Positions 1 through 64,000 of a DNA stretch of 64,000 bases are shown piece after piece. How positions within the stretch are numbered: the first letter of the stretch is position 1; each line of letters opens with the position of its first letter. The notes under the pieces are model-generated. The model ran no database searches. It was given only the letters and a program-made list of their open reading frames with translations, and was not told the origin of the DNA. This DNA comes from an uncultured virus (IMG/VR IMGVR_UViG_3300029309_000007) (lineage: Duplodnaviria; Heunggongvirae; Uroviricota; Caudoviricetes), in IMG/VR virus record IMGVR_UViG_3300029309_000007. One strand, given 5' to 3'. The translations under genes and the position numbers were made by a program.

Positions 1-2
1 AA

Positions 3-119
3 AATCGCCTTCTCAAGTGTTATCGTAATGGCACTTGGGACGGAACCCACAACAACCTTCAGCAAGCATTCAATTTCCCTGTTTGGGAACAATGCTACTC
101 AGCGAGGGACTGTCGTTAA
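3..119 (+). CDS. 3' end of a gene truncated by the window edge; GxWDG-motif paralog
   Basis: Manual translation of frame 3 gives NRLLKCYRNGTWDGTHNNLQQAFNFPVWEQCYSARDCR*. It shares a motif with the ORFs ending at 834 and 2149. Confidence 0.6.
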   Translation, partial: NRLLKCYRNGTWDGTHNNLQQAFNFPVWEQCYSARDCR

Positions 120-147
120 GCGGTTTGACGACGGTTGATGCAACAAA

Positions 148-182
148 GGGGGGAAAGGGGTCGAAAAGACCCTTTTCCTCCC
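148..182 (+). terminator. 15-bp GC-rich stem-loop after the truncated gene
   Basis: GGGGGGAAAGGGGTC-GAAAA-GACCCTTTTCCTCCC, with two G-U pairs. Confidence 0.55.
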
Positions 183-321
183 GCCCGTGGGGTTTTCAAT
201 CATAATTTACTAAAGAAAGTCTCAAACCATATGGTTTTCTTTTGTAAACCCAGACTAATAGGAATCAAAAGGTGGTTTGTTGTCCAAAGGGAAACAAACC
301 AACCAAAGGAGTGAAAAAACC

Positions 322-834
322 ATGAAAATGAAAAGAGAACATCAAATAATCAGGCTTGAAAACGCCATCTCAAAAGGGATGGTCAGGAACGAAAACATAG
401 AACAGGCTCTACAATTGACTATGAGCCTTTATCACAATGCTACGCCCGAAAGCAAAGCGGTATATTGGACGGCAATTCGTCAAATCGTGCAAATGCATGA
501 TGTTGACCTTGACCGCCACATGAAGGGTAGAATCCCATTCAGCGTTAAGCGTGAAATCTACGAAATTGCTCGTTCTGCCCGTGAAGAATTGTATCAAGCA
601 TACATCAACATTCAAGATAACCTCGGCTTTTTGCCCATCAAGGTAGATACTGAGGAATTGGGCCAAACGCACGCAATCGCTCAAGATGCGTCTATGAAGG
701 TCTTCCGTTCAATCGTGCGAAGGCTGAAAAAGGCCTACAAAGCGGGCGGTTGGGATGGAAGCGTGGAAAGTGCGCCAAATCACTTCGGACAGCGTTCTTT
801 GGACGCTCCCGATTTTACGGAGGTTTTTGAGTAG
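322..834 (+). CDS. hypothetical early protein, GxWDG-motif paralog
   Basis: Track ORF 277..834. AAGGAGTG RBS lies before ATG 322. C-terminus contains RRLKKAYKAGGWDGSVES. Confidence 0.75.
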   Translation: MKMKREHQIIRLENAISKGMVRNENIEQALQLTMSLYHNATPESKAVYWTAIRQIVQMHDVDLDRHMKGRIPFSVKREIYEIARSAREELYQAYINIQDNLGFLPIKVDTEELGQTHAIAQDASMKVFRSIVRRLKKAYKAGGWDGSVESAPNHFGQRSLDAPDFTEVFE

Positions 835-959
835 GTTTGACCTCCCCCTTTGGACACGGCATTAGCCCCAAAACCCGATTCAGCCCGTAAAACGGCTGTT
901 TCGGGTGGCGGGGTTCTTCATTATATTTTTTTACTAAAGTAGCAACGAACCATATGCTA

Positions 960-1620
960 TGGTGAATTAATGCCTTTAAGCGCAGGTCGTCCTAATATCA
1001 ATACCCCTTTCGCAACATAATATGGGCCTAATAAAACCTACACAAGAATAGATGTGTTTTCTATGGGTATAATCCAATTGACCATATACCAATATGAATA
1101 ATAATATTGTATTATATGTAATTGTAGAATCTTTGTCATATTATTATCATGCCCATGTTAAATATCTTGGGTGTTATGAGAGGGTTATGGTTCATAAGTA
1201 TAGTGTTTTTATATTATTATCATTTTAACATTATTAACATACCATACCATACCATCCATCCATCCATCCCATACCCTCTTATTTCTTGCAGGTTATAACC
1301 ATCTAATTTTTCCAGAGATATACCCTTTACCCCCTTTGATAAAATGAAAACCATGTTAAAAATGACAAAAATGACAAACATGGTATTTTGATGGGGGTTG
1401 AGTATCATAACCCCCCTCAAAACTTCTTATCATCCATGTTAAACATCCGGTAATTTATCAACGGCGACACCTGCGTTAGTTTTCACGAATCTATTTTGAT
1501 GATAAAAATGTTAAAGATTCAAAGTTAAGGTTCATAGTGGTGCATATAACTGTCTAATTATACTTTAGTTATGACACATATGTTTTCAAGCATTAAGAGG
1601 GTTAAGATGATTTTCAATCG
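960..1620. other. AT-rich non-coding region with direct/inverted repeats; candidate replication origin or control region
   Basis: No credible ORF. CCATGTTAAA occurs at 1153, 1351 and 1434. There is a (CATAC)n(CATC)n tract at ~1237-1275 and an inverted repeat at ~1387-1422. Confidence 0.4.
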
Positions 1621-1630
1621 TTGTTGTGCC

Positions 1631-1638
1631 TTATATAT
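1631..1638 (+). promoter_or_regulatory. candidate archaeal TATA box
   Basis: TTATATAT about 45 nt upstream of ATG 1682, at the end of a long intergenic region. Confidence 0.45.
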
Positions 1639-1681
1639 GGATAACTTGTAGGGAGTTTGCCTACGGGCAGGATTGAGAAAC

Positions 1682-2149
1682 ATGGATAATGTGAAATGGG
1701 AAAGTCTCGTAATTGAGATTAACGAATACCTAGAAGCCGATGACAGTTTGGACGGTGCTTTGAAGCAAGTTGTGGAATTGCACCTCCAAGTTGGTCAAGA
1801 GAACGAAAATGAGCGAGAAGCCGCCGCTAACGCATTAAAGGCTCTTTTGCGAGGTCGTGATGGAACTCCGTTCCGTCGTGGTCAAAAATCTGCCGTCCCT
1901 GCGTCGGTTAGAGTCGCAATTGACCGCATTTGTGGTGTTGTTGAGGAAGCCGCCTCTGGTTTCTTTAACCACGACCCAATTATGGGACAAATTCTCTTCA
2001 AGCACAACAAATCGGGCGGTGGCCTTTACGAAGATGATTCGGAATACGCCGCTTCTGTTGTGAAGAGAATGCGAAACTCTCTCTCCAAGTCGTTTAAAGA
2101 CGGTTCTTGGGATGGTAGCGTTAATTCGCTTCTTTCCACCGAAGAGTGA
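1682..2149 (+). CDS. hypothetical early protein, GxWDG-motif paralog
   Basis: Track ORF 1673..2149. C-terminus contains RMRNSLSKSFKDGSWDGSVNS. Confidence 0.8.
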   Translation: MDNVKWESLVIEINEYLEADDSLDGALKQVVELHLQVGQENENEREAAANALKALLRGRDGTPFRRGQKSAVPASVRVAIDRICGVVEEAASGFFNHDPIMGQILFKHNKSGGGLYEDDSEYAASVVKRMRNSLSKSFKDGSWDGSVNSLLSTEE

Positions 2150-2196
2150 TTTTTCTTAATTGAAAAAACGCACCCATCAGAATAAATAGTTTTCTT

Positions 2197-2241
2197 CCCC
2201 ATTGGTGACCTTTTCGGAGGTTCACCAATGGGGTTTTTTTT
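2197..2241 (+). terminator. stem-loop plus poly-T terminator
   Basis: CCCCATTGGTGA...TCACCAATGGGG followed by a T run. Confidence 0.75.
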
Positions 2242-2407
2242 ATTTTTAATTTTGCATTGGTCATTTGACTCTGAAATTTTCAGAGGGGTCGGCATGGTCA
2301 GGGACGGCTTATAGCCACGCCCCGCCCCCCTCTATGCCGGTGGCAATTGTTCATCAATTGCTCAGGCACACGGTATTTTTCATTCGTTGAAAAATATTTA
2401 ATTAAAC

Positions 2408-2491
2408 GCTAAGGTGGCGGAGCATGGTTAAACGCGCAGGGCTTAAACTCCTGTCCTTAACGGTTCGCAGGTTCAAATCCTGCCCTTAGCA
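2408..2491 (+). tRNA. tRNA-Leu(TAA)
   Basis: Acceptor stem GCTAAGG/CCTTAGC, anticodon arm CAGGG-CTTAAAC-TCCTG, long variable arm, T arm GCAGG-TTCAAAT-CCTGC. CCA is not encoded. Confidence 0.93.
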
Positions 2492-2595
2492 CTTTATTCA
2501 TGGTCGGGTTGAGACAAGGGGGCAAAAACAGCAAATGACCTTTTCGGAGGTTTTGTCTCCCCGACCTCCTATTCACACACACAGGAGAAATATAA

Positions 2596-2910
2596 ATGCC
2601 AAAAAGAAGAAAGAATTATCCTACGATTAAAAAGTATATTTTGGCACTAAGCCAAATAGTGCCCAATAAAACAGAACTACAAGAATTTTTAGAAGTGCTT
2701 TGTGCGCTTTTGCATGAGGCTGGAATTCATAAAACTCAAAGAGGTGGAGTATCGCCCATAAAGTCTCTTAGAAGTTTTTGTGTTAATGTCTTAAAAAACG
2801 ATAATTGGGGCACTAAGATAATTGAATATGATAAATACTATGCTATGGATGGTATAATGCTTAAAAAAACATACCAGAGAACAATTTTAATTAAAACACA
2901 GGAGGAATAA
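2596..2910 (+). CDS. hypothetical protein
   Basis: AGGAGA RBS, 104 aa, translationally coupled to the helicase. Confidence 0.7.
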   Translation: MPKRRKNYPTIKKYILALSQIVPNKTELQEFLEVLCALLHEAGIHKTQRGGVSPIKSLRSFCVNVLKNDNWGTKIIEYDKYYAMDGIMLKKTYQRTILIKTQEE

Positions 2911-2912
2911 AA

Positions 2913-4346
2913 ATGATAACAGGAACAGAACAACAAAAAGAAATATGGAAAGAAATGGAAGAAGGAGATAGCCACATGGTTATTGAAGCGGGTGCAGGTG
3001 TAGGAAAGACCTTTACAATTGTAGAGGGTTCTAACCGCGTTGATGCTACAAAGATTGGATTTTTGTGCTTTAACAAGTCCATTCAGAAGGAACTATCCAA
3101 CCGACTTCCCGAAAATGTAGAGGCAAAGACCTTTCACGCACTTGGTTTTGCGGCCATTCGTGCGGCAGGTATTCGCACAAAAGTGAACAATTACAAGACA
3201 AAGAACATCATTGATGATTACCACGGAAAAGATTTCAACTCTTTCCCATTGGCAAAACTAATCGGATTGATGAAAGGTTCAATGGTTGATGCTCACGATT
3301 TGCGAAACATTCGTTTTCTTATTGATAAGTATAACATTGAGTTTGAATCAACAAGAGAAGAAGATATAGCAATTGATTCCATTCCTGACATTATGGATGA
3401 ATGTCTAAAGCAAACGCATGTTATTGACTTTGATGACATGATTTGGCTTCCTCTTCAAAAGAATTTACCATTCCCATCATTTGATGTATTGTTTGTTGAT
3501 GAGGCCCAAGACTTCAATGAAATGCAACGAGAACTTATTTTCCGTTGTGTTAAAAACGGTCGTTGTATTGTTGTTGGCGACCCAAATCAAGCCATTTATG
3601 GTTTTCGAGGTGCTGACAGCAATTCAATGAATATCTTCAAGGAACAATTGTTGAAAACTAACCGAGGTGTTTCTGAGTTCCCGCTAAGTTTAACTTGGCG
3701 GTGTCCTAAATCGGTTGTTGCAGAAGCCAACCGATATGTGAAGGATTTCAATTGCTTGGAAACCGCAGAACAGGGAGCCGTTAAGGTCAATGCACCGTTT
3801 AAACCCGTTGAAGGCGACATGGTTCTTTGCCGATACAATGCGCCTTTGGTTAATGCTTTCTATGAGTTAATTCTTCAAGGAAAGTCGGCTTATGTTCTTG
3901 GTCGGGATATGACAAAGGGGCTTGTTAATTATGTGAACAAGATTACCCGCAACAAAAACATGGGTACGAAAGAATTTGTGCAGTTGCTTGAAAATGATTT
4001 CAATGTGTCTTACAATCGTTTGATGAAGGCAGATAAAATAAATCAAGCAAATACTCTTGAGGACAAATATAACTGCGTAAAGATTTTTGCCGCAAGAGCC
4101 GATACCGTGGGTGGAATCCTTGACGAAATCAAGCGTGTGTTTGATAACAACGAAAAGGGTGAAATTATGCTATCCACAGTTCACAAAGCAAAGGGACTTG
4201 AAGCAGACAATGTTTATATTCTCGCTACGGAAAGAATGCCTCATCCAAAGGCAACAAATCCAAGGGAGGAGCGAAACATTTGCTATGTGGCTATTACCAG
4301 AGCAAAAAAGAATTTGTTCTATTGTGGCCCAAAGCCTGGAAATTGA
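2913..4346 (+). CDS. UvrD/Rep-family SF1 DNA helicase
   Basis: AGAGVGKT Walker A, VDEAQD, VGDPNQAIYGFRGA, STVHKAKGLE, YVAITRAK. Confidence 0.95.
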   Translation: MITGTEQQKEIWKEMEEGDSHMVIEAGAGVGKTFTIVEGSNRVDATKIGFLCFNKSIQKELSNRLPENVEAKTFHALGFAAIRAAGIRTKVNNYKTKNIIDDYHGKDFNSFPLAKLIGLMKGSMVDAHDLRNIRFLIDKYNIEFESTREEDIAIDSIPDIMDECLKQTHVIDFDDMIWLPLQKNLPFPSFDVLFVDEAQDFNEMQRELIFRCVKNGRCIVVGDPNQAIYGFRGADSNSMNIFKEQLLKTNRGVSEFPLSLTWRCPKSVVAEANRYVKDFNCLETAEQGAVKVNAPFKPVEGDMVLCRYNAPLVNAFYELILQGKSAYVLGRDMTKGLVNYVNKITRNKNMGTKEFVQLLENDFNVSYNRLMKADKINQANTLEDKYNCVKIFAARADTVGGILDEIKRVFDNNEKGEIMLSTVHKAKGLEADNVYILATERMPHPKATNPREERNICYVAITRAKKNLFYCGPKPGN

Positions 4347-4361
4347 CACTCCAAGCATCCT

Positions 4362-4420
4362 GTGTTGAAGGTAAGTATGACTTCAGGAGAAATTGATACT
4401 CAAATGGGTGCAAAGCCCTA
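4362..4420 (+). ncRNA. putative structured cis-RNA motif, copy 1 (with insertion)
   Basis: GTGT..TGAAG/CTTCA stem..ATGAC..GGGTGCAAAGCCCTA. Related copies lie at 9000 and 26014. Confidence 0.45.
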
Positions 4421-4443
4421 AACAAAACATAGGAGAAATAAAA

Positions 4444-4680
4444 ATGATGATAACAAAAGAATTTGAAATTGAAATAAAAAGCAAGTATACAAGTGGAGAA
4501 GAACAGATTCTTTCTGAAGCAGAAAGAAAAATACATGTGATGGCACTTTGTATGCGAGATGCACTTAAAGAATACAAGAAGGGAAACTACCGAAAAGCAT
4601 ATCTTGAAATGCTATGTGTTGATTCTTGGGCAAAGCAAGCCACTAAAGAATTTAAGAGACTTTCGGAGGAAGAAGAATGA
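4444..4680 (+). CDS. hypothetical protein
   Basis: AGGAGA RBS before ATG 4444 (track ORF 4393..4680). Confidence 0.65.
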   Translation: MMITKEFEIEIKSKYTSGEEQILSEAERKIHVMALCMRDALKEYKKGNYRKAYLEMLCVDSWAKQATKEFKRLSEEEE

Positions 4681-4898
4681 AGTATGAAGAATTTATGAAA
4701 ATTACAGATAGATGGTCAGATAACGATAAAGTATGTTTCCTGATGGAATTTCCTGATTGGAACATCAGCATTCTTCAACATATATTGAATGAATGGCGAG
4801 AAGCAGATGATTATGCTATGGAAGTAGAAGAAATTGCTTTCTTTGCCAAAGATAATGGTATTTTGGAACACACTAATCTACCGGAGGAAGAAAAATGA
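4677..4898 (+). CDS. hypothetical acidic protein
   Basis: ATGA overlap and GGAGG RBS. Confidence 0.65.
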   Translation: MKYEEFMKITDRWSDNDKVCFLMEFPDWNISILQHILNEWREADDYAMEVEEIAFFAKDNGILEHTNLPEEEK

Positions 4899-5080
4899 TT
4901 TGCCTACACGATGATTATGAATTAACCGCAGAAGATTTAAGAATGATTGATGGTAGATTTAATGTAATTGACCAGCATTTTGTTTGTTTGGAATGCGGTG
5001 CGATTGGTGAAAGAACCTTCCGAATCCCTATTGAAATCGACTGGAACGGAAACCAACAAAAACTGCCCTTGGAGGAATAA
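4895..5080 (+). CDS. small zinc-binding protein
   Basis: CxH...CxxC pattern; coupled to the previous gene. Confidence 0.6.
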   Translation: MICLHDDYELTAEDLRMIDGRFNVIDQHFVCLECGAIGERTFRIPIEIDWNGNQQKLPLEE

Positions 5081-5082
5081 TA

Positions 5083-6159
5083 ATGGAAATTGAAATACAA
5101 GCAAGAAGAGAATTGGGAACTGGACATTGGGACAGGAAACTTATGAAGAACTTAGTTGAATTATCTACTGCTGATAATTATAACGAAGCAAAGGATGAAT
5201 GGATTGCCACCGGAAATGTTTGGTGGGAAGGAATGTCAGATACTCCCCCTTGGATGAAACATAGTGGCAAATGCCTTTGTGGACACGGAGTTAAATATCA
5301 TTTTCACATCCTAAATACTGAAAATGGAAATGAAGATGTTGTTGGTAGCGACCACATTAATACCTACATGATTCGCCGTGAAATTTCACTTTCTACCGGT
5401 ATCAGCGAAGAACTTATTACCGAGGAACAAATCAAAGAATGGATGAATGTCCGTATTGAATCTATGAAAGCAGATGCTTGGTGGAAAACAAACGGAGAGT
5501 GGTTTACAAAACAATTTGAAGATATTCGTGAATATGACCTTCGTATGAATGTGCGTGAAAAGAATATTGTTTGGAGCCAAAGCGAAGGAAAGTATGTTTA
5601 TGACACCGTTCTTCGTAAAAAGGGTTCAGGTAATCCTATGGATGCAGATTATGAAATGGCTTCTATTGTTTGGCGATGGAATCATCCTGAAAATTCCCGT
5701 AATCAAAGGGATGGTCGGGGTTATCCCAATGAAAAACTTCAGATGGATTTAGCAATCTTTTGGGCAAAGGTTCAGATGATGAAAGATGAGTTGATTTCAG
5801 AAGACCGAAAACTGGAAGAAATGACAAAAAGAGTTATTGAACAGCAGTCCACAACCTTTCAAGAAAGGCAACAGACAACCTTTGAGGAACGGTGTGCTTA
5901 TTTTGGCATCCCTGTCTTTGATTCGTCTTGGGGCTACAATGATTGGTCAAGGACATTCCTTGCCGATATTAAGCGTTTAATGACGCTTGGCAGGGATTTA
6001 TCGCAACCTCAACAGAACAATTTGTTGAAGATTATTCGGGGCAACCAAGCCACCGAAAAGCAAATGTCATACTTGCGAGATTTGGGCTATGATGGTGTTC
6101 AACACCTTTCAAAGTCAGAAGCATCTAATCTTATCAGCAAGTATTTGTTGGAGGAATAA
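5083..6159 (+). CDS. hypothetical protein with an N-terminal metal-binding motif and a C-terminal small helical domain
   Basis: CLCGH...VGSDH near the N-terminus. C-terminus reads ATEKQMSYLRDLG..LSKSEASNLI. Confidence 0.7.
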   Translation: MEIEIQARRELGTGHWDRKLMKNLVELSTADNYNEAKDEWIATGNVWWEGMSDTPPWMKHSGKCLCGHGVKYHFHILNTENGNEDVVGSDHINTYMIRREISLSTGISEELITEEQIKEWMNVRIESMKADAWWKTNGEWFTKQFEDIREYDLRMNVREKNIVWSQSEGKYVYDTVLRKKGSGNPMDADYEMASIVWRWNHPENSRNQRDGRGYPNEKLQMDLAIFWAKVQMMKDELISEDRKLEEMTKRVIEQQSTTFQERQQTTFEERCAYFGIPVFDSSWGYNDWSRTFLADIKRLMTLGRDLSQPQQNNLLKIIRGNQATEKQMSYLRDLGYDGVQHLSKSEASNLISKYLLEE

Positions 6160-6385
6160 ACTCAAATAGCGGTGGGTCTTATACAACCGCTTTTGGGAAG
6201 TAGGTTTAAAAAATAAAAAGCAGCCTTTTCAACTCGTTTTTTGGGTTGCTTTTCCTACAACGGGGTTTGTGCAGTAAAAAGGAAAAAACGTACGCATCTA
6301 CGCGCACACGGTTCGTTTGTTGGTCGTTTCCTTTTGGGATTTTTCAGGTTGGTTGAATCCCATCCCCACCCTTTGAGGTGATATT

Positions 6386-6634
6386 ATGTTTAAATGGTTA
6401 AAAAAATATAATGTAAAAGAAGAGAAAAAAGAGAAAGTAGTTCGCTGTGAGATTTGTTGGCTTAAAGCCCACTATCACATGCAAATTAGATTCCAACGAT
6501 TTGGTGAAAAGCCAATGTATGATAAAATAATAATAAGAATATGTAGTGATTGCTATGAAGAAGTATATGAGAGATATAATCCGCAAAGACTCCCTGCACC
6601 TGTTCAAACCGGAGTATTTGAAAAGACCGATTGA
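6386..6634 (+). CDS. small CxxC..CxxC zinc-finger protein
   Basis: CEIC and CSDC; GAGGTGA RBS. Confidence 0.65.
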   Translation: MFKWLKKYNVKEEKKEKVVRCEICWLKAHYHMQIRFQRFGEKPMYDKIIIRICSDCYEEVYERYNPQRLPAPVQTGVFEKTD

Positions 6635-6733
6635 ACATGAAATGCGAAGGAGAGAAATTTATAAGAAATTAAGAGGTTCAGGTATGTCCTCTTGGAAAGC
6701 ATACCAAATATCAATTAAAAGAATGGTGATAGA

Positions 6734-6970
6734 ATGAATGAAAAACAAATTGTTAGACAACTACAAGAAGAAAAATACGGGGCAATTGACAGTCCTTATC
6801 CTGAAAATACTGTAAGAATAAAAGTTATGGGTTTTAGGGAATCCCTTGATATGGACTTACAGGAATTTAAAAAGAACCCCTCGTATAAAAACTTTGAAGA
6901 ACTTAAAATGTCCATGTATTGGTATCAATATTGGTCTTTTAAGGCAGTTTATGAGAAGGTGGAAGAATGA
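6734..6970 (+). CDS. hypothetical protein
   Basis: Track ORF with a GGTGA RBS. Confidence 0.6.
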   Translation: MNEKQIVRQLQEEKYGAIDSPYPENTVRIKVMGFRESLDMDLQEFKKNPSYKNFEELKMSMYWYQYWSFKAVYEKVEE

Positions 6971-7095
6971 AAACTCTAAATGGTATTGTTCCTAAATGTT
7001 GTGATGTTATCCTTTATCATTATGATGTGATGGATGGATATGTTCAAGCAAACTGCCATAATTGCGGCATTGTTAAATTTGAGGTGAAAGCATGA
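6967..7095 (+). CDS. 42-aa Cys-rich microprotein (not in ORF track)
   Basis: MKTLNGIVPKCCDVILYHYDVMDGYVQANCHNCGIVKFEVKA. ATGA overlaps at both ends. Confidence 0.55.
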   Translation: MKTLNGIVPKCCDVILYHYDVMDGYVQANCHNCGIVKFEVKA

Positions 7096-7763
7096 ATATT
7101 TTTGCACTATCAAGAAGCCCGATTTTATCTGCACAACAAATGATTGATAAGCATGTTGTCAAGATGCCGACAGAAACTTGTCAAATGTTGCACACTAATC
7201 ATTTGTTTTTCGCATTTGTTGATTTTTATGGATATGAGCCTTCCCTTAAAGAATTGAAGCAATATCATAAAGACTTCAACAGCAATCTAATGAAACCTGC
7301 TATGTTGAATCATCCTTCAACTGTTTGGGCAAGAAAATCTATGCACAATGCTAAGTGGCTATATGAACATGGCTTGGCACTATGTAAAGAATTTACACAT
7401 AGATATGGAAAAGAACACGGTAGCGAGTCAAGAATCAAAGATATGGAAAATTTCTATATCGAATCTGCTTCTTGGGAAAAGGCCACTCCTGTTTCTATTG
7501 CTATGTTTGACAAATATCGTATTGATAGGGATGTATTTTACAACACCGCAAGAGTTGAATTTGGCATTGAAACCGATGAATGGGATTTTGTTATTGAATC
7601 TTATCGCCATTATTATCTTGAAGGTAAGTGGCGTTTTGCCGGTTGGCGAAAAAATCGTCGTCCTGAATGGTATCCTGAAAATTGGTATGCTATTCAATTT
7701 AACAAAGAAGTTCGTAGTTTCAATAAAAGAAACGGTGGAAATCTAAAACTAATGGAGGAATAA
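7092..7763 (+). CDS. pyrimidine-dimer DNA glycosylase / DenV-like family protein
   Basis: MNIFAL..AQQMIDKHVVKMPTETCQML, NHPSTVWAR, LCKEFTHRYGKEH, YRHYY..K. Confidence 0.8.
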   Translation: MNIFALSRSPILSAQQMIDKHVVKMPTETCQMLHTNHLFFAFVDFYGYEPSLKELKQYHKDFNSNLMKPAMLNHPSTVWARKSMHNAKWLYEHGLALCKEFTHRYGKEHGSESRIKDMENFYIESASWEKATPVSIAMFDKYRIDRDVFYNTARVEFGIETDEWDFVIESYRHYYLEGKWRFAGWRKNRRPEWYPENWYAIQFNKEVRSFNKRNGGNLKLMEE

Positions 7764-7765
7764 AT

Positions 7766-8017
7766 ATGGTAGACTTAAATATCAAAAAAGCAGAAGAAAT
7801 GATTGAACAAATACATGCAATACTTAAAGATAGTTGTAGTCAAACTGAATCTTGGTCAGTTGACAACAGAGTTAAACTGTATAGGCTACATTTTATCAAG
7901 ATATATGTTGATAAAATGATTTATGGCACCTCTAATGACGAAGTAGAGGATATGTTTGCAGAATGGAGTATTCCCAGATTGATTAATAAAGAAAAACCAG
8001 ACGGATGGGAGGAATAA
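7766..8017 (+). CDS. hypothetical protein
   Basis: GGAGG RBS; member of a coupled gene run. Confidence 0.6.
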   Translation: MVDLNIKKAEEMIEQIHAILKDSCSQTESWSVDNRVKLYRLHFIKIYVDKMIYGTSNDEVEDMFAEWSIPRLINKEKPDGWEE

Positions 8018-8019
8018 AT

Positions 8020-8235
8020 ATGAAAGAAAAAGAAATAACGTTTACGAAGAAAGATGTAGAATCAATGTCATTCAGCAGAGGTTCTTATTATTATACCATT
8101 ACCTTTAGATTAAATGATGGGAAGCAACTTAGAGTTAGCCCAAATGAGTTAATGACTCTATTTAGGGCAAGTAATACTAAGAAGTTTAAAGCCTTTCTTA
8201 AGAGAAAATATTATCACTTGGAGAAATATATATGA
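8020..8235 (+). CDS. hypothetical protein
   Basis: Track ORF 8005..8235; RBS lies before ATG 8020. Confidence 0.6.
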   Translation: MKEKEITFTKKDVESMSFSRGSYYYTITFRLNDGKQLRVSPNELMTLFRASNTKKFKAFLKRKYYHLEKYI

Positions 8236-8492
8236 AAGTACCAAAAGGAAATGAAGATATGATAAAAAATAATAAGAAGTTTGTTCTAGACAACATGACG
8301 AAAATTCACACTAATTTGGTGTTTCAGAACGAGACTACTCTTGATTTTGATGAGTATATTATCGCTCTTGCCATGATTCCTCTTACTTTTGAGGAACAGG
8401 CAAATATGAGAGGAATGAATGGTATGCAAGAATTAATGCAGTTTTTGGCCGCGTTTTTGCAAACAATCCCTGTAAAGGAGGAATATAAATGA
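8232..8492 (+). CDS. hypothetical protein
   Basis: Coupled ORF with a GGAG RBS. Confidence 0.6.
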   Translation: MKVPKGNEDMIKNNKKFVLDNMTKIHTNLVFQNETTLDFDEYIIALAMIPLTFEEQANMRGMNGMQELMQFLAAFLQTIPVKEEYK

Positions 8493-8611
8493 TAGAATGT
8501 ATTAAATGTGATGCAATAGTCTTAGCCGCAACAGTTCATATTGGCCTACATAAATGCCATTGTCCTAAATGTGGTTATGAATTTTACCATCAAGAATATA
8601 TGGGGGAATAA
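8489..8611 (+). CDS. 40-aa zinc-ribbon microprotein (not in ORF track)
   Basis: MIECIKCDAIVLAATVHIGLHKCHCPKCGYEFYHQEYMGE; GGAGG RBS. Confidence 0.6.
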   Translation: MIECIKCDAIVLAATVHIGLHKCHCPKCGYEFYHQEYMGE

Positions 8612-8613
8612 AA

Positions 8614-8907
8614 ATGGAATGTATGAATTGTAATGGAACGGGATATATTTACAAAGAAGATAAAATTCATGATGTAATGGTGCGAGTAAAGTGCATTGAT
8701 TGTATGCTTGAGGAAAAAATAAAAGAAGAACTGCTTTCAAAAATGCAAGTTCTTTTGGCTTCTGTGAGTCCACAAATGCTTGCTCGTTATGCTTCTATCG
8801 CAATCATTCACGCTGCTTATCAAAAGAATAGTGCTGATGCGTTAGAGCAACAAGTTCAGTCCAAAAATAAAATAGGTCTTTTGACTTGGATTTCAACTTT
8901 GGATTGA
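8614..8907 (+). CDS. zinc-finger protein (CxxCxGxG...CxxC)
   Basis: CMNCNGTG and CIDC. Confidence 0.65.
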   Translation: MECMNCNGTGYIYKEDKIHDVMVRVKCIDCMLEEKIKEELLSKMQVLLASVSPQMLARYASIAIIHAAYQKNSADALEQQVQSKNKIGLLTWISTLD

Positions 8908-8913
8908 TACAAA

Positions 8914-8989
8914 GGGCGTATGGTGTAATTGGATAGCATTCTGGCCTTCTAAGCCGGAGATTCGGGTTCAAATCCTGATATGCCCGCCA
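8914..8989 (+). tRNA. tRNA-Arg(TCT)
   Basis: Acceptor stem GGGCGTA/TATGCCC, anticodon arm CTGGC-CTTCTAA-GCCGG, T loop TTCAAAT, encoded CCA. Confidence 0.95.
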
Positions 8990-8999
8990 ACTCAACAAA

Positions 9000-9046
9000 G
9001 TGTATAGGTTTCTTTTAAAATGACCTACGAATGGGTGCAAAGCCTA
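9000..9046 (+). ncRNA. putative structured cis-RNA motif, copy 2
   Basis: GTGTA-TAGGTT-9nt-ATGACCTA-CGAA-TGGGTGCAAAGCCTA, co-linear with the copy at 26014. Confidence 0.55.
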
Positions 9047-9060
9047 AAGGAGAAATAAAT

Positions 9061-9321
9061 ATGCAATTTTTAGCAGAAAAGAAAAAACCAGTAGAATTTA
9101 GGATAGTGGACGACGAGGAATTACCTCCCATTATCTTTACACAGAACGAAAATGACGAAGTAAAGGTTGTGATTAACACATATCACAAAATTTGGATTTG
9201 TCTGAACCGAAGAACAATTTTGGGTGCTTTAGATGCTTTAGGGGAAAAGATTGATACTATCTTAACTTCTCATCTATCCGACCAAAGAATGTTTGAAAAG
9301 CAGGATAGGGAGATGATTTGA
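9061..9321 (+). CDS. hypothetical protein
   Basis: AGGAGA RBS before ATG 9061. Confidence 0.65.
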   Translation: MQFLAEKKKPVEFRIVDDEELPPIIFTQNENDEVKVVINTYHKIWICLNRRTILGALDALGEKIDTILTSHLSDQRMFEKQDREMI

Positions 9322-9404
9322 ATGTTTAAGGGACTATTTAAATTTATTGCAATCATTAGCATTTTTGGCCCATTATTTTTTCTCATTCATGGTGGTGATG
9401 ATGA

Positions 9405-9563
9405 ATGGTGATAACAAAATGCTTTTGTGGCGTTTATGGACAAATGACAAATTGTGATTCTTGTGGAAAACCAATGTGCCGTAAGTGTGCAAAGCATGAA
9501 ATTGTACAAAACGAACTCTACATCAAACATAATGTTTGTTTGAAGAATAAACAAAAGAGGTGA
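9405..9563 (+). CDS. 52-aa B-box-like zinc-finger protein (not in ORF track)
   Basis: MVITKCFCGVYGQMTNCDSCGKPMCRKCAKHEIVQNELYIKHNVCLKNKQKR; GGTGA RBS. Confidence 0.6.
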   Translation: MVITKCFCGVYGQMTNCDSCGKPMCRKCAKHEIVQNELYIKHNVCLKNKQKR

Positions 9564-9655
9564 ATACCTATGAATAAAACAGAAACAGAAACAAAGAAGA
9601 ACGATGATGCCCTTTATATGGGTGAAGAACATGGAGAGAACAAGGAGGAAGCAGA

Positions 9656-9859
9656 ATGATAAAAATGCGGATTTTGAATGAGACAGGACACACCGAATTG
9701 ACTTTGGAATCATCCGAAGTGATTGAGCAAATTGAAACCCACCCTACTCATTGGGTTTTCATTGACGGTGAATTGATGGCAAGAGAATCAATCCAAGAGA
9801 TTGATTGGAATGTCGTTCAGTCTGTTGATTTAACGCCAGCAATCGTGGGCGGTCAATAA
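9656..9859 (+). CDS. ubiquitin-like (ThiS/MoaD/SAMP beta-grasp) protein with C-terminal GG-Q
   Basis: 67 aa; MIKMRI first strand, VFIDGEL, VDLTPAIVGG-Q; strong GGAGG RBS. Confidence 0.85.
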   Translation: MIKMRILNETGHTELTLESSEVIEQIETHPTHWVFIDGELMARESIQEIDWNVVQSVDLTPAIVGGQ

Positions 9860-9860
9860 A

Positions 9861-9902
9861 TCAGCATTTGCTGACTTCTACGGGGGAGGGGAACCTCCCC
9901 CT
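9861..9902 (+). terminator. two stem-loops after the Ubl gene
   Basis: TCAGCATTTGCTGA and GGGGGAGG-GGAA-CCTCCCC. Confidence 0.45.
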
Positions 9903-9919
9903 ATTTGGGGGGAGAAATA

Positions 9920-10294
9920 ATGGATTTAAAAAATTTTATATCTAAAGATGCTTTGCATCTAATGATTTCTTTAAATGGTTGGAAGCACCCCAGAACAAAA
10001 GAACTCGGAAATGTTTCGGTGTTTAAGCCGGACTTCTATGATACTGGGCATGTTATTGCTAAAACAGATAAAGCAATAATTCAAGCAAAGGGCTATACTG
10101 TCGTTCACTACAAAGAAAAAACATATTGTGATGTTGACGCTTTGTTAAAAGAACATGGTGTTGATGCAATACTTGATTTTAACAATTGGAATTTTGAAAT
10201 AGAAAAGGAATGGGTTATTTTTAAAGGTGGAGAATGGCAAACATCTTTCACAACTTTGGATAAACTTCCAAAGAAAACAAAATACCGTTGTTGA
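9920..10294 (+). CDS. hypothetical protein
   Basis: GGAGA RBS before ATG 9920. Confidence 0.65.
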   Translation: MDLKNFISKDALHLMISLNGWKHPRTKELGNVSVFKPDFYDTGHVIAKTDKAIIQAKGYTVVHYKEKTYCDVDALLKEHGVDAILDFNNWNFEIEKEWVIFKGGEWQTSFTTLDKLPKKTKYRC

Positions 10295-10610
10295 TGCTAT
10301 GTTATCGTATGATGAAATGAAATTGGTTTGTATTTCATATATGGATGATTTTTCCAGAATCAATCAAAATAGATTGATGAGAACCATTGATTTATGCGAT
10401 ACAAACGGCGATGAAAGAGAAAAGAAGTTTCTTTTGAACAGCACACTTAACATTGTTCTTTGGGACTTTGAAGATGCAGTTCAAATGGGATTTCACAAAT
10501 TTCTCAAAACTAAATTTGTAGAAAGACATGAAGCAATTCAATACCATGAGGCCAACAAACAAGATTGTTCGGGTTGTAAAATTTGTAGAATACAGGCGAT
10601 GGTCTTATGA
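10227..10610 (+). CDS. hypothetical protein with C-terminal CxxCxxC (start uncertain)
   Basis: Track ORF ending in ..DCSGCKIC.. Confidence 0.55.
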   Translation: MENGKHLSQLWINFQRKQNTVVDAMLSYDEMKLVCISYMDDFSRINQNRLMRTIDLCDTNGDEREKKFLLNSTLNIVLWDFEDAVQMGFHKFLKTKFVERHEAIQYHEANKQDCSGCKICRIQAMVL

Positions 10611-10774
10611 AAGAAAAAGACCCTGAATATCAAAAAAGCCATTGGTCTTACAAAAATAGGGTAGCAACCCGTTGTAGGATATGTGGAGGGCAATTAATTT
10701 TGCCAGAAGAATGTAGGGCAGAAATGCACCAAGAATGTAAAAAAAATATCAAAGATAACACATATATGATGTGA
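10607..10774 (+). CDS. 55-aa zinc-finger microprotein (not in ORF track)
   Basis: ..TRCRICGGQLILPEECRAEMHQECKK..; ATGA overlap. Confidence 0.6.
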   Translation: MKEKDPEYQKSHWSYKNRVATRCRICGGQLILPEECRAEMHQECKKNIKDNTYMM

Positions 10775-10778
10775 TAGA

Positions 10779-11975
10779 ATGAATGAAAGAAAATTAGAAT
10801 TTAGAATTAGAAAACCAAACGATTCAGGAGAATATTGGACTGTTCCTGCAAGTATTCAGTCCATTGGCGATGATACTTCAATGTTGTTTAAAATTAGTAG
10901 AAACAGATATACTGCTAGTCCAAATCGACAATCAAAAGACCCCGTTCTCGGTGGTATAAATTATATGTTTCGTGATTTACTACAAATCAGGAGAAGAAGA
11001 AAATATACTTATTCGACTCAACCTGCGGAATATAAGGGCATTTTAAAAATTAAAGACTTGCCTATTATGATATCTAAAACAGACATTAGATATGAGATAA
11101 ATGGAAAAGCACAGTCATTAAATACTATTTGTAGTGTCTTAGCGAGAGTCTTATTCAAAGCAACAACGACGGATGACACGAATGCTTTGATGAAGACTTT
11201 ATATTCTCATTTAGATATTCCTGAACAAGTTAGATATGCTATTGAAAACAAAGTACCATATCACTTTTTCCATGAATTTGAAAAACATGAGGTTCGCCTC
11301 AATATTCAACAGATTGATTCTGATGAATATGCCATTGAAGTTAGCGATGGTGTTTGGGGAACAATGGCTACAAAAGATGTAGTAGTTTTTGTCAATACTT
11401 ATCTACACGGTCATAAAAGAGGAAATTGGCATAGAGTTTCACCACAAAGCCTTTATGAGAGAACCGTTGGCAAAAAACCATCCGAATCTGATATTAAGGT
11501 CATGCGGGAATTCCTAAAACAGAACAGAACCTCTGCCATTGTAGAGCAAAGAGCAAGAGATTTAGTACAAGAAATGGAAATCCAATACAAAGAAAGAATT
11601 GAAGTGCGATGGGATAATAATAATATGCCAGAAAAAATCTTTGTTCGTGGAAATCAATACGATTGGTTGCTTACTTCAAGAGGCTATAAACAAAACTTTC
11701 AAATGGTTTCAACCTTTATCTGGCAACCAAGATGTGTTGAGATGAAAAAGGGCGATACTGAAGAAGACTTAATACCTCGATGGCAAGGGCCAATTTGTAT
11801 TGATAATATGAATAGTGATTCTTCTCTTGGTGACCAATTTGCCGCAAGAGTTCTAGCCTTCATAAATGATAATATGACTATAAAAATAGTGAACACAATT
11901 AGAAGCAGAATAACAACAGAACCAAATGAATGTAGAGTGGATAAAAATGATGTGTCAAGAATGTGGAATGAATGA
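10779..11975 (+). CDS. 398-aa protein with a GPICID Cys motif (E2-like or DUF4132-C-terminal-like; unresolved)
   Basis: IFVRG..WQGPICID..SLGDQFAARVLAFIND. No HPN motif. Confidence 0.7.
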   Translation: MNERKLEFRIRKPNDSGEYWTVPASIQSIGDDTSMLFKISRNRYTASPNRQSKDPVLGGINYMFRDLLQIRRRRKYTYSTQPAEYKGILKIKDLPIMISKTDIRYEINGKAQSLNTICSVLARVLFKATTTDDTNALMKTLYSHLDIPEQVRYAIENKVPYHFFHEFEKHEVRLNIQQIDSDEYAIEVSDGVWGTMATKDVVVFVNTYLHGHKRGNWHRVSPQSLYERTVGKKPSESDIKVMREFLKQNRTSAIVEQRARDLVQEMEIQYKERIEVRWDNNNMPEKIFVRGNQYDWLLTSRGYKQNFQMVSTFIWQPRCVEMKKGDTEEDLIPRWQGPICIDNMNSDSSLGDQFAARVLAFINDNMTIKIVNTIRSRITTEPNECRVDKNDVSRMWNE

Positions 11976-12798
11976 ATTTAAATTTAACGAGACTCTTGGA
12001 GAAACTGAATGTCTTTCTTGTGGACTTATTGTTCATAATGAGCCATTTGAAGAGCGTGTTAGTATCGTGAACAACGGTGTTTTAAAGCATAGTAGAGACA
12101 AGAAAAACCAATTAGGTTCAATTATTACAGGAAAGGGGTCGTATAAATATACGAAAAGAGGAAACAATACTGCTATCCCAACCCATATTACAAGAGCATT
12201 ATCTCTCTGTAAAATGGTGTTAGCGTCTGTTGTAGAAAATAGTCCCTTGACTGATAGAGTAGAAGAAGTGTATTTAGAATTGCAGAAGAAAAATATCTTC
12301 GGAAATCAAACTCTTGAAAATAGAGCAACTGCGGTTGTGCATTATGTTTTACGAGAAAACAAAACTCCTTTGCCGATTAAGGAAATCACCAAGGAGTTTA
12401 ACTGCAACCAAAAATCAGTCAAGAAACTAGTGAGGAAGATTGGCGGGTTCTATAAAAATAGAACCCTATATGCTCAAGCAGACCCACATTTTTTATTGTC
12501 GCAAACTGTTGTTAAAATTACAGATGACCCGTTCTTTTTGAGTCTTTGTGAAGAAACGATGAAAGCCCTTGAGCCAATCTTAGAAAGGGCAGACTATAAT
12601 AAAACACCGAGTTATTACGCTTGCGTTGCTTGGATTACCAAGAACATAAATCTGTATTCTTCAATTACTGTATCTAAGATTTCAAAGGCTACTGGAATCC
12701 ATAGAGCAACCATTTTTAAGAATACAAAAAATATCATCGCCTTTCTGGGATATACCGATGTAAAAGAAATGAAAGGAAAGAAAATTAAGGAGGAATAA
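11947..12798 (+). CDS. tfb: transcription initiation factor TFIIB/TFB homolog
   Basis: N-terminal Zn ribbon CQECG..GETECLSCGLIV, followed by two cyclin-fold-like repeats (AVVHYVLRE..PIKEI; ITVSKISKATGIHRATI). Confidence 0.85.
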   Translation: MMCQECGMNEFKFNETLGETECLSCGLIVHNEPFEERVSIVNNGVLKHSRDKKNQLGSIITGKGSYKYTKRGNNTAIPTHITRALSLCKMVLASVVENSPLTDRVEEVYLELQKKNIFGNQTLENRATAVVHYVLRENKTPLPIKEITKEFNCNQKSVKKLVRKIGGFYKNRTLYAQADPHFLLSQTVVKITDDPFFLSLCEETMKALEPILERADYNKTPSYYACVAWITKNINLYSSITVSKISKATGIHRATIFKNTKNIIAFLGYTDVKEMKGKKIKEE

Positions 12799-12800
12799 AA

Positions 12801-13217
12801 ATGAACGAATCGGAAATAATTAACGCTATTGAAGAAGGAGTCTTTGAGACTCTTAAAAACTTGAGAACAGATTGTCCTTTTTGTAAAGAACAAACAGAAA
12901 TTTATTTGAGGAAACAAAACAATACATTTTTAGCACTTACTGACCCATTGGACGACCTACAATTTATGCTCAATTTTAATTGGGACTGTCCTTTTTGTGA
13001 GAAAAATGTAAAACCTAAAGATGTTTTGCCTCTTTCTCCAGAAGAAGCAGAAGTTAAGAAGTATCAAGATATGGGCCACACTGTTGTTTGGCACATGGAA
13101 TATGACGCATTTCTCAATTATACGCTTGAGAAGAAGGTTGGCGTAGAGGATTGTGAGGATAAAAACTGTGAGTTTTGCACCAAAGAAATTGATTGGAAGA
13201 AAATTAAGGAGGGATAA
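12801..13217 (+). CDS. multi-Cys zinc-binding protein
   Basis: CPFC twice and CxxxxCxxC. Confidence 0.65.
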   Translation: MNESEIINAIEEGVFETLKNLRTDCPFCKEQTEIYLRKQNNTFLALTDPLDDLQFMLNFNWDCPFCEKNVKPKDVLPLSPEEAEVKKYQDMGHTVVWHMEYDAFLNYTLEKKVGVEDCEDKNCEFCTKEIDWKKIKEG

Positions 13218-13219
13218 AT

Positions 13220-13567
13220 ATGAAAACAATAGAAATCAAAGTGCCATGTGAAATACATGGATTAGAAATATACCATAGTGAAGGCGGTAAAGATTACTGC
13301 GAAGAATGTATGGTAGAAAGAATTGAAAACCAACTTGAAGGATATTCATTAAACACTATCGCTAGATGGATTCATAAGAACGCTAATTTAGATGCTGATT
13401 GGTGGACTATTTTCAAATATGCCCAGTCTTATCACATTGAAGAACTTGACGGGGTTATTTTGAATCCTGAATTTTATTCAAAGTTCTTGAAAAGCAAGCA
13501 AAAAAGATTCATTAGATTAAATAAGGGAGAATATCTTGCAGAAGAAATTGATAAGGAGGAATATTAA
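13220..13567 (+). CDS. zinc-finger protein
   Basis: CEIH...YCEEC. Its stop overlaps the E1 start. Confidence 0.65.
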   Translation: MKTIEIKVPCEIHGLEIYHSEGGKDYCEECMVERIENQLEGYSLNTIARWIHKNANLDADWWTIFKYAQSYHIEELDGVILNPEFYSKFLKSKQKRFIRLNKGEYLAEEIDKEEY

Positions 13568-14124
13568 TGAGAAAAGTATTAGTAATTGGAGCAGGTGGAA
13601 TTGGAAGTTTTCTAATTCCTACATTAGATAAAGTTGGTCTTTACCGAATTAGTGTAGCAGACCCCGATACAGTAGAAACAAAGAATCTACCGTATCAAAA
13701 TTTTAAGAAAGGCCATGTTGGTCAGAATAAAGCACAAGTTATGATGGATTCATATGAATCTGTGGCAACTTTCAGCAAGTTCCCAGTTTTGACAGAAAAG
13801 CAAATGTCAGGATATGACCTTGTAGTTTGTTGTGTTGATAATTTGAGCGTGAGAAGAACCCTTTACAATTCAAATGTAAAGTGGTTAGATTTGCGAGCGC
13901 AGGGAAGAAATGCGGCTTTGGTTAGTTTTTTGGCTGATGCAAAAATGTATGATACTTTGCTTGCAGGAAAAGACGGCTCATTTAGTTGTCAAGGAGATTC
14001 ATGGGATGGTTCAAATAAGGGAGTCCATTTCATGCAAGTCGCTATCGCTGGCTTGGGCGCACAATGGGCGCAACGATTCTTTAACCAAGAAGAAGTAAAA
14101 GAATATATGGTACTAAATGCATAA
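13567..14124 (+). CDS. ThiF/MoeB/E1-family ubiquitin-like activating enzyme
   Basis: VLVIGAGGIGS, DPDTVETKNLPYQ, VGQNKA, CCVDNLSVR; candidate catalytic Cys in FSCQG. Confidence 0.92.
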   Translation: MRKVLVIGAGGIGSFLIPTLDKVGLYRISVADPDTVETKNLPYQNFKKGHVGQNKAQVMMDSYESVATFSKFPVLTEKQMSGYDLVVCCVDNLSVRRTLYNSNVKWLDLRAQGRNAALVSFLADAKMYDTLLAGKDGSFSCQGDSWDGSNKGVHFMQVAIAGLGAQWAQRFFNQEEVKEYMVLNA

Positions 14125-14136
14125 GGAGAGATAATT

Positions 14137-14724
14137 ATGGCAGGAAAAAAGAAAAGAGAAATATACAAATGGACTGATGAACAAGTGAAGTTTTTGTTAG
14201 ACAAGCCCCCCAACTATACTTGGGTAGATTTTGCAAAAATAATGAACAAAACCTTTAATGTGAATAGAAATACGGGTTCTGTTTATGCTAAATACAAAAA
14301 AGAGAAAATGCTCAGAAATCTGGCTAGTGAAAAAGATGAAGCGCAAGAGGCTATAAAAGAACCAATTTCTGAGCCGGATGAGCCGAGATTTTCTCGGACT
14401 CGTAAGCGATGGACTCCACAGGAGGAATTAGAGGTTTTGGTGAACTTTTATTCGCTTTCTGTTGATGAAGCGAGAGAGCGATGGCAAAGGCCGTATAGAG
14501 CAATCGCAGGGCGATTAGAGTCTATTTGCGATATGACAGAACCTCATCACGAATCGCTACTTATGGAGGCCGCTAAGATAGTCAAACAAAAGGAGGCTAT
14601 GAAGCGTAAGCCAACCCGAAAGGAGCGAAAATTGGCTAAGAGAGCCGCAAAAATAGCCAAAAAGCAAGACCGCTTGGCGAAGAAAATCCAACACTTAGAG
14701 AGAGGAATGAAGAATGACAGATGA
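14137..14724 (+). CDS. Myb/SANT-like HTH repeat protein with a basic tail
   Basis: YKWTDEQVKFL and KRWTPQEELEVL repeats. Confidence 0.65.
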   Translation: MAGKKKREIYKWTDEQVKFLLDKPPNYTWVDFAKIMNKTFNVNRNTGSVYAKYKKEKMLRNLASEKDEAQEAIKEPISEPDEPRFSRTRKRWTPQEELEVLVNFYSLSVDEARERWQRPYRAIAGRLESICDMTEPHHESLLMEAAKIVKQKEAMKRKPTRKERKLAKRAAKIAKKQDRLAKKIQHLERGMKNDR

Positions 14725-15262
14725 AATAATAAATCAGAGATTTGAGGCTTGTCGCCATGTTGAAGATGTTTGGACTCAATGTTTGTTAAACAGTTCAAAT
14801 ACTGTTAAAAACAGAGATTTTCGCCATGTTGAAGATTCAGAACACATGGTTCCTTTGCACGATGCTATTTGGTATGCTTCTACGGAAATTTTACCAAACC
14901 TTGAAGTGCAAGCAATCATTGATGCAAAAAACGACATCTATGTTTCAACAGGGACAGCAGGATATGTTGATTATTTGACGATTGACCCGAATCTTTTGAC
15001 GGGAATGAAATTGCCAATTAAATGTTGGATTCATACTCATCCATTTGGCTCGGCATATTTCAGTGGAACTGATTGGCGCACGATTAAAATTTGGAAAGAG
15101 AATTTGACTTGTGCTTATGTTCTTGGTGGAAAAATGTCCACTGATGCACATTATGGTTTTTGGAAAAACAATCGTCCAAATGAACTTGAAATTTATGTTG
15201 ATGGCGAACATGAAAAAACACAAAAATTGATACTAGTACCATTAAAGGAGGAAGAAGAATGA
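14714..15262 (+). CDS. JAB/MPN+ (JAMM) metalloprotease
   Basis: E(VQAII)...WIHTHPFGSAYFSGTD matches E-xn-HxH-x7-S-x2-D. Confidence 0.9.
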   Translation: MTDEIINQRFEACRHVEDVWTQCLLNSSNTVKNRDFRHVEDSEHMVPLHDAIWYASTEILPNLEVQAIIDAKNDIYVSTGTAGYVDYLTIDPNLLTGMKLPIKCWIHTHPFGSAYFSGTDWRTIKIWKENLTCAYVLGGKMSTDAHYGFWKNNRPNELEIYVDGEHEKTQKLILVPLKEEEE

Positions 15263-15666
15263 AGAAAGTAATATGGCAAGAAATGACTTACGAAGAACAG
15301 CAAGAGATTTTGGAAGATTTGAAAGAGAGTTGGCCTTCGTTCAAAAATGACCATCCTCGTTCAAGGAGTCCCTATCTTTGGCACAACATTAGTTTGAGAG
15401 ATTTTGTGGCTTATATGAATATGCCTCTCTATTCTTCTTGGCTTCAATACGAAAATGAATATAATCGTTTGCGTCGTGAAGAACGACAAAAAGATATGGA
15501 GGGGTTTTTAGAGCATTATTCTAAAACGCAACCTTTAGCGGCTAAAATGATTGAAGATATTTATGCTTCTCGTCGAGACTATGAAACTGTCAAGAAGATG
15601 TCTAAAATGGTTTTAGATTTTTTCCCGCCGAAGAACTGGCCTATTAGGAGAGGTGAACAAGAATGA
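15259..15666 (+). CDS. hypothetical protein
   Basis: Coupled ORF with RBS. Confidence 0.65.
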   Translation: MKKVIWQEMTYEEQQEILEDLKESWPSFKNDHPRSRSPYLWHNISLRDFVAYMNMPLYSSWLQYENEYNRLRREERQKDMEGFLEHYSKTQPLAAKMIEDIYASRRDYETVKKMSKMVLDFFPPKNWPIRRGEQE

Positions 15667-15983
15667 AAAGAATAATTAAAACAGGACAAACATACAAAAC
15701 AATTAAAAGTGGACTTAGTACGGCATTTAAATATCCAGACCGTCCAATGAGAGAATATGAATCTATTTCGCTCTTAGAAAGACAAAAGCGACATAGAGCG
15801 AACCATCCAAATGATAAAGGTGAACCAAGAAAAAATAAAGGAATCACTTATAGTAAAAGAACTCAAAGGGATAAAGACCTTGAAGAGTTCCATAAGAATA
15901 ACATTTGGACTTACATTAATCGTGATTTGGATAAAGGATGGGTCAATATTGAACATTATCATAAAAAGGAGGAAGAGGAATGA
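15663..15983 (+). CDS. hypothetical basic protein
   Basis: Coupled ORF with GAGGTGA RBS. Confidence 0.6.
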   Translation: MKRIIKTGQTYKTIKSGLSTAFKYPDRPMREYESISLLERQKRHRANHPNDKGEPRKNKGITYSKRTQRDKDLEEFHKNNIWTYINRDLDKGWVNIEHYHKKEEEE

Positions 15984-16204
15984 GTTGGAAGGCAATTGGA
16001 GAATGGGTAGTTATTGAGAAAACAGTTTCATCTGGAATGGGTAAAATCGTACAGATGTCTGATAATCAGGGTAAAGTTATTTCTTGTGCAATAAAATCTG
16101 ATATTGTTGGAAAAACTGTTATCTTTGACAAGTTTAGTCGCATTAACTCGGAGAGCAAGTATGTTCTCGTTAAGTATCAAGATGTTATGGCGGTGAAAGA
16201 ATGA
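15980..16204 (+). CDS. groES: GroES-like co-chaperonin
   Basis: KAIGEWVVIE..SSGMG..GKVIS..VGKTVIFDKF..KYVLVKYQDVMAV; lies upstream of groEL. Confidence 0.75.
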   Translation: MSWKAIGEWVVIEKTVSSGMGKIVQMSDNQGKVISCAIKSDIVGKTVIFDKFSRINSESKYVLVKYQDVMAVKE

Positions 16205-16312
16205 CGAAGAAAACAAAGACAATCAAAAAAATGACGGAAGAAGAGAAAAAGATGTGGAAGAAAAAGATTGAACAAATAAAAGCAAACTTAGACCATTTGA
16301 CAGGTGTTTGAA

Positions 16313-17821
16313 ATGATTATTACTGGAGAAGAAGTAAAAGAAAAACTGCTAGCCGGTATTAACTTGGTAGCAAATACTGTTCAGCCGACCCTTGGCCCAC
16401 AAGCCAAAACTGTTATTTTGCAGGGAGAACCACCAATTATCATCAATGACGGAGTGACGATTGCTAAATATGTTTCAGATAAAGACCCTTATGTTCAAAT
16501 GGGAGTTCAAATGGTGCAGAATCTTTCTTCTAAGGCTCAGGAATTAAATGGCGATGGGACAACCACTTCTTGTATTATTGCCAGAGCATTGTGTGAAGCA
16601 ATCCATAAGCAGGATATTTACAATTTGCATACGCTTCGTAAAGAAATTGAAGAAGCACAAGAATGCGTTTTGTCTGCTCTTGAAGAATTAGCAAAGCCTG
16701 TGGATGATGATAATATTTTTGATATTGCTACTATTGCTGCAAATAACGATGATTATCTTGGGAAGTTGATTTGGCAGGCTTTAAATTCTGTCGGTCGTGA
16801 TGGAATCATTACTGTTGAAGAATCACCAAACTACAAAACGAACCTAATTGTTCGTGAAGGTTTAGAAATTGATGAAGGTTTCCTTAGTCATCTAATGGCG
16901 AATGGGGAGGATGGAAAGGCTACCTATGCCAATCCCTTGATTTTTACATCAAACCTCGACATTAGAAATTTCAACATGATTTTGCCAATGCTTGAATATG
17001 CTTCATCCGAAAACCGCCCACTGATTATTTTCTGTAAAGGAATGGAAGGTTCGGCCATGAACAATGTGGTAATGAATCTCCTACAAAAAACCGTTCAGGT
17101 TTGTGTGATTACAGCACCTAACTTTGGTGATGCTCAAATTGATGAATTAGGAGACATTGTGGCTACTGTTGGTGGTCGCTTATTTACTGATGAAAGCAAC
17201 GATGAGCCGGAAAGAATCACCCCTACGGAGTTTGGAACCTGTGATAGAATTATCGTTTCAAAAGAAAAAACTACGATTGTTGGTGGAACGGGAGATGTTT
17301 CTGAAAGAATAGCCATGCTTAAGAAAACCTTTGAAGATACCGAAGACAATTATGTGAAGGCTCGTTTGAAGAAGCGTGTTTCAATTTTGAATGGCGGTGT
17401 GGCTACAATTCAAATCGGTGCATCTTCGCAGATTCAAATGCGAGAAACAAAGGAAAGGTTAGATGATGCGCTTAATGCTACAAAAGCGGCTTTGGCTGAA
17501 GGCGTTATTGTTGGTGGAGGTCTTGGCCTACTGCTTGCGAGAAAGAATCTTAAACTTGAAAAGACAGGGCATAATATTGTCTATGATGCTTTGGATGAAC
17601 CTATCCGAGCATTACTTTCAAATAGCGGATTAAATCCATGCGAAGAAACATTAAAATACACGGATGAAATAGGATTCAATGCGCTTACGGGAAAATTCTC
17701 AAACCTTCTTGAAGGTGGTGTGATTGACCCCGTTAAGGTTGTTAAGGGAAGTTTCAATTGTGCGATTTCAATTGCGCTATTGTTCTTAACTACTGATGTT
17801 GCAGTATTGGTGGAGAAATAA
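16313..17821 (+). CDS. groEL: group I chaperonin GroEL
   Basis: TLGP, INDGVTIAK, GDGTTT, APNFGD, DDALNATKAA, GVIDPVKV. No GGM tail. Confidence 0.95.
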   Translation: MIITGEEVKEKLLAGINLVANTVQPTLGPQAKTVILQGEPPIIINDGVTIAKYVSDKDPYVQMGVQMVQNLSSKAQELNGDGTTTSCIIARALCEAIHKQDIYNLHTLRKEIEEAQECVLSALEELAKPVDDDNIFDIATIAANNDDYLGKLIWQALNSVGRDGIITVEESPNYKTNLIVREGLEIDEGFLSHLMANGEDGKATYANPLIFTSNLDIRNFNMILPMLEYASSENRPLIIFCKGMEGSAMNNVVMNLLQKTVQVCVITAPNFGDAQIDELGDIVATVGGRLFTDESNDEPERITPTEFGTCDRIIVSKEKTTIVGGTGDVSERIAMLKKTFEDTEDNYVKARLKKRVSILNGGVATIQIGASSQIQMRETKERLDDALNATKAALAEGVIVGGGLGLLLARKNLKLEKTGHNIVYDALDEPIRALLSNSGLNPCEETLKYTDEIGFNALTGKFSNLLEGGVIDPVKVVKGSFNCAISIALLFLTTDVAVLVEK

Positions 17822-17823
17822 AG

Positions 17824-18222
17824 ATGAAAAAAGCAATAACGGTGATTTTGCCAGCACCACACAAGGCTCAAATTAGATGTCCTGTTTGTGAAGGAAACAA
17901 ATGCAGGGTTTGTAAATTTACAGGTTCATTAAAAATTGATGTTGAGCCAAAAATACCTATTCAAAGGGCGCACATCATAAAATATGTAGTGGACAATATA
18001 CATGAGGTTGCAGGAGAAATAACAAGAATGTATAATCTTGTTCCTGAAATCAATACAAAAGAAGTTATTGCTTCGGAGTCTGCTCAGTATGAAATAGTTC
18101 AAATTTCAAGTCTGGGCGGAGTCTGTTGGGTAGTAAATCGTTTGGATAATTTAGAAATACCCAGATACTTTACATCAAGAAAAGAATTGATTAAATTTAA
18201 GGAGGATTTAAAAAATGAGTGA
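17824..18222 (+). CDS. zinc-finger protein
   Basis: CPVCEGNKCRVCKFTG. Confidence 0.65.
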   Translation: MKKAITVILPAPHKAQIRCPVCEGNKCRVCKFTGSLKIDVEPKIPIQRAHIIKYVVDNIHEVAGEITRMYNLVPEINTKEVIASESAQYEIVQISSLGGVCWVVNRLDNLEIPRYFTSRKELIKFKEDLKNE

Positions 18223-18421
18223 ATTGTATGCAATAGGACATATTGCAAGAAATGAAAGAGATGAAGTTATCATCAAAAAAGGCAAATATTGGAATGTTGA
18301 AGTCTTGGACATTCGGTGGTATTCTAACGATAAGCCATCAAGAAAAGGTATTCGTTTGAATATGGAAGAAGCAAAAAAACTATTGGAAATATTAAGGAGA
18401 GAAATAGATGACGAAAATTAG
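18215..18421 (+). CDS. PC4/YdbC-like ssDNA-binding protein
   Basis: VLDIRWY..KPSRKGIRLNMEE. Confidence 0.8.
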   Translation: MSELYAIGHIARNERDEVIIKKGKYWNVEVLDIRWYSNDKPSRKGIRLNMEEAKKLLEILRREIDDEN

Positions 18422-18677
18422 TGAATTACAGGCAAAGAAGGCTTTGAGAAATGCAAACCCTAAGCGACAGTATGGTTATGGCGCAGTTTCAAAGTTTAAA
18501 GTGAATGCAGGAAAAATGGTTGATTTGATGGCTATTTACATTGAACAGAGAATGCCACTTCCACCGAATAGTGGAAAGGGATGTCGTGTTCAACCACACC
18601 ATGTTGAATCATATTTTGCTGAAATTGAAAATGCAATTATGAAATTGTTTTTGCCAAAGATTGAGGAGGAAGAATAA
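18408..18677 (+). CDS. putative divergent histone-fold protein
   Basis: Short helix, loop, long helix, then RVQPHHV at the L2/alpha3 position. Confidence 0.5.
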   Translation: MTKISELQAKKALRNANPKRQYGYGAVSKFKVNAGKMVDLMAIYIEQRMPLPPNSGKGCRVQPHHVESYFAEIENAIMKLFLPKIEEEE

Positions 18678-18916
18678 TGGGAACTGAAATTAACGGAATG
18701 GATTTCATGGAATGGATGGTTGCCTTTGAAAGGCAAAGGAACCATATGCACCAAGTTATTGCAGAAACTCTTGGTGAAAGTGTTGAAAAAGTCAAGAACG
18801 ATATAGATAATATGACTCATATTGCTCGTTTATATCAAGAAGGCAAAATTTCAGAGGAAGAATTTACCCGTTTAATGACTCAAGAGTTTCCTGAATTAAT
18901 GGAGGAAGAAGAATGA
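18677..18916 (+). CDS. hypothetical protein
   Basis: Coupled ORF with RBS. Confidence 0.6.
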   Translation: MGTEINGMDFMEWMVAFERQRNHMHQVIAETLGESVEKVKNDIDNMTHIARLYQEGKISEEEFTRLMTQEFPELMEEEE

Positions 18917-19371
18917 TTCTTGGAGATACTATGTCTCATTTGGCTAAAGCCACTACAGACGATAAACTTTTCAATAAATGGGTATTGGAGAAAAAAGCGT
19001 GTTTAGATAAAGACTATCTTCCACGCTTCTCTAAAGAATTATCATCCGTTAAAAAATTGAGAAAGGAGGCAAAGAAAAAAAAGCAAGACAATGGTTTTAG
19101 CGAGCATATGATTCTTGTTTTTCTTTTCTATTGGGAAATGCGAGATGATATGCGAGTCGAAACTTATGGGCTAATGATGGCCCATAGCATAATCATGCTG
19201 ATGCAAGAAACTTCAGCGTTTATGCCCAAGGAATTAGGAGAAGCCTTAAGAAATTTTGATTTCTTAAAAATCTTCATGCATTGGCAAAATTCGGTTTTTG
19301 GTATTGCAGAAATGGAAAAATTAAATGGAAGTGAAAATAATGATGTGGAAAACAGTAGCGAATTTGCTTGA
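18913..19371 (+). CDS. hypothetical protein
   Basis: Coupled ORF with RBS. Confidence 0.6.
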   Translation: MILGDTMSHLAKATTDDKLFNKWVLEKKACLDKDYLPRFSKELSSVKKLRKEAKKKKQDNGFSEHMILVFLFYWEMRDDMRVETYGLMMAHSIIMLMQETSAFMPKELGEALRNFDFLKIFMHWQNSVFGIAEMEKLNGSENNDVENSSEFA

Positions 19372-20908
19372 AGCAACAGATGGAAAAACTCCTACGGTTC
19401 AAGGGAAGATGATTTGTAGCGCAGTTGAAAAATACCGAGATGCGGGAAATTATCACGAAATGGGAATATTTTGGAAAGTTCTTGCTCTTGACTTTGAATC
19501 AAATGATATTGCAGAGAAGAAAGCAATTAAGTGGATGGAAGATATTTTTGGTGTTCACGAAGAAGAAATGGAAACTGCCGTCTATGTGCATGATGATTTG
19601 GGAGAAGCAGTTTATTATTTAGATACAGGCGCAGAATCAAAGGGAATAACTCTTGCTACTGTTAATAAAAATTTGGCCCTTAAATGTGGAAACCGAGATA
19701 ACTTTGAAATCATATCATATGCAATCCATAACATGGATGCAATAGAAAGAAAATGGTTTATTCGATATTGGTTGCGAAAGCCACGAAACGGCATCTCAAG
19801 AGGTAATGTCCTCAAATTCATGGCTAAATACTATAGGCAGAAGTTATCCGAAGTTAAAAAAGATGCAAACCATAATCATATTTATGCTTTGGCTTGCTAC
19901 TATCAGACCAATACTATCCCAAATAGAGACTTACGATATGGTAAATTCATTAAGCCAATGTTGGCAAAAGAAGCACCTAAGAGCAAATGGCCTAGAAAGT
20001 ATATTGTGGACTACAAATATGACGGAAACCGTTATCAAATCCACAAAGCAGGACTTAACATTATGATTTACAATAGAAAGGGAAAAATTGTCACGAAGCA
20101 ATTTCCTGATATTGTAGAAATAATTAAGAAATATTCTGTTGATGAAGCAATTTTTGACGGTGAAATTTATCCAATCAATCCAGACGGCTCACCGGCAGAA
20201 CACAAAAAGATGGGAACAAGAGTTCATTCAAAGGATGTTCAGAACGCCATTGAGCGTGTCCCTGTGGCTTGGGTAATGTTTGATTGTCTCAAGTGGGAGA
20301 AGGAAACTTTGACGGAAATGCCGTTCTCACAACGCTTGAAATTCTTTGAACATCTGCCTAACCAAGCACACCGAATGCCTATCCAAAATTGGAACAATGT
20401 TTTGAATGATGCCGAGGCAATCATGCTTTTTTATGATGAAGCAATCCGTAATGGTTTTGAAGGAATCATTATCAAAGACGCTGATTTGATTTACGAGGCA
20501 GGAAAGCGAAGCAAAGGATGGGTTAAATATAAGCCACCAACTGTTGAATTAGATGTTGTCGTTCTTTCAGTTTCGTATGGAACAGGAAACCGACAAAATG
20601 TTTTCGGAACCTATGAAATCGGAGTTAAATCGGAGGACGGTTTTACTAGCATTGGAAAGGTTGGCACTGGATTTAGCGATGCAGATTTGGTTTATCTTAC
20701 TGATAAACTTCAGAAGCAAATTATTAGTCGCAAAGATGGAGTTTATACGGTTAATCCCGTTGTAATCTTAGAAGTGAAGTCGGATTTGGTTAGCCAAGAC
20801 GCAAAGGGGAATATAGGGTTAAGGTTCCCAAGAATGAATAGAATCCGTGAAGATAAATTTGTGGAGGATATTGATACCCTAGAAACAGTAATGGAGAAAT
20901 TAAAATGA
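19340..20908 (+). CDS. lig: ATP-dependent DNA ligase
   Basis: KPMLA, DYKYDGNR, IFDGEI, EGIIIK, WVKYK, VGTGFSD, LRFPR..IREDK. Confidence 0.95.
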   Translation: MMWKTVANLLEATDGKTPTVQGKMICSAVEKYRDAGNYHEMGIFWKVLALDFESNDIAEKKAIKWMEDIFGVHEEEMETAVYVHDDLGEAVYYLDTGAESKGITLATVNKNLALKCGNRDNFEIISYAIHNMDAIERKWFIRYWLRKPRNGISRGNVLKFMAKYYRQKLSEVKKDANHNHIYALACYYQTNTIPNRDLRYGKFIKPMLAKEAPKSKWPRKYIVDYKYDGNRYQIHKAGLNIMIYNRKGKIVTKQFPDIVEIIKKYSVDEAIFDGEIYPINPDGSPAEHKKMGTRVHSKDVQNAIERVPVAWVMFDCLKWEKETLTEMPFSQRLKFFEHLPNQAHRMPIQNWNNVLNDAEAIMLFYDEAIRNGFEGIIIKDADLIYEAGKRSKGWVKYKPPTVELDVVVLSVSYGTGNRQNVFGTYEIGVKSEDGFTSIGKVGTGFSDADLVYLTDKLQKQIISRKDGVYTVNPVVILEVKSDLVSQDAKGNIGLRFPRMNRIREDKFVEDIDTLETVMEKLK

Positions 20909-21291
20909 CATGGAAGCCACACTATTATGCAGATGAATCTGGAAAAGTTAGAAAAATTTCAGATATGGATAGAAAACAAATATCTCGTGCTATTCCGCGT
21001 ATATACGCAGAGTTTAAATGTAGGCACAAACAATTGTTTGGGCTACATGAAAGGCTTTTTCGACTAAGAAAGGAAAAAGATGCAAATGTTCGTTTAACTG
21101 ATACCAACGCTAAGATTCTTGAGCAGTTTAAATTTAAGGAAACTCAAACTCCTTATATGGAAATGAAAAAAGAAAATGACAGGCTCAAAACTATTCTCGG
21201 CTTGGCTCTTGAGAATATTTCAAATGAAAATTTGTTGATGGTGGAGAACATTTTGAAGAACGCATTTGTAGGAGATGAAGAAAATGATTGA
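20905..21291 (+). CDS. hypothetical protein
   Basis: Coupled ORF. Confidence 0.6.
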   Translation: MTWKPHYYADESGKVRKISDMDRKQISRAIPRIYAEFKCRHKQLFGLHERLFRLRKEKDANVRLTDTNAKILEQFKFKETQTPYMEMKKENDRLKTILGLALENISNENLLMVENILKNAFVGDEEND

Positions 21292-21751
21292 AGTAGGAAA
21301 ATTGACTGTTATTGATTTTATCACATATACTTGTTTAAAGATAGAAGATGGAAAAGCACACTTGAAAGACATTACTTCTACCCAAGGAAGACCTAAAGTT
21401 ATGGATGTAAGATATGTTCCGTATTTTACAGATGATGGTTTAGTCGTTCCAGAAAAGCCAGAATTGAAGGTAGTTAAGATTCCCTCCAAGATAAATGTTC
21501 GCAAAGTTCTTAAGGGTGAAACCGATATGCCCTTCACGAATGATGTTGTCCGTTTCATTGTAGAGTGGGCGGAAACTGCTATTTCTTCAATGGTTTCTTG
21601 GGCAGAAGAAAATGCGAAAAGAGAAGGACATTCCAAAATTAGAGCAGGGCATTTTTATTGGTGGAGTCTTCATCCAAATCAAGAAACAACTGGATATTGG
21701 CCTGAACAAAATGGATATGCAAGTAGGGATATTTATGAGCGAAGTGAGTAA
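21275..21751 (+). CDS. protein with a C-terminal histone fold
   Basis: IPSKINVRKVLK..PFTNDVVRFIVEWAETAISSMVSWAEENAKREGHSKIRAGHF resembles the archaeal histone AKHAGRKTIKAED pattern. Confidence 0.7.
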   Translation: MKKMIEVGKLTVIDFITYTCLKIEDGKAHLKDITSTQGRPKVMDVRYVPYFTDDGLVVPEKPELKVVKIPSKINVRKVLKGETDMPFTNDVVRFIVEWAETAISSMVSWAEENAKREGHSKIRAGHFYWWSLHPNQETTGYWPEQNGYASRDIYERSE

Positions 21752-22103
21752 ATTTGTTTCTGAAAATGGGCCATCTACTGTATTTTCATTTAAGGTTTTT
21801 ACAGAGCCAACAGAAATGGATTTGAATATCATAAGAACTGGAATTTCTATGTACCTTTATTTTTATGAAGCAGGAGAAATTTCCGTGGAAAATGAAAAGG
21901 CTGTTCTTTGCATTGTTGAAGAAATAGATGAAGAGTTAGCAGATATTATTCAGGATTATAGAGGCTATGTTTTAAATGTTCTTCTTCCTATCACAGAAGA
22001 AAAACTTGTTGAAAGATTTATGAAAGAGATTTCTTATTCTCTTAACTTTCTAAAATTAAAAAATGAACCTATGGGATTCAAGGAAGTGGTCGATAATGTA
22101 TAG
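21735..22103 (+). CDS. hypothetical acidic protein
   Basis: Track ORF 21612..22103; likely start is MSEVSK. Confidence 0.55.
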   Translation: MSEVSKFVSENGPSTVFSFKVFTEPTEMDLNIIRTGISMYLYFYEAGEISVENEKAVLCIVEEIDEELADIIQDYRGYVLNVLLPITEEKLVERFMKEISYSLNFLKLKNEPMGFKEVVDNV

Positions 22104-22494
22104 TAAAGATATGCTTATTGGTATTTTGCTTTCTCTTGGAAGAACAGATGTTTTGATAGAAAGAGTCTCTAACTCTTCCATAGGTTATAGAACAAGAATA
22201 AGAATCGCTATTCGAGGAAACATTGATTTTTTGGGAGCAATAGAGAGAAGTCTCTCCCAGCATGAAATTAAATCAAAAGTATATGAAATGGAATCAGCAG
22301 GTAGGCCACGACCAATATTAAGAATAAGTGGAAATATTAACCTATTTAAATTAATGGGATTGATACCGGACTATCTACCGGACAGTAAAGGAGAATTAGA
22401 AATGTTTAGAGAAATCGTAAATATCGTAGCAAACAAAGAACACTTGACCTTAGATGGATTTAATCGTATCTTAGAAATCAAGGGGATGATTTAG
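22096..22494 (+). CDS. LAGLIDADG-fold protein, probably nuclease-inactive
   Basis: LIGILLSLG..IGYRTRIRIAI..FLGAI..HLTLDGFNRILEIK. The catalytic acidic residue is absent. Confidence 0.65.
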   Translation: MYSKDMLIGILLSLGRTDVLIERVSNSSIGYRTRIRIAIRGNIDFLGAIERSLSQHEIKSKVYEMESAGRPRPILRISGNINLFKLMGLIPDYLPDSKGELEMFREIVNIVANKEHLTLDGFNRILEIKGMI

Positions 22495-23348
22495 TGGGGT
22501 TCACAAACCTCAAAAAAATTAGACCAATTCTTTTAACAGGAAAAGCGGGAACGGGAAAATCAACAAAGGCTAAGACCTTTCCTAACCTTCTTAACCCTGT
22601 GGTCGTTTATGCAAATGAAATGGATATTGATTGGAAATCTGTTCCTATTACTACCGGAATTATCATTGAAGATGTCCACTACAAACCAAAAAAGGATTCT
22701 ATTCTTACGCTCCTTAGAAGGTATCGGGGCCAAGTGATATTAACATCAATCAATGAAAAAAGCGTCCCAAAAGAAATAAAATCAATGTGTCAAATAAAAA
22801 GAGCAGGTTCAAAACAATGGTCGCAAATTCGTATCAAAGAATTGGCTCCTCGTTGTGAAGAACCGCTAAACATTGATGTAGATACTTATTCATTAGTGAT
22901 GAAATACCTCAAAGAAACAGACCGTGATTTGGTCATGGAGTTATTGAAAGTGAATAAACCTTCTGATACTCAAATTTTGACTTGGCTCGTTGAAAACATG
23001 CACCCTAACAAATTAATTTTTGTTGATGGTGTCGTCAAGAGAAGGTGGGGCCAAGATTATTTCTATGAGATGTTAGCCTATGCTCACTCTGGAAATACTT
23101 ATGGTAGATTGAATATGCCAAAAAGAGGAACCTATTCCAAGATACCTTCTTTGTTAAGAAGACTTGGAATTAAGAACGCAGACCTTCGTATCTTTAAACA
23201 AATGAAAAAAGATGAGGCGTTTGTAAAATATGCCAAAACCAAGTTAAACAATGGTGATTGTAGAATTCTTGGTCTTGGAGAAAAGAAAAGAAGAAAAAAG
23301 ACAGACCCGATTAGAGTAAAGCAAAATTCTTTGGAGGACTTTATATGA
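22494..23348 (+). CDS. RFC large-subunit-like clamp loader ATPase
   Basis: ILLTGKAGTGKS and IIIEDVH; near RFC-S. Confidence 0.65.
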   Translation: MGFTNLKKIRPILLTGKAGTGKSTKAKTFPNLLNPVVVYANEMDIDWKSVPITTGIIIEDVHYKPKKDSILTLLRRYRGQVILTSINEKSVPKEIKSMCQIKRAGSKQWSQIRIKELAPRCEEPLNIDVDTYSLVMKYLKETDRDLVMELLKVNKPSDTQILTWLVENMHPNKLIFVDGVVKRRWGQDYFYEMLAYAHSGNTYGRLNMPKRGTYSKIPSLLRRLGIKNADLRIFKQMKKDEAFVKYAKTKLNNGDCRILGLGEKKRRKKTDPIRVKQNSLEDFI

Positions 23349-23605
23349 TGGAAAAAAGAAAAAAACAAATACCAAACAGAATTAAAAGATTCCTAAAAGG
23401 AAAGGTTCTAACAACAAGTCAAATACATTCTAAATTGTTAGATACAAAATCTATTGCTGGCGGTGGCAGATTAAAACCGTATAGAAATACACCCTCAAAA
23501 CAAGCGGTTAGTTCTATACTTTCTGCTCCTTGGCATGGATTTACCAGATTAACAGATAAAGGAGTTTATCCTGCTCTATGGACTTATGAGGGGGAAGAAG
23601 AATGA
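23345..23605 (+). CDS. winged-HTH-like protein
   Basis: LTTSQIHSKL..PSKQAVSSIL..W. Confidence 0.55.
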   Translation: MMEKRKKQIPNRIKRFLKGKVLTTSQIHSKLLDTKSIAGGGRLKPYRNTPSKQAVSSILSAPWHGFTRLTDKGVYPALWTYEGEEE

Positions 23606-23817
23606 AAACAGTAATGAAAGAAGCAAAGAGAATTATTAGAGAAGAAGGGCCAATGACGGCACTTGCATTAAAAGACCGCTTATTGGAAATGGAAGGATAT
23701 GTTAGAATGACTCGTATAACTACAAACAGGTTAGCACAAATGCTTAAAAGAAAACCATTTGCGGTGCATGAAAAACTATCCGACCACACTAAAGTATATA
23801 TAATTATGGAGGAATAA
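23602..23817 (+). CDS. winged-HTH-like protein
   Basis: GPMTALALKDRL..TTNRLAQML. Confidence 0.55.
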   Translation: MKTVMKEAKRIIREEGPMTALALKDRLLEMEGYVRMTRITTNRLAQMLKRKPFAVHEKLSDHTKVYIIMEE

Positions 23818-23819
23818 AA

Positions 23820-24734
23820 ATGTTATGGACAGAAAAATATAGACCAACAAAATTAAGCGAAATTGTAGGGCAAGAACACTTTACAATGGATGCAGAAACA
23901 TGGATTGAAGAAAACAATATGCCTAATGTACTAATGTACGGTAATGCGGGGCTTGGTAAAACTGCCGCCGCAGTTGCTTTAGCAAGGTCATTATTAGGTG
24001 ATAACTTCAAAGATAACTTTTATGAGTTAAATGCTTCTGATGATAGAAGACTTGAAACAGTAAGAACCACAATTAAAGAAGTGGCCCAAAGTAAAACATT
24101 GGGTGGTAGTGCTTTCCGTATTCTTCTTCTTGATGAGATGGGCGGAATGACAAAAGATGCTCAAAATTCATTGAAGAGAATCATGGAAAGATATGCAGAT
24201 AATATTCGTTTTATTATTACCTGCAACGATAGAAATAAAATCATCTATCCACTTCAAAGCAGGTGTGCAAATTATCGTTTCAGGCCACTCTCCAATGAAG
24301 CCATGATTGAAGTATTACAATCAATCATTCAAAAAGAGAGTTTGAGGGCATTTAGTGATGATGAATTGTTGTCCTTTATATATGACCTAAATGGTGATAT
24401 GCGTAGGGCAATCACTGAATTACAAGCGGCTAAAGCGAGCAACTACACATTGTCTAAACAAATAGAAGAATCAAACAAAGAATATGCAAATATTATGCAA
24501 TTAGTTATTGAACCCAATCATACAAAAGCCCTAACCACTCTCCATCAAATGCTTTATGATGGACGCTCGGTTAAGGAGATATGCAACGGATTGCACAATA
24601 CTTTACTTAACATGGAAGGTTTAGAAGTCGGATTGAAATTTAAATTTTTGCGTGTTATAGGAGAAACAGAATGGCGTTCCCCGACCATGACCCCAAGAGT
24701 AATTTTATCTTGGATGGTAGGACAGTTAATCTGA
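23820..24734 (+). CDS. rfcS: replication factor C small subunit
   Basis: LWTEKYRP, GNAGLGKT, ELNASDDR, LLDE, LQSRC, GDMRRAI. Confidence 0.95.
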   Translation: MLWTEKYRPTKLSEIVGQEHFTMDAETWIEENNMPNVLMYGNAGLGKTAAAVALARSLLGDNFKDNFYELNASDDRRLETVRTTIKEVAQSKTLGGSAFRILLLDEMGGMTKDAQNSLKRIMERYADNIRFIITCNDRNKIIYPLQSRCANYRFRPLSNEAMIEVLQSIIQKESLRAFSDDELLSFIYDLNGDMRRAITELQAAKASNYTLSKQIEESNKEYANIMQLVIEPNHTKALTTLHQMLYDGRSVKEICNGLHNTLLNMEGLEVGLKFKFLRVIGETEWRSPTMTPRVILSWMVGQLI

Positions 24735-24780
24735 GGGGAAAACAAAAAAACAAAAAAACAAAACAAAAGGAAGTGAAAAA

Positions 24781-25992
24781 ATGGAAGAAAAAATAAAGAC
24801 AGCAATTGAAAAGAGTCTGCAATATCTGAATGTCTCTTTTGATGAAGCACATCAAAAGTTCGTCAGTATTTGTGAAGAAAATAATGTCGGACAAGAAGAA
24901 CCTTTGGCTTTGAGCCTTTGGCGAAATTATGTCTCTCAAGGCATTAAGGCAAGTAAGCGTGGAAACAACAATCAAGGAAACGACTCCTTGACAAAGCAAG
25001 TTTTTGGTGCTTTTATTGCCCTTGAAGCACCAAGAGATATGATGGCATGGAACCGAACAAAAGCAATAGAAGAACATATCCGTGATTCGGACAAAGCCCT
25101 TCAAGAAGGAATTGTTGCGGTGGCTACTGAAAACGCTTTGGGTAAGTGGACTATTTCTCGGTATTTCAAAGGCGATTACCAAGAAAAGGTCGTAAATGAC
25201 TTACCGGAAGGTGCGGAAGAAGTTGCCGGTGAAATGGTTATTCCTCTTGATTCTACGGAACGCTACATGAATGGTGGAGAAAACAGAAATTTCGGTAAGC
25301 CCCTACCAAAAGAACAATTCCGCCGAAGCGGTATTTTCTATGGTTCTATCAATGGAGGAGATTTTTCTGTATATCAATTCTCATATAAGAATCAAGGCGG
25401 CATAGATTTCCAACCAAAGACATTTGATTGGGTGCATTTTACTGCGATTCCAAGCGAAGATGGAAAGAACATCTATGGTATGACTGACATTACTCTTAAA
25501 ACTTTGATTCGCAACGATGATTTAGACCCTGAAAATTCAGCCTACCGAAACATGGGACACTTTAATTTCCAAGACTTGCTGGTTGAATCTTTTAACAACA
25601 ATGTTTGTGCATTGGTTGATGTTGATAGAAAGCACATTGAAATGCAGACTCTCCCATCAAGAGAGCGTTTTGTTATTACTGATGGAACTGTGTGCAATAT
25701 GAATATGACACCAACCTCAAATGGAAACCGTATTTTAAACATCACTGATTTGAATGCAGAATTTGACTATGAAAATGAAGCAGGAATGACCACTTGCTGG
25801 ATTCCTGAGCATTTGGATATTGACTTTGGTATTGGTTCTAATATCATTGTTATTGGAAGAACCTCTCAAAGAATTATTGATGGTGAAGCAGACCCAGTGA
25901 CAATTAATGTGTCATCTATTCTAATTACAGAAAAACGCGGTTCTCCTGTTGAATCAGTTCAACCTGTGGAGGAAAACTACGATTGGTTCTGA
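24781..25992 (+). CDS. RPA-like OB-fold ssDNA-binding protein
   Basis: C-terminal OB-like region (ITDGTV..LNITD..FGIGSNIIVIGRT), acidic-aromatic tail EENYDWF, replisome context. Confidence 0.65.
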   Translation: MEEKIKTAIEKSLQYLNVSFDEAHQKFVSICEENNVGQEEPLALSLWRNYVSQGIKASKRGNNNQGNDSLTKQVFGAFIALEAPRDMMAWNRTKAIEEHIRDSDKALQEGIVAVATENALGKWTISRYFKGDYQEKVVNDLPEGAEEVAGEMVIPLDSTERYMNGGENRNFGKPLPKEQFRRSGIFYGSINGGDFSVYQFSYKNQGGIDFQPKTFDWVHFTAIPSEDGKNIYGMTDITLKTLIRNDDLDPENSAYRNMGHFNFQDLLVESFNNNVCALVDVDRKHIEMQTLPSRERFVITDGTVCNMNMTPTSNGNRILNITDLNAEFDYENEAGMTTCWIPEHLDIDFGIGSNIIVIGRTSQRIIDGEADPVTINVSSILITEKRGSPVESVQPVEENYDWF

Positions 25993-26013
25993 TTCCCTCT
26001 CTTATGGGAAGCC

Positions 26014-26060
26014 GTGTAAATGTTGGCGGCAGAATGACATTCAAGTAGGTGCGAAGCCTA
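26014..26060 (+). ncRNA. putative structured cis-RNA motif, copy 3
   Basis: GTGTA-AATGTT-9nt-ATGACATT-CAAG-TAGGTGCGAAGCCTA. Confidence 0.55.
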
Positions 26061-26074
26061 TAAAGGTGATTCAT

Positions 26075-26521
26075 ATGAATTTAGAAAAGGATATTATTGA
26101 GACTAGGAGAGCAATTGGAAACTTAAATCAGGTTTCTCATATTTCTTGGTCGCACTATAAAGATGGCGAATTTGATGTAAAATTGCATTTTTCTGGAGAC
26201 AGAATTATTCAAAGAATGTCAAAGGATGATTTAGATATTCTTAAAGATAACTTTAAGAATTTACAAAGAAAAGAAACGATGGTTGATAGATTGGAATTGC
26301 AGGATTCAATCGGAGAACTATTCTTGGAGAATGGTTTTCTTGAGCATCCTCGCAAATGGTCTGTTGATTTATCGGAAGTAGAGTTTATTTCTTTTAAACA
26401 AAACGATGAAAACTTTACTTATTTTGTGAAACTGCATATCAAAGCAAAAGAGATTAGACTCTATTTGGGAACGATGGAAGAAGTGGAACAATTAATTGAA
26501 ATATGGAAACAATACAGGTGA
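26075..26521 (+). CDS. hypothetical protein with an internal duplication (PH-like beta-meander plus helix)
   Basis: NLNQVSHISW..FDVKLHF versus DLSEVEFISF..YFVKLHI; AAGGTGA RBS. Confidence 0.65.
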   Translation: MNLEKDIIETRRAIGNLNQVSHISWSHYKDGEFDVKLHFSGDRIIQRMSKDDLDILKDNFKNLQRKETMVDRLELQDSIGELFLENGFLEHPRKWSVDLSEVEFISFKQNDENFTYFVKLHIKAKEIRLYLGTMEEVEQLIEIWKQYR

Positions 26522-26525
26522 GAAT

Positions 26526-27335
26526 ATGAGCCTAATAAATAAAAAAGGAAATGCAAATACAATGAATTTTGGAGCGAAGCAAGAGGAGTTTAACAATAAG
26601 TTTCAACAACTCATGGCTGAAAAAAGAGCGAACAGAAAGTCAAGACTTGTTCTTGGAATTTGGGGAGAACCCAAAACTGGAAAGACTGGTATTGCCTTAG
26701 ATTTTCCCGACAGAAAAATTTATGTTCTTGATTGGGATAGTGGCGTGGAATCCACATGGATTGAATGCCACGATGCTACGGAAAGAATTGAAGTTTATGA
26801 CCCTATCGTTATGGATAGAGATAATAAGATTGACATTACACAGTCAGAAGAAAATTCTCATAACTTCATACGATATGTTCGTGGAAAAATAGAAGAAGGA
26901 GAAAAGCCGATATTTGTGATGGATGGTGTGGATTCTTGGTTTGACAAGTGTATTTACAAAGTTAATCCTAATCCTACCGTGGTCACGAAAATGATGCCAT
27001 ATCAATATGGGCCGAGAAATAAAACCTTCTATCATCTATTGCAGGCAATCTTTAATCTTAAGTGTGATGTGATTTATATTACTCACGAAGCAGAAAAATA
27101 TGTGGATAATACTCCTACTGGAATTAAACCTGCATGGAAGGATTGGGGCGGAAAGTTAGAACAAGAAATATATTGTTCTAAAAAGAAAGTAAAAGGAGAA
27201 ATGCACTTCTTTGCAGAATTGTATGGTTCTAGGACGAATGGAAACAAAGTCGGAACACGCTGGACTATTCGTGAAGGAACGCCACCTAATATCGTTTGGA
27301 ACGGTATTCCTGATTTACAGGAGGGTAAGATTTGA
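26526..27335 (+). CDS. RecA-fold P-loop ATPase (AAA_24/Sak4-like)
   Basis: GIWGEPKTGKT, VLDWDSG, VMDGVD, YITH. Confidence 0.75.
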   Translation: MSLINKKGNANTMNFGAKQEEFNNKFQQLMAEKRANRKSRLVLGIWGEPKTGKTGIALDFPDRKIYVLDWDSGVESTWIECHDATERIEVYDPIVMDRDNKIDITQSEENSHNFIRYVRGKIEEGEKPIFVMDGVDSWFDKCIYKVNPNPTVVTKMMPYQYGPRNKTFYHLLQAIFNLKCDVIYITHEAEKYVDNTPTGIKPAWKDWGGKLEQEIYCSKKKVKGEMHFFAELYGSRTNGNKVGTRWTIREGTPPNIVWNGIPDLQEGKI

Positions 27336-28099
27336 AGTTCACAACAGAACACCCAAATATAATTGAAGACGCAATTAAGAAAATGGAAGTGAAAGGAAAA
27401 TACTTGAAAGACGGTGGACTTCTTGGAGGAAAACTCAAAGACTATTTCTACTGTTGCCTGAAAGAAAATACTCTTTCATTTTGGAATGGCAATACTACTT
27501 TTATCGTGAATTATGATGTTCAAGTAGAAGGTATTGAAGACGGAGAATTTTTCGGTAGCATTTCAAAAATGCTTGCCTACATGAAAAAATTCCACGGCGA
27601 AACTACTTTTTCCGTTGCCGACTTTATTTCCGTTTCCGATGGAAACAAAAAGGCATCAATTCCAAAAGTAGTAAATCATCCTGATTGGGAAGCCATTGAA
27701 AGAATTAAGGGAATGTTAAGCCATGTTGTTTATCAACCAGCGTTTGATACCCTTTGGCATTTTGGTAAAAGCCAATTTGAAGGAGCATTCCAAATGTTCG
27801 GTAAGAATTTTCAAGAGGCAATTTCACTTCTTGAGTTGTGTAGAAGCGGCGTGTATAAATTGGACTTTGATGGAAATGAATGTTCTTTTTCCTCAAATTC
27901 AGGAATTGAAAACTCGTCTATCGCTCCTGCCTTAGTTCAACGAACAGGGGAACCGGCAACGCTTGAATATTCAAGCCCACTTCATGCTTTCTTTGATAAA
28001 GACGAATTGATTAACTTTTATGTAAGGGACGCTTTCCCTTTACTAATCGTATCACATAATAAAAAAGTATTGAAAGCACCATTTATGGCAGGTAATTAA
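27332..28099 (+). CDS. putative PCNA-like sliding clamp
   Basis: 255 aa, two-domain beta-rich pattern ending FPLLIV..VLKAP; sits between the RFC genes and PolB. Confidence 0.55.
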   Translation: MKFTTEHPNIIEDAIKKMEVKGKYLKDGGLLGGKLKDYFYCCLKENTLSFWNGNTTFIVNYDVQVEGIEDGEFFGSISKMLAYMKKFHGETTFSVADFISVSDGNKKASIPKVVNHPDWEAIERIKGMLSHVVYQPAFDTLWHFGKSQFEGAFQMFGKNFQEAISLLELCRSGVYKLDFDGNECSFSSNSGIENSSIAPALVQRTGEPATLEYSSPLHAFFDKDELINFYVRDAFPLLIVSHNKKVLKAPFMAGN

Positions 28100-28100
28100 A

Positions 28101-29771
28101 ATGATAATTAGCAGATGCATTGACAATAAAACAATATACACATCATGGAGAGAAAATGGCGAAAAGAAGGTAGCGGTTGAATTATTCGCACCATACTTCT
28201 ATTTGCCAGAAGATGCCCAAGAATTTGAAGAATACAAAATCGGTCGGGCCTCTTCTCGGCCTTTTCGTTATGAACATGGAAATTGGGTAAATCTTCAAGA
28301 AGAAAAACTTAAGCGTGTTTATGTTGAGCAATCAACAGATATTTACAATGCCAAGAAAATGTGGCCTAAAACATACGAAGCAGATGTTCCGTATCATTTC
28401 CGATATGCCGTGGATAAAATTGATGAAATGCCAGAATATAAACTGCGAAAGTGGTATTGGGATATGGAATGGCAACAAGGCGGCGAATATCACGATTGCA
28501 TTACAACAATTGTTGTTTATGATAACTACGATGAAAAGTATTACCAATGGTCATGGTTTCCCGAAGATGAATGGGTTCCGAATAAGCAACTTCAAACAAC
28601 TGATAATTTTCAGACAGGTTTTTGCTTTTCAGAAAAAAAGATGATTGAAAGTTTTATTTCTTTTATGACAGAAAAAGACCCTGATATGTTGATTTCTTGG
28701 TTTGGAAATTTTGCTGATGTGCCAATGTTGCTTAAGCGATGTTGTGCATTGGGAATCAACCCCTTGCAGTTATCGCCCATTGGCCGTGTAGAGGGCGTTA
28801 AAAGGACTTCTAAAGGCTTTGAATACACTAAAGGCGACGAAGGGTTCTCTTCAATCAAACAGCCCATAGGGGGCCGCATAACCCTTAACTTAGACCATGC
28901 TTTTGAAAGACAATGGAATGATTCGCAAAGAGGAACTTTGCCTTCTTTGGCTCTTGATTATGTTTCTTCCCTTTTGTTTGGCGAAGGAAAATCCAAAGAA
29001 ACAAAGTTTGCAGACCCTAACGAATTCTATCGTAGGGCTTGGTTGGAGGACACACTAAACTATTTAGATTATGCACTTCAAGATGTTAAACTTCTTGTTA
29101 AAATTGATGAAACGAACTTTTGTAGTGAAGCAATTATTTCATTACAGCGTTTGCTAAAAGCCCCATTCGATGCTTGCTTTTTCGCTTCGCACATGGGTTC
29201 AATTTATTTTATGCGAAATGCTTGGTGGAAAGCCCCAACAGGAAAGAAAGTAGAAAAGCGTGAAGAATATGACGGTGCTATGATTTATGACCCATTAAGC
29301 GAACAAACTCAGGGCTTACATCTTAATGTAGCGGCATTTGACTTTGCAGGGCTATATCCAAGTATGATGATTTCAAGAAACATTTCATGGGAAACAAAGT
29401 CAGAAGAACCGACAGAATTTGCCGTGAATATCTTAACGCCGAGAGACTTCAGCGATGTTAAACATGAGAAGATGTTGTATTACAAAACAGATAAACTTGG
29501 ACTTCTACCAAAGGCTGTTCTTGAATTAAAAGAGTTGCGAAACGAATACAAGGCTCTCTTAAAAGAAGCGAGAAAGAATGCGGATGAAGAAGAGGTTATC
29601 AAATGGAATAATAATCAAATGGCTGTAAAGCGTTTGATGGCTTCATTTTATGGCATTGTTGCCTTTCAAGGATTTGGATGGGCAGATGTTTCTTTAGCCG
29701 CAAGCATTACTGCAAGTGCAAGAGAAGCAATTAGATTAGCGGCATTTAAGGCTAAGGAGATGAATATATGA
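28101..29771 (+). CDS. polB: family B DNA polymerase, N-terminal part (3'-5' exonuclease, motifs A and B)
   Basis: WDME, FADVPML, YALQDV, FDFAGLYPSMMISRNIS, KRLMASFYG. Confidence 0.93.
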   Translation: MIISRCIDNKTIYTSWRENGEKKVAVELFAPYFYLPEDAQEFEEYKIGRASSRPFRYEHGNWVNLQEEKLKRVYVEQSTDIYNAKKMWPKTYEADVPYHFRYAVDKIDEMPEYKLRKWYWDMEWQQGGEYHDCITTIVVYDNYDEKYYQWSWFPEDEWVPNKQLQTTDNFQTGFCFSEKKMIESFISFMTEKDPDMLISWFGNFADVPMLLKRCCALGINPLQLSPIGRVEGVKRTSKGFEYTKGDEGFSSIKQPIGGRITLNLDHAFERQWNDSQRGTLPSLALDYVSSLLFGEGKSKETKFADPNEFYRRAWLEDTLNYLDYALQDVKLLVKIDETNFCSEAIISLQRLLKAPFDACFFASHMGSIYFMRNAWWKAPTGKKVEKREEYDGAMIYDPLSEQTQGLHLNVAAFDFAGLYPSMMISRNISWETKSEEPTEFAVNILTPRDFSDVKHEKMLYYKTDKLGLLPKAVLELKELRNEYKALLKEARKNADEEEVIKWNNNQMAVKRLMASFYGIVAFQGFGWADVSLAASITASAREAIRLAAFKAKEMNI

Positions 29772-29968
29772 ATAAGTTCTTTGCAGAAAAGATTTTAATT
29801 ATATTAGAAAACATGGATGGTCAGTTCACAGCCAACCAAGTTAGAGATAGAGTAATTAACCAATTTGGACACATGCACTATATAGAAAACACTACATCAG
29901 TTGGTGCGTTCTTAGGAAGGTATTGTGTCAATTTGGGAAATAGAATGTGGACAAAAAAGGAGGAATAA
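29768..29968 (+). CDS. small wHTH-like protein between the PolB halves
   Basis: FTANQVRDRV..TTSVGAFL..W. Confidence 0.55.
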   Translation: MNKFFAEKILIILENMDGQFTANQVRDRVINQFGHMHYIENTTSVGAFLGRYCVNLGNRMWTKKEE

Positions 29969-29970
29969 TT

Positions 29971-30174
29971 ATGGATAAATCAGAAAAATATTATTTGGAA
30001 ACGATGAAAGAAATCAAGGAGATTAAGAAATTTATCAAAGAGGAGATAGATTCTCTTTATGCAGATTTACAAAATCTGCAAGAAACTCGTCGCTTGATTA
30101 CAGAATTGCAGGAAGAAGTAGCAAAACTCGCAGGTGAACCTGTCGGTATGTTGTTTTCAAAATACCGAGCGTGA
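29971..30174 (+). CDS. small coiled-coil protein between the PolB halves
   Basis: GGAGG RBS; heptad-like sequence. Confidence 0.55.
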   Translation: MDKSEKYYLETMKEIKEIKKFIKEEIDSLYADLQNLQETRRLITELQEEVAKLAGEPVGMLFSKYRA

Positions 30175-30178
30175 AACT

Positions 30179-31132
30179 ATGAAAGTGGTTTATGGACATA
30201 CAGATTCAATCTATGTTCAAATTGATGATGTAGATAAAGCAAAGGAAGCAATTAAGGTGATTGAAGATGAAGTCAGAAAAAGTTTCCCGAATGTTCTCGG
30301 ACTTGAACAGCATCCCGTCGTTTTGGAATTTGAAAAATTCTATTCGGCGTTGGGTGTCGGAACGACGAAAAACAGAAACGCAGGACTGATTATTTGGGAT
30401 GATGGTATTTATCTTGATAAACCAAAATTCACAATGACAGGATTTACTGCAAAGCGGGTTAGTGAAACCAAGTTGGCGAAAGAAACGCAAACAGATGTCC
30501 TAAAGATGTGGGTCGAAAATAAAAGCGAAAAAGAGGTCATTAAGCACTTGCATACTATCTATACAAATGTGTTAAAAGGAAATGTAGAATTGAGTGCGAT
30601 TGCTAAAAAAAGCAGATTGAAGCAACAAAGATTCAAAGTGTTTTGTCCCAACTGTAAAAAACAATTTGATATGCGAGAAGAATTGCCACTTGATTCTCAC
30701 ATTAAGCGGGTGGAAAATGGCATACCAGAATTTTGCGATACTCACAAAAAATATTTTGTTGGGCAACAAGCAGAAAAATACGATAAGAAATTACGCAAGA
30801 AAGTAAAATATAATAAGCGTGTTTCTGTTGCTTCTGGTGTGGCCGGTATTATGTATGCTTTGCAGAACAAAGAAATGAAGTTTGAAGATTCTTATGTGTT
30901 TATTCGCACATCTGATAATTTAACTTTCAAACATCCATTGACAGATGAGGAAAAGCCAGCAGATTATGTCGCAGGTATAACCTTTGAGGATTTGGCTTCT
31001 TATACGCCCGACTATGAATACTACGCAGAACAAGTTAAGAAGAAGGCCGAACCCGTATTTAATGCGATGGGCTGGGACTTGACGGCCATTAAAAGCGGCA
31101 AAATACAGAAAACATTGGAGGAATGGTTTTGA
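30179..31132 (+). CDS. polB: family B DNA polymerase, C-terminal part (motif C, thumb)
   Basis: VVYGHTDSIYV, LEFEK, KNR, DYEYYAEQ, and PIP-box-like QKTLEEWF. Confidence 0.9.
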   Translation: MKVVYGHTDSIYVQIDDVDKAKEAIKVIEDEVRKSFPNVLGLEQHPVVLEFEKFYSALGVGTTKNRNAGLIIWDDGIYLDKPKFTMTGFTAKRVSETKLAKETQTDVLKMWVENKSEKEVIKHLHTIYTNVLKGNVELSAIAKKSRLKQQRFKVFCPNCKKQFDMREELPLDSHIKRVENGIPEFCDTHKKYFVGQQAEKYDKKLRKKVKYNKRVSVASGVAGIMYALQNKEMKFEDSYVFIRTSDNLTFKHPLTDEEKPADYVAGITFEDLASYTPDYEYYAEQVKKKAEPVFNAMGWDLTAIKSGKIQKTLEEWF

Positions 31133-32034
31133 ATACAGACGAAAGATATGATGCGACGATAGCCGCCATGAGAGAATACACATACCAATGGAACCCCGAA
31201 AGTTTTGAAGACCCTTCAAAACCTATTTTAAAGATTACAAAATCTTCATTGGGTTCGTTTGATTGGTGTCCTAAAAAATATGAGTTTTCTTATGTTCAGC
31301 GACTACCACAAGACCAAACAGATGCTATGCTAAAAGGAACAGTTTTACATAATATTCGTGAAGACTTCTTTAATGAGTTTGATTTAAAGAAGGCAGAAAA
31401 TTTGTCAAGCGATGAAGTTTATGAATATTGTGTTGGGCTTATGCCAATCAACGACTATATGGATTTATCTTTGACTATGGCTGCTTTTGAAGCACAAAGG
31501 TATATTGAATCAAGAGCAGAAGGCAAAACGGGCGAATACCTTCCTGTATGTAATGAAGGTAAATTTGATGCGGAGATTGTTATACGAGCAAACGCAAATC
31601 CAAAGTTCCCCTTGCTTAGAGACTATACCATTCACATCCAAGGAATTATTGACAGAATCTTTCAAGAAGAAGCGGGCTATATTCCGTTTGAGTTTAAAAC
31701 TGGGGCTTGGAAAGATTACAAGAAAACTTCTATGAGAAAAGAAATGGCTTTCTATCAGTTGCTTATTGAAAATGCAGAACCAGAGGTTTTGATTAAAAAT
31801 GGGCTTGACCCTGAAATTGGAGTATCGCATTGGGGTTGGTATTATCCCGCTTCAAATTATGTTTTTGCAGAGGAAGCAAAGAAAAGAACAATGACTTCGG
31901 TTATGAATAATATTGCTAAACTTATTTGGCATTATGAACAAGAACATTTCCCGACGAAGTTCTTTTACAAAACCTGTTCTTGGTGTAGTTTCTTTGGTAT
32001 TTGTGATTCTGCTCAGGCTGATTCTTGGGTGTGA
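31123..32034 (+). CDS. Cas4-like PD-(D/E)XK exonuclease with an Fe-S cluster
   Basis: SSLGSFDWCPKKY, GTVLH, GIIDRI, EFKTG, CSWCSFFGIC. Confidence 0.85.
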   Translation: MVLNTDERYDATIAAMREYTYQWNPESFEDPSKPILKITKSSLGSFDWCPKKYEFSYVQRLPQDQTDAMLKGTVLHNIREDFFNEFDLKKAENLSSDEVYEYCVGLMPINDYMDLSLTMAAFEAQRYIESRAEGKTGEYLPVCNEGKFDAEIVIRANANPKFPLLRDYTIHIQGIIDRIFQEEAGYIPFEFKTGAWKDYKKTSMRKEMAFYQLLIENAEPEVLIKNGLDPEIGVSHWGWYYPASNYVFAEEAKKRTMTSVMNNIAKLIWHYEQEHFPTKFFYKTCSWCSFFGICDSAQADSWV

Positions 32035-32413
32035 TATTTTGAATAGAGATTTAATCAAACTCAAAGTATTATCAAGGTCTTGGTCATTTTCAGAAATATC
32101 TAATCTTAAAGAGACAATTAACTATATTTGTGAAGAAGTCTATAACGAATCAACTATTGGTGAAAGGTTTGAGTTAATACGAGAATTAAAAATCAATGAT
32201 GTGTTTATTGGTAAGACCTTTGAGGACGCATTTAGAGAAGCAATTAAAATACAACTTAGTGGAGACATAGCAGGAGTTATTACTGAAATGTTAGGCAAAG
32301 CAACAATTAACTTTGGAGGAAATAAAAATGAAATATCCGAGAGAAGTCTGGGCGGGGAGCCACATTCCCAACGCACCTCAGATGAAAAGAAAAATAGTAA
32401 AAACAAGAAATGA
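31913..32413 (+). CDS. hypothetical protein (true start probably downstream)
   Basis: Track ORF filling the gap between the nuclease and the primase. Confidence 0.45.
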   Translation: MLNLFGIMNKNISRRSSFTKPVLGVVSLVFVILLRLILGCDILNRDLIKLKVLSRSWSFSEISNLKETINYICEEVYNESTIGERFELIRELKINDVFIGKTFEDAFREAIKIQLSGDIAGVITEMLGKATINFGGNKNEISERSLGGEPHSQRTSDEKKNSKNKK

Positions 32414-33374
32414 ATATATTAATTTTGTTCGGGCGCAAAACAACCGTACAAATGTATATACGACTGTCTATGATTTTGAAGAATTTACAGATAGTGCTAA
32501 AATTGAATCTTCTGTGGTTGTTGATAGAATCTTTTTAGATTTTGATGGGCACGAAGAAGATATTTCTATGGCATATAGAGATGTAAAATTTATTATGGAC
32601 TGGGTTATAGAAAAATCATACGAGCATACTCTTTTCTTTTCTGGTCGTGGATTTCATTTATTTATTTTTGGTGAACCGGCAGAATCTATTCGCTCTATTC
32701 AAACCTTCTTTCGTGAAATCAAAAATAAATTGAAAGACAGATATGGTGAAAATTCACTTGATGAAAGAGTCGGACAAACCACACGATTAAGAAGAATACC
32801 AAATACTGTGAATATGTCTTCATCTGATGAAAACAACAATCCATACTTTTGTGTTCCTTTGTTCTATGATGACCTTAGTTTGCCTCTTGAAGAAATTTTG
32901 AGTATTGCTAAGAAACCAAGGCAAATACCCTTCAAGATTAGCGGAAATGCCAAGGCCATTTTTCCAAACGCTCCCCCTATTGAGAGCGTAGAGGGCGAGG
33001 TTTCTGTGCCTATCCATGAAGGAAAACTCCCATTATTGCCCTGTCTTCACAATGCAGTTATGTCGGAGAATCCTTCACATATTGCAAGAGCATACCTTGT
33101 TTCTTGGTATAGAGATTTACTTACTCAAAGAAAACCATTGGTCGCTCAAGAAGATAAACAGTTTGTCCTTGACCGAATAGTTGAAGAAATTAAAACGGTC
33201 TTTGGAATAAAAGAAGATGTGTGGTTAGATTGGGATGAAAGAACCACAAGAAAGCATGCTAAATTTACAGTTTTCAATAATTACAAAACGCCTAACTGTA
33301 AAACGAAATTAATCCCAGAAGGATATTGTATTGGAAGATGCTGGCGGTATCCTGATTTTTTGGATGGTGAATAA
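32328..33374 (+). CDS. archaeo-eukaryotic primase, PriS fused to a PriL-like Fe-S domain
   Basis: LDFD, FSGRGFH, RLRRIPNT; then LPCL..SHIAR..YKTPNC..GYCIGRC. Confidence 0.85.
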   Translation: MKYPREVWAGSHIPNAPQMKRKIVKTRNEYINFVRAQNNRTNVYTTVYDFEEFTDSAKIESSVVVDRIFLDFDGHEEDISMAYRDVKFIMDWVIEKSYEHTLFFSGRGFHLFIFGEPAESIRSIQTFFREIKNKLKDRYGENSLDERVGQTTRLRRIPNTVNMSSSDENNNPYFCVPLFYDDLSLPLEEILSIAKKPRQIPFKISGNAKAIFPNAPPIESVEGEVSVPIHEGKLPLLPCLHNAVMSENPSHIARAYLVSWYRDLLTQRKPLVAQEDKQFVLDRIVEEIKTVFGIKEDVWLDWDERTTRKHAKFTVFNNYKTPNCKTKLIPEGYCIGRCWRYPDFLDGE

Positions 33375-34070
33375 ATGTTAATCATAGATAGTAGAGAAAA
33401 GGAAGGGTCAAAATTAGTTGGTCTTGTAGAGTTAAAGGCAAAGTCTCTTAATATTCCATATGAAAAAAAATGGATTGAAATTGGGGATTATGTTTATGGA
33501 GATTTGTGTTTTGAAGCAAAATCAACAACAGATTTTCTTGGGTCTGTTATGTCCAAAAGATTATGGACTCAATTAGACAATATGGATAGAGCATACAAAA
33601 CAAATATTGTTATTGTATATGGTAGTGTTGAAGAAGCCATTTTTAATATCAAGAGATACAGTAAATCACAAATTCGTGAACCTGCTAGAAGTATCATGTT
33701 AAGGAATAAATTCTTTGCCGCCATCGGCAGAATTACTTTAGATACAGATATTAAACCATTTTGGGTGAAAAGTGAAGAAGAAGCCTCTTCAATTATTACA
33801 GCAATTTGTAAAATGAAGCCGGTTGATAGGGCTGTGATTCGTCCTGAAATATTTAAGAGAATCACAACAGATGATTTACGCATAGATATGCTAACTTGTA
33901 TTAAAGGTGTATCTGTCAAGAAAGCAAAAGCATTACTGAAAGAATTTGGTTCGGTAATGGAAATTGGTGAATGCTCAGAATTTGAAATTCAAGCAGTAGA
34001 TGGTATCGGTGAAACCATAGCCAAAAGAATACTCGCCACATTAAATGCCGAAGAGAAGGTGAAAATATGA
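33375..34070 (+). CDS. ERCC4/XPF-type nuclease with HhH motifs
   Basis: IDSRE, IGDY, FEAKS..DF, IKGVSVKKA, VDGIGETIA. Confidence 0.88.
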   Translation: MLIIDSREKEGSKLVGLVELKAKSLNIPYEKKWIEIGDYVYGDLCFEAKSTTDFLGSVMSKRLWTQLDNMDRAYKTNIVIVYGSVEEAIFNIKRYSKSQIREPARSIMLRNKFFAAIGRITLDTDIKPFWVKSEEEASSIITAICKMKPVDRAVIRPEIFKRITTDDLRIDMLTCIKGVSVKKAKALLKEFGSVMEIGECSEFEIQAVDGIGETIAKRILATLNAEEKVKI

Positions 34071-35563
34071 ATGAAGAATTTAATGAAGAAGAATACATGA
34101 ACGAATATACAGAAAACTTAGAAAAGGCTACGCATATTCTACCGTCTATTGTAAGCGGTTTTATTGATGATGCTTGTAAGGTTTCTCACATGAATGAGAT
34201 TCCTGCGGCTCTTTCGTTCTTTACAATTTTAGGACAACTTGCGAAAGATTTCGTAGTTATCCCAAATGGACAAAGCCGAGAAGATACAAGAATACATTTC
34301 TTGCAGATTCAAACATCAGGAACAGGTAAATCCACCCTATACAATTTTACTGGCCCCGTAGCAAAAAGAACTTTTGAGGGAATAAACAAAAAGAACATCC
34401 ATCCAACAAATTTACCTTTGGCTTTGGAAACAGGCGATTTTGAAGGGCCAAAAGCATTTGATGTGATGTCTGTTGTTGATTATACCGATGCAGGTCTTTT
34501 GTCTGCTATGGCAGAAGTTGAGTTTGAAGAAGAAGACGATAATGGAAATCTACGGAGAAGAAGAGAAATGCGAAGAGTCGGTGGTATTCTTGAAGGAAGC
34601 GGATTAGCACATTGGGATGAATTTGAATATTCGGGTGTTTTCTCTACATCCGAACACAAGAAAAGTGCGATTGTGTATTTGAATACTCTAATGAATACTC
34701 TTGCTGGTGAGAACTGGGTAATCACAAAAAAGTTAAAAGAAGGAGATATTCAAAAGACTTTTTGTGAAAGGTCTGTTTTGGCTATGACTTATCCGCCAAA
34801 GAAACTTGAAGAAGTTATGACGCATAAAGGTGTCCTTCAAAGAATGATTGTGTATGTTTGGGATGTTCCAGACTTTATTCAAGATAAAATGCGGAAGACA
34901 CAAATTCTCAAAGCAGGTAAGATTGAGGAAGTTAATCAACCAATTGATAAATATGTCGGTGCCTTACTTAAATTGTATGATGCTCTTTATCAAAGGTATG
35001 AAGATGTTGGTAGAGACTTAACTCAAACTGTTCAATTTGCAGATGATTTTACCGACGCTTACATGTTTAGGTATGAACAAATGCAATCTTTTATTGAAAG
35101 AGAAAAACCACAAGTGAGAGAGATTGCGAGCAACTTTACCACCCGTTTGCTCAAAATGCTTCTAAAGTTGTCTGTTCTGAACTGTATAGCAGAAAGCCCT
35201 CAATACTCCAAAGATGAAGATAAGTTCATTGTGAACAGCCGTCATGTGTCTCAAGCGGCCTTTCTCATCCAAAACTGTTATAGCAGACTTACGATGTGGT
35301 TAGGTTCAGCCCTACGAGTCCGTCGTAGGGAAGAACTTGCTAATTCAAAGCAAACTAATTTAGAAGGTGTTTATCTAAAGATGAAAGATAAAGACGAAGA
35401 AGGATATGTTAGTAAGAAACTATTTATGGATGCTTATGTTAAAAGTGAAAAAGTCTCACAAGTTCAAGCATATAGAGACTATAAGAAACACCGAGAACTA
35501 TTTGTTGAAGATAAGGTCGGTAGGTCAGTATTCTTAAAATTAAGAGGAGAGGAAAAAGAATGA
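34067..35563 (+). CDS. MCM-like AAA+ replicative helicase
   Basis: TSGTGKS, TDAGL, HWDEF, VLQR, TTRLL; C-terminal wHTH-like region. Confidence 0.7.
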   Translation: MNEEFNEEEYMNEYTENLEKATHILPSIVSGFIDDACKVSHMNEIPAALSFFTILGQLAKDFVVIPNGQSREDTRIHFLQIQTSGTGKSTLYNFTGPVAKRTFEGINKKNIHPTNLPLALETGDFEGPKAFDVMSVVDYTDAGLLSAMAEVEFEEEDDNGNLRRRREMRRVGGILEGSGLAHWDEFEYSGVFSTSEHKKSAIVYLNTLMNTLAGENWVITKKLKEGDIQKTFCERSVLAMTYPPKKLEEVMTHKGVLQRMIVYVWDVPDFIQDKMRKTQILKAGKIEEVNQPIDKYVGALLKLYDALYQRYEDVGRDLTQTVQFADDFTDAYMFRYEQMQSFIEREKPQVREIASNFTTRLLKMLLKLSVLNCIAESPQYSKDEDKFIVNSRHVSQAAFLIQNCYSRLTMWLGSALRVRRREELANSKQTNLEGVYLKMKDKDEEGYVSKKLFMDAYVKSEKVSQVQAYRDYKKHRELFVEDKVGRSVFLKLRGEEKE

Positions 35564-35778
35564 AATGGGAAAACACAAACATCATTTTTGATGTGTCAAA
35601 AGGGCCAAAAGTAATTATTGAAACATTAAATACTTATGGTGAAGACGGTTGGGAAATGTGTTCTATGTTAAATGTAGCAGGAACTAAAATCGTCGCTTTC
35701 TTAAAAAGACGCATTGATGTTGAAGAAACAACCAATAAGGAAGAAGAAAAATTAAGCAAACTTTGGTCAGGTGAGTAA
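35560..35778 (+). CDS. DUF4177-like small protein
   Basis: MKWE..LNTYGEDGWEMCS..AFLKR. Confidence 0.75.
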   Translation: MKWENTNIIFDVSKGPKVIIETLNTYGEDGWEMCSMLNVAGTKIVAFLKRRIDVEETTNKEEEKLSKLWSGE

Positions 35779-36372
35779 TTGTCTGTAATGGCTTTAGATA
35801 TTGAGACAAAAAACATGTCTCACGAAATTGGCGGATTTGGCAATACGCATATGTTTCAGGTATCTACTGTTGCTACTTGGGATGGCTCAAATGGTGTGGT
35901 TTATGCTGATGTTCCTGTTGATTCGTTAGCAAAGTCTGGCTATATCGTAAAGCCACTATCCGAATTAAAATATGATTTAGATGAGCATTTGACAAAAGGC
36001 GGAACAGTTTTAGGACATAATATTGCCGCATTTGATTTGGCTATCCTTAGAGACTCAATGGATATTCATTGTATTAATAAATGTATTACAAATAAACAAT
36101 ACATTGATACCAGCAAAGATTTAGTTTCGCTTCACGGTGAGAGAATCCCCCTTAGCAATCTTGTTAAATGTTCTCTCGGTGATTCAAAACTTATGGATAG
36201 TGCAGATGCCCCCAAATTATGGAAAATGGGCGAGTATGAAAAAGTTGCAGAATATTGTATGAAAGACACAAAGTTGGTTTATGACCTTTGGAAGTATGGT
36301 CAAGAGAACGGAATTGTTAAAGCGTTCTCAATTGAAAAAGAAGAATTTGTAGATTTAGAGGTGAATTGGTAA
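35779..36372 (+). CDS. DEDD/RNase H-fold 3'-5' exonuclease
   Basis: ALDIETK, GHNIAAFD, YIDT, YCMKD. Confidence 0.85.
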   Translation: MSVMALDIETKNMSHEIGGFGNTHMFQVSTVATWDGSNGVVYADVPVDSLAKSGYIVKPLSELKYDLDEHLTKGGTVLGHNIAAFDLAILRDSMDIHCINKCITNKQYIDTSKDLVSLHGERIPLSNLVKCSLGDSKLMDSADAPKLWKMGEYEKVAEYCMKDTKLVYDLWKYGQENGIVKAFSIEKEEFVDLEVNW

Positions 36373-36530
36373 TGACGACTTGGGAATGGTTCGGCCTATT
36401 TATTTTCTTAATTGTTTTGACCTTGCTGTTCTTTGCAGCGTTTGGTGGTTCTAATATTGATAGCCAAAACATTGAAGAATACATGGACAATCTTTTAAAT
36501 GAAGGTAAAAGGGACGGAAGTAAAAAATGA
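36372..36530 (+). CDS. 52-aa single-TM protein (not in ORF track)
   Basis: MTTWEWFGLFIFLIVLTLLFFAAFGGSNIDSQNIEEYMDNLLNEGKRDGSKK; GAGGTGA RBS. Confidence 0.65.
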   Translation: MTTWEWFGLFIFLIVLTLLFFAAFGGSNIDSQNIEEYMDNLLNEGKRDGSKK

Positions 36531-36670
36531 GTTTGAGGCAAACCTGCAAATATTGTGGTGAAGAAACCTTAGCCGTGAGGCTACTCGGTTTCTATGTAGG
36601 TTCAAACAAACAGGCTAATTTATGGGAATGCCGAAAGTGTTTTGGCATTTGGTCAGAAAAGACCGTTTGA
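36527..36670 (+). CDS. 47-aa TFIIS/TFS-C-like zinc ribbon (not in ORF track)
   Basis: TCKYCGEE..LWECRKCFGIWSE. Confidence 0.6.
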   Translation: MSLRQTCKYCGEETLAVRLLGFYVGSNKQANLWECRKCFGIWSEKTV

Positions 36671-36710
36671 GGGGCTATCTGGGGGGATAGCCTCTCAAGC
36701 CCCCTTTTTG
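36667..36710. terminator. stem-loop at the convergence of the two gene blocks
   Basis: TTGAGGGGCTATC/GATAGCCTCTCAA, then CCCCCTTTTT. Confidence 0.7.
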
Positions 36711-36754
36711 GCTCGCATTTTTCGTCATTTTTTCGACCTTGAAAAAATTATTCG

Positions 36755-36907
36755 CTATTGTTGACCTTTTCGTAATCCTTCCCAACAAAGGCTATATAGT
36801 TCTTCTTCTGTCTCAAAAATAACTATTGTATCTGTGCTACTGGGAATACTTAACCATATGGTAATAAAGCCCAAGATAAAAAATAATAAAAATAATTCTA
36901 ACAACAT
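36755..36907 (-). CDS. 50-aa N-terminal-TM protein, last gene of the late block (not in ORF track)
   Basis: MLLELFLLFFILGFITIWLSIPSSTDTIVIFETEEELYSLCWEGLRKGQQ; GAGGTGA RBS. Confidence 0.6.
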   Translation of the reverse strand: MLLELFLLFFILGFITIWLSIPSSTDTIVIFETEEELYSLCWEGLRKGQQ

Positions 36908-36916
36908 TTTTTCACC

Positions 36917-38659
36917 TCAATCGCTAATAATCATATGTCCCGTGACCAATGGTGCAAGAACATCATTAACTGCTTGTAAAGTTATATGCTCAAATGGTGC
37001 CAATGTAATAACATTTGCACTTGTAATTTTTGGGTGGGTTGTATCTCCCATATTGATAATAGGCGTTCCTGTAATTGTTATTGGGTTTGTAAATATATTC
37101 TTAATGTGAAGAATATTTCCAGAAGCAGGAACAGGTAAAGCAACTGTATTTCCTAAAGCAGCAATATCGTGAATATATGCAACTGTTTTTGTTCCTGTGA
37201 TAATAGGCGTTGCTGGATGGGCTATAACTTCATACGAAAGATTTTGATTTAGTGTTGAAGTAATATTACCAGTATTTACATCTGTTGCATTGACGGTTGT
37301 TAATGCACCAACAACTCCAGTAATAGTTCCCGATGAAGTAATAGCACCCGCAACATCTAATTCAACAGAAGGGGAAGAAGTTTTAATTCCCACTCTATCG
37401 TTTCCAGCATCCACAAATAATAAATTAGTCACCGTGTCTCCTTCTACTCTGAAATTTATATCTGCTCCGGCATCATTGATAACTGTCTCATCGCTATCCA
37501 ATTCAATTCTTGAAGTAATTGCGCCATTTTTTAAGGTTCTAAAAGTTATTCTCCCATCCTCGCTTCCATCTGTGGGGTCCACAATTTCTGCAAAAATATC
37601 CACATAATCTGCTGTGCTTCCTGCTGAATCTCTACCTCTAAATCTTAAATGGGCTAAATCATCACCTGCGACTGGAATTGCTGAATTACGAAAATAAACA
37701 ACATCGGGAGAAGCGGAAGCACCGTCTTCTGCAACCTCAACTAAAAAATCAATATCAGAAGAACTTGTTCCTTTAACATGTAAAATACCAGTTGGGTTGC
37801 CTGTCCCTATTCCTACTTTTCCATCGGTTGTTATTCTTAGTCTTTCTACTGCCGAACCAGTTTTGAAAACCATAGGTTCTGAACTAGAATATGCTTGTAT
37901 TTCTGCTACACCGCTTGCTGGTGTGTTTGCATATCCTATGGCAAGTTTATTCGTTTGAATATCTTCTGTGACTAATAAAGAACCTTCAATCTTAACTTCT
38001 GTATTTGGAAATGATGGGTCATTGTCGCCATATAGAACCAACCTATCAATAACGCTAGAGCCGTCCTTTACCTTAAAAATAATATCTTTGTCTGTTTCTA
38101 AAGACTCAAATTCAACATCTCCGGCGTTGCTTGTAATTGAAGCACTTTCAGTATAAGCACCAGAATTGTCTCTTGCTACGCTTAAACTATTTTTAGTTTT
38201 AGAAGAAGTAAAGAATTGAACCTTTCTTGCGCCAAATGCTGTATCATCTGCAATTTCAATCATAGCAATAATTGTATCGCCAGCAGAATGATTTGCTACA
38301 CGGTTTGCGGTTGTTGGGACTCTTAGAGCAACAGTTCCAGAAGAATTCACAACTAATAAATAATAGGCTTTATTTGTTGTAAATGTGAATGCCGCCGCAT
38401 TAAAGGTCGCTACGCCGGAAGTGGTTTTCAATTCGCCATTATCAAGATAACTGCCCACTGCGACAGAAACTACTGGGTCGCTTGCAGATTGTGTAATATC
38501 AAAATCATTCGTATTGTTCTTAATTACAAAGTTTCCTGAAACGCCTTGCATCAATGATTTAAATAATCCTGTATGTGGAAAATCTACATCATCCTCAATG
38601 TGTCCAATTGTTGCTCCTGTGCTAAGTTGCGATATAAAATGCGGGTTCACTTCTACCAT
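36917..38659 (-). CDS. tail fibre / receptor-binding protein
   Basis: ERLRITTDGKVGIGTGNPTGILHV and RVGIKTSSPSVELDVAG fibre repeats; last large gene of the tail module. Confidence 0.75.
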   Translation of the reverse strand: MVEVNPHFISQLSTGATIGHIEDDVDFPHTGLFKSLMQGVSGNFVIKNNTNDFDITQSASDPVVSVAVGSYLDNGELKTTSGVATFNAAAFTFTTNKAYYLLVVNSSGTVALRVPTTANRVANHSAGDTIIAMIEIADDTAFGARKVQFFTSSKTKNSLSVARDNSGAYTESASITSNAGDVEFESLETDKDIIFKVKDGSSVIDRLVLYGDNDPSFPNTEVKIEGSLLVTEDIQTNKLAIGYANTPASGVAEIQAYSSSEPMVFKTGSAVERLRITTDGKVGIGTGNPTGILHVKGTSSSDIDFLVEVAEDGASASPDVVYFRNSAIPVAGDDLAHLRFRGRDSAGSTADYVDIFAEIVDPTDGSEDGRITFRTLKNGAITSRIELDSDETVINDAGADINFRVEGDTVTNLLFVDAGNDRVGIKTSSPSVELDVAGAITSSGTITGVVGALTTVNATDVNTGNITSTLNQNLSYEVIAHPATPIITGTKTVAYIHDIAALGNTVALPVPASGNILHIKNIFTNPITITGTPIINMGDTTHPKITSANVITLAPFEHITLQAVNDVLAPLVTGHMIISD

Positions 38660-39012
38660 TATTCCACCTCAATAATCAAAATAACTTCTAATGTTTCTGT
38701 TGAAGCAAATGGGCCGACACCATCAAAATTTACTCTTGAAAGCATATTTGAAGATGAATCAAAAACACCTGCTTCACGAATCGTCATACCTGTAATTGCG
38801 CCGCCGCCAACAGAAAGTTTTACTTCCATAACATTTTCATCAGTAGATACTGCGGCTAAGTTTGAAGAGGAAACATTGATAACTGCTCCACTTGGCACAT
38901 CTAAGGCGTTTGCATTTGGAGAAGAAGAATTTCCACCTAAACCGACCTGTCCCGAATCAATCAACGAAACAATTTGATTTGTTAGTAATTCTTTTAATTT
39001 ATCAGTAATCAA
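38659..39012 (-). CDS. tail tip / fibre-attachment protein
   Basis: VGLG..TIREAGVFD..MLSRVNF is typical of tail-collar N-terminal domains. Confidence 0.65.
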   Translation of the reverse strand: MITDKLKELLTNQIVSLIDSGQVGLGGNSSSPNANALDVPSGAVINVSSSNLAAVSTDENVMEVKLSVGGGAITGMTIREAGVFDSSSNMLSRVNFDGVGPFASTETLEVILIIEVE

Positions 39013-42000
39013 AACTCTTCCTCCACTAAATCAGTCAATACGACACCGCTTCCGCCACTGAATCCAAGTGTGCGGCTACCCGTATTTAATTGTGCTGAAA
39101 AGCCCAATGCGTTGCCTCCACTTGAGACTCTTTTCCTAACCAGCAACTTACGCAAATTAATTTTAATGCCCTCCAAGAAAAAGAATTGTTGTTCATTTGC
39201 AACCAAGTTAGAAGAACGATTATCTTTTTCATTCTTTCTTGTTGTGGCTACAATTTCAGCCAAGGTATCTTCTAATAACTTGCTATATGTTCCTAATTGT
39301 AATTTGATTAGTCCAGTAAGTTGATGCTCCATTTGTAATACCAAGAAAGAGGACAATGGAATATTTTCTTGCTGAATTTCAACATTTACAATATCTCCTA
39401 CTTGGAGAGTAGAAATGTTCTCATGGTTCACAAGCAATTCAATCTTTTGATTATTTCTATTATATAGAGAAAACAATTCTCTGGCTTTTTCATCTACTTC
39501 ATTTTGATTAACCAATGTTTTATCTGTATGCTCAAATGACTTTCTACCGACCTTTTGAATGCTTCTTAAGTCCTTTCTTGTCGATTTATGCGCTCTTCCA
39601 TAAACTGTAATGTCATTGTAGAAATTGAAGATAGTAGATGACTTTTCGAATTCAAAGACTTTAACATTTGAATCGTCGCCAATTTTGATATTAGAAGAAT
39701 ACAAATCATCGGATTGATTATCTTTTAGTTTGTAGTTATCTCCTTCTATAAAAATAGTCTTATTGATTTTCTTTAGCACAAAATTGATAGCACCGAATAA
39801 ATCAATGCTTTCAAAATTAGGTGCTAAATGATAAGATGTTGTTCCATCGGTTTCATATGTTAAACCTTCGCTTTCTAATAAATCATTTACAATGTCTTGG
39901 GCTTCTCTTCCAATTTGAACACCTGCACCAATCATTGTTCTCTTATGTTCCGAAGTAATATCTCCATTTACAGTCAGGTTAATTGTTTCGGAAACAGATA
40001 CTACTCCTAAGCATTCTTTTAATTCTCCAAAATTCAAATAATGTCCAATAGCATCCCCGTTGTCAGTATATTCAACAGAAGAAATAAAAGATGTTTCTCC
40101 ATCGCTAATTCCCATATCCAACTTCATATTTCCAAATAAAGTTGAAAATGAATTAGAATCGCTAACATACACAAAATTTTCTAAATCGGGCTGATTGTCA
40201 ATATCTAATATAATATATGCCGATAACACCCCTTCATTGTTGCTATCATTTGAGCGTGTGCCTTTTGCATTTCTAAACTGATAAGCGTTAATAGATTCAT
40301 ACATTTTATCTTCGTTGCCCATCTTTGTATATTTAGAAGATAGTGTGTTGAGTTGAATTTCTTTTGGAGAATAGGAATAAAAACAAGTGTGATTTGGTTG
40401 CATAATTCTGCAAGTTTTGCTTCCCATATCATTATCTAATGTTAAAATGTGAAAATGTGCCGAACTAGTGTGGTCTAATTCATGAGAAATAACATATGCC
40501 ATATTTGTAATCGTCAATTCATTTAATGACTGTCCATCAGAAGAAGTTTGAATAGCACCATCAGAATCATAATGTTTTCCGACTTCACTTACTAAATATG
40601 TTCCTGTTAAGTCCACATAATTTAAAAAATGATTTTTTCCAGTTGCTTCTATTCTATAATGATAAACAGTCCTATTTCCTACAGATTTATTAGTAGAGGA
40701 AGAAGATAAAGTTATTTCTGGTTTGAAGCCCATAAATACGCCATCAGCAGTAGTAGCAGAAGAACCCCCGCTTTTATTTACGGTTTCATTTTCACCAAAG
40801 TTTTCATCTGTTTTAAATGCGACTAGTCCAAGTGTTGTTCCTGCGGTATCTTCACTAAAAGACATACCTGTAATAAAATCGCTAACCATTCCTTTATCTA
40901 CCAAGTTAGTGCCTTCTTCAATAGTATATCTGTCAAAGAAAATAGCCCTGAAATCTTTAAGAGTTAAATCATCATTTTCAAAAGCATTAGAATTACTAAT
41001 TCCCGAAATGCCATCTCTATACATTTGAATAACATGGCTTGAATAACGAGTATTAGCACTACCTCTTGCATCATGTCCTAAATCAACAGGTAAGAAGAAA
41101 TTGGGGGTTCTTCCAGAATCAGCAAAATTTTCTAATGAGCGACCATAATGAGAATGCCAAGCAGAACCAGATTCTCCATATCCTCCGCTTCCAACGCCAT
41201 TTACTACAAAAGACTTTAACATATGAATATCGCTATTTAGAATAGCAGAGTCCTCACTACCATGTCCTTTAATATTATCACTTGTTCTTTGTGAAGTAGG
41301 TGTCATTTTTTGGTGCGGTGTTCCTGCAATTAGCGTACCTTCTGTTTTGATGACATTTGCATCAAAGGTGATAGTATCGTTAGTTATATCAGTAGTAGAT
41401 AAACTTTGAACTGTTCCCATAAATCTGCCATTATCATCAAAAACTAAATCCCCTGCCGCTACTGAAACGGTTGTATCATACTTAATTTTTGCATTATTTC
41501 CGCCAACGGGGTGAGTAATAGATACAGAAGATGCTGCGAGCACACTTGTTTTGAATTCATTTATTGTGGTCTTTCTAATAGTTCTATCATTAGAGACAAT
41601 ATTTTCTGGGTCAATTTGATTAAAATGCCAATCATAAACTACTTCTGTAAGGCGCATAATGCTAAATCTTTTTAGAGAAGAGATTGTTTTATCTGCGGAA
41701 ATAATTGATGCAGAAGTATAGTCGCTATCTTTCAAATTAATAGTTTCACTTTGTCCTAAAACTAAATCTTTAGTATCTGAACGACCTGCTGTTTTTGGTG
41801 CCTTTAATGCAAGTAAAGAATAATTTTCTATGGTTTTAGTATATGGTGAACCCGCCATAAGACTATCAAATCTTGTAGAACTATATGGAGTTAAATCACA
41901 ATTGATAAATAAAAACATTCTTGCTGCTTTTGCATCGGGCTGATAAAAACTGTCTTTAATGAAATAACCACTATCAGACCCTACAAAGTCTTCATATCGC

Positions 42001-45000
42001 ATTAGATTATGTGTCTCTCCTGAAGCGTGAACAGTTGTGTCAAAGAAATTAGAACCCCGTACAGAAGTATATCCTCTTGTTTCTGGCATTTTGTGGTGAG
42101 CGATGTGCATAATGTCTGTTCCGATAATATTTTCATCCAAGGAGCCACCTGTTATGTGATGTCCAAAATTCATTTTATAGCCGGATGCATAAAACTTTAC
42201 CTTAGAAAGTTTATCTGAATAGTATTGAGAAGTTTTAGAGATGTTAATTCCTGTATCAGAATAAAGAGATTTAATTCTGTGTATATTTCCTTTTTCAATA
42301 TTGAATAATCTGTATAGGCTTGGGCCAAATCTTTCGGCATGGGTTTTAGGATTAGAACCCATAGTGTTATAAAAAAGCGGATAGTTAAACATAATAGGTT
42401 CCCTACTAAGGTTTAATTGTGAATTTAAAAGACAAATGAATTTACCAGTATGCAAATGTCCTGCATTCAAAAGTTGAAGTTCATGCGTTAATTTTGTTGA
42501 TTCTTCATAAGTAGAAGAATAGGTTAATATTGATAAGGAGTCTCCACTTGAATATGAAACCTTTCTATCAACATATACTCTAACAGTAGTATAGTCGGTT
42601 TGAAGTTGAGCACCTATAATAAAGCCTGCAAAAATATTATTTATGTATATTGGTCTATTGTGAAACTTTCTTAGGCTTACACCAGAAGACAGATAAGTAG
42701 TGTTAGTTGTTTCAATATATCTTGAATCCGCTTTAGTGGAAGAAGTAGTACCTGCACTAGTAAAAGTAATATCTTGTGTATTTGCATAATTTACTTCTAC
42801 TCTTCCCAAAGATAATGGAATGTATGGTGCGGCCTTAACAATTTTATTTTTGCCATCCTCTTGAACATCAAAGATAGTGAAGTCAATTAAAGTGTTTGTA
42901 ATGTCAAAGGTTTCGTTATCAAGTGTCCCTTGAAAGGCATTGTCGCTTTTAATTCCTTTACAATTGGAAATGTCATACCCTAAATCTATTCCGTTTGCAG
43001 AAGCAGATGTTCCTGCTAAGGTTTCAGAAAAGGCGGTTCTTGAGATATTTCTACCTGCATTAAAAATGACACCTTTATCGGAAGCACCTGATAAGGAAGT
43101 GGTAGATTCAACAAGAGGATTTGAACCCAACGCTTTATTAAAAATGTAATTTTTATTTGAGGCTTTATATGCGGCTAATGATGTTCCTTCTACCATTGGA
43201 GAATTTCGTAAAGTATGGGTTGTTCCTGTATTTGTAGCGTCAATTTCTCCAACATATCCAAATGTTCCATTTGTGTGTTTTACAAAAATATGGTCGCCTT
43301 TTGTTAAAGTAAGACTAGATGAAAAAGTTAAAGCGTTAGCAGCAGTATCAAAATCACAAGTAAGGGCGGGAGATAATGCTTCTAATTTGTTATATGGACT
43401 AATGCTGCTATAAATAATATCTTCAGAGAATAAAAAATCTCTATTTACAATAGGCGAAAGTAATTTGTTGAATTTGTCTCTACCTTCCAATTCCATAAAG
43501 GTTTGACCATCCTGTTTGTAAGATTTAATAGTTTCGATTTCACCATCAAGTCTCTCCACTTGAATTGAATATGCACCTTCAACAAACTCTAAATTTGTAT
43601 ATTCTGAATCATAATATTGCGTTCCGTCAAAATTAAGTGTAATTAACTTTTTATCGGGGTCTGTCGCCGTAGCGGTAGCAACTAATTTAGTGAAACCCCC
43701 AACAATAAATTCAACAAATAGATTTGTAAATCTATCTTCCATCATAACAAAGTCTGTTAATAATGTGTTTGATGCTCCGTTTTCCGTAGGAGTAGGTTTA
43801 AATGTTCTCCTGAATAAAATATCTCCTTCTGTTGGAGTATAACTACTTGTTGAAAACGCTGCTTCTTCCTTTGTTCTTGTAAGTATTGAGCCTTTGAATG
43901 TTATAGTTTGTGTTTTTGAAGAACCGAATGTTCCGATAGAATGAACAAATAAATGCGTATCTTTTATTCTTACTTCATCTCCTGTCTTTAGAAAATCTTT
44001 TAAATCATGGTCTGTTTGAAATGTAAATGTGCTTGAACTTGCACTTTTAAAGGTTGCAGAAAGAGGGAAGAAATCTGTAAGAATAGCAGTATGAACAGCA
44101 TGTCTGACCCTTAAAGAATCAAACTCAACAACTTTTTTTGGCATGATTCTAAATGAATCCGAAAGTTTTATTTGGGCAAAACCACCTCTTTGTCCAATTG
44201 CCTGTTGAATATTTGCATCAATTGTATTATACAGGGTATTATTTTTTGTCGGAGAAAAATCATAGAAAGAATACCTCTTAAACCCTTTATACACTAAAGA
44301 AGTATTGTCATCATCTGTATCAGTTCTTGCGTTTGGAAAAGCAGTATCATAGTCTGTATAGTCTAAAGATATTGTCTGACCTTCATTAGATTTATACGGA
44401 CTTTTTGAAGGGTCGTCTAAATCTCTAAGATTATCAAATAATTCTAACTTCATTGAATATTTACTGTAATCTACAATTGTGCCAGCATATGCTTCTGTTG
44501 TTAAAATTGTTGTTCCTCCCGCAGAAGATAGATTATTTGTTGTGCTTGAACCTTCTGCATCAATTACAACAAAATACTTTGTGTTATGGTCTAATTCGTC
44601 CTTTTTATGTAGGTTATCGTTGTCAAAGCAAAACATAGGGCGAGCGACAACTAATTTAGTTTGATGCTCAAGTTTAATTCCAAAAGAAACGGCAAGAGCC
44701 GTTGTGCTACTTGGTATTGAATAAATTCTAAACTTTGTGTTTTCTGCTAATTCGTTTCCTAATTTTGGAGTAAATTCAAATCCATCGCCAGTAGAATCCA
44801 TAGCCAATACTTCAGTAATTTTGGCAAGGTGATGTTTATTTTCATCATCTGCATGAATTAAGACATAGTAATCATTACTCAGCAAATCTGAGGCTGAGGG
44901 ATTAAATTGTATTCCTTCTTGAGAAGCAGAATCAAAGCATTTTATTCTAAAACCTTCAGTTGTTTCTAAATTACTATACGAAGTATTCGCAGATGAACCA

Positions 45001-45167
45001 AATTCAGTAATTGTATCAAAACTAGAATCATCGGGATAAATAACTGTAAATAATCTTTTATCTCCAGTAAATGCGCCTTCTGTTGTCAATTTAGGATTAG
45101 TGGGAACATTGTAGTTGAATACAGAAGACGCGGAAGTTTGTCCCGTCTGAAATGCTTTTAGTGCCAT
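39009..45167 (-). CDS. 2052-aa tail tip / baseplate hub-like protein
   Basis: S/T-rich beta protein; LEGRD..LL; C-terminal NDITVYG..SIQKVG..LQVGDIV hub signature. Confidence 0.7.
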   Translation of the reverse strand: MALKAFQTGQTSASSVFNYNVPTNPKLTTEGAFTGDKRLFTVIYPDDSSFDTITEFGSSANTSYSNLETTEGFRIKCFDSASQEGIQFNPSASDLLSNDYYVLIHADDENKHHLAKITEVLAMDSTGDGFEFTPKLGNELAENTKFRIYSIPSSTTALAVSFGIKLEHQTKLVVARPMFCFDNDNLHKKDELDHNTKYFVVIDAEGSSTTNNLSSAGGTTILTTEAYAGTIVDYSKYSMKLELFDNLRDLDDPSKSPYKSNEGQTISLDYTDYDTAFPNARTDTDDDNTSLVYKGFKRYSFYDFSPTKNNTLYNTIDANIQQAIGQRGGFAQIKLSDSFRIMPKKVVEFDSLRVRHAVHTAILTDFFPLSATFKSASSSTFTFQTDHDLKDFLKTGDEVRIKDTHLFVHSIGTFGSSKTQTITFKGSILTRTKEEAAFSTSSYTPTEGDILFRRTFKPTPTENGASNTLLTDFVMMEDRFTNLFVEFIVGGFTKLVATATATDPDKKLITLNFDGTQYYDSEYTNLEFVEGAYSIQVERLDGEIETIKSYKQDGQTFMELEGRDKFNKLLSPIVNRDFLFSEDIIYSSISPYNKLEALSPALTCDFDTAANALTFSSSLTLTKGDHIFVKHTNGTFGYVGEIDATNTGTTHTLRNSPMVEGTSLAAYKASNKNYIFNKALGSNPLVESTTSLSGASDKGVIFNAGRNISRTAFSETLAGTSASANGIDLGYDISNCKGIKSDNAFQGTLDNETFDITNTLIDFTIFDVQEDGKNKIVKAAPYIPLSLGRVEVNYANTQDITFTSAGTTSSTKADSRYIETTNTTYLSSGVSLRKFHNRPIYINNIFAGFIIGAQLQTDYTTVRVYVDRKVSYSSGDSLSILTYSSTYEESTKLTHELQLLNAGHLHTGKFICLLNSQLNLSREPIMFNYPLFYNTMGSNPKTHAERFGPSLYRLFNIEKGNIHRIKSLYSDTGINISKTSQYYSDKLSKVKFYASGYKMNFGHHITGGSLDENIIGTDIMHIAHHKMPETRGYTSVRGSNFFDTTVHASGETHNLMRYEDFVGSDSGYFIKDSFYQPDAKAARMFLFINCDLTPYSSTRFDSLMAGSPYTKTIENYSLLALKAPKTAGRSDTKDLVLGQSETINLKDSDYTSASIISADKTISSLKRFSIMRLTEVVYDWHFNQIDPENIVSNDRTIRKTTINEFKTSVLAASSVSITHPVGGNNAKIKYDTTVSVAAGDLVFDDNGRFMGTVQSLSTTDITNDTITFDANVIKTEGTLIAGTPHQKMTPTSQRTSDNIKGHGSEDSAILNSDIHMLKSFVVNGVGSGGYGESGSAWHSHYGRSLENFADSGRTPNFFLPVDLGHDARGSANTRYSSHVIQMYRDGISGISNSNAFENDDLTLKDFRAIFFDRYTIEEGTNLVDKGMVSDFITGMSFSEDTAGTTLGLVAFKTDENFGENETVNKSGGSSATTADGVFMGFKPEITLSSSSTNKSVGNRTVYHYRIEATGKNHFLNYVDLTGTYLVSEVGKHYDSDGAIQTSSDGQSLNELTITNMAYVISHELDHTSSAHFHILTLDNDMGSKTCRIMQPNHTCFYSYSPKEIQLNTLSSKYTKMGNEDKMYESINAYQFRNAKGTRSNDSNNEGVLSAYIILDIDNQPDLENFVYVSDSNSFSTLFGNMKLDMGISDGETSFISSVEYTDNGDAIGHYLNFGELKECLGVVSVSETINLTVNGDITSEHKRTMIGAGVQIGREAQDIVNDLLESEGLTYETDGTTSYHLAPNFESIDLFGAINFVLKKINKTIFIEGDNYKLKDNQSDDLYSSNIKIGDDSNVKVFEFEKSSTIFNFYNDITVYGRAHKSTRKDLRSIQKVGRKSFEHTDKTLVNQNEVDEKARELFSLYNRNNQKIELLVNHENISTLQVGDIVNVEIQQENIPLSSFLVLQMEHQLTGLIKLQLGTYSKLLEDTLAEIVATTRKNEKDNRSSNLVANEQQFFFLEGIKINLRKLLVRKRVSSGGNALGFSAQLNTGSRTLGFSGGSGVVLTDLVEEEF

Positions 45168-46282
45168 TACAAATCAACCTCCTCAAATCTCAAATAAAGT
45201 AAAGTATCATCGTAATTTGGCAGTAAATTCAAAACATAAGGAAACCTTTTTCTTTGCGCTTTGGTGATAGCCAATTCGTGCATTTCTCCCATGAACTGTT
45301 TATTTGTGGTAGCCGAACCTGCTCCTGTTGAATCACTACCATTAGAACCTAAATAAATATCGCTTCTATCAAAGGTAAATGCCCCACTATCTGTATGTGT
45401 ATTTGTTGAAAGTAATTTTCCGTTTAGGTAAATATTGAGAGTTTTAGATAATTCTTCAAACACACAAGCAATATGAAATGAGTCATTTATGTAATTTGGA
45501 AGCGAATAAGCCTTCAAATAAATGGGGGTTCCGGCACTTAACGAGACATTATTTGGATTAGTTATGGTAATCGTGGAGCCACTTATATTGGTGATGACTC
45601 CAAGGGACAAGAAATCAAAACCGCTACGATAGAAGACCTCTTGAGCGTTCACATCAACAAATTGTGTGTTGCTTACTACCGACAAAGTGTTGAGGGAATG
45701 ACTGTGTATGACTCCCGTTGTAGCCTGTCTAAATTTCAAGCGGCCACTTTTATCAAAACCTGCTCTATCTGAACCTAAATCATCAAAAACTAACATTTTA
45801 CCTTCAGTTGCAGATATAGCCGTTCCTGTTGTATAAGTGTCAGTAGTAGTGCCTAATTTCAAACGAACTCTTATTTTGTATTCTGCCGGTTGCCCGTATA
45901 AATGGTCGGTATCATTTACCAAACTAACTTGAAAATTAGTGTTGTAAAAAATCATCATCTCATGTGTAAGTCTAGCAGTAGTAGATAAATACAAATTACT
46001 TAATGAGTCTGAAGTTCTTCCATTTGGCATAATTTTATGAGAAGATTTTGTATCGGGGTGGGCTGTGCTAAAAACCATTCCATTGATTTCATATGGAGTA
46101 ATAACGCTTTCAAAGGTAAATGTTCCAGTATGCCCCCAAATACCAAATCCTGTGTCATCTGTGGTATCGGATGGTGTTCCTTCAATGTCAGGAATATTGT
46201 TTGAGTAGTCCATTTTTACTCTTGAGTTGCACATAACAGGAAACACCAATGAGCGTTGTTTTCCTGTTAAAATATGATACAT
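45167..46282 (-). CDS. LamG/concanavalin-A-like virion protein
   Basis: FTFES, FHIACVF..IYLNG..IYLG..FMGEMHELAI..LLYLRFEE. Confidence 0.75.
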   Translation of the reverse strand: MYHILTGKQRSLVFPVMCNSRVKMDYSNNIPDIEGTPSDTTDDTGFGIWGHTGTFTFESVITPYEINGMVFSTAHPDTKSSHKIMPNGRTSDSLSNLYLSTTARLTHEMMIFYNTNFQVSLVNDTDHLYGQPAEYKIRVRLKLGTTTDTYTTGTAISATEGKMLVFDDLGSDRAGFDKSGRLKFRQATTGVIHSHSLNTLSVVSNTQFVDVNAQEVFYRSGFDFLSLGVITNISGSTITITNPNNVSLSAGTPIYLKAYSLPNYINDSFHIACVFEELSKTLNIYLNGKLLSTNTHTDSGAFTFDRSDIYLGSNGSDSTGAGSATTNKQFMGEMHELAITKAQRKRFPYVLNLLPNYDDTLLYLRFEEVDL

Positions 46283-46291
46283 TTATTCACC

Positions 46292-47002
46292 TCAAGGAAT
46301 AACAGTAGCGACTTCAAAATCTAAACTGAAAGAAACATCTGTTGATTCTGCTTCAAGATTAAAAGAAAAACTTCTAATGAAACCTGTAAGGCCAACATCT
46401 GTTGAAGTATCTGGAAAATCAGTTAATGGTAAGGGGACACCCTCATTGTCCTTTTCATTTCTATCTCCCCTTGAACCGAATGTTAATGGAACTAAAATTG
46501 ATTCTGCTGATGGAGTCCAAGTCCCTGCACCACCAGCCAGTGAAGAATCCAAACAATCAGTTTTGTTAAATCTACCACTAATACTGCAAGTCCCGTTTGT
46601 TTCATAGTCGCTTCTAACATTTGATGGAATTAAAACAACTAATTCACTAAACGCTTGTTTCTTAGCAAATCCTGTTGAATCAACACCCGAAGCAATCATT
46701 TGAGCAATTTCTTGCGCCGTGAATGTGTGAGTTTCTGTTGTTGTGGGATTATCGCCACCGCCAAATGTTTTTGTAATTTCTGCATCTAAAATGAATCCGC
46801 TTAAATTTACCGACTTTGTAGCCATACCCAAGTCAAAAGCAGTAGTAATAGATTCGCCCGTAGCAACACCCGAAAGAGGAATAGGAAACGCTGGAATTGT
46901 TTTTGAAACAGAAATACCTGCACTTACTACATTAAGTGGAATTGTATTCTGAGAAAGATTTGTTCCAGTATAACTTTGCGTTTTCAAATAAACATAAGTC
47001 AT
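46292..47002 (-). CDS. putative distal tail protein
   Basis: Directly after the tape measure; FDLG..VNLSG; GFIRSFSF..FSLDF. Confidence 0.55.
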   Translation of the reverse strand: MTYVYLKTQSYTGTNLSQNTIPLNVVSAGISVSKTIPAFPIPLSGVATGESITTAFDLGMATKSVNLSGFILDAEITKTFGGGDNPTTTETHTFTAQEIAQMIASGVDSTGFAKKQAFSELVVLIPSNVRSDYETNGTCSISGRFNKTDCLDSSLAGGAGTWTPSAESILVPLTFGSRGDRNEKDNEGVPLPLTDFPDTSTDVGLTGFIRSFSFNLEAESTDVSFSLDFEVATVIP

Positions 47003-47006
47003 TTAA

Positions 47007-48989
47007 TCAGCCCCCAAATGTTCTTGAAGAAGTCGTTCTATTAATCTTCGTGTTCACCATCTGTCCTATTTTATCTGCAATACGGCGCAATTCTTGGTCG
47101 GAAGTATCTCTTGCATTAATTGTAATGTTGATGTTATTTGTAGTTCCACCCGCTATCTTCCGAGACTCACGATTTGAATTGACTCTTGCACCTGCTGGCA
47201 AATTGACTAATTCTGGGCCTCTTTCACCAACAACCGCTAATCCACCAGATGAAACACCACCATTCGCAAATCCTGGAAGTTTTCTTATCTTTCTACCAAG
47301 GTCAGAAATTTTATCTCTAACGCTTTTTAAGAACTCTATCATTTTCATAACACCATCAATTAGAGGCTTAAATCTATCTGACACTCTATCACCAAAATAT
47401 TTAGCAATTGTAAATCCTGCGGCGAGGACAACAACCCCCAAAGCGACAGGTAGGGCTGCTATACCTGCTAGCAATAGCAATTGCGCTACTATAAACTTAA
47501 GGACAATAAATCCTGCTACGAATAATAAAAGAATTTTTAATCCCTTGAATATTTTTTCTCTAAAAGCAGGATTTTCTAAAAATTCAACAATGAAATCACC
47601 GACCAATTTAAAGCCAGCAACCAAAGCAAGGAACCCAACATCTAACAAAACACCAAGAGTTTTCAATAAGAAAAGAACGGCCTTATCAAATATTTTTTCT
47701 AATAGTGGGACAATTTTCTCATAGTCTCCTTTCATAAACGCACTTACGACAGAAAATACATCTCCTAAAATGCTCATCAAATCTTTACCTAAATCTTTGA
47801 TTCTATCTACTACGCCCATTTCACTTAAAATATTATACAACTCTTGGAAGTATTTCATGCCGATAAGAATAGCACCTGCAACAACAATACCAAGCATCAT
47901 GTATTTGAAAAAGAAATCTAAAACTTTCATTGTTCTTTGACCTAGTTTATATATTCTCATTCTAAACTTTCTTGCATCTTTGCCAAATGGCAAGAATACA
48001 GATTTAGTTAATTTAAATAGGCCAGCAACGGGGGCTAATATTCCAAGTAAAGGTTTAAGTGATTTAAAGGTATTCGGAACTGTATCTACTATAGACCCCA
48101 TAAAATCTTTAAATGTCGCTTCTTCTGCGGCTTCTTGGTCTGCGCCCATTTGTAGTCTTTCGTCTTTTTTTGCTCTTCTTTTCGCAAAAAATTGTCCGAT
48201 TCTTCCCTTTCCTTGCCCCTTTGCCTTTTCCTTTGCTATTTCTTGAGCAACTTTTATCCTTGATTTATCAAAGGCATACGATTCTGCGGTAAGTTTTTGA
48301 ACTTCTTTCATTTGTTTTTTCTGGACATCAAACTGTTTATTCATCTTAATTAGCGTAGCAACCGTGGCTTTTTCTCTATCATTTGTGACTAAAAGTATTC
48401 TGTTGAATGTTTCATGGGATTCTATTTGTTCAAGAATTTGTGAATTGCTTTCTTTTAATTCCTTTAGCGCACCAATTCTTTCTCCTTGTCTATCTTTAAG
48501 AGCAAATCTTTCTTCTTTTAACTGTGCTATTTTGTCAGCATTTCTGAAAAATCTCTTTTTTTCTTCTTTTTTGAGTTTTTTCTCAACCCTTTGTCTTTTT
48601 TTTCCTAAATCAAGAATCGCTTGTTCTTCATTTAATCTTAATTTAGTTATCTTATTTGCAGTGGTAATTTCTTTTGTAAGATTTCTAAAGCCTTTGATTT
48701 GCTCATTAATCTTTTCATTTTGTTCTCTCATAGCCTTAGTGTTAGCCCTAGAAGTATTTTCCATTTCTGCCAAAATACCCAAAGCACCTCTAAGATAGTT
48801 TTGCATTTTCCATAAAGGTGTTCCTGAAACAAGACGACTAAAAATCGTCCAACGCTTTGAGGCGGCATTTGTGCTGTTTGCTGCCTCTAAAAGAGATTTT
48901 TTAAAGCCTTGAAATTCTATGGCTCCATATGATGTAACTTTATTTAATTGGTCTAAAGAACGAATTGTTTTGTCAATTTCTTCAGCCAT
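47007..48989 (-). CDS. tape measure protein
   Basis: Coiled-coil and hydrophobic helices; PGFANGG..AVVGERGPELV. Confidence 0.85.
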   Translation of the reverse strand: MAEEIDKTIRSLDQLNKVTSYGAIEFQGFKKSLLEAANSTNAASKRWTIFSRLVSGTPLWKMQNYLRGALGILAEMENTSRANTKAMREQNEKINEQIKGFRNLTKEITTANKITKLRLNEEQAILDLGKKRQRVEKKLKKEEKKRFFRNADKIAQLKEERFALKDRQGERIGALKELKESNSQILEQIESHETFNRILLVTNDREKATVATLIKMNKQFDVQKKQMKEVQKLTAESYAFDKSRIKVAQEIAKEKAKGQGKGRIGQFFAKRRAKKDERLQMGADQEAAEEATFKDFMGSIVDTVPNTFKSLKPLLGILAPVAGLFKLTKSVFLPFGKDARKFRMRIYKLGQRTMKVLDFFFKYMMLGIVVAGAILIGMKYFQELYNILSEMGVVDRIKDLGKDLMSILGDVFSVVSAFMKGDYEKIVPLLEKIFDKAVLFLLKTLGVLLDVGFLALVAGFKLVGDFIVEFLENPAFREKIFKGLKILLLFVAGFIVLKFIVAQLLLLAGIAALPVALGVVVLAAGFTIAKYFGDRVSDRFKPLIDGVMKMIEFLKSVRDKISDLGRKIRKLPGFANGGVSSGGLAVVGERGPELVNLPAGARVNSNRESRKIAGGTTNNINITINARDTSDQELRRIADKIGQMVNTKINRTTSSRTFGG

Positions 48990-48990
48990 T

Positions 48991-49209
48991 TCACTTCACC
49001 TGTTTTCGCACCTTTTCGATTTCTTCATGCTTTATTTTTTCAGTAATTCCGTGAACAGTCAATAAATCTTTTGCTAAAGATATTGGCATTTTATATACTT
49101 CTAATGGACTTATCGCCAACGCTTTAGAAAGCGTATAAACCATAATTAAAGATACGGCTTGAGGGTCTGCTTTACGCCCTCTCATCGTATCTTCAATTAA
49201 TCGTTTTTT
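48991..49209 (-). CDS. tail assembly chaperone extension (GT-like), reached by -1 frameshift
   Basis: The -1 frame from A AAA AAC (49203-49209) reads KKRLIEDT-MRGRKAD..SPLEVYKM. Confidence 0.75.
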   Translation of the reverse strand, partial: KKRLIEDTMRGRKADPQAVSLIMVYTLSKALAISPLEVYKMPISLAKDLLTVHGITEKIKHEEIEKVRKQVK

Positions 49210-49574
49210 TCTTCATCCTCCTGCATCATAGCCATAGGGTTAGGCAGGATTTCTTTAAGTTGATTTCCAACAAATGGGCTTAGTCTAAGCATATCAATTG
49301 CGGAAAGAGAAGGTTCGGTTTTGTCAATAAAATTCTCAACCATGTATTTATACATGGCATTCAAATCAAGGTCAAGGCTTTGAGTCCGTGAGTCAATCTT
49401 CATCACGGCATTTAACGCCTTTTCAGCCTCAAGCCATGTGGGTTCTTTTACCCAGACTTTAAGGTATTCTTCTTTATTCGGTGCTACTTTAATATAATGT
49501 AGCGTAGGTTCTGCAAGCGCAAATAGCGCATTCTTATCAGTTATTACTTTCTTTTCGTTTAACATATTATCCAC
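49197..49574 (-). CDS. tail assembly chaperone (G-like)
   Basis: Between tail tube and tape measure; ends in EEKN(D) with a slippery site. Confidence 0.8.
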   Translation of the reverse strand: MDNMLNEKKVITDKNALFALAEPTLHYIKVAPNKEEYLKVWVKEPTWLEAEKALNAVMKIDSRTQSLDLDLNAMYKYMVENFIDKTEPSLSAIDMLRLSPFVGNQLKEILPNPMAMMQEDEEKND

Positions 49575-49614
49575 CTTCTATACCAACAAACAAACAAACG
49601 GTGTTGGTGGAATA

Positions 49615-49734
49615 TTATTCTGCTAACTTACTCGTAGTCTTTTTAGGCTCTTCCTTTTTAACTTCTTTCTTTTTAGCGGCTTTCTTCTTTGGTCGTGATT
49701 GCGCCATCTTGATTAAATTATATCGTGATACCAC
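49615..49734 (-). CDS. 39-aa Lys-rich peptide
   Basis: GTG start with a GGGGTGA RBS; VVSRYNLIKMAQSRPKKKAAKKKEVKKEEPKKTTSKLAE. Confidence 0.5.
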   Translation of the reverse strand: MVSRYNLIKMAQSRPKKKAAKKKEVKKEEPKKTTSKLAE

Positions 49735-49738
49735 AAAA

Positions 49739-51367
49739 TCACCCCTGCAAAACCCAATGAGTCTTAACTGTGCAAGTGTTGAGCGTTCTCGGCATAACCG
49801 TTGCTTCAACAACCAATGGCCCTTTATCGTCAGGGATTGGGAAGTTATTTGCACTGATAAAGTAATCGTCAAACTTTAAGGTAATATTTTCTCCATTTGC
49901 CTTAGTAAAGACTAACTCAATCGTTTGGGTCGTATCCTCAGAATCATTCAAAAGAGCAGTATAAAGAGCATCATCGGAAACATGTCCAGTAAATGAAATC
50001 TCATAGGTTCTTTGGGCAGGAATTGATTCAGCAACATCCTTACTACCAACACCTATGAATCTTCGGTCTTGGAGATTATTGTTCATAGTCAAGGTTAATG
50101 AATTAATCTTCAAGAAAGTATTTCCTAATAATTTAAATGTGCCATCTGAGAAAAAGAACGGTTCTCTCGTTTCTGCTGCATTTGTCGCAGTTTCATAATT
50201 GATAAAAGTAGTTTCATCATCTACCCCTCTTCTTGCATCATAAACTTCATCTTGAGCAAGCGTGTGAATATTTCTTGTGCTTAAGTCAAGAGTCATTTTT
50301 ACCTCTTCGTTTTCGTTTGCAGTCATTGTTAAAGTATTAACTCGGCAACCCCTTGCGATTTTAACGAAGTTTAAATCTTCTGCCGCCGCATCGCTATCAG
50401 TCCTATATTGTGTTGCTGTTCCAGTCAATTTAGAAAGATTCTGTTCTAATGCAAAAGAAGGAAGTAAATCACTATCTTGTTCGTCAAAGGTATAAGTTAT
50501 TGCTTTTGATAGTGTAGTGCTTCCCGTTGGGCGGTCTAATTTGTGATAAAAGTCTAATTGTGCATCGCTGGCCTCAAAAGGAGTAATAGGAGGACAAATT
50601 TTATTGCCAATCGTTCTTCTAAAAATTGGGCCGGTTTCAACGATTCCTCCAATATTAGCATCATCCCCTGCCGCTACTTCTGCGGTTGATTCATTCATAG
50701 AACGAATCAAAAATGCGTTATTATCTCCTGAATCTGGCATAGTCTGTCTATGTGCATCAGTAGATAATGCGGTAGATAAAGCATCTGTGCTACAAATTAA
50801 AGATGTGCATTTACCTAAGAAATAATATAGCCATGTCCCTTGATTAGAAATAAACCCAAGATTGCCACCAGTAAAGGTAGTAATTCCTTTGTATTGATAT
50901 GTATAATTTCTTGAACCTCCGAGAGAAGTATTCAATTGCTTCATTTCTACTTCGCTTGTTGGGAAAGTGGCACTTTCAAGAATACCCAACCATTGGTCAG
51001 AAAGAAGTCTTTTTGCCGTAGAAACGGGAGCAGGGACAGGTGCGCCGTATGATTTTACAATGAAATAATCTGTTGAAGCCGCAGAAGCAGAAGGAGTAAT
51101 GGTAAAAGAATTAGCGTCATTTGCAGTAATTCTGTGAGTAGATTGAAGCGCATCCGAAGTATTGTATCTTTCTAAAAGGCAACCTTTGTAAAGATTTATA
51201 ATCAATTCAAAATCTGCATCAAAGGTAGCATTTACCTGAATAACAGATTGTGCCGAACCATCTAATGCTCCCCCACCGTCTTTTAATCCAACCCCAATGA
51301 ATAAATCATTCTCTGGGATAAATGTAATACTTGCGCCGCTTCCTAAAAATATGTCTGTATTTGTCAT
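49739..51367 (-). CDS. major tail (tube) protein
   Basis: LPSFALE, GCRVNTLTM, LTLTMNNNL, RTYEISFT; position in the tail module. Confidence 0.75.
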   Translation of the reverse strand: MTNTDIFLGSGASITFIPENDLFIGVGLKDGGGALDGSAQSVIQVNATFDADFELIINLYKGCLLERYNTSDALQSTHRITANDANSFTITPSASAASTDYFIVKSYGAPVPAPVSTAKRLLSDQWLGILESATFPTSEVEMKQLNTSLGGSRNYTYQYKGITTFTGGNLGFISNQGTWLYYFLGKCTSLICSTDALSTALSTDAHRQTMPDSGDNNAFLIRSMNESTAEVAAGDDANIGGIVETGPIFRRTIGNKICPPITPFEASDAQLDFYHKLDRPTGSTTLSKAITYTFDEQDSDLLPSFALEQNLSKLTGTATQYRTDSDAAAEDLNFVKIARGCRVNTLTMTANENEEVKMTLDLSTRNIHTLAQDEVYDARRGVDDETTFINYETATNAAETREPFFFSDGTFKLLGNTFLKINSLTLTMNNNLQDRRFIGVGSKDVAESIPAQRTYEISFTGHVSDDALYTALLNDSEDTTQTIELVFTKANGENITLKFDDYFISANNFPIPDDKGPLVVEATVMPRTLNTCTVKTHWVLQG

Positions 51368-51396
51368 GCCAAACTCCCCCTTTCCTAACTTACTTA

Positions 51397-51960
51397 CTAG
51401 GGAATGCTAATTGCGAATCTTTTTGCTTCTAATGTAATTTTGTAGCCAAACAGTCTTTTGCTTCTATCGTTGCTTTCGGTTCTTGAACCTACAAATAGTT
51501 GATTAAATCTTGTTCCATCGGAAGCAGTATAACCTCGTCGGCTTGTCTCAAGTGCGTGAACAGTTATCAGGTATAAATCCCTTAGCCTGTCTCGGCCAAA
51601 ATCGGGGTCTGTTGAACCTACCCCAACGGCTCTTTCATCGTGAATTGTCCTTAGATGTAAAGTAAAAGAATAAGTTTCATTTCTAAGGTCATAATGAATT
51701 GTTGGGTATTCAATATTTTGTGAATCTTCAAAAACAACAATAACATCACCTGCGGATAAATCATACCTTATGCCACGATTTTTTTGTAAAGTGCGAACAT
51801 CAACAAGGTTAGGCAAATCTGGTGTGCTTCCTAATTTACCAGCAGAGTTTAATGTCGTTCTTGAAGCATTCCAATTGGTTTGGATAATATCAAGAATAAG
51901 GCTAACTTCATCCAAGATTAGACACCGCCTTATCAATTTCTTTTTTAATTGCTTTACCAT
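51397..51960 (-). CDS. putative tail terminator / neck protein (start probably near 51915)
   Basis: Position before the tube gene; alpha/beta pattern. Confidence 0.55.
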   Translation of the reverse strand: MVKQLKKKLIRRCLILDEVSLILDIIQTNWNASRTTLNSAGKLGSTPDLPNLVDVRTLQKNRGIRYDLSAGDVIVVFEDSQNIEYPTIHYDLRNETYSFTLHLRTIHDERAVGVGSTDPDFGRDRLRDLYLITVHALETSRRGYTASDGTRFNQLFVGSRTESNDRSKRLFGYKITLEAKRFAISIP

Positions 51961-52090
51961 AGTCTTCTAAAGCAAACTTCATAATTTCGTCATCACTAAA
52001 TGTAAAGTCCATTCCGAGTATATCTGATAATTCTTTCATAGCCTTTGCCCTTTCCTTTTGCGCTTCAATGAAAGGGGTTATATTTAGCAT
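51908..52090 (-). CDS. hypothetical protein
   Basis: Track ORF within the late operon. Confidence 0.5.
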   Translation of the reverse strand: MLNITPFIEAQKERAKAMKELSDILGMDFTFSDDEIMKFALEDYGKAIKKEIDKAVSNLG

Positions 52091-52094
52091 AATA

Positions 52095-52691
52095 TCAAGC
52101 CTTAAATGCCTGTAAAAGTTGTTTAACCTGATTTAGCCTGTAAGTAGAATTTTCTGTATCTCCCACTTTTGCTAACTCTATGCCCTCTTGAATTAATTTT
52201 TCTGCTTGGGCAGCAATATTCTTTTTATTTTGTTGTTGTGTATTTGTAGGTAATGGAACTTTTTGCTGTTCTTGCATCTGAGTCGCTAATCTTGCTCCTT
52301 CGGCAATATTTTGTTGAAGTTGTGCTTGTTTTGTCTGTTCTTTCCTTTTTCGCCTTTCTTCCATTCTAAGTCTTCCTATTTCCTCGCTTTCTTTCCCAAC
52401 ATCTGCAAGAATTCTTTCATCAGGATTATAGTCAATATTAAAATTATGAGGTAAATTAGGAGCCGAAGGAACCTTTGCCATTTCTGTTTGTTGTTGGGCC
52501 GCTTGATTTGCTACTTCTCTTTGTTTTTGGGCCGCTTGAGTCTGCTTCATCTGTTCCATTCTTCTTTCTCTTTCTTCTCTTTCCTTTTTTGCGGCCTTGC
52601 TTTTTCGGCTAAGAAATTTAATTTTGATAATATCATCTTCGTTTAATTCCCGTTTAGCAATAACACTCATCCATTCGTTCATAAATATCAC
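52095..52691 (-). CDS. Gln/Glu-rich coiled-coil protein
   Basis: Low-complexity QQ/ERE sequence; AGGAGTGA RBS. Confidence 0.6.
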   Translation of the reverse strand: MIFMNEWMSVIAKRELNEDDIIKIKFLSRKSKAAKKEREERERRMEQMKQTQAAQKQREVANQAAQQQTEMAKVPSAPNLPHNFNIDYNPDERILADVGKESEEIGRLRMEERRKRKEQTKQAQLQQNIAEGARLATQMQEQQKVPLPTNTQQQNKKNIAAQAEKLIQEGIELAKVGDTENSTYRLNQVKQLLQAFKA

Positions 52692-52694
52692 TCC

Positions 52695-54011
52695 TTAATT
52701 TTCTATTAGGAAAACAATGTCTCCCTTTCCTGTAAGAATATCCATTCCTTCTTTTCTAAGAATATCATATTTTTCTTTGACTGAAATATTTCCGCCTGTT
52801 TCTGCAATAAGAATTGTTTGGTCGTCGTGTCTTAAAATTTCAGCCGCAACTAATTTTGTAGCGGCTTCATGGATAGGTGCAGGAACTCTTGAGTCTCCAG
52901 CAATATAGGAAATGATAATAGAATTTTGCGTATGGTAAGGATAATCCCGTAAGAAAAATATTCTTCCTTCGTCCTTGATAGTCCAAAAAGAACCAAGTCT
53001 TTTCAGGTCTTGCTTATCCGTAAATTTAGTAATTGTTGCTAAAGTGGGAACAGAAGTGTTAGTAGCAATAAATATAACATCCCCGCTAACAGTTCCCGTT
53101 GTAGCCAAACTTAAAGTAATTGATGTTGAAGAATTTATGCTTGAAATGGTTGCGGCGGTAGGAATATTGGTTCCCGATACAGCCATGCCAACAACTAATT
53201 TACTTGAATCTGCAACAGTAAGAGCAGTAGAAGAGGAAGAGGCTGAACATGATTGTTTAGTCTTAATTTTGACCTTGCATTCTGACCCGTCTTCTCCCGC
53301 CAACAGGGATGAAATGAGCAAAGTGGTGCTGTCTTCCGAGTCCTTTTGGGCAAAGAAAAGGTCAGAAATAGAAAGAGTATCAGAAATGAGGCTTTTTGCT
53401 GCAGTTGCTTTAGTAAAGGTTGAAGTCTTTGATGGAAACTGTTCGTTCACCAAAGCAACAATTTCATCATTCGTCGTCTTTATTCCATAAGCATTATTAA
53501 ATTCGCTGTTGCTTAAAGAACCACCAATTGCCGATTCTGATAGCATTTCAAATTCAGTTCCGTTATTTGGCAATTGCAAAACAATGGAATGTATGTCTCT
53601 ATAATTTTCAAGAAGTCCGATTTTTGCTTGAGCCGAAGCCAATTCTATGTATCTATTTCCTTGCCAAACTCTCAAAGAAACTACCTTTCTTAATTTAAGA
53701 GTTGTCAATTTGATAAACCCAACATAGCCACCATAATAAGTTTGCATCGGGTGATTTACAAATTCAAAATTATAATGTTCATCTTTGTGTAAAAGAGGAC
53801 GATAAGAGCGTTTTACTTTCTCATCAATCATTCCTTCTACTCTTTTAATTATTTCACCAACTTGTGATTCGCTCGGAAATGTAGAAGAAGTAAAAGCAGG
53901 AACTTGTAGCATATTTGCAACAGCAGACTTATCAGTATAAAATCCAGAACCTGTGGCATAGTCTACATTAATTGCAGTATAATCGCTCGGTGAATTTGTA
54001 ATGCCCATCAA
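52695..54011 (-). CDS. head-tail adaptor with an inserted beta domain
   Basis: IKRVEGMIDE; ISYIAG..VPAPIHEAATKLVA; insert LTVADSSKLVVGMAVSGTNIP. Confidence 0.7.
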   Translation of the reverse strand: MMGITNSPSDYTAINVDYATGSGFYTDKSAVANMLQVPAFTSSTFPSESQVGEIIKRVEGMIDEKVKRSYRPLLHKDEHYNFEFVNHPMQTYYGGYVGFIKLTTLKLRKVVSLRVWQGNRYIELASAQAKIGLLENYRDIHSIVLQLPNNGTEFEMLSESAIGGSLSNSEFNNAYGIKTTNDEIVALVNEQFPSKTSTFTKATAAKSLISDTLSISDLFFAQKDSEDSTTLLISSLLAGEDGSECKVKIKTKQSCSASSSSTALTVADSSKLVVGMAVSGTNIPTAATISSINSSTSITLSLATTGTVSGDVIFIATNTSVPTLATITKFTDKQDLKRLGSFWTIKDEGRIFFLRDYPYHTQNSIIISYIAGDSRVPAPIHEAATKLVAAEILRHDDQTILIAETGGNISVKEKYDILRKEGMDILTGKGDIVFLIEN

Positions 54012-56482
54012 ATCATCTCCTGTAATTCATCTTCAAGTTCTTTAATTCCTGCTCTTATTGAATCCATAAATGTAGCAAATTCACCTTTTCGTACTCTCTT
54101 GAATTTAGATACTCCTATTTTTGGTTGCCTAATAGGTCTAAAACCCTCGCCTTTTCCCGTTCCTCTCGGAATAAGCCTAGTTTCTGCTTCAACCAAAGAA
54201 AGTTGTTTATATACTGTAAATGTATATTTAGGGTTTCCTTCTCTATCTTTACCTAACTTGACTTTAATCATATATTTTGATAGATTTTTTAGAACCTTTA
54301 ATGAGTTTTTAAATGGAGATTTGCTTCCGCTTAGAAGAGAAATAATTTTCTTCTTGTCGTTTGCTTTTGCCGCATCAAAATATTTCTTAGCGTTCTTATC
54401 TCCCGTGATTTCTTTATATTCTTCAAAGCCTTTAATTTGTTTTACATTTCCTTTTCCAAAATCTAAACCAGATTTGAATTCCTTTTCTATCTTTCTGTGA
54501 GTTTTTCTAAGAGAGTCATATGTTTCCTTATATTTAGAATACATCTCATCAACAATCTTTTTGAAATCTTTATATGAAAAAGACTTCTTGCTTGCATCAA
54601 ACTGTAGTCCTGCTATAATGGCTTTTATTCTTTTTTCGCTTTTAGCAAACTCTTTAAACGCATATGATTTGTTCAACATTTCTTCTAAATCATATACCAT
54701 ATCGTCAATGTCAATCATCAATGACTTTTCGACATCATCAATAAATTGTTCTGTAAAATGCCCTTCTTTGTCTGTAATTCCTGCTTTAGCAAATATGCTA
54801 CGCCATTCAGGGCCCTTTTCTTTTATTTCTTCTAATTCTTTAATTTGCTTTGCTTTTTTATTTTTATCCATTTTTTCATCGGCTTGTAATGTTTGAATAG
54901 ACTCATCAATTGATTCATCTAACGCTTCTTGTAGCCTTAGAATAGGATTAGAAAGAATATCACCAATAGAAAACTTATCATTTATTGGTCTGACTATATC
55001 CATTCTTACATTTAGCCCCTTCAATTTTACTCTAACATTTCTTTTGTATTTTTCGGGAACTGCTAAATCTAACGCTGTCAAATCGCTACTTAAAACGATT
55101 TTATCTAAATCTCTGGCTATTTCTCTACCAAGCGCAATAACTGCACTATTTACTTCGTCTTTCTCTTTTTCAGATTTATTGAAAACTTTGCTTAATTCAT
55201 TAGAAATACTTGTTAGGTTTTTAGAAATATTTTTAAGTCTGTTTTCTTTTCTTCCCGTATCTCCTAAGAAATCGTAAGATTCAACGAGACTATCGACCTT
55301 TTCAGAAATTTTATCTAAAAACTCTTGTTTTAGTTCAAGTGTTGATTTTTTATCGCTCTTTTTTGCTTCAATTAACTTCATAGCATCAAAGCCAGTATTT
55401 TTCAACTGCGATACAAATTGATTAAATTCCTTTTTGTCGCCACTAAACAACTTCCCCGTTGCTTCTCCAACCTGTTTATCAATACTGATATTTTTGCTTC
55501 TCATGTTTTGAATGATATTTGCATAAATGTCAGTATAAGACGCAATTGCGGAACCCAATGTTCTGATAGATACTGCGACTGCTAAATCTTTTTCAGCCAA
55601 AGTCAATTTAGAAAGAGATTCTGCAACTTTTTCGCTTTGCCTTAATTGATTTTTAGTAAATTGAGTTATTTCCTTTCCACTATAGGAAGCCTTATTTTCA
55701 AGATAATTTAAAGTTTCTGGTGAGGTGGTAATAGATTTTGTTGCTCTATCTTGCACCTTAACAATTTTGTTTAATTTGATATTGTTGAAACCCAAGGTAA
55801 ACAATTTCAAAAGTTTAGTATCTACTTCTCTTTCTCTAATAGAATCAAATGCCTCGCTAGTATCAAAATCAATTTCATCTCCTTCTATATCTAAACCTTC
55901 AAAATTTAATTCTGTCTCATCTAACGAAATAGAGTAGGTGTTTTTATCCAATCCCGTTCTTTGTTTAAGAGGGCTATCCTTACCCACAGTCTCTCCACTT
56001 TTAATTTTGACATAATCTTCTAATTTATTCTTGTAGGCGGCAAATTCTTGTTGATTAAAGCCTTTATTAGAATATGAAACTGATTGTTCTAAATCTTCTG
56101 GTTCTTCTAAGATTCTTTGTCTAATTGAACCTCTTAATTCCTTAAGGGCAATATTTGGAAACATGGACTGTAAAGTTTCCACAATTTCTTTTCCTTTAGG
56201 ATTTAGATTGTCAATCTTTAAATTTTCCAATTGTGTATCTTTTATTTTTTTAATTGAATTTTTAATTAAATCTTTGAAATCCTTGGGTTTGTTATTTTTG
56301 ATAAAAGTTTCAGTTAAGTATTCTGGAATTTCTTCATATTCTTTATCGTTATCTTTTTGAACTAAATCCTCAAAAATAAACTTGTATAACTCTTGAATCG
56401 CATAGTCTTCATTAAACTCAATAGCGGGAGGATTTGTCCCACTTGCTGATTTAATGCGATAATAGAAGAGTTTCACCGGCAT
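54008..56482 (-). CDS. 824-aa Lys/Glu-rich helical protein of unknown function
   Basis: Long ORF, coiled-coil-like, no recognisable motif. Confidence 0.7.
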   Translation of the reverse strand: MPVKLFYYRIKSASGTNPPAIEFNEDYAIQELYKFIFEDLVQKDNDKEYEEIPEYLTETFIKNNKPKDFKDLIKNSIKKIKDTQLENLKIDNLNPKGKEIVETLQSMFPNIALKELRGSIRQRILEEPEDLEQSVSYSNKGFNQQEFAAYKNKLEDYVKIKSGETVGKDSPLKQRTGLDKNTYSISLDETELNFEGLDIEGDEIDFDTSEAFDSIREREVDTKLLKLFTLGFNNIKLNKIVKVQDRATKSITTSPETLNYLENKASYSGKEITQFTKNQLRQSEKVAESLSKLTLAEKDLAVAVSIRTLGSAIASYTDIYANIIQNMRSKNISIDKQVGEATGKLFSGDKKEFNQFVSQLKNTGFDAMKLIEAKKSDKKSTLELKQEFLDKISEKVDSLVESYDFLGDTGRKENRLKNISKNLTSISNELSKVFNKSEKEKDEVNSAVIALGREIARDLDKIVLSSDLTALDLAVPEKYKRNVRVKLKGLNVRMDIVRPINDKFSIGDILSNPILRLQEALDESIDESIQTLQADEKMDKNKKAKQIKELEEIKEKGPEWRSIFAKAGITDKEGHFTEQFIDDVEKSLMIDIDDMVYDLEEMLNKSYAFKEFAKSEKRIKAIIAGLQFDASKKSFSYKDFKKIVDEMYSKYKETYDSLRKTHRKIEKEFKSGLDFGKGNVKQIKGFEEYKEITGDKNAKKYFDAAKANDKKKIISLLSGSKSPFKNSLKVLKNLSKYMIKVKLGKDREGNPKYTFTVYKQLSLVEAETRLIPRGTGKGEGFRPIRQPKIGVSKFKRVRKGEFATFMDSIRAGIKELEDELQEMI

Positions 56483-56485
56483 TCC

Positions 56486-57139
56486 TCACATTAACCATTT
56501 AGCCCAAGCCGCACCTTTTTGAATTGCAGAACCAAGATGTAGGCCGCTTGATGGGGGTTCGTAAGACATTTGACCATTGTTCGGGTCAATCCAATATGGA
56601 CGACCATAGCCATCTGTTCCCGATGGAGGGACAGGGTAGCCAGAACCGTTATTCATGGCTCCCTGCATCTGTTGGTATTGTTGCGTTTGTCCGGTAATTC
56701 CAGCAACAGCCATCCCCGCCGAAGGCCCACCTGAACCGCTAAAACCTTGCGATTCCAAGTATTGTTGTTTAGCCAATTTTCGCTGGTTTATAACCTCAGT
56801 GTTTAAGGCAACTCCTAAAATTTGTTGAATGTCAAGTTCAATGTTTTCTTGAGTAATCTTTTCAAATTCTCTCATAGCGTCGGGATGAATTTTTAATCCT
56901 CCCGTAGTAGAATCCGTGGTAAATGCTAAACTTGATAGCATTTGTGAAACAACTCTTTGAACGACATCTTCCATTAATTTTTCAAATGCCTGTAAAAACT
57001 TCTCACCATGATATTGAAAGAATTCTTCTACATGATTGTCCTGCAAAGAAAGTAGATTATTTACATTCTTAAATTGCTGGTCGCTTTGGGCTTGAACTGC
57101 CCCTAAAACTGTTTTATTGCTTGTTCCAAATACCATCAC
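56486..57139 (-). CDS. helical protein with a WW-like segment and a C-terminal amphipathic helix
   Basis: PPSGTDGYGRPYWIDPNNGQMSYEPP; LGSAIQKGAAWAKWLM. Confidence 0.7.
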   Translation of the reverse strand: MMVFGTSNKTVLGAVQAQSDQQFKNVNNLLSLQDNHVEEFFQYHGEKFLQAFEKLMEDVVQRVVSQMLSSLAFTTDSTTGGLKIHPDAMREFEKITQENIELDIQQILGVALNTEVINQRKLAKQQYLESQGFSGSGGPSAGMAVAGITGQTQQYQQMQGAMNNGSGYPVPPSGTDGYGRPYWIDPNNGQMSYEPPSSGLHLGSAIQKGAAWAKWLM

Positions 57140-57774
57140 TTTTCACCGTCCTTCTTGTTTAGTAGTTCTTGAATACGCATATTAGCGTTTTGAATTTCAT
57201 TTGTTAGACGCTTGACCTCATCAATCGGCGTTTCCGTTTCTCTCATGTCGGGTGAGGTTATAATATATCCGATGGCCGACAGCGAAGCAATATCATTTTG
57301 GGACAGGGAGGTTAATGGCCCCTTTTTTACCATCTGGGGTATTTTTGGTCTTGGAATAAATGCTTTGAAATCTAAACCATGTTGGTCTGCAAGAATCTGT
57401 TGTTGTAGCATTTCCATTTGTTTATGAATAGAAGCATGTTTAGGACAATATGTTCCTCTTAGTGGTCTTCCCTTTTCTACACGGTCTAAAGGAATCGGCG
57501 GTCGAAGAAAATCACCTGCTTCCCAAATGTGGTGCATGCCACATACGACACATCTATCCTTTAGATTAAACTTATATCCGTATTTGATAAAAAGAATCTT
57601 TTTCTTTTCCGGCATAAGAACCTTAGTGATTTCTTTTAGTTTTTTCTTGGGCTTAATTGAATCATATTTATATTCTTCAATTTGTCCTGCGGCTCTAAAT
57701 TGTTGCAGTTTTGGCAAAAATGCCAACGCTGTTTGGTTGCTAATTAAGTTCGGTTGTTGATACATAATAATCAA
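57136..57774 (-). CDS. zinc-finger (CxxC...CxxH) and coiled-coil protein
   Basis: CVVCG..YCPKH. Confidence 0.7.
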   Translation of the reverse strand: MIIMYQQPNLISNQTALAFLPKLQQFRAAGQIEEYKYDSIKPKKKLKEITKVLMPEKKKILFIKYGYKFNLKDRCVVCGMHHIWEAGDFLRPPIPLDRVEKGRPLRGTYCPKHASIHKQMEMLQQQILADQHGLDFKAFIPRPKIPQMVKKGPLTSLSQNDIASLSAIGYIITSPDMRETETPIDEVKRLTNEIQNANMRIQELLNKKDGEK

Positions 57775-58433
57775 TAATCCTTTATTATTGTAGTAATTCC
57801 TTTATATACCATTTCTGGTTGTGATTTTGCTGATACAATATACTTGAAGCATGGTATTCCTTTATCGTTTAATTTTCTCATTCCATATTTAAAAGGTTCA
57901 AAGATTTCATGTTCATCTATTTCTTTTTCAGACTTGTGTTTTTCTCCCCATATGTCATATTTATTTGCCCAAATACTTACTGCCATAGGAAAATCTGAGT
58001 CTCTTTTCTTTTTACCGTTTGACCATCTATCTGAAATAATTGTGTCCACTAAAAATTTCCATGCTAACTGGTGGTCTAAATTTGAATTGCTATCTAAGTG
58101 TCGGTGGTCAATCATAAAAATAACATATTTGACTCTTCGTTCTCGCATATCTTTTTCCCATTCTTTCCAGTATATTGCTTCTCCGCCAATGTCTGCGCTT
58201 CTTACTGTATGGGATTCTCCGTCTATTTTAATCGTTTTTCTTGAGGCTCTATGCTTTCCAACAGTTCTTTCTTGTATTGTTGGCACTTCCCCTCTTGTTC
58301 TTAACTGATGACTTAATGTTGTTTTTCCTACCATTGTTGCCCCATAAACTCCAAAATTAATTGCGTGAATCTTTTTGTAAAATCCTATGATTGCTTCACC
58401 GACTAAAATAGCAAAGCCTGTCATTAATGACAT
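57771..58433 (-). CDS. Arf/Sar/Rab-like small GTPase
   Basis: G1 GATMVGKT, G2 RTVG, G3 DIGGE, G4 NKYD, G5 SAK; N-terminal hydrophobic helix. Confidence 0.88.
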   Translation of the reverse strand: MSLMTGFAILVGEAIIGFYKKIHAINFGVYGATMVGKTTLSHQLRTRGEVPTIQERTVGKHRASRKTIKIDGESHTVRSADIGGEAIYWKEWEKDMRERRVKYVIFMIDHRHLDSNSNLDHQLAWKFLVDTIISDRWSNGKKKRDSDFPMAVSIWANKYDIWGEKHKSEKEIDEHEIFEPFKYGMRKLNDKGIPCFKYIVSAKSQPEMVYKGITTIIKDY

Positions 58434-58648
58434 TAATGCCCCCACCCGTTTAACAAAGTGTCAAACAGGAAACCCATGATGTTTAAGTCAAAAACACCCA
58501 TGATATTTCCAAGCAAAAAGCCAGCAACGGTGCAAGTAATACCGTAAAGCCAAGCCTTTGCCTTAAGAAAGAAAATGTCAGCAGAATGCGCTCTCGTTTG
58601 ATTATAGGCGTAGTCGGATTCGGAGAATCCTAAAAAGTCGCCAATCAT
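58433..58648 (-). CDS. small membrane protein
   Basis: Hydrophobic WLYGITCTVAGFLLGNIMGVF; its stop overlaps the GTPase start (TAATG). Confidence 0.7.
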   Translation of the reverse strand: MIGDFLGFSESDYAYNQTRAHSADIFFLKAKAWLYGITCTVAGFLLGNIMGVFDLNIMGFLFDTLLNGWGH

Positions 58649-58656
58649 TTAATCAC

Positions 58657-59037
58657 CTACTGCAAAGCCGCTAAAAATTCATTTCCGATAGAATTTTCAG
58701 CCGTTTCGTAAGTAGGTTGTTGTGCAACAATAGAAGTCTTGTATGTTTCACGGATTTTATTTTTCTGTGCTTCTTCCTTTGACTTTCTTTCCCAGTATGC
58801 TTTAATCCTTTGGTCAAGCAAATACATTTCAATTCTATCATTAAGAGCAATATCAAATAGTGCTTTCAAAACCATAATAGCACCGACTGTAATTAACCCA
58901 AATAGAATCGCATGGGCCAATGTACCGTGTGGGAAACCTGTCCCATAATTAGCGTAAAAGAAAACATTTGCGCCGCTAACGGTTCCGACGAAAAGAATCG
59001 TCATAACCAAACGGGTTTCTGTATTTAATGCTGGCAT
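58657..59037 (-). CDS. two-TM membrane protein with a cytoplasmic coiled coil
   Basis: LVMTILFVGTVSGANVFFY and AILFGLITVGAIMVL. Confidence 0.72.
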   Translation of the reverse strand: MPALNTETRLVMTILFVGTVSGANVFFYANYGTGFPHGTLAHAILFGLITVGAIMVLKALFDIALNDRIEMYLLDQRIKAYWERKSKEEAQKNKIRETYKTSIVAQQPTYETAENSIGNEFLAALQ

Positions 59038-59046
59038 AATATCACC

Positions 59047-59328
59047 TCAAGCAAATTCAATTGAACAAGCGACGGTTCCAGATTGTTTCTTAAAAAACAA
59101 TCCACTTCTCGCTAAAACGCCATGCATATCAAATTCAATTGTTTGATTTGCGGCTAAAACTATTCTAGCAATTTCTGTCCCTGCGGCACTTGTACCGTCA
59201 AATACTCTTATTTCGGCAGTAGCACCTGCTGTTTCGCAAGCATGAATTGAAATTAAAAGGCATTGTTGCTCTGAAATAATTTTATCTGCCGCTAAAACGC
59301 CACTTGACCTGCATGTTTGTCCCGCCAT
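59047..59328 (-). CDS. small beta-rich virion protein
   Basis: Beta-sandwich-like pattern; AGGTGA RBS. Confidence 0.55.
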   Translation of the reverse strand: MAGQTCRSSGVLAADKIISEQQCLLISIHACETAGATAEIRVFDGTSAAGTEIARIVLAANQTIEFDMHGVLARSGLFFKKQSGTVACSIEFA

Positions 59329-59356
59329 ACTTTCACCTATCCGTTGATAACATCAA

Positions 59357-59374
59357 CACCTATTTAAGAGGTGC
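59357..59374 (-). promoter_or_regulatory. TATA-like box inside an inverted repeat
   Basis: Minus strand reads CACCT-CTTAAAT-AGGTG, about 30 nt before ATG 59328. Confidence 0.4.
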
Positions 59375-59378
59375 GATG

Positions 59379-59714
59379 CTATTCTGTCTTCAAAGAAGAC
59401 TTTTTGAGCGTTTTCTTCTTTGGTAAAGCCTTTGGCTTAGGCAGAAGCAAATCGCACAATTCTTGAGCAGTAAGGCTTTCCTTTTTTAATTCCTTTGCCG
59501 CAGTCTTAAGGAGTTTTTCAGGCAAGTCAAGTAAGCCTTCCCTGTCTTCTTCTGTAAATACGAACATTAAATTCTTATCGGAAAGAGCGATAATTGCCCT
59601 TCGGAGAGGAACAGAAGTAGTGTCATTCCGAGTAATTTCGGTCCACCCTTCTAATCCCTCAATTAAGAATCGGCCGCCCAATTGACTTTTTTCTGTCAAT
59701 TTTACCGAAACCAT
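59379..59714 (-). CDS. hypothetical protein with a basic tail
   Basis: Track ORF with RBS. Confidence 0.6.
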   Translation of the reverse strand: MVSVKLTEKSQLGGRFLIEGLEGWTEITRNDTTSVPLRRAIIALSDKNLMFVFTEEDREGLLDLPEKLLKTAAKELKKESLTAQELCDLLLPKPKALPKKKTLKKSSLKTE

Positions 59715-59723
59715 ATTATCGCC

Positions 59724-60080
59724 TCAAATAAGACCCGTAGCCCTGATGATAATAGGATTGCCGTCTAAAGAGGCACTTCCATTTGCTAATTGCGCTTCAA
59801 CACCACTTGTATTATCTTCAACATTGACTTCTAAATACAGATTATTTGCTGTATCTGCTCCCGCTACGAGATTAATGCTATGTTGAAGCAAACCGCCACC
59901 AATTCTAACAATATTAGCCGAAGTAATCCTGCTTAAGCCTAATTCAGAAGCAGGAATAACGATTCCGCCAGTAGTGTAGGTAGCGATATTTACGGAAACA
60001 TCAATAACATATTCATCCCCTTGAACCTTTGGGCGAGTAAAACCCTTATGGTCTGCTAACCTAGTTGTCGTGTGTGCCAA
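59724..60080 (-). CDS. putative capsid decoration protein
   Basis: YTTGGIVIPASELGLSRI; downstream of the major capsid gene. Confidence 0.55.
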   Translation of the reverse strand: MAHTTTRLADHKGFTRPKVQGDEYVIDVSVNIATYTTGGIVIPASELGLSRITSANIVRIGGGLLQHSINLVAGADTANNLYLEVNVEDNTSGVEAQLANGSASLDGNPIIIRATGLI

Positions 60081-60090
60081 TTAAAACACC

Positions 60091-60354
60091 TCACTGACCA
60101 ATAGCCATGAAATAAACGACATCGCCGCTTGTGCATTTAATAGCAACATTACCGCTTGTTAGTGGTAAGTCTGCATTAACTGTTGCGGCGTTAGCCTCTA
60201 CTGCACTTCCTTTGTGGGTAAATACTAAAGATTCAACCTTTGAAAGTCCTGTTTCAATATTTCCGTCTGTTCCGTCAGCAGTGGTTTGTCCACATACTAA
60301 TCTTCTGTTTCCTTCTAAATTCATCTCTAAGTTTATTACTGTCGCAAATGCCAT
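60091..60354 (-). CDS. putative capsid decoration protein
   Basis: GNIETGLSKV..VYFMAIG; directly after the major capsid gene. Confidence 0.55.
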   Translation of the reverse strand: MAFATVINLEMNLEGNRRLVCGQTTADGTDGNIETGLSKVESLVFTHKGSAVEANAATVNADLPLTSGNVAIKCTSGDVVYFMAIGQ

Positions 60355-60377
60355 ATCTAATCATCTCCTTTTTGTCC

Positions 60378-61709
60378 TCATTGAATGTTAGTGATTTTAC
60401 CCTGTCCCCTGAAGAAAGAACAGCCAACTTCACCAATTGTTCGGTATAAGGCTCTGTTTCCGAGAGTTCCGACACCAAATGGATTTCCGTTTGCGATACC
60501 ATCCTCAAAGTATTGGGTTGGTTTCATAACAGACAACCAAAGGTGGTCAGTATCAAGGAAAAGCATATCCGATAATTTAGTGGATGCACCGCCGGTTTGC
60601 GGCATATCCTTAACAGGAATCAAAGGAATATCGTAGTAGGTAGCCACACGGAAACCGACTTCTTGACCCTTTGTTCCACGAACACCGTTCACGGTTGGAA
60701 CAATTTCTTTTCTATCCATAAATCGCTCTTGACTCTGTAATAGGTCAGCAAGGGCTTGAATGGTATCATATCCAGTAAGAATGACCTTTGGAGAACCACC
60801 GGCAAGACGAAGGTTTCTAATCATGTCATTTATCCGAGTAAGAGTAAAAGAACGAACATCGCCCGAAGCATAGCCAGAACCAAAGTCCACTTCTGCATCA
60901 AGGAAAGAAGCGGCACTAAATCGCTCTTGGCCGTAAATTTTAGCATCAACGGTAGAAGCAGAAGCCCCAGTATCGCCTAATACGGTATCGCTGGCTAAAA
61001 TTTCATCACGGTTTGAAATAACCTTCATCAAAGAAGTGTAGTTGTTTCCGATGTTGGGTAAAGTGGATGTTTGATAGTTTTCAAGCGGCATAACCAGCAT
61101 TTTGTTTTGAACTTCAGCGTGGTGCTTACCCATATCTTCACGCATTTGCGCTCTAATATCGCCAATTCCATCGTCAATTTGAGCCATTTCCATAGCCAAT
61201 TCGCTGAAATCAAATTGATGTGCAATAACCTTTGGGCTCATGTTTAATTGGGCGTAGGTTGGAGCAATTGGGCCTAATCCGTCTTGTGCAGTTGAAAGAC
61301 CTGCATTTTCAGGAACACCACCGATTAAATCGGCTCTTGGCGAATCGTCGCCTAATTCTGCTAAAGTGGCATTTCCAGAGGTAGCAACAGAAAACAAATT
61401 TCCTGAACCACCAGCAGGACGGGACTTCAAAACTCGCCAACCACTTGAAGTATATGGTCGCTTTGAAATCATTGAAAGAGCATTCACTTCACGGTTAAGC
61501 ATAGACCAAACCTTCTGCCCATAAACGATGTTGTAAAGGGCGGAAACATCGGCAATTCCGCTTCCCGAAAAGGAAGGAGAACCATCATGTCCGGTATGAA
61601 TACCGCCAACAGCACCGGCTTGCTTTAAAAGAGCATTACCGGCAGGTAGGTTGTTAATTCCATAAGTCTGTGCTTCTAAGTCTGCAATTGTGTTAATATA
61701 TCCAGTCAT
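60378..61709 (-). CDS. major capsid protein (HK97-like)
   Basis: Follows the prohead protease; PKVIAHQFDFSE, YYDIPLIP, MLFLDTDHL, GEVGC..QGKITNI. Confidence 0.85.
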   Translation of the reverse strand: MTGYINTIADLEAQTYGINNLPAGNALLKQAGAVGGIHTGHDGSPSFSGSGIADVSALYNIVYGQKVWSMLNREVNALSMISKRPYTSSGWRVLKSRPAGGSGNLFSVATSGNATLAELGDDSPRADLIGGVPENAGLSTAQDGLGPIAPTYAQLNMSPKVIAHQFDFSELAMEMAQIDDGIGDIRAQMREDMGKHHAEVQNKMLVMPLENYQTSTLPNIGNNYTSLMKVISNRDEILASDTVLGDTGASASTVDAKIYGQERFSAASFLDAEVDFGSGYASGDVRSFTLTRINDMIRNLRLAGGSPKVILTGYDTIQALADLLQSQERFMDRKEIVPTVNGVRGTKGQEVGFRVATYYDIPLIPVKDMPQTGGASTKLSDMLFLDTDHLWLSVMKPTQYFEDGIANGNPFGVGTLGNRALYRTIGEVGCSFFRGQGKITNIQ

Positions 61710-61720
61710 CTTTAATCACC

Positions 61721-62983
61721 TCAAATTCCACGAACCATTTTGTGAATGTCTGACCAGTCCATATTGGCGACATCATCAACGGTTGGAACATTAATTGCAC
61801 TTTCTTCTTGTGCCTTGCGAATTTCGTTCTTTTCCGCAGTAAGAGACTTGCGGAGTTCACTAAATTCATTCTTAAGAGAAGCAATTTCCGAAGCGGCATC
61901 GTAGTTTTGCTTTGCGATGACATTTTCTCGGTTGTTCACTTCTTGAGCAAATCTGTCCTCAAAAGACTTTTTGAGGTTATCGTAAGCAAGAGCCTCCAAT
62001 TGCTCTTGGCGGAAAGCCTCGTAAGCCTTCTCAATGTTAGCAACGCTCAAATCAAGCGTTTCTAATTCATTGTTGTTGAATGCCTTAACAACGGGCATAG
62101 TGGTTCCTTTTGGTCGGCCACCTTCAATAATGATTCTATCAGCAGGTTCGCCAATATCAGGATTAGCACCGTCAAGAGTTGGAAGTGGGGCTTTCTTTGA
62201 TTCCATAAGTTTCTCATAAGAACCTGATTCAGTTTCCATGTCTTCCTCATCTTCCACCATTCGGTTTTCCACCATTCGGTTTTCCACCATTCGGTTTTCC
62301 ATATCGGCACTTTCCATTTCCTTATCTCCCATGGCCTTTTCATCTTCGGTCAAAGCCATTTCTTCTTCTTTTCTTAACGAATTGACTTCCTTCAAAAGTT
62401 CATCCAATTCGCCTAATGCTTTTTCTAGTTTTTCTTGTGTCATAACATCACCTGTTTTATCTTGTTTTAGTATGTCAAATCTCGCTTCGGGGTTAATTCC
62501 TTTTTCACAGATGGTAATTTCATGCAACTCCAATTTGCTAATTTCGTTGTATTCTCCCATCCTTTCGTGGCTTTTCTTTACTTTTCGTAATGCTTGTCCA
62601 CCAATGCTAAATGACCTTAACGACCCTTTGCGAATGCCTCTTCCTACCTCTTTTGCTTTTTCTATGTCATCCCTAAGTTTAATAACAACATAAAATCCGA
62701 CATCATCAACTTCCGATTTCCATAATCTTCCCGTTTTATCTCGGTATGAATCTACTACTTCTCCCACTTGAACATTTGAATGATTTGTCATTACATTTCT
62801 GAATCTTGGTTCTTCCATGAATTTTTTAACTGCGTCTTGTAAAGCCTCTAATGTGATTAAATCATTTTGTTTATCCACGATTTCAATGCTCGCATATCCT
62901 CCAATCATAAGGTCGTCTGCGCTTTTGAGAATGCTGAAATCGTCATTCCTTATCGCTAAGACACCTCCGTTCATGTGTTTCAA
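61721..62983 (-). CDS. HK97-family prohead protease with a C-terminal scaffold
   Basis: IGGYAS..VDKQND, H(SNVQVG), LRSFSIGG, LHEITI..GINPEA; acidic coiled-coil C-terminus. Confidence 0.9.
   Translation of the reverse strand: MKHMNGGVLAIRNDDFSILKSADDLMIGGYASIEIVDKQNDLITLEALQDAVKKFMEEPRFRNVMTNHSNVQVGEVVDSYRDKTGRLWKSEVDDVGFYVVIKLRDDIEKAKEVGRGIRKGSLRSFSIGGQALRKVKKSHERMGEYNEISKLELHEITICEKGINPEARFDILKQDKTGDVMTQEKLEKALGELDELLKEVNSLRKEEEMALTEDEKAMGDKEMESADMENRMVENRMVENRMVEDEEDMETESGSYEKLMESKKAPLPTLDGANPDIGEPADRIIIEGGRPKGTTMPVVKAFNNNELETLDLSVANIEKAYEAFRQEQLEALAYDNLKKSFEDRFAQEVNNRENVIAKQNYDAASEIASLKNEFSELRKSLTAEKNEIRKAQEESAINVPTVDDVANMDWSDIHKMVRGI
62252..62301. repeat. 15-bp tandem repeat, about 3.3 copies (MVENR in the protease-scaffold linker)
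   Basis: TTCCACCATTCGGTT at 62252, 62267 and 62282. Confidence 0.9.
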
Positions 62984-63002
62984 ACCTCTGTTATGCTTTC
63001 AA

Positions 63003-63010
63003 GTATATAA
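63003..63010 (-). promoter_or_regulatory. candidate TATA box for the protease/capsid operon
   Basis: Minus strand TTATATAC in the intergenic gap; similar to the TTATATAT at 1631. Confidence 0.45.
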
Positions 63011-63020
63011 TGGACTCGGA

Positions 63021-64000
63021 TTATTTCTTAGGAAGGGGCAACTCATTATACCCATCATCATAAATATTCCATAATCCCTTATCCTTATCTTTATCTGCCG
63101 GACTTTGTTTATATCCAGTAAAAGCAATCCACATTTTACCTTCTTCCGCAGGAATTACTCTAAAGTGAATCTTTGTCTCAAATTTGTTTCCTTCTAAGAA
63201 GTATTCGTGATACCCTGTTCTTTGAACACCTAACTTAACCTCTCCTTCATCAATAATCTTTTTCTTATCAAGGTCTTTACCAACAATGGCGGGATATTTA
63301 CCTGACTTTCCGAAGAGGTCAAAAATATCTTCGTCTTTTTCTAAGTCAATAAACCAATTTAGTGTTTCATCTTTTAGTTTGATAATAAAGTTTAAGTTTC
63401 CATCATCTCTTAGATAAATTTTAAATTGGCCCTGTCTATACTCTTCGGGAGTTTCATACTTCTTGATTTCAGCCATAATTTTATCTGCATCATGGACAAA
63501 TTTATTTTCTCTAAATAGAACGCCGTGGTCTTTTCCTCTGTCATCTAACCAATCTTTAAGTCTTACAGATTTAGACTCTAATAAGTCTTCATATAAATCT
63601 TTTGTAAATTTATTGCTGATTAAAAATGTATGAAGTTCTTGAGGAGTCTTTTCTCCTGTTTTCTTAAGGTAGTTAAAAATAGCCACAATGATTTTACTCT
63701 GCTTAGTTTTCATTATTTCTTCTGCTTGTGCTTTCCACATATCTAAATCTGCTAAAGCGTTCTTTGACATTAGATTGCTTTCTTCAAAGCCATAGATAGT
63801 AAAGCCATCAAAGTCTCCTTTGATAATAACAGAAGCCTCTCCGTGGATATGGTCAGTAATTTTAATTCCTTTAGTTAATGCTTCAACAGAATATTTCAAA
63901 GATTTTTTAGTATCTTTAGATAACATTTCTAAAGTGACAATTTTTTCTGGGGTATCTACTTCAGGAACCTCAATAACTTTTGCTGAAAAGACAGTATATT
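63021..64000 (-). CDS. C-terminal part of a large protein with a LigD phosphoesterase-like domain (truncated by the window)
   Basis: Frame is open to the window end (YTVFSAKVIEVPEVDTPE..). IIDEGEVKLG..EYFLEGNKF..WIAF resembles the LigD PE fold. Confidence 0.55.
   Translation of the reverse strand, partial: YTVFSAKVIEVPEVDTPEKIVTLEMLSKDTKKSLKYSVEALTKGIKITDHIHGEASVIIKGDFDGFTIYGFEESNLMSKNALADLDMWKAQAEEIMKTKQSKIIVAIFNYLKKTGEKTPQELHTFLISNKFTKDLYEDLLESKSVRLKDWLDDRGKDHGVLFRENKFVHDADKIMAEIKKYETPEEYRQGQFKIYLRDDGNLNFIIKLKDETLNWFIDLEKDEDIFDLFGKSGKYPAIVGKDLDKKKIIDEGEVKLGVQRTGYHEYFLEGNKFETKIHFRVIPAEEGKMWIAFTGYKQSPADKDKDKGLWNIYDDGYNELPLPKK

Follow-up and report, generated by a model that had tools for sequence, protein, structure and literature searches.

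A family of pseudoknotted RNAs conserved at ribosome-binding sites in magroviruses

What is the sequence of about 47 nt that recurs directly upstream of three ribosome-binding sites in a genome fragment of an uncultured virus, and what does it do there? The window, i.e. the whole stretch of DNA analyzed here, is 64,000 nt long, and its initial annotation, made from the sequence alone, proposed that the three copies form a structured and possibly undescribed RNA. Few structured regulatory RNAs are known from archaea, and none was found for archaeal viruses in the literature searched. Because the Marine Group II host of this virus is uncultured, conserved non-coding elements are among the few handles on viral gene control.

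Gene content identifies the window as a group B magrovirus, whose hosts are Marine Group II archaea; magroviruses are abundant and widespread ocean viruses. The major capsid protein encoded in the window matched tailed archaeal viruses only (11 of 11 records, 19-27% identity), and the matching records were Haloarcula viruses and methanogen-associated viruses. Replication and chaperone genes include GroEL, an ATP-dependent ligase, clamp-loader subunits and a family B DNA polymerase (PolB) in two genes. In the published description, the same gene set is given for group B magroviruses, which are assigned to Marine Group II Euryarchaeota (PMC5434244). The marks of that group were all found in the window, namely a halovirus-like capsid, split PolB, GroEL, ligase, clamp loader, tRNA-Leu and tRNA-Arg. 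PolB is encoded in two parts, 28101-29771 and 30134-31132, which are separated by two small ORFs (29768-29968 and 29947-30174), an arrangement that agrees with the description of group B1 magroviruses. A cultured phage collection gave no DNA match to positions 8000-12000 of the window and no protein match to the 403-aa gene that precedes the third copy. The tRNA genes are as follows.

2408-2492: tRNA-Leu, the second tRNA of the window
8914-8989, + strand: tRNA-Arg (TCT) with an encoded CCA, called by ARAGORN and by the Rfam tRNA model (58.8 bits), directly 5′ of copy 2

The motif is an H-type pseudoknot, in which the loop of helix S1 holds the 5′ half of helix S2, followed by a hairpin, P3. 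From 5′ to 3′, its strands are arranged as the 5′ strand of S1, loop L1, the 5′ strand of S2 (5 nt), L2 (1-2 variable nt), the 3′ strand of S1, linker L3, the 3′ strand of S2, a junction, and P3, with a total length of about 50-65 nt. Exactly three copies are present in the 64 kb, all on the + strand.

4364-4425, + strand: copy 1, long form; S1 4365-4370 with 4381-4386; L1 (GTA) 4371-4373; S2 5′ half 4374-4378 with 3′ half 4396-4400 (AGTAT/ATACT); L3 4387-4395; P3 GGG 4406-4408 with CCC 4416-4418, loop TGCAAAG 4409-4415
8995-9052, + strand: copy 2, short form; S1 AAAG 8997-9000 with CTTT 9012-9015; L1 (TGTA) 9001-9004; S2 TAGGT 9005-9009 with ACCTA 9023-9027; P3 9032-9035 with 9043-9046, loop TGCAAAG 9036-9042; Shine-Dalgarno sequence (SD) AGGAG 9048-9052
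26009-26066, + strand: copy 3, short form, the main locus of the family; S1 26011-26015 with 26026-26030; L1 (GTA) 26016-26018; S2 AATGT 26019-26023 with ACATT 26037-26041; P3 26045-26049 with 26057-26061, loop TGCGAAG 26050-26056; SD AGGTGAT 26064-26070

The sequences quoted in the initial annotation were found where it had placed them in all three copies, but its model of two consecutive hairpins has to be replaced by the pseudoknot. What it called stem 1 is a real pairing in copies 2 and 3, where it corresponds to S2, whereas the TGAAG/CTTCA pairing that it assigned to the same stem in copy 1 is S1; the counterpart of S2 in copy 1 is AGTAT/ATACT. The knot was missed because S2 of copies 2 and 3 had been equated with S1 of copy 1. 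The minimum free energy (MFE) fold of copy 1 recovers S1 and P3.

All three copies are intergenic, as had been noticed, and occupy some of the few long spacers (97, 71 and 82 nt) of a densely packed gene array. Copy 1 follows a UvrD-type helicase gene, copy 2 follows tRNA-Arg and copy 3 follows the 403-aa gene. S1 of copy 2 begins 8 nt past the encoded CCA of tRNA-Arg, in agreement with the earlier placement of this copy just behind the tRNA. The end of P3 is separated from the SD (GGAG, AGGAG and AGGTGAT) by 13, 1 and 2 nt in copies 1, 2 and 3, respectively, and the start codons that follow are ATG at 4444, 9061 and 26075.

An exact search of the 64 kb for the 11-nt core GGTGCRAAGCC gave three sites (4407, 9034 and 26048). 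When one mismatch was allowed, five matches were obtained versus 0.89 expected, and 1 of 100 shuffles reached five. Two covariance models recovered the same copies. Model R1, which consists of S1 and P3, was built from a seed of window copy 1 and 34 sequences of other viruses (35 in all), which excluded copies 2 and 3. It found the unseeded copy 3 at 32.6 bits (E 5e-6) and the unseeded copy 2 at 25.1 bits (E 4e-4), and the next-best match in the window had 12.4 bits (E 0.7); the 76 bits of copy 1 are those of a seed member. Model R2, which consists of S2 and P3 and was built from short forms, scored copy 1 at 18.1 bits (E 0.001), copy 2, a seed member, at 48.5 bits and copy 3 at 63 bits, and all other matches in the window had E values of at least 0.19.

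Homologs were collected from viral contigs. A 14-mer scan returned mostly chance or coding matches and about eleven obvious homologs; a degenerate 17-mer scan returned 72 loci, of which 50 by inspection carried the motif and 22 fell in five unrelated sequence groups; and a gapped pattern scan returned at least 120 loci. A search with the 403-aa protein gave 307 relatives, the best 80 of which were examined with their flanks. These synteny-defined loci were chosen without reference to the RNA, and the motif was present at the same spot, at most 260 nt past the 403-aa gene, in all of the best 80 of the 307. GGTGCNANGCC was kept in 80 of 80, and S2 was fully paired in the standard register in 74, the other six having a one-nt shift or one mismatch. 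Over all DNA collected from related viruses, at least 148 distinct motif sequences were obtained. On this comparative sequence evidence, the motif family is real, conserved and specific to magroviruses.

Copy number is low, with one or two model matches per 87-96-kb genome in 18 related records. Five copies were found in one longer record (G010, 184,733 nt), and three of these mirror the spacing and contexts of the window, including the orthologous copy after tRNA-Arg (L314). Two different counterparts of the 403-aa gene are present in G010 (loci L213, L251, L297, L309 and L314-L316), with 83% and 58% identity to the gene in the window, and the record may be two magrovirus genomes joined in assembly. 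The core was absent from the nearest record to the window, an 11.8-kb fragment (G001). In a pattern scan of 185,579 species genomes, four loci were returned, and only one (L291) was a true motif. This locus lies on a 4,095-nt contig (NZMJ01000161.1) binned with a bacterial Maricaulis genome, and is probably a mis-binned magrovirus fragment.

The alignments of distinct instances show which parts of the motif are fixed. L1 is GTA in 144 of 148 distinct instances, and the 6-nt fixed junction segment after S2 starts with CA or CG in all 148. The 3′ end of the junction supplies the outer P3 pairs, which leaves 2-5 nt unpaired, the first two of them conserved. P3 itself has a helix of 3-7 bp with two invariant inner G-C pairs and a 7-nt loop, TGCRAWG; the loop is TGCGAAG or TGCAAAG in 143 of 148, although it was partly fixed by the search pattern. 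Long forms, such as copy 1 of the window, have an S1 of 6 bp and an L3 of 8-13 nt, typically GGAGAAATTG. In short forms, to which copies 2 and 3 belong, S1 has 3-5 bp and L3 has 3-6 nt with AATG at its end. At least three contiguous S1 pairs could be formed in 145 of 148 instances when a register shift of up to 3 nt was allowed. The middle three letters of the 3′ strand of S2 vary freely, and this strand is not SD-like. P3 ends 3-31 nt (median 18) before the ATG, and the SD lies 0-13 nt past P3. An apparent correlation between the lengths of S1 and L3 (rho 0.68 in fixed register) fell to 0.10 (p = 0.24) when the shift was allowed and was discarded as not robust.

Two further elements lie on the 5′ side of some long forms. 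By eye, the sequences suggest a possible additional helix, P0, whose 5′ strand in the window would be CTCC at 4349-4352 (+ strand), 3 nt past the helicase stop codon (4344-4346), with its complement GGAG at 4386-4389 at the start of L3. Relatives have the combinations CTCC/GGAG, TTCC/GGAA, TTCCTC/GAGGAA and CTCTA/TAGAG. The helix was statistically weak, with shuffles reaching its length at a median frequency of 0.40 and a swap test giving 4.58 for own and 3.74 for cross pairings, and it is kept as a candidate. Separately, 22 distinct loci (L220, L221, L246 and 19 others) carry a conserved insert of about 100 nt just 5′ of the long-form motif, between the upstream stop codon and S1 (e.g. L144:657-773:-), which is absent from the window. 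The insert resembles a second, diverged pseudoknot-plus-hairpin module in tandem with the motif. One of its helices, Ha, joins CCC[G/C]TAG with TTG[C/G]GG, and one of its pairs is CG in 12 and GC in 10; the other, Hb (AATGTCG with CGACATT), crosses Ha and is 100% paired and nearly invariant. The insert also contains an invariant TATGATG segment, and it had no Rfam match.

Covariation was examined in two MAFFT alignments made without regard to the structure, one of 35 long forms (A3) and one of 32 short forms, mostly from the synteny set (A6). In the long forms, 96.7% of cells were paired and 10 of 14 pairs showed compensatory change. The covariation score was 0.605, compared with 0.219 for shuffled alignments (0 of 500 reached the observed score) and 0.03-0.10 when the partners were slid by 1-3 columns. 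The five inner S1 pairs were 89-100% paired (92% for the helix overall) and S2 was 100% paired; P3 is invariant in this alignment because the search pattern had fixed it. In the short forms, 83% of cells were paired and the score was 0.342 versus 0.141 shuffled (again 0 of 500). Here S2 was 100% paired with three covarying pairs, and P3 had five covarying pairs, e.g. pair 38-52 (UA 15, GC 10, AU 2, GU 2) and pair 39-51 (AU 23, GU 5, GC 3). S1 was weak in the largest short-form subgroup, which has three pairs only (U-G, G-C, U-G). RNAalifold applied to 19 full spacers independently gave S2 and P3. The S1 loop thus pairs with a segment 3′ of its hairpin, as in an H-type pseudoknot, and covariation supports both helices.

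G-U pairs were found in all helices of both alignments. Each of the 148 distinct instances is in sense orientation to an ORF of 40 aa or more that starts at most 70 nt away. The tolerance of G-U pairs together with the strict strand bias indicates that the structure exists in RNA rather than in DNA. The initial annotation had named homologs without covariation as the finding that would speak against a structured RNA; in both the long and the short forms the homologs do covary, and the proposal of a structured RNA is borne out as an RNA-level fold with covariation in three helices and a score that none of 500 shuffles reached. Six stretches were folded as single sequences. The spacer of copy 3 had a z-score of -2.7, and the other five, namely all three cores and the spacers of the first two copies, had about -0.1 to -1.4 (at most -1.66). 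These folding energies are unremarkable, and the case for the motif is the comparative evidence.

The genes flanking the motif are listed here.

4444-4680, + strand: gene after copy 1, encoding a 78-aa protein; SD GGAG 4432-4435
9061-9321, + strand: gene after copy 2, encoding an 86-aa protein; its ortholog follows the orthologous motif copy in G010
24781-25992, + strand: conserved 403-aa gene 5′ of the main motif locus, ending in ...EENYDWF and the stop codon
26075-26521, + strand: gene after copy 3, encoding a 148-aa protein with two PH-like domains

Behind copies 1 and 3, the first gene overlaps or abuts the next and so stands at the head of a gene block. The gene after copy 1 heads four tightly packed genes (4444-4680, 4677-4898, 4895-5080 and 5083-6159), and the gene after copy 3 overlaps the next gene (26496-27335, an AAA_24/Sak4-like ATPase), with a 255-aa gene and the split PolB close behind. 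None of the three downstream proteins (78, 86 and 148 aa) had a Pfam, PHROG or NCBIfam match, and the 403-aa protein had no match in these databases or among PDB sequences. AlphaFold2 predicted for the 148-aa protein two six-stranded sheets, each capped by a helix (mean pLDDT 75.8), and the best Foldseek matches of this model were the tandem PH domains of FACT subunits and Rtt106 (E 5e-4 to 1e-2); the ESM Atlas returned nothing informative for this protein.

Across the family, 139 of 148 distinct instances precede one small acidic PH-fold protein family, with membership defined by an HMM from an alignment of the family (A5) at E 1e-3 or better. In the window, this HMM matches the 148-aa protein alone, in which two such domains are fused. 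Family members have a median pI of 5.3, and 14 of 139 are net positive. In 27 of the 139 instances the upstream context was other than the usual gene end in ...DWF and a stop codon, which indicates that the RNA is tied to the downstream gene. The remaining nine instances precede unrelated small genes: five follow a helicase gene (window copy 1, L156, L158, L188 and L206), one is L384, and three begin some 8 nt past a tRNA gene, which is tRNA-Arg for window copy 2 and L314 and a tRNA-Arg/tRNA-Leu pair for L311. A weaker R2 match (L312, E 2.9e-4), for which the core was not recovered, lies beside the same tRNA pair. On its predicted fold, the 148-aa tandem PH-like protein could be a chromatin-related factor of an archaeal virus whose Marine Group II host possesses histones. 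Its relatives are single-domain and acidic.

The motif is an uncatalogued RNA family, new as a family and in its host range, and in kind it is a pseudoknotted leader RNA. At the gathering threshold, Rfam 15 recognized only the two tRNAs in the whole window. A permissive search (E up to 10) of nine homologous loci and copies 1 and 3 gave chance-level matches only (E at least 0.5), at 7-26 bits compared with gathering scores of 35-90. The Rfam 15 models of twister, twister-sister, pistol, hatchet, HDV-like, preQ1, SAM-II and xrRNA families did not match, so the resemblance to twister and twister-sister loops mentioned in the initial annotation finds no support in these models. Its suggestion of an undescribed RNA holds up at both thresholds, for a motif that is absent from Rfam 15 and has at least 148 distinct instances in related viruses. 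The main texts of openly available papers included none that joins the word magrovirus with pseudoknot or riboswitch, and nothing relevant was found among the papers listed on archaeal viruses and riboswitches or on Poseidoniales and RNA.

Several known RNAs are nevertheless similar in architecture. Like preQ1-I and SAM-II riboswitches, the motif is a small H-type leader pseudoknot with a short L1, an A-rich L3, conserved loop letters and an adjacent ribosome-binding site. In those riboswitches the SD forms part of the second helix of the pseudoknot, whereas S2 of the motif is not SD-like and the SD lies 0-13 nt past the extra hairpin P3; in addition, the motif is from an archaeal virus and its gene context suggests no ligand. 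Pistol ribozymes, which occur in virus-rich marine sequence, also have a hairpin loop that pairs downstream, followed by another hairpin, but their extra helix encloses the 3′ strand of the pseudoknot and the second hairpin. No such enclosing helix was found in the motif, nor did the Rfam pistol model match it even at E values as high as 10. Exoribonuclease-resistant RNAs of flaviviruses and plant viruses (xrRNAs) are compact pseudoknots, sometimes in tandem, that set a stable RNA 5′ end, and motif copies after tRNAs would likewise sit at 5′ ends generated by processing. These RNAs are located in 3′ regions of RNA viruses and share no sequence or model similarity with the motif, for which resistance is hypothetical and suggested by analogy.

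P3 resembles a tRNA T-arm, with a 7-nt loop closed by G-C, U at position 1, C at 3, a purine at 4 and A at 5. A 7-nt G-C-closed loop with U1 and A5 was present in 80 of 80 synteny-defined loci (GGTGCNANGCC). The loop TGCAAAG, closed by GG/CC, equals the T-loops of the virus's own tRNA-Arg and tRNA-Leu (TTCAAAT) in five of seven letters, and the label T-loop-like given to it earlier is fair in that respect. Position 2 is G, not U, and the motif lacks the acceptor, D and anticodon arms of a tRNA. The two genuine tRNAs are the only calls made by ARAGORN and the Rfam tRNA model, neither of which recognizes the motif. RNAalifold prefers a U-G closing pair and a 5-nt loop for P3, unlike a T-loop. 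The leaders of T4 gene 32, thrS and rpsO offer another parallel, as each places a pseudoknot or tRNA-like fold at the ribosome-binding site and is tied to one gene. These operators are bound by the gene's own basic nucleic-acid-binding protein, whereas the protein downstream of the motif is acidic and PH-like.

With its fold, conservation, position and gene association observed as described above, the motif most likely controls the expression of the genes it precedes. Three features argue that it acts in cis on the message that follows it: its constant placement at the SD, its bias to the sense strand and its gene association. We tentatively favor a cis-acting leader that would gate translation via a bound factor, where we infer both the effect on translation and the factor binding. 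The motif would be transcribed within a polycistronic or tRNA-linked transcript, which would fold into a compact H-type pseudoknot (L1 = GUA, A-rich L3) joined to the T-arm-like P3 with the loop UGCRAWG. This rigid fold would be set 3-31 nt 5′ of the start codon, against the SD of the first gene of the block. A trans-acting factor, either a protein recognizing the T-arm-like hairpin or a small ligand, may bind the invariant unpaired nucleotides of the motif, and its binding would set the loading of the small ribosomal subunit. Control could reach the PH-fold gene and, via the close packing of genes, the replication genes behind it. Two switch-like mechanisms were considered, and neither gained support from these analyses. 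For sequestration of the SD, enforcing the motif changed the modeled accessibility of the SD little and in no consistent direction (0.42 versus 0.46 unpaired; 19 up, 9 down and 51 unchanged of 79). For a helix enclosing the motif from flank to SD, scores were no better than those of controls (own 5.54, swapped 5.44, shuffled 5.23), despite striking examples in L226 and L239 (CACCTTTT with AAAAGGTG) and 8-9 bp in window copy 1 and L156. Against a factor-gated leader, no candidate ligand or binding protein emerged from the analysis, the encoded PH-like fold is not a known RNA-binding fold, and the copies behind tRNAs fit protection of an RNA end equally well.

The main rival, which we regard as possible though rather doubtful, is a processing or stability element whose fold would define or protect the 5′ end of the downstream message. 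By analogy with known RNAs, it might act as a self-cleaving ribozyme, as a nuclease site addressed through the T-arm-like hairpin by a tRNA-processing or other host enzyme, or as a knot that blocks 5′-to-3′ exonucleases. In four records (the window, L314, L311 and L312) the motif lies about 8 nt after a tRNA gene, and 3′ processing of the tRNA would make it the 5′-terminal part of the message. The tRNA-Leu of the window also has a long hairpin behind it, followed by an SD and an ATG: within 2493-2596, arms 2502-2508 and 2560-2566 (GGTCGGG...CCCGACC) enclose an inner GAGACAA/TTGTCTC pairing, and GGAG (2584-2587) and ATG (2596) follow. That both tRNAs of the window are followed by a structured RNA and a ribosome-binding site is as expected if the folds cap 5′ ends generated by processing. 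The compact fold with conserved unpaired letters, the tandem second pseudoknot-like module at 22 distinct loci and the failure to detect an SD switch fit this explanation as well. Ribozymes and general stabilizers, however, are usually less tightly tied to one gene family, whereas 139 of 148 instances of the motif are so tied, with only one to three copies per genome. Moreover, the Rfam models of ribozymes and exonuclease-resistant RNAs gave no match to the motif at E values up to 10, and no upstream processing site is evident at the main locus.

If the PH-fold protein itself were the bound factor, it would repress its own leader and the other messages that carry a copy, like T4 RegA or the gene 32 protein. 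The PH-like family lies behind 94% of the motif instances (139 of 148), the additional copies in front of other small genes resemble a small regulon, and the order of clamp loader, unknown gene, motif, small protein and polymerase recalls the T4 order 45-44-62-regA-43. We nevertheless consider such autoregulation improbable because of the charge and fold of the encoded protein: these proteins are acidic (median pI 5.3, net positive in 14 of 139), their predicted fold is nearest to the double PH domains of histone chaperones, which are not RNA binders, and Pfam, PHROGs and NCBIfam assigned them to no RNA-binding family. A signal at the DNA level (promoter, operator or origin element) or a chance similarity would account for intergenic, promoter-like positions near gene starts, but is very improbable. 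G-T pairs keep the helices where the opposite strand would have A-C mismatches, and the pseudoknot topology, the strict strand bias and the compensatory changes in three helices all argue for RNA. Three exact cores compare with 0.89 matches expected even with one mismatch, and no TATA-like box was seen when the three window spacers were read by eye. Our order of preference is thus a factor-dependent translational leader, then processing, ribozyme activity or 5′ protection, then autoregulation, with DNA-level function or chance far behind; part of the probability is assigned to none of these.

Whatever the outcome, the motif would add a new class to the RNA catalogue, and it can serve as a sequence marker for magrovirus contigs. 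It would be an easy target in vitro because it is small, sharply defined, found in every relative examined and available in natural long, short and tandem versions. It is conceivable, although we hold it unlikely, that the motif represents the first known case, in an archaeal virus, of a ligand-sensing riboswitch or, alternatively, of an RNA knot that blocks exonucleases or processes itself; in that case it would time or protect expression of the replication block, and its T-arm-like hairpin would recruit or mimic the host tRNA machinery.

The scans also returned a second virus group in which 13 contigs, about 7-54 kb long (L126, L129, L134, L135, L139, L141, L152, L154, L162, L164, L174, L176 and L189), share the exact 17-mer ATGGGTGCAAAGCCCTA, although its surroundings differ from those of the motif and it is flanked by ACTTAG...CTAAGT. 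By a rough estimate about 56 chance matches are expected, so this sharing may be chance, or it may reflect a common hairpin module. Within the window, a protein with a TFIIB-type zinc ribbon and HTH domains (11926-12798) is possibly a viral transcription factor B-like protein. A ThiF-family protein is encoded at 13567-14124 and a weak JAB-domain match, below Pfam's cut-off (E 8e-4), at 14714-15262; as neighbors, the two would suggest a ubiquitin-like modification pair. The window also encodes an ERCC4 nuclease.

What the first reader, a model, noticed from the sequence alone, without database searches (positions are those of the whole stretch)
9656..9859. Ubl is made as a masked precursor: one Gln caps the di-glycine
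Seen: the gene ends GGC GGT CAA TAA (G-G-Q-stop), has a strong GGAGG RBS and is followed by two hairpins. Established: E1 adenylation needs a free C-terminal Gly, and capped Ubls (e.g. BilA and some sulfur carriers) are matured by JAB peptidases. Inference: this functionally links the Ubl to the JAB gene 5 kb downstream and provides a timing switch or insulation from the host E1.
Basis: partly seen in the sequence, partly recalled or inferred. Interest (0 to 1): 0.75.

Follow-up and report, generated by a model that had tools for sequence, protein, structure and literature searches.

The report
Capped ubiquitin-like protein of a magrovirus
A marine archaeal virus makes a small ubiquitin-like tag with one extra amino acid after its reactive Gly-Gly end, a known kind of precursor that a nearby virus protease probably trims, but the cap looks like an inherited, dispensable leftover and not a special switch.

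Summary
Window 9656-9859 (+) encodes a 67-aa protein ending ...PAIVGG-Q-stop, with GGAGG 7 nt upstream and two hairpins downstream.

It has no Pfam match. Its model is a confident beta-grasp fold (pLDDT 91.4) whose best structural matches are ubiquitin, NEDD8, MoaD, BilA and SAMP.

The window is magrovirus-like. In 80 related viral loci the gene order is conserved: Ubl, a Cys protein with an E2-like C-terminal fold, a TFB-like gene, a minimal 185-aa E1, a JAMM/JAB peptidase, then GroEL.

Of 120 close homologues, 118 keep GG followed by 0 (35), 1 (13) or 2 (70) residues. Wider relatives include tandem poly-Ubl genes and Ubl-E1 fusions, all joined at GG. So GG is a processing site and Gln67 is a propeptide.

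JAB is found in 76 of 80 loci (the four misses are truncated), including 16 of 16 cap-less ones, and the cap was lost at least 2-3 times. A timing switch or insulation from a host E1 has no support.

JAB trimming of capped Ubls is known from BilA/BilC and Caldiarchaeum. This scan has reported the same magrovirus module before on other DNA.

The parts
9644..9648 (+). GGAGG Shine-Dalgarno-like site, 7 nt before the start codon
   Evidence: Read directly from the sequence. The same GGAGG motif sits in front of many genes of this block.
9656..9859 (+). Gene for the 67-aa ubiquitin-like protein in its precursor form (Ubl 1-66 plus Gln67)
   Evidence: ORF. 567 homologues. AF2 model with pLDDT 91.4 and beta-beta-alpha-beta-beta-(alpha)-beta topology. 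Structural matches are Ub, NEDD8, MoaD, BilA and SAMP.
9848..9856 (+). GGC GGT CAA: Gly65-Gly66 (predicted mature C-terminus) and the one-residue cap Gln67
   Evidence: G65 and G66 are invariant in alignment A1. The tail varies from 0 to 2 residues in relatives.
9861..9911 (+). Two hairpins after the stop codon; possible terminator or RNA-stability element
   Evidence: RNA fold with MFE -28.2 kcal/mol, z -4.1. The closest relative L001 has a similar GGGGGAGG...CCTCCCCC pair downstream.
10779..11975 (+). 398-aa protein whose C-terminal domain (residues ~250-391, nt ~11526-11951) has an E2/RWD-like fold with invariant Cys340 (W-x-G-P-I-C-I-D-N); candidate E2
13567..14124 (+). Minimal 185-aa E1-like adenylating enzyme (ThiF family)
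   Evidence: Pfam ThiF 2e-18, 66.8 bits against a cut-off of 28.1. PDB sequence hits: SAE2 9e-8, Cap2 8e-7, UBA3 1e-6, MoeB 8e-5. Invariant GxGGIGS, D32, D34, K55, D91, C141. Found in 78 of 80 loci; both misses are truncated.
14714..15262 (+). JAB/JAMM metallopeptidase (182 aa); predicted to trim the cap and remove the Ubl from targets
   Evidence: Invariant E64, H107, H109, S117 and D120, the full JAMM motif. Profile against PDB: AMSH-LP 4e-4, then AMSH, Sst2 and Rpn11. Prok-JAB is matched by 36 of 45 family members at E <= 0.01, but below Pfam's cut-off. Found in 76 of 80 loci; all 4 misses are truncated.
11926..12798 (+). TFIIB/TFB-like protein (Zn ribbon plus HTH) lying inside the module; context only
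   Evidence: Pfam Zn_Ribbon_TF 1.2e-4 and HTH_6 6.8e-6, both below cut-off. Conserved between the E2-like gene and the E1 in 80 of 80 loci.

Best explanation
The gene encodes the precursor of a virus-encoded ubiquitin-like modifier.

Proposed mechanism:
1. The 67-aa protein folds as a beta-grasp domain with a flexible tail ...AIVGG-Q.
2. Gln67 blocks the carboxylate of Gly66, so the protein cannot be adenylated as made.
3. A JAMM peptidase cuts after Gly66. The virus's own JAB at 14714-15262 is the most likely enzyme.
4. The minimal viral E1 (13567-14124) adenylates Gly66.
5. The Ubl probably moves as a thioester to an invariant cysteine, either E1 Cys141 or Cys340 of the E2-like domain of the 398-aa protein.
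6. It is then attached to targets that remain unknown. The same JAB would remove it from them.

The cap itself is best read as an inherited trait of a family whose members are made as precursors: tandem poly-Ubl genes in cellular relatives, and 0-2 extra residues in the viruses. It is dispensable and is not a dedicated timing device.

Shown here: the fold, GG conservation, tail variability, synteny and catalytic-residue conservation. Inferred: cleavage, activation, conjugation and which peptidase acts.

For: GG as the functional end: G65 and G66 are invariant in A1. 118 of 120 listed homologues have ...GG plus 0 (35), 1 (13) or 2 (70) residues. In 80 viral loci the tails are 0 aa in 16, 1 aa in 2 and 2 aa in 62.

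Wider family (129 representatives at E <= 1e-3): 103 reach the C-terminal motif, counted as GG 111 times and AG 7 times. Tails range from 0 to more than 300 residues, and in 13 proteins a GG is followed by another Ubl unit.

Fusions cut at GG: P0130 is Ubl-Ubl-E1, and its E1 part is 32% identical to the window's E1 (E 2e-21). P0160 looks like a Ubl-E1 fusion, read by eye from its printed sequence (not compared). The Ubl-[Cys domain] fusions P0129, P0171, P0150 and P0161 align to the C-terminal domain of the 398-aa protein (hhalign probability 55%, E 1.2e-4).

Cellular relatives: all 80 metagenome loci kept carry 2-3 tandem units in one ORF. The window's Ubl aligns to both units of one of them, GG to GG (31% and 24% identity, E 7e-15 and 1e-10).

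Partners: conserved gene order in 80 loci; a ThiF-family E1; a JAB with an invariant JAMM motif; an E2-like fold with invariant Cys.

Precedent (passages read): the single residue Ala98 after Gly97 blocks adenylation of BilA and is removed by the JAB enzyme BilC, which also cleaves conjugates (PMC10557695). CsRpn11 cuts CsUb-pre exactly after GG, and CsJAMM cuts SAMP precursors (PMC6043591). Iyer et al. 2006 predicted this dual role for JAB (PMC1779556).
Against: Nothing was tested at the bench, and no cleavage, adenylation or conjugate has been seen.

JAB presence does not track the cap (16 of 16 cap-less loci have it), so synteny alone does not show that JAB trims the cap. A host JAMM could do it.

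The E1 is unusual. It is only 185 aa, starts at the first Rossmann strand, and has an invariant Tyr43 where SAE2 has the Arg of N-L-x-R-Q. Its competence is therefore inferred.

Two-residue tails are not random: position +2 is Tyr in 45 of 70, and Leu, Val or Cys in 20 more. Some selection acts on the tail that I cannot explain.
Confidence: 0.6

Rival explanations
1. Sulfur carrier. The Ubl is a ThiS/MoaD-type carrier. JAB trims the precursor, the E1 adenylates it, and it is converted to a thiocarboxylate that donates sulfur to a cofactor, a thionucleoside or cysteine. No protein is tagged.
For: MoaD, ThiS and CysO are among the structural matches. Gene sets of Ubl, E1 and JAB linked to sulfur assimilation are described in Iyer et al. 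2006 (Table 1 passage). The E1 has no domain beyond the adenylation core. In cellular relatives the poly-Ubl gene lies beside a 2-thiouracil desulfurase-family gene in 49 of 80 loci. That JAMM enzymes trim capped sulfur carriers (QbsD/QbsE, Mec+/CysO) is recalled, not read here.
Against: No sulfurtransferase, rhodanese, cysteine desulfurase or acceptor enzyme (MoaE, ThiG, Ncs6-type) appeared in Pfam scans of 55 window ORFs. A conserved Cys protein with an E2/RWD-like fold lies in the module, and Ubl fusions to a related domain exist. Tandem poly-Ubl genes are the pattern of conjugated modifiers. The best JAB profile matches are isopeptidases: AMSH-LP, AMSH and Rpn11.
Confidence: 0.15
2. The cap is removed by a host JAMM peptidase or a carboxypeptidase, not by the viral JAB. 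The viral JAB is kept only to strip Ubl, viral or host, from targets.
For: JAB is retained in all 16 cap-less loci and in three independently cap-less clades, so it has a function other than cap removal. Cellular relatives are tandem precursors that need a GG-cutting peptidase of their own. Earlier scan notes e1-4951281 and e1-902131 report an E1/JAMM cassette in Marine Group II archaea (not tested here).
Against: In the two systems read here, the cognate JAB both matures the Ubl and cleaves conjugates, and CsRpn11 and CsJAMM each cut only their own precursor. The viral Ubl is only 24-31% identical to the cellular units, so cross-recognition is not assured.
Confidence: 0.15
3. One reading: the Gln cap is a regulatory device, a timing switch or insulation from the host E1, selected for that purpose.
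For: Tails are kept short (0-2 residues in 118 of 120) and position +2 is biased to Tyr, Leu, Val or Cys, so tails are not purely neutral. A capped Ubl cannot be adenylated, as the BilA structure shows.
Against: 20% of viral loci (16 of 80) have no cap, and the cap was lost at least 2-3 times on the E1 tree. Cap residues differ widely among close relatives, with 23 different tails in 71 distinct loci. The Ubl and JAB genes lie on the same strand within one 5.6-kb conserved gene block, so nothing in the layout suggests separate timing. No RNA data could be found.
Confidence: 0.08

Closest known systems
BilABCD (bacterial ISG15-like) systems: BilA Ubl, BilC JAB, BilD E1, BilB E2 (PMC10557695, passages read)
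   Different: Bil is a contiguous bacterial anti-phage operon. Here the genes belong to an archaeal virus and are spread over 5.6 kb among a TFB-like gene and others. The E1 is a bare 185-aa adenylation core. The E2-like domain is the C-terminal part of a 398-aa protein and is only weakly matched. The Ubl is a single 67-aa domain with no Pfam match.
Caldiarchaeum subterraneum ubiquitin operon: CsUb-pre cut by CsRpn11, and CsSAMP precursors cut by CsJAMM (PMC6043591, passages read)
   Same: An archaeal Ubl precursor is cut exactly after Gly-Gly by a free-standing JAMM that also cleaves conjugates. CsUb (5zew) and the CsRpn11-like chain 6fjv appear among the matches.
   Different: CsUb-pre has a nine-residue tail, a eukaryote-like E1 and E2, and a RING E3. 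No clear RING was found here: the 138-aa Zn-finger protein gave only sub-threshold RING-type hits. The viral proteins belong to different sequence families.
Archaeal SAMP / UbaA / HvJAMM1 system of Haloferax volcanii (PMC4443979 and PMC4895103, seen only in a search listing; details recalled)
   Different: Sampylation needs no E2 (recalled). Here an E2-like Cys domain is conserved in the module. UbaA is a full-length MoeB-type enzyme (recalled), whereas this E1 has 185 residues.
Eukaryotic ubiquitin, SUMO and NEDD8 precursors and polyubiquitin genes (textbook knowledge; mentioned)
   Same: The modifier is made with C-terminal extra residues, or as head-to-tail repeats or fusions. All are cut after GG before E1 activation. 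The family found here shows the same three layouts.
   Different: Eukaryotic precursors are mostly cut by cysteine-protease DUBs. Here the only candidate is a JAMM metallopeptidase.

Membership tests
Ubiquitin-like beta-grasp modifiers (Ubl) | Beta-grasp fold | tested here: met
Ubiquitin-like beta-grasp modifiers (Ubl) | Conserved C-terminal Gly-Gly on a flexible tail | tested here: met
   G65 and G66 are invariant in A1. 118 of 120 homologues keep GG. The last 7 residues have a mean pLDDT of 65.
Ubiquitin-like beta-grasp modifiers (Ubl) | Sequence membership in a curated Ubl family (ubiquitin, ThiS, MoaD, Urm1 and similar in Pfam) | tested here: not met
   No Pfam family at E <= 0.1 except a chance-level Inhibitor_I24 hit. 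The Ubl assignment therefore rests on fold, GG and context.
Ubiquitin-like beta-grasp modifiers (Ubl) | Covalent attachment to targets through the C-terminal Gly | not testable with these tools
JAB-matured Ubl precursors (BilA/BilC, CsUb/CsRpn11 type) | Variable residues after GG that are absent from the mature form | tested here: inconclusive
   Tails of 0-2 residues in close relatives, and whole domains or further Ubl units in distant ones, argue for removal. The mature form itself was not observed.
JAB-matured Ubl precursors (BilA/BilC, CsUb/CsRpn11 type) | A cognate JAMM peptidase encoded with the Ubl | tested here: met
   JAB lies in conserved synteny in 76 of 80 loci, and the 4 misses are truncated loci. 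E64, H107, H109, S117 and D120 are invariant.
   JAB is present in 16 of 16 cap-less loci. Cap-less clades arose at least 2-3 times and all keep JAB.
JAMM/MPN+ metallopeptidases | E ... HxH ... S ... D metal-binding and catalytic motif | tested here: met
   H-T-H-P-F-G-S-A-Y-F-S-G-T-D plus the upstream L-E-V-Q, all invariant in 45 sequences. The motif aligns with that of AMSH-LP (E 4e-4).
JAMM/MPN+ metallopeptidases | Reaches the curated Pfam threshold (Prok-JAB, PF14464) | tested here: not met
   19.6 bits against a cut-off of 25. 36 of 45 relatives match at E <= 0.01. Sequence-level membership is sub-threshold, and no structure was predicted for this protein.
E1 / ThiF-MoeB adenylating enzymes | Rossmann adenylation domain with a Gly-rich loop, reaching the Pfam threshold | tested here: met
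   PF00899 at 2e-18, 66.8 bits against a cut-off of 28.1. GxGGIGS, D32, K55 and D91 are invariant.
E1 / ThiF-MoeB adenylating enzymes | Arg of the N-L-x-R-Q motif (ATP contact; role recalled) | tested here: not met
   An invariant Tyr43 (N-L-P-Y-Q) aligns with the Arg of SAE2's N-L-N-R-Q. The E1 part of the fusion P0130 has His there.
E1 / ThiF-MoeB adenylating enzymes | Catalytic Cys for thioester or persulfide | tested here: inconclusive
   An invariant Cys141 lies in S-F/Y-S-C-Q. Its equivalence to the crossover-loop Cys was not tested structurally.
E2 / UBC-fold conjugating enzymes | UBC fold with an active-site Cys after strand 4 | tested here: inconclusive
ThiS/MoaD-type sulfur carriers | Linked sulfurtransferase and acceptor enzyme genes | tested here: not met
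   None among 55 window ORFs scanned against Pfam. Only the 64-kb window was examined, not the whole virus genome.

The most novel reading that the evidence does not exclude
Magroviruses, among the most abundant archaeal viruses of the surface ocean, carry a self-contained ubiquitin-like tagging cascade: a pro-Ubl, a stripped-down E1 with Tyr in place of the usual ATP-contacting Arg, an E2-like Cys domain, and a JAMM peptidase. They would have captured it from their hosts' polyubiquitin-style system and would use it to tag host or viral proteins during infection. On this reading the one-residue cap is a vestige of the host's tandem precursor. Its repeated loss with JAB retained would show that the viral JAB's main job is deconjugation, possibly also stripping the host's own Ubl marks.
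Probability: 0.35. Interest if true: 0.8.

Novelty: new variant of a known kind. Interest (0 to 1): 0.55.

Why it matters
Trimming of a capped ubiquitin-like protein by a JAMM peptidase is already established in bacteria, archaea and eukaryotes, so the cap by itself is ordinary. What stands out is where it occurs.

The setting is a Ubl, E1, E2-like and JAB set conserved across a large group of uncultured marine archaeal viruses. My searches found no paper that mentions it. 'magrovirus' plus 'ubiquitin' returned 0 papers. The main texts of PMC5434244 and PMC11706807 contain no 'ubiquitin', 'JAB' or 'ThiF'; 'MoeB' was also absent from the first and 'JAMM' from the second.

The family also shows all three precursor layouts known from eukaryotic ubiquitin: a short cap, tandem repeats, and fusion to another protein.

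The natural mix of capped and uncapped viral Ubls offers a ready-made experiment. It could separate the two roles of a JAMM enzyme, maturation and deconjugation, and help identify what an archaeal virus tags.

Tried and rejected
- Complex prediction for Ubl with JAB was not available, so no interface test was made.
- Near-identity DNA search of the phage collection found no match.
- The window's own assembly is not held. The nearest record, G001, is an 11.8-kb fragment without the Ubl.
- The genome-contig scan found only two loci, both in one MAG labelled Altibacter. These are probably mis-binned viral contigs.
- Sequence search of the single JAB protein against PDB gave only spurious WD40-repeat sums. 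The profile search replaced it.
- Foldseek on the whole 398-aa model found nothing at E <= 1e-3.
- The ESM Atlas look-up of its C-terminal part gave only unrelated AAA hits below 0.9.
- Single-protein scans of viral contigs with P0121 and P0130 found nothing. The divergent alignment A6 found one viral locus and was too divergent for the metagenome scan, so the closer alignment A7 was used.
- HMMs of the viral JAB, E1 and 398-aa protein found nothing within +/-10 kb of the cellular poly-Ubl genes. The whole records could not be searched.
- No RNA holder was listed for window 9300-15400, so expression timing is untested.
- The idea that the cap marks JAB-containing genomes was rejected.
- hhalign of the single fusion protein P0129 against A4 was uninformative (probability 2.4%). 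With five fusion proteins it rose to 55%, which is suggestive only.

Full report
**Observation.** Window 9656-9859 (+) is a 67-aa ORF ending ATC GTG GGC GGT CAA TAA, which reads I-V-G-G-Q-stop. GGAGG lies at 9644-9648, 7 nt before the ATG. The start is backed by the conserved N-terminus MIK[LM]R in homologues. The 68 nt after the gene fold into two hairpins with MFE -28.2 kcal/mol. Shuffles average -17.2 +/- 2.7, giving z -4.1, and 0 of 200 shuffles fold as well.

**What the window is.** Pfam scans show a UvrD helicase, an ATP-dependent DNA ligase, an RFC-like clamp loader, a family-B DNA polymerase in two ORFs, an ERCC4 nuclease, a PD-(D/E)XK nuclease and GroEL. On the other strand lie a tail tube protein, a major capsid protein and a prohead protease. 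This matches the magroviruses of Marine Group II archaea described by Philosof et al. 2017 (PMC5434244, passages read). Relatives of the Ubl sit on marine viral contigs of about 90-97 kb.

**What the protein is.** It has no Pfam family. With 33 homologues as an alignment, AlphaFold2 gives a confident model (mean pLDDT 91.4). The order is beta-beta-alpha-beta-beta-(alpha)-beta, and the last 7 residues have lower confidence (mean pLDDT 65).
- Foldseek's best PDB matches are all ubiquitin, NEDD8, MoaD, ISG15 or SUMO, with E 3.6e-3 to 2e-2 and probability 0.8-0.99.
- The scores are modest, as expected for 67 residues, but the list is almost uniformly beta-grasp modifiers.

**Partners.** In 80 related viral loci the gene order is conserved: Ubl, a 124-aa protein, a 398-aa protein, a TFB-like protein, E1, usually a 195-aa protein, JAB, then GroEL.
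- *E1 (13567-14124).* It matches Pfam ThiF at 2e-18, above the cut-off. By sequence it matches SAE2, Cap2, UBA3 and MoeB. It has only 185 residues. GxGGIGS, D32, D34, K55, D91 and C141 are invariant in 42 sequences. An invariant Tyr43 sits where SAE2 has the Arg of N-L-N-R-Q.
- *JAB (14714-15262).* It is sub-threshold in Pfam (19.6 bits against 25; 36 of 45 relatives match at E <= 0.01). E64, H107, H109, S117 and D120 are invariant in 45 sequences. Its profile matches AMSH-LP (4e-4), AMSH, Sst2 and Rpn11 over the JAMM motif.

**Is Gln67 a propeptide?** Three lines of comparative evidence say yes.
- *Close relatives.* Of the 120 listed homologues, 118 end in [AS][IV][IV]GG followed by nothing (35), one residue (13: Q 10, E 3) or two residues (70). 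The other two are a fragment and one R-G variant. In the 80 loci the counts are 16, 2 and 62, with 23 different tails among 71 distinct loci.
- *Wider family.* A profile search of 1.84 billion representatives found 129 proteins at E <= 1e-3. Of these, 103 reach the C-terminal motif (GG 111 instances, AG 7). Tails after the last motif are 0 aa (15), 1 (29), 2 (18), 3-12 (14), 13-60 (17) and over 100 aa (9). In 13 proteins the motif is followed by another Ubl unit.
- *Fusions.* P0130 is Ubl-Ubl-E1, and its E1 part is 32% identical to the window's E1 (E 2e-21). P0160 looks like a Ubl-E1 fusion; this is read by eye from the sequence printed and was not compared. P0129, P0171, P0150 and P0161 are Ubl fusions to a Cys domain that aligns with the C-terminal domain of the 398-aa protein (hhalign probability 55%, E 1.2e-4, suggestive only).
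- *Cellular relatives.* A metagenome scan with a closer alignment of the diverged branch found 330 relatives. All 80 loci kept encode two or three tandem Ubl units in one ORF, each ending in GG. These lie in a conserved cellular neighbourhood: aldolase, often a 2-thiouracil desulfurase-family gene, the poly-Ubl, RFC, a 512-aa protein and SdhA. RFC is adjacent in 69 of 80. The window's Ubl aligns to both units of one such protein, GG on GG (31% and 24% identity, E 7e-15 and 1e-10).

A family in which GG is followed by anything from nothing to another protein must be cut after GG, as ubiquitin is.

They do not.
- JAB was found in 76 of 80 loci. The four misses end 2.8-8.3 kb after the Ubl, before JAB's usual place. 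It was found in 16 of 16 cap-less loci.
- On a tree of 67 distinct E1 sequences, the cap-less state needs three changes, at least two of them forced by well-supported branches. Three cap-less clades result. One row, L038 (...GGGY), is ambiguous between a one- and a two-residue tail.
- So the cap is dispensable and has been lost repeatedly, while JAB is always kept. JAB must therefore do something else, most simply deconjugation. That is the dual role shown for BilC and CsRpn11 and predicted by Iyer et al. 2006.
- This is compatible with the viral JAB trimming Gln67, but synteny alone cannot prove it. A host JAMM is a live alternative.
- A timing switch or insulation from a host E1 has no support. 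The Ubl and JAB genes lie on the same strand within one 5.6-kb conserved gene block, and the cellular relatives are themselves capped precursors. No RNA data were available.
- One observation remains unexplained. Two-residue tails are not random: +1 is mostly N, Q, C, S or D, and +2 is Tyr in 45 of 70 and Leu, Val or Cys in 20 more.

**Comparison with known systems.** The mechanism matches BilA/BilC, where a single Ala after the reactive Gly blocks adenylation and the JAB removes it. It also matches Caldiarchaeum CsUb-pre/CsRpn11. The differences are:
- the host of the genes, an archaeal virus;
- the dispersed gene arrangement;
- the bare 185-aa E1 with Tyr in place of the motif Arg;
- an E2-like domain buried in a larger protein;
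- a Ubl family absent from Pfam.

The sulfur-carrier reading is not excluded. However, no sulfur-transfer or acceptor enzyme was found among 55 scanned ORFs, and the E2-like partner and poly-Ubl layout argue against it.

**Literature and earlier scan notes.**
- 'magrovirus' plus 'ubiquitin' returned 0 papers.
- 'archaeal virus' plus 'ubiquitin-like' plus 'JAB' returned one unrelated paper.
- 'Poseidoniales' plus 'ubiquitin-like' returned one paper whose title and abstract concern an AP endonuclease; I did not open it.
- The main texts of PMC5434244 and PMC11706807 contain no 'ubiquitin', 'JAB' or 'ThiF'; 'MoeB' was also absent from the first and 'JAMM' from the second. Their supplements were not read and could list such annotations.
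- This scan has reported the same magrovirus module on other genomes, as well as the tandem Ubl gene of Marine Group II archaea. Those are unchecked AI notes. I re-derived the module, the E2-like fold and the cellular tandem genes independently here. I did not test the taxon of the cellular contigs or the reported host E1/JAMM cassette.

**Verdict.** The precursor reading is well supported by comparison and fits a known mechanism. The link to the viral JAB is plausible but not specific. The switch and insulation ideas are unsupported. The cap itself is ordinary, and the virus-encoded Ubl system around it is the interesting part.

Noticed in passing
L084-L163 (for example L098:10001-10426): All 80 metagenome loci kept carry a polyubiquitin-style gene of 2-3 tandem Ubl units, each ending in GG. 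It sits in a conserved cellular neighbourhood (aldolase, 2-thiouracil desulfurase-family gene, poly-Ubl, RFC, 512-aa protein, SdhA). No E1 or JAB resembling the viral ones was found within +/-10 kb.
   Followed up: partly
P0130, P0160, P0129, P0171, P0150, P0161: These are natural fusions. P0130 is Ubl-Ubl-E1 (E1 part compared). P0160 looks like Ubl-E1 by eye only. The other four are Ubl(-Ubl) fused to a Cys domain resembling the C-terminus of the window's 398-aa protein. All are joined at GG.
   Followed up: partly
window 13567-14124 (codon 43, about 13693-13695): The 185-aa E1 has an invariant Tyr where SAE2 has the Arg of N-L-x-R-Q. It also starts directly at the first Rossmann strand, with no N-terminal helices or C-terminal domain.
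   Followed up: partly
window 1-36500, + strand genes: 16 of 59 predicted proteins end in -EE, -EEE or -EEEE. Their last codons (GAGGAGGAA or GGAGGAA, then the stop) contain the GGAGG ribosome-binding site of the next gene, often with an ATGA overlap.
   Followed up: partly
window 9854-9856 and the homologous tails in L001-L080 and P0001-P0120: Two-residue tails after GG are biased. Position +1 is N, Q, C, S or D. Position +2 is Tyr in 45 of 70 and Leu, Val or Cys in 20 more. This is unexplained.
   Followed up: no
window 15980-16204: A 74-aa ORF just upstream of GroEL has a weak Cpn10 (GroES) match (E 0.0046, below the cut-off). The 2017 magrovirus paper considered a co-chaperonin unlikely.
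   Followed up: no
window 28101-29771 and 30134-31132: The family-B DNA polymerase is encoded in two ORFs, an exonuclease/N-terminal part and a C-terminal part, separated by two small ORFs (29768-29968 and 29971-30174).
   Followed up: no
window 12801-13217: A 138-aa Cys-rich protein two genes upstream of the E1 gives several sub-threshold RING-type zinc-finger hits (Prok-RING_4 at 0.003, others 0.014-0.067). Relatives were detected in only a minority of the 80 loci.
   Followed up: no
window 9656-9859: The Ubl has a single Lys (K3, not conserved) and two Arg residues in 67 residues. A nearly Lys-free modifier would be poor at forming chains on itself. This is read from the sequence.
   Followed up: no
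L081, L082: The only genome contigs matches to the Ubl lie on two short contigs of one MAG labelled Altibacter, a bacterium. They are probably mis-binned magrovirus contigs.
   Followed up: no

Follow-up and report, generated by a model that had tools for sequence, protein, structure and literature searches.

What could a small GTPase encoded among membrane proteins do for a tailed virus of archaea? The question is raised by the window analyzed here, a stretch of 64,000 nt from an uncultured virus (IMGVR_UViG_3300029309_000007). The window comes from a magrovirus, a tailed virus of Poseidoniales (Marine Group II), which are abundant ocean archaea. We know of no exit route by which archaeal tailed viruses leave their hosts. 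A preliminary description of this DNA had proposed that a six-gene cassette around the GTPase, located between capsid and neck genes, remodels membranes, with egress among the possible purposes. No description of the cassette was found in the searchable literature. The analysis below redefines the cassette as a five-gene unit and ranks egress first among its candidate functions, with low confidence.

Organization and conservation of the gene block

The ORF listing bears out all six genes of the proposed cassette, each on the minus strand (Table 1). The longest ORF for the GTPase (57771-58445, 224 aa) opens with a GTG at 58445, and those for the Cys/His and Gln/Gly-rich proteins span 57136-57774 (212 aa) and 56486-57139 (217 aa), respectively. 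In each case, the true start is likely the ATG listed in Table 1, in agreement with the window's own record of the GTPase (P0001, 220 aa) and with the Atlas records of the other two proteins. The junctions within the cassette are either 1-nt overlaps (TAATG or TGATG) or gaps of 2-9 nt; the TAA stop codon of membrane protein 2 overlaps the ATG of the GTPase by 1 nt. The tight coupling of the GTPase to the membrane protein genes holds. A GGTGA motif precedes both membrane protein genes, 4 nt before the ATG in the case of membrane protein 1.

Table 1. Genes of the block and of its flanks in the window
Feature	Coordinates	Strand	Description
Membrane protein 1	58657..59037	-	126 aa; ORF with two hydrophobic windows
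Membrane protein 2	58433..58648	-	71 aa; ORF with one hydrophobic stretch
Divergent Arf-like small GTPase (by profile)	57771..58433	-	220 aa from ATG at 58433
Cys/His protein	57136..57765	-	209 aa from ATG at 57765; C-terminal long helix
Gln/Gly-rich protein	56486..57136	-	216 aa from ATG at 57136
Hypervariable slot gene	54008..56482	-	824 aa, K/E/D-rich; adjoins cassette, outside conserved unit
Major capsid protein (upstream flank)	60378..61709	-	phrog_24667 3e-25; SU10_MCP 4.6e-6
Protease-scaffold gene (upstream flank)	61721-62983		
Downstream flank	49739..54011	-	438-aa protein, ORFs of 198, 60, 187 aa, tail tube protein
Tail tube protein	49739-51367	-	542 aa; Phage_tube_2 at 2.2e-15

The capsid gene has tblastn matches to the capsid genes of the haloarchaeal viruses HVTV-1 and HCTV, and HVTV-1 gene 128 is in turn a match of the tube gene. 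None of the genes could be identified as a neck gene; the next gene downstream, coding for the 438-aa protein, matches only phrog_17057, a PHROG without an assigned function.

The conserved unit consists of the genes for the 2-TM protein, the small TM protein, the GTPase, the Cys/His protein, and the Gln/Gly-rich protein. All five, including the Gln/Gly-rich gene, are present in each of the 36 capsid-anchored loci whose sequence continues for 4.6 kb or more past the capsid gene on the downstream side, an arrangement that is beyond chance. The synteny check thus supports the association of the GTPase with four of its five proposed neighbors, but not with the 824-aa protein, which occupies a hypervariable slot and has tblastn matches at 1e-5 in no more than 2 of 80 loci. 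A single ORF of 466-822 aa fills the slot in 49 loci. Together with the 824-aa protein, these ORFs fall into five groups that BLAST does not connect and that are remotely related over the N-terminal 150-200 aa only (hhalign probability 96-97).

A second lineage shows the same gene order, with five positional families found in 69/69, 70/70, 72/72, 72/72, and 72/72 loci, and has no counterpart of the 824-aa gene at that position. In hhalign comparisons between the lineages, each of the five proteins scores best against its positional counterpart, with probabilities of 99.9 for the GTPase, 97.5 for the Cys/His protein (position +1), 86.9 over 94 columns for the Gln/Gly-rich protein (position +2), 28.6 over 75 columns for membrane protein 1 (at most 0.6 at the other five positions), and only 6.3 for membrane protein 2; all 25 off-diagonal comparisons are at or below 2.2. 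Homology of the two membrane proteins between the lineages is weak or not evident, which counts against the egress reading. The GTPases of the two lineages are about 32% (32-33%) identical and the capsid proteins 36-38%; the divergence of the GTPase is about equal to that of the capsid protein, which suggests conservation like that of a core gene.

In lineage 1, to which the window belongs, the unit follows the capsid gene at a distance of 1.6-2.4 kb on the downstream side; in lineage 2, it is found 20-23 kb upstream of that gene (3/3 near-complete genomes). The position reported in the preliminary description is hence a feature of this lineage only, and the relocation of the unit as a whole indicates that it has no tie to head or neck genes. 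This bears on the possibility that the GTPase and its partners are virion-associated, either packaged or attached to the neck, and act in genome ejection into the next host. Such a role would be compatible with the placement of the block between head and tail genes in lineage 1, and the ejection proteins of some tailed phages carry hydrophobic segments. Nevertheless, it appears very unlikely given the distance from the capsid gene in lineage 2 and the lack of a match to any PHROG structural family. Furthermore, none of the five genes has a tblastn match in the 19 kb that surround the capsid gene of HVTV-1, a related halovirus that shares the capsid, protease, and tube genes with the window. 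Because, in addition, tblastn of the GTPase against the phage collection yields no match, assembly of this type of virion seems to be independent of the cassette.

In lineage 2, most of the distinct upstream sequences place 34-154 nt of intergenic DNA before the block. Reading by eye, we noted a GC-rich hairpin and, after it, an A/T box in one subgroup, and a small ORF with a ribbon-helix-helix-like product in another. These features suggest that the block is a transcription unit of its own in lineage 2, as would be expected of a host-takeover or superinfection-exclusion module that alters the envelope, secretion, or division of the infected cell and is expressed apart from the late genes. In lineage 1, however, the closest gap upstream measures 50 nt and interrupts a string of late genes that all run in one direction, and PADLOC detects no defense-family match for any cassette member. 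A module of this kind is thus rather improbable.

Finally, the genes could be neighbors without a joint function, held in synteny by descent, with the GTPase acting alone, e.g., as a nucleotide-dependent chaperone. Within each anchored set, the pairwise distances of the GTPase track those of the capsid protein (Spearman 0.59-0.61) as well as those of the cassette neighbors (0.49-0.76), so that there is no special signal of co-evolution. Against this explanation, which we consider the least probable of all, the five-gene order outlived both relocation and divergence to about 32% identity, and within 10 kb of the lineage-2 GTPase, the thermosome is the only other window protein that can be recognized. 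An extra ORF is inserted between the GTPase and Cys/His genes in 22 of about 68 loci, indicating that tight coupling of these two genes is dispensable, a point against the egress reading.

The GTPase and its relatives

The motifs and the modeled fold of the 220-aa protein identify it as a true small GTPase. Motif alignments confirm the previously reported G1-G5 motifs: among 17 lineage-1 sequences, the G1 motif GxxxVGKTT, T61, DIGGE (85-89), NKYD (161-164), and SAK (205-207) are invariant, and among 52 sequences from both lineages, G35, G40, K41, T42, T43, D85, G88, W96, N161, K162, and D164 are. The Ras-superfamily signatures of G1 (P-loop GxxxxGK[ST]), G3 (DxxG), and G4 (NKxD) are found across the 52 sequences, and the G2 Thr and G5 SAx across the 17 from lineage 1; G5 is variable in lineage 2 (e.g., MATK, SAR). 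At the catalytic position after DxGG, the window GTPase has Glu, and other members of the family that were inspected have Gln or His. This variation suggests that hydrolysis, and hence timing, depends on a partner.

The AF2 model shows the b1-a1-b2-b3-a2-b4-a3-b5-a4-b6-a5 order of a six-stranded alpha/beta G-domain and is poor across the P-loop/switch half (pLDDT 36-54, residues 31-90). With this model, Foldseek yields E values of about 2e-5 to Ras, G-alpha, and Rab, and VIA yields Z scores of 12.1-11.0 to Rag, G-alpha, Arf6, SR-beta, Sar1, and Arl. In Pfam and NCBIfam scans, the GTPase falls below every curated threshold (bits/cut-off: Ras 15.5/21.6, MMR_HSR1 18.2/21.9, Roc 14.9/27, TIGR00231 23.6/42.5), which also counts against the egress reading. 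The window protein has no match to Pfam Arf (PF00025) at E <=0.1, and P0121 scores 16.8 bits against the gathering cut-off of 22.3; seven far relatives pass this cut-off, from P0168 at 1.9e-15 to P0195 at 2.1e-5. When PDB was searched with a magrovirus-only profile, 10 small-GTPase chains were among the 15 hits, and 7 of these 10 were from the Arf family; the best match, GerdArfR1 (8OUN, 7.4e-7), covers profile positions 16-123 only. After addition of the far relatives to the profile, 8OUN (1.2e-12) and Arl3 (3.5e-11) were matched over the full length. In profile comparisons, Arf-family proteins (Asgard GerdArfR1 and Arl8) are the nearest solved relatives. The N-terminal hydrophobic helix noticed earlier is apparent in both the AF2 model (residues 2-26, low pLDDT) and the hydropathy profile. 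It spans 25-30 residues and is hydrophobic or amphipathic. For lineage 1, the Kyte-Doolittle values of 1.55-2.12 fall in the TM range; lineage 2 has lower ones, 0.83-1.73.

The anatomy that underlies the egress reading is identical to that expected of a membrane platform with a different role, either anchoring of genome replication or virion assembly, or guidance of viral membrane proteins into the membrane in the manner of SR-beta. The latter serves as the anchor of the SRP receptor, and its chains tie structurally with Arf as matches of the window GTPase (Z 11.6 for 2fh5_B, 11.2 for 5ck4_A, and 10.7). The Pfam family SRPRB is matched by 13 of the 32 GTPase family members scanned, though not by the window protein, and the lineage-1 block lies inside a string of morphogenesis genes. 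On the other hand, no SRX or longin-like partner was recognized in the Pfam scan or by VIA, the lineage-2 block is away from the head genes, and neither the HVTV-1 capsid region nor the phage collection yields the matches that an assembly role would imply. Altogether, a platform of this kind is the best placed of the alternatives and, even so, doubtful.

Predicted partner proteins

Membrane protein 1 has hydrophobic windows at residues 9-29 and 37-66, i.e., two predicted TM helices, followed by a tail of roughly 60 aa with about 10 K/R and 10 D/E. Membrane protein 2 has a soluble N-terminal part of 33 aa and a hydrophobic stretch at 34-62. The former has tblastn matches in 77 of the 80 GTPase-anchored loci and the latter is present in 78, and both are found in 36/36 capsid-anchored loci. 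No match to membrane protein 1 was detected in Pfam, PHROG, NCBIfam, or PADLOC.

In the Cys/His protein, C75, G79, C110, and H113 are invariant among 63 sequences, and the motif spacing is C-x2-C-x31-C-x2-H. Of the proposed zinc motif, only C75, C110, and H113 are thus invariant; C78 varies. The AF2 model (mean pLDDT 73.8), with its core spanning residues 40-135 and a later helix (183-210), has no fold match in PDB (Foldseek best E 2, VIA best Z 4.6). The hallmark of ArfGAPs is a C4 zinc finger with an arginine finger in a fold of its own, and no ArfGAP is among the matches listed by Foldseek or VIA. Lacking a recognizable fold, the protein bears no mark of a GAP, GEF, or effector, which is another point against the egress reading. 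Its family includes 598 members, none of them named.

The Gln/Gly-rich protein begins with a conserved MGxFG..N; a helical domain of ~100 aa occupies its center, and the sequence on either side is of low complexity (Q/G/M). Its Atlas model (pTM 0.24) has a sole match, a cluster of hypothetical proteins from viruses (score 0.85). The WW likeness noted previously is not significant, with a score of 13.6 bits against the Pfam PF00397 gathering cut-off of 26.9, and the motif is missing from lineage 2; the WW-like motif and the C-terminal helix are confined to the lineage of the window.

Possible function and comparison with known systems

The function that ranks first, to which we assign a probability of roughly 0.35, is egress: the cassette would encode a virus-made, GTP-switched complex at the host cytoplasmic membrane that breaches or reshapes this membrane for virion release. 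In favor of this reading are the motifs and modeled fold of the GTPase, its N-terminal helix, the membrane partners, the conservation of the unit, its relocation as a whole, and the core-gene-like divergence of the GTPase. If Arf, Sar1, and SR-beta are a guide, the GTPase would be kept on the membrane by its N-terminal helix, next to the two membrane proteins, and in the GTP state would engage the Cys/His protein, the Gln/Gly-rich protein, or both through its switch regions. Once assembled, the complex would control a membrane lesion or deformation, with the 126-aa protein, given its two TM helices and charged tail, as the candidate pore or raft former. GTP hydrolysis, and hence timing, could be set by a partner, considering the Glu after DxGG. 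As already noted in the preliminary description, no endolysin is evident in the window: neither an endolysin nor a holin family was detected among the 51 window proteins scanned, which favors the egress reading inasmuch as no other lysis candidate emerged from them. Conversely, none of the cassette members matches a holin, endolysin, or defense family, which counts against it. It is unlikely, though of interest, that magroviruses as a group depend on the cassette as their egress machine, with an Arf-like switch at the base of a complex that breaches the membrane at a time set by GTP. If true, archaeal tailed viruses would thereby gain their first known release mechanism, and Arf-type membrane biology would extend beyond eukaryotes and Asgard archaea. 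A conserved, relocatable five-gene block centered on a predicted membrane-binding GTP switch is a cloneable candidate for viral action on, or exit through, the membrane.

Among the known systems, the holin-based lysis cassettes of tailed phages resemble the block in that small membrane proteins are encoded in the late region, one of which combines two TM helices with a charged tail at its C-terminus. The block differs from them in having no nearby endolysin and no holin family match, and no holin system known to us includes a GTPase. The likeness of the 126-aa protein to holins is one of architecture only. The available part of PMC11706807 states the definition of a holin, and the predicted holins there belong to Adrikavirales, a different order, rather than to magroviruses. 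SR-beta shares with the window GTPase an Arf-related G domain that is held at the membrane by an N-terminal hydrophobic segment, and far relatives of the GTPase family match SRPRB; the differences are the absence of a recognizable SR-alpha/SRX-like partner and of an SRPRB match for the window protein itself, and a Z score tied with those of Arf, G-alpha, and Rag. Small Arf-type GTPases also occur on a mobile-element-like region of Asgard archaea. According to the available part of PMC11529989, this region is integrated, its GTPases group with the bona fide Arf proteins of Asgard archaea and eukaryotes, and they come with neither a membrane-protein cassette nor a tailed virus.

The Arf family itself (GerdArfR1 8OUN/8OUM, Arl8, Arl3, Arf1/6, Sar1) provides the best profile relatives and is tied for the top structurally. 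The common features are an N-terminal helix in front of a G domain of roughly 190 residues, TxG in switch I, DxGG in G3, NKxD in G4, and an invariant Trp 11 residues after the G3 Asp. In the window GTPase, however, Glu replaces the catalytic Gln, the interswitch is about six residues longer in the alignment to 8OUN, and the N-terminal helix (Kyte-Doolittle up to 1.9) is more hydrophobic than a typical amphipathic helix. According to the available part of bioRxiv 10.1101/2024.02.28.582541, Arf proteins are defined by an interswitch toggle, which couples the nucleotide state to helix release. The Arf proteins compared here come from Asgard archaea or eukaryotes, whereas the window GTPase belongs to a virus of a euryarchaeal-type host, and the range of Arf-like GTPases would thereby be widened beyond these two groups.

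Gene layout and genomic context

The preliminary description had delineated six ORFs between the capsid and neck genes, and all six are recovered in the ORF listing at the same positions, co-directional on the minus strand (see the table). They lie within a gene string that starts with the prohead protease, the major capsid protein and four small ORFs and continues to a 438-aa protein, the tail tube protein and a tape-measure-like protein. The TAA of the 71-aa gene shares one base with the GTPase ATG at 58433, the TGA of the Cys/His protein gene overlaps the next ATG at 57136, and the 824-aa gene ends in a TGA that likewise runs into the ATG of its 438-aa neighbor; the remaining gaps in the cassette region are 2-9 nt. 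Because the homologs and the Atlas records begin at internal ATGs, the true length of the GTPase is most likely 220 aa. Both membrane protein genes are preceded by a GGTGA motif, presumably a Shine-Dalgarno-like sequence. Going upstream from the cassette, the first gap of any size is a 50-nt one in front of a 93-aa ORF; an AGGTGA motif is present in it, together with two short inverted repeats, CACCT..AGGTG and GTTGAT..ATCAAC.

Coordinates of the features discussed in the text
Feature	Coordinates	Strand	Source
126-aa ORF (membrane protein 1)	58657-59037	-	ORF listing
71-aa ORF (membrane protein 2)	58433-58648	-	ORF listing
GTPase ORF, 224 aa	57771-58445	-	ORF listing
Cys/His protein ORF, 212 aa	57136-57774	-	ORF listing
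Gln/Gly-rich protein ORF, 217 aa	56486-57139	-	ORF listing
824-aa ORF	54008-56482	-	ORF listing
Prohead protease	61721-62983	-	head of gene string
Major capsid protein	60378-61709	-	gene string, next to protease
Tail tube protein	49739-51367	-	gene string
Gap before 93-aa ORF	59329-59378	-	
Family B DNA polymerase, two ORFs, ~360 nt between	28101-29771 and 30134-31132	+	
Thermosome-type chaperonin	16304-17821	+	
ThiF-family E1-like protein	13567-14124	+	
Weak JAB-domain match	14714-15262	+	
Pyrimidine-dimer DNA glycosylase homolog	7092-7763	+	
Weak TFIIB zinc-ribbon and HTH matches	11926-12798	+	

The matches of the capsid protein in the phage collection are archaeal tailed viruses only, namely, the haloarchaeal viruses HVTV-1 and HCTV (26-27% identity) and methanogen viruses, and a relative of the GTPase with 79% identity is a protein of an entry named Poseidoniales virus YSH_150918 at NCBI. 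The plus-strand half of the window encodes a thermosome-like chaperonin and a family B DNA polymerase divided into two ORFs, and it has RFC-like and ligase genes. Judged by its gene content, the window carries the magrovirus gene set as described in PMC5434244, where the legend of Figure 2 refers to polymerase genes that are split in magroviruses of group B1. The same half also encodes a ThiF-family E1-like protein (2e-18) and, two genes apart, a protein with a weak JAB-domain match (8.4e-4, below the cut-off), which may both belong to a ubiquitin-like modification system. Further products of this half are a homolog of pyrimidine-dimer DNA glycosylase (4.8e-7) and a protein that weakly matches TFIIB zinc-ribbon and HTH models.

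An Arf-like small GTPase

The identification of the central protein as a small GTPase with G1-G5 motifs and a hydrophobic N-terminal helix, made from the window alone, stands: the motifs are invariant in 17 close relatives (GxxxVGKTT, Thr61, DIGGE at 85-89, NKYD at 161-164 and SAK at 205-207). Across 52 sequences from two lineages, the window with its relatives (lineage 1) and the relatives reached via protein P0135 (lineage 2), residues G35, G40, K41, T42, T43, D85, G88, W96, N161, K162 and D164 do not vary. In the GTPase of the window, DxGG is followed by Glu; other members of the family have Gln or His at this position. Throughout the family, the first 25-30 residues are hydrophobic, with hydropathy values of 1.55-2.12 in lineage 1, comparable to a transmembrane segment, and lower ones, 0.83-1.73, in lineage 2.

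The AlphaFold2 model has an N-terminal helix (residues 2-26) followed by b1-a1-b2-b3-a2-b4-a3-b5-a4-b6-a5, at a mean pLDDT of just 61 that drops to 36-54 over residues 31-90, so that the nucleotide-binding half is weakly modeled. Foldseek matches this model to Ras, G-alpha and Rab (E ~2e-5). Among the 48,161 chains compared with VIA-align, Rag-like, G-alpha, Arf6, SR-beta, SelB, Arf1, ARL15, Sar1 and Arl8 proteins score at Z 12.1-11.0, and Rab6 and MglA at about 9.5; with the top rows tied, the comparison indicates a small GTPase fold and does not pick out a family. The protein falls below the cut-offs of the curated models (MMR_HSR1, 18.2 bits; Ras, 15.5; Roc, 14.9; TIGR00231, 23.6), and a profile of the close relatives retrieves only 79 clusters at E <=0.001 among 1.84 billion representatives, which makes this an isolated family.

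Seven of the far full-length members of the family pass the Pfam Arf threshold, from P0168 (1.9e-15) to P0195 (2.1e-5), whereas the magrovirus GTPases themselves fail it; a profile that includes these far members matches GerdArfR1 (8OUN, 1.2e-12) and Arl3 (3.5e-11) over the full length. Because the far members could drive this result, the PDB search was repeated with the 52 magrovirus sequences alone. This profile yields 15 PDB hits, with alignments that span the N-terminal half only. Ten are small GTPases, of which seven belong to the Arf family (8OUN at 7.4e-7, 8OUM and five Arl8 entries) and three are Rab33B; three other hits are RecA concatemers matched via repeated P-loops. What 8OUN and 8OUM are was verified in bioRxiv 10.1101/2024.02.28.582541, according to which Arf proteins are defined by an N-terminal amphipathic helix coupled to the interswitch toggle. 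In our reading, the GTPase probably works in the manner of the Arf/Sar/SR-beta side of the superfamily, of which it would be a distant relative; the comparisons support calling it Arf-like and do not reach as far as membership in the Arf family.

Searches of the phage collection found no match, either for the GTPase by tblastn or for the cassette by blastn; the nearest record (G001, an 11.8-kb fragment) gives no match, and a locus search with protein P0132 alone found nothing. The sole match of the GTPase in GTDB genomes, at 80% identity, is on a 12.2-kb contig binned in a bacterial Maricaulis MAG (L161, NZMJ01000024.1), most likely a mis-binned magrovirus contig; the genome-contig scan detects close relatives only, so absence of cellular homologs does not follow from it.

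Conservation and relocation of the five-gene block

In 80 IMG/VR loci fetched via the GTPase, many of which end at contig ends, tblastn detects the 126-aa protein in 77, the 71-aa protein in 78, the GTPase in 80, the Cys/His protein in 72 and the Gln/Gly-rich protein in 68. As a control free of this anchoring, 80 loci were fetched via the capsid protein; all 36 of those with at least 4.6 kb downstream contain the five genes, with a distance of 1.6-2.4 kb from the capsid gene to the start of the GTPase. The conservation of the neighbors with the GTPase that the preliminary description proposed to check is observed for four of the five neighbors. That the cassette genes are mere neighbors is the least probable of the explanations considered here. 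In 22 of about 68 lineage-1 loci (L002, L009, L012, L038, L049, L052 and others), the GTPase and Cys/His genes are separated by one or two additional ORFs (101-204 aa); the 11 tested have no Pfam family above threshold.

In 80 lineage-2 loci, whose GTPases share 45-85% identity with P0135 and about 32% with the GTPase of the window, the gene order is the same around the 72 called GTPase ORFs. When scored with family models built from up to 40 of these very sequences, a membrane protein of 143-201 aa at position -2 (69/69), another of 73-99 aa at -1 (70/70), the GTPase (72/72), and proteins of 292-357 aa at +1 and 190-235 aa at +2 (both 72/72) each form one family; position +3 holds a protein with a median length of about 80 aa (68/72), with two transmembrane windows in most loci examined. 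Profile-profile probabilities between the lineages are 99.9 for the GTPase, 97.5 for the Cys/His protein and 86.9 for the Gln/Gly-rich protein, and at most 2.2 for all 25 non-corresponding pairs; those for the membrane proteins are low (28.6 for the 126-aa and 6.3 for the 71-aa protein), and their homology is not established. Within 10 kb of the lineage-2 GTPase, phmmer finds no other window protein except the thermosome (Cpn60_TCP1, 1.6e-46 in the window; at 3073-4644 in locus L085).

The 824-aa protein, initially counted as a cassette member, has to be removed from it. Only two of the 80 GTPase-anchored loci have a tblastn match at 1e-5, and lineage 2 has no counterpart after the block. In 49 loci, a single ORF of 466-822 aa occupies the space between the Gln/Gly-rich and 438-aa genes; when that of the window is included, the resulting 50 sequences make up five groups with zero BLAST links between them, in viruses with GTPases at least 80% identical. 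All six slot proteins sampled, including that of the window, are rich in Lys, Glu and Asp, and remote similarity between some groups (probability 96-97) is confined to the N-terminal 150-200 residues. By these comparisons, this is a fast-changing gene at a fixed position that adjoins the cassette and lies outside it.

In three near-complete lineage-2 genomes (91-100%, CheckV), the block is located upstream of the capsid gene on the same strand, at about 20.2, 22.6 and 22.7 kb as computed from locus ranges and capsid positions. In this setting, the upstream neighbor is a chaperonin, a methyltransferase or a very long protein (more than 2,200 aa), and a terminase lies about 7.5 kb downstream. 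HVTV-1 and the window have the protease, capsid and tube genes in common; in the 19-kb stretch around the HVTV-1 capsid gene, tblastn detects none of the five cassette genes, nor the 824-aa or the 438-aa gene. The placement between capsid and neck genes therefore holds for the lineage of the window only and fails for lineage 2, and, as far as gene order indicates, the block moves as a unit. The sequence preceding the lineage-2 cassettes, judged by eye, is of one of three kinds, depending on the subgroup (L092-L114, L117-L139, L081-L091): a GC-rich hairpin with an A/T box after it (TTAGTTATACTTAAA-like), 70-150 nt of very A/T-rich spacer, or a small ORF with a product that reads like a ribbon-helix-helix regulator.

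The GTPase appears to be a slowly evolving protein, roughly on a par with the capsid protein, and the Gln/Gly-rich protein comes close to this (77%); faster change is seen in the membrane proteins (56-61%) and in the Cys/His protein (56-66%). Median identities are about 84-85% for the GTPase and 69% for the capsid in GTPase-anchored loci, versus 79% and 87% in capsid-anchored ones; the GTPase exceeds the capsid in conservation in 39 of 61 loci of the former set versus one of 39 of the latter. Between the lineages, the values are 32-33% for the GTPase and 36-38% for the capsid. The notion that the GTPase is the most conserved gene was rejected as an anchoring bias, given that the ranking reverses in capsid-anchored loci. 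The opposite rankings in the two sets suggest that the head genes and the block are somewhat mosaic with respect to each other. Mirror-tree correlations of GTPase distances in the pooled sets are 0.44-0.73 with the neighbors and 0.12 with the capsid, but this contrast is gone within each anchored set (0.59-0.61 with the capsid), so no special co-evolution is claimed.

Partner proteins and candidate function

In the 126-aa protein, two hydrophobic windows precede a tail of some 60 residues, of which about ten are basic and about ten acidic; the 71-aa protein has a single long hydrophobic stretch. An alignment of 63 sequences of the Cys/His protein has C75, G79, C110 and H113 as invariant positions, and the AlphaFold2 model of the protein (mean pLDDT 73.8) has a good core at residues 40-135 and a long terminal helix. 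No fold match, ArfGAP-like or other, was obtained (best Foldseek E 2; best VIA Z 4.6). Its 598 relatives, all of them unnamed, are encoded on marine contigs that reach 107 kb. The Gln/Gly-rich protein begins with a conserved MGxFG..N motif and has a central domain of about 100 residues, flanked by Q/G/M-rich sequence. It had been described as WW-like, which did not hold up: Pfam gives no significant match, and the motif, like the terminal helix, is restricted to lineage 1. None of the four partners has a significant match in Pfam, PHROG, NCBIfam or PADLOC, and the ESM Atlas returns for the Cys/His and Gln/Gly-rich proteins only unnamed clusters of viral hypothetical proteins, all with scores below 0.9. 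PADLOC has no match for 11 proteins; a part in host takeover or exclusion is considered unlikely.

The hydrophobic N-terminal helix, the two small membrane proteins (three in lineage 2), the strict linkage of the five genes and the switch chemistry of the GTPase together suggest a membrane-acting GTP switch as the candidate role of the block. A virion-borne role in ejection is improbable, and a membrane platform for assembly or protein targeting is a tentative alternative that ranks not far behind egress. Nothing on this protein was found in full-text searches of the literature on magroviruses, archaeal-virus small GTPases or Arf proteins, and Poseidoniales virus GTPases. The terms 'GTPase' and 'GTP-binding' are absent from the main text of PMC5434244, PMC11706807, PMC10160649 and PMC8651126 and from the supplements of PMC5434244 and PMC10160649, and the annotation tables of PMC11706807 may bear on the claim.

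Egress would be the first-ranked job of the switch, with a probability of roughly one in three, for several reasons. Neither an endolysin nor a holin family is found among the 51 window proteins scanned, in agreement with the earlier remark that the window shows no endolysin. The magrovirus literature examined does not explain the release route of these viruses, and the block is absent from the compared part of the related halovirus HVTV-1. Finally, the 126-aa membrane protein is similar to a holin in its build.
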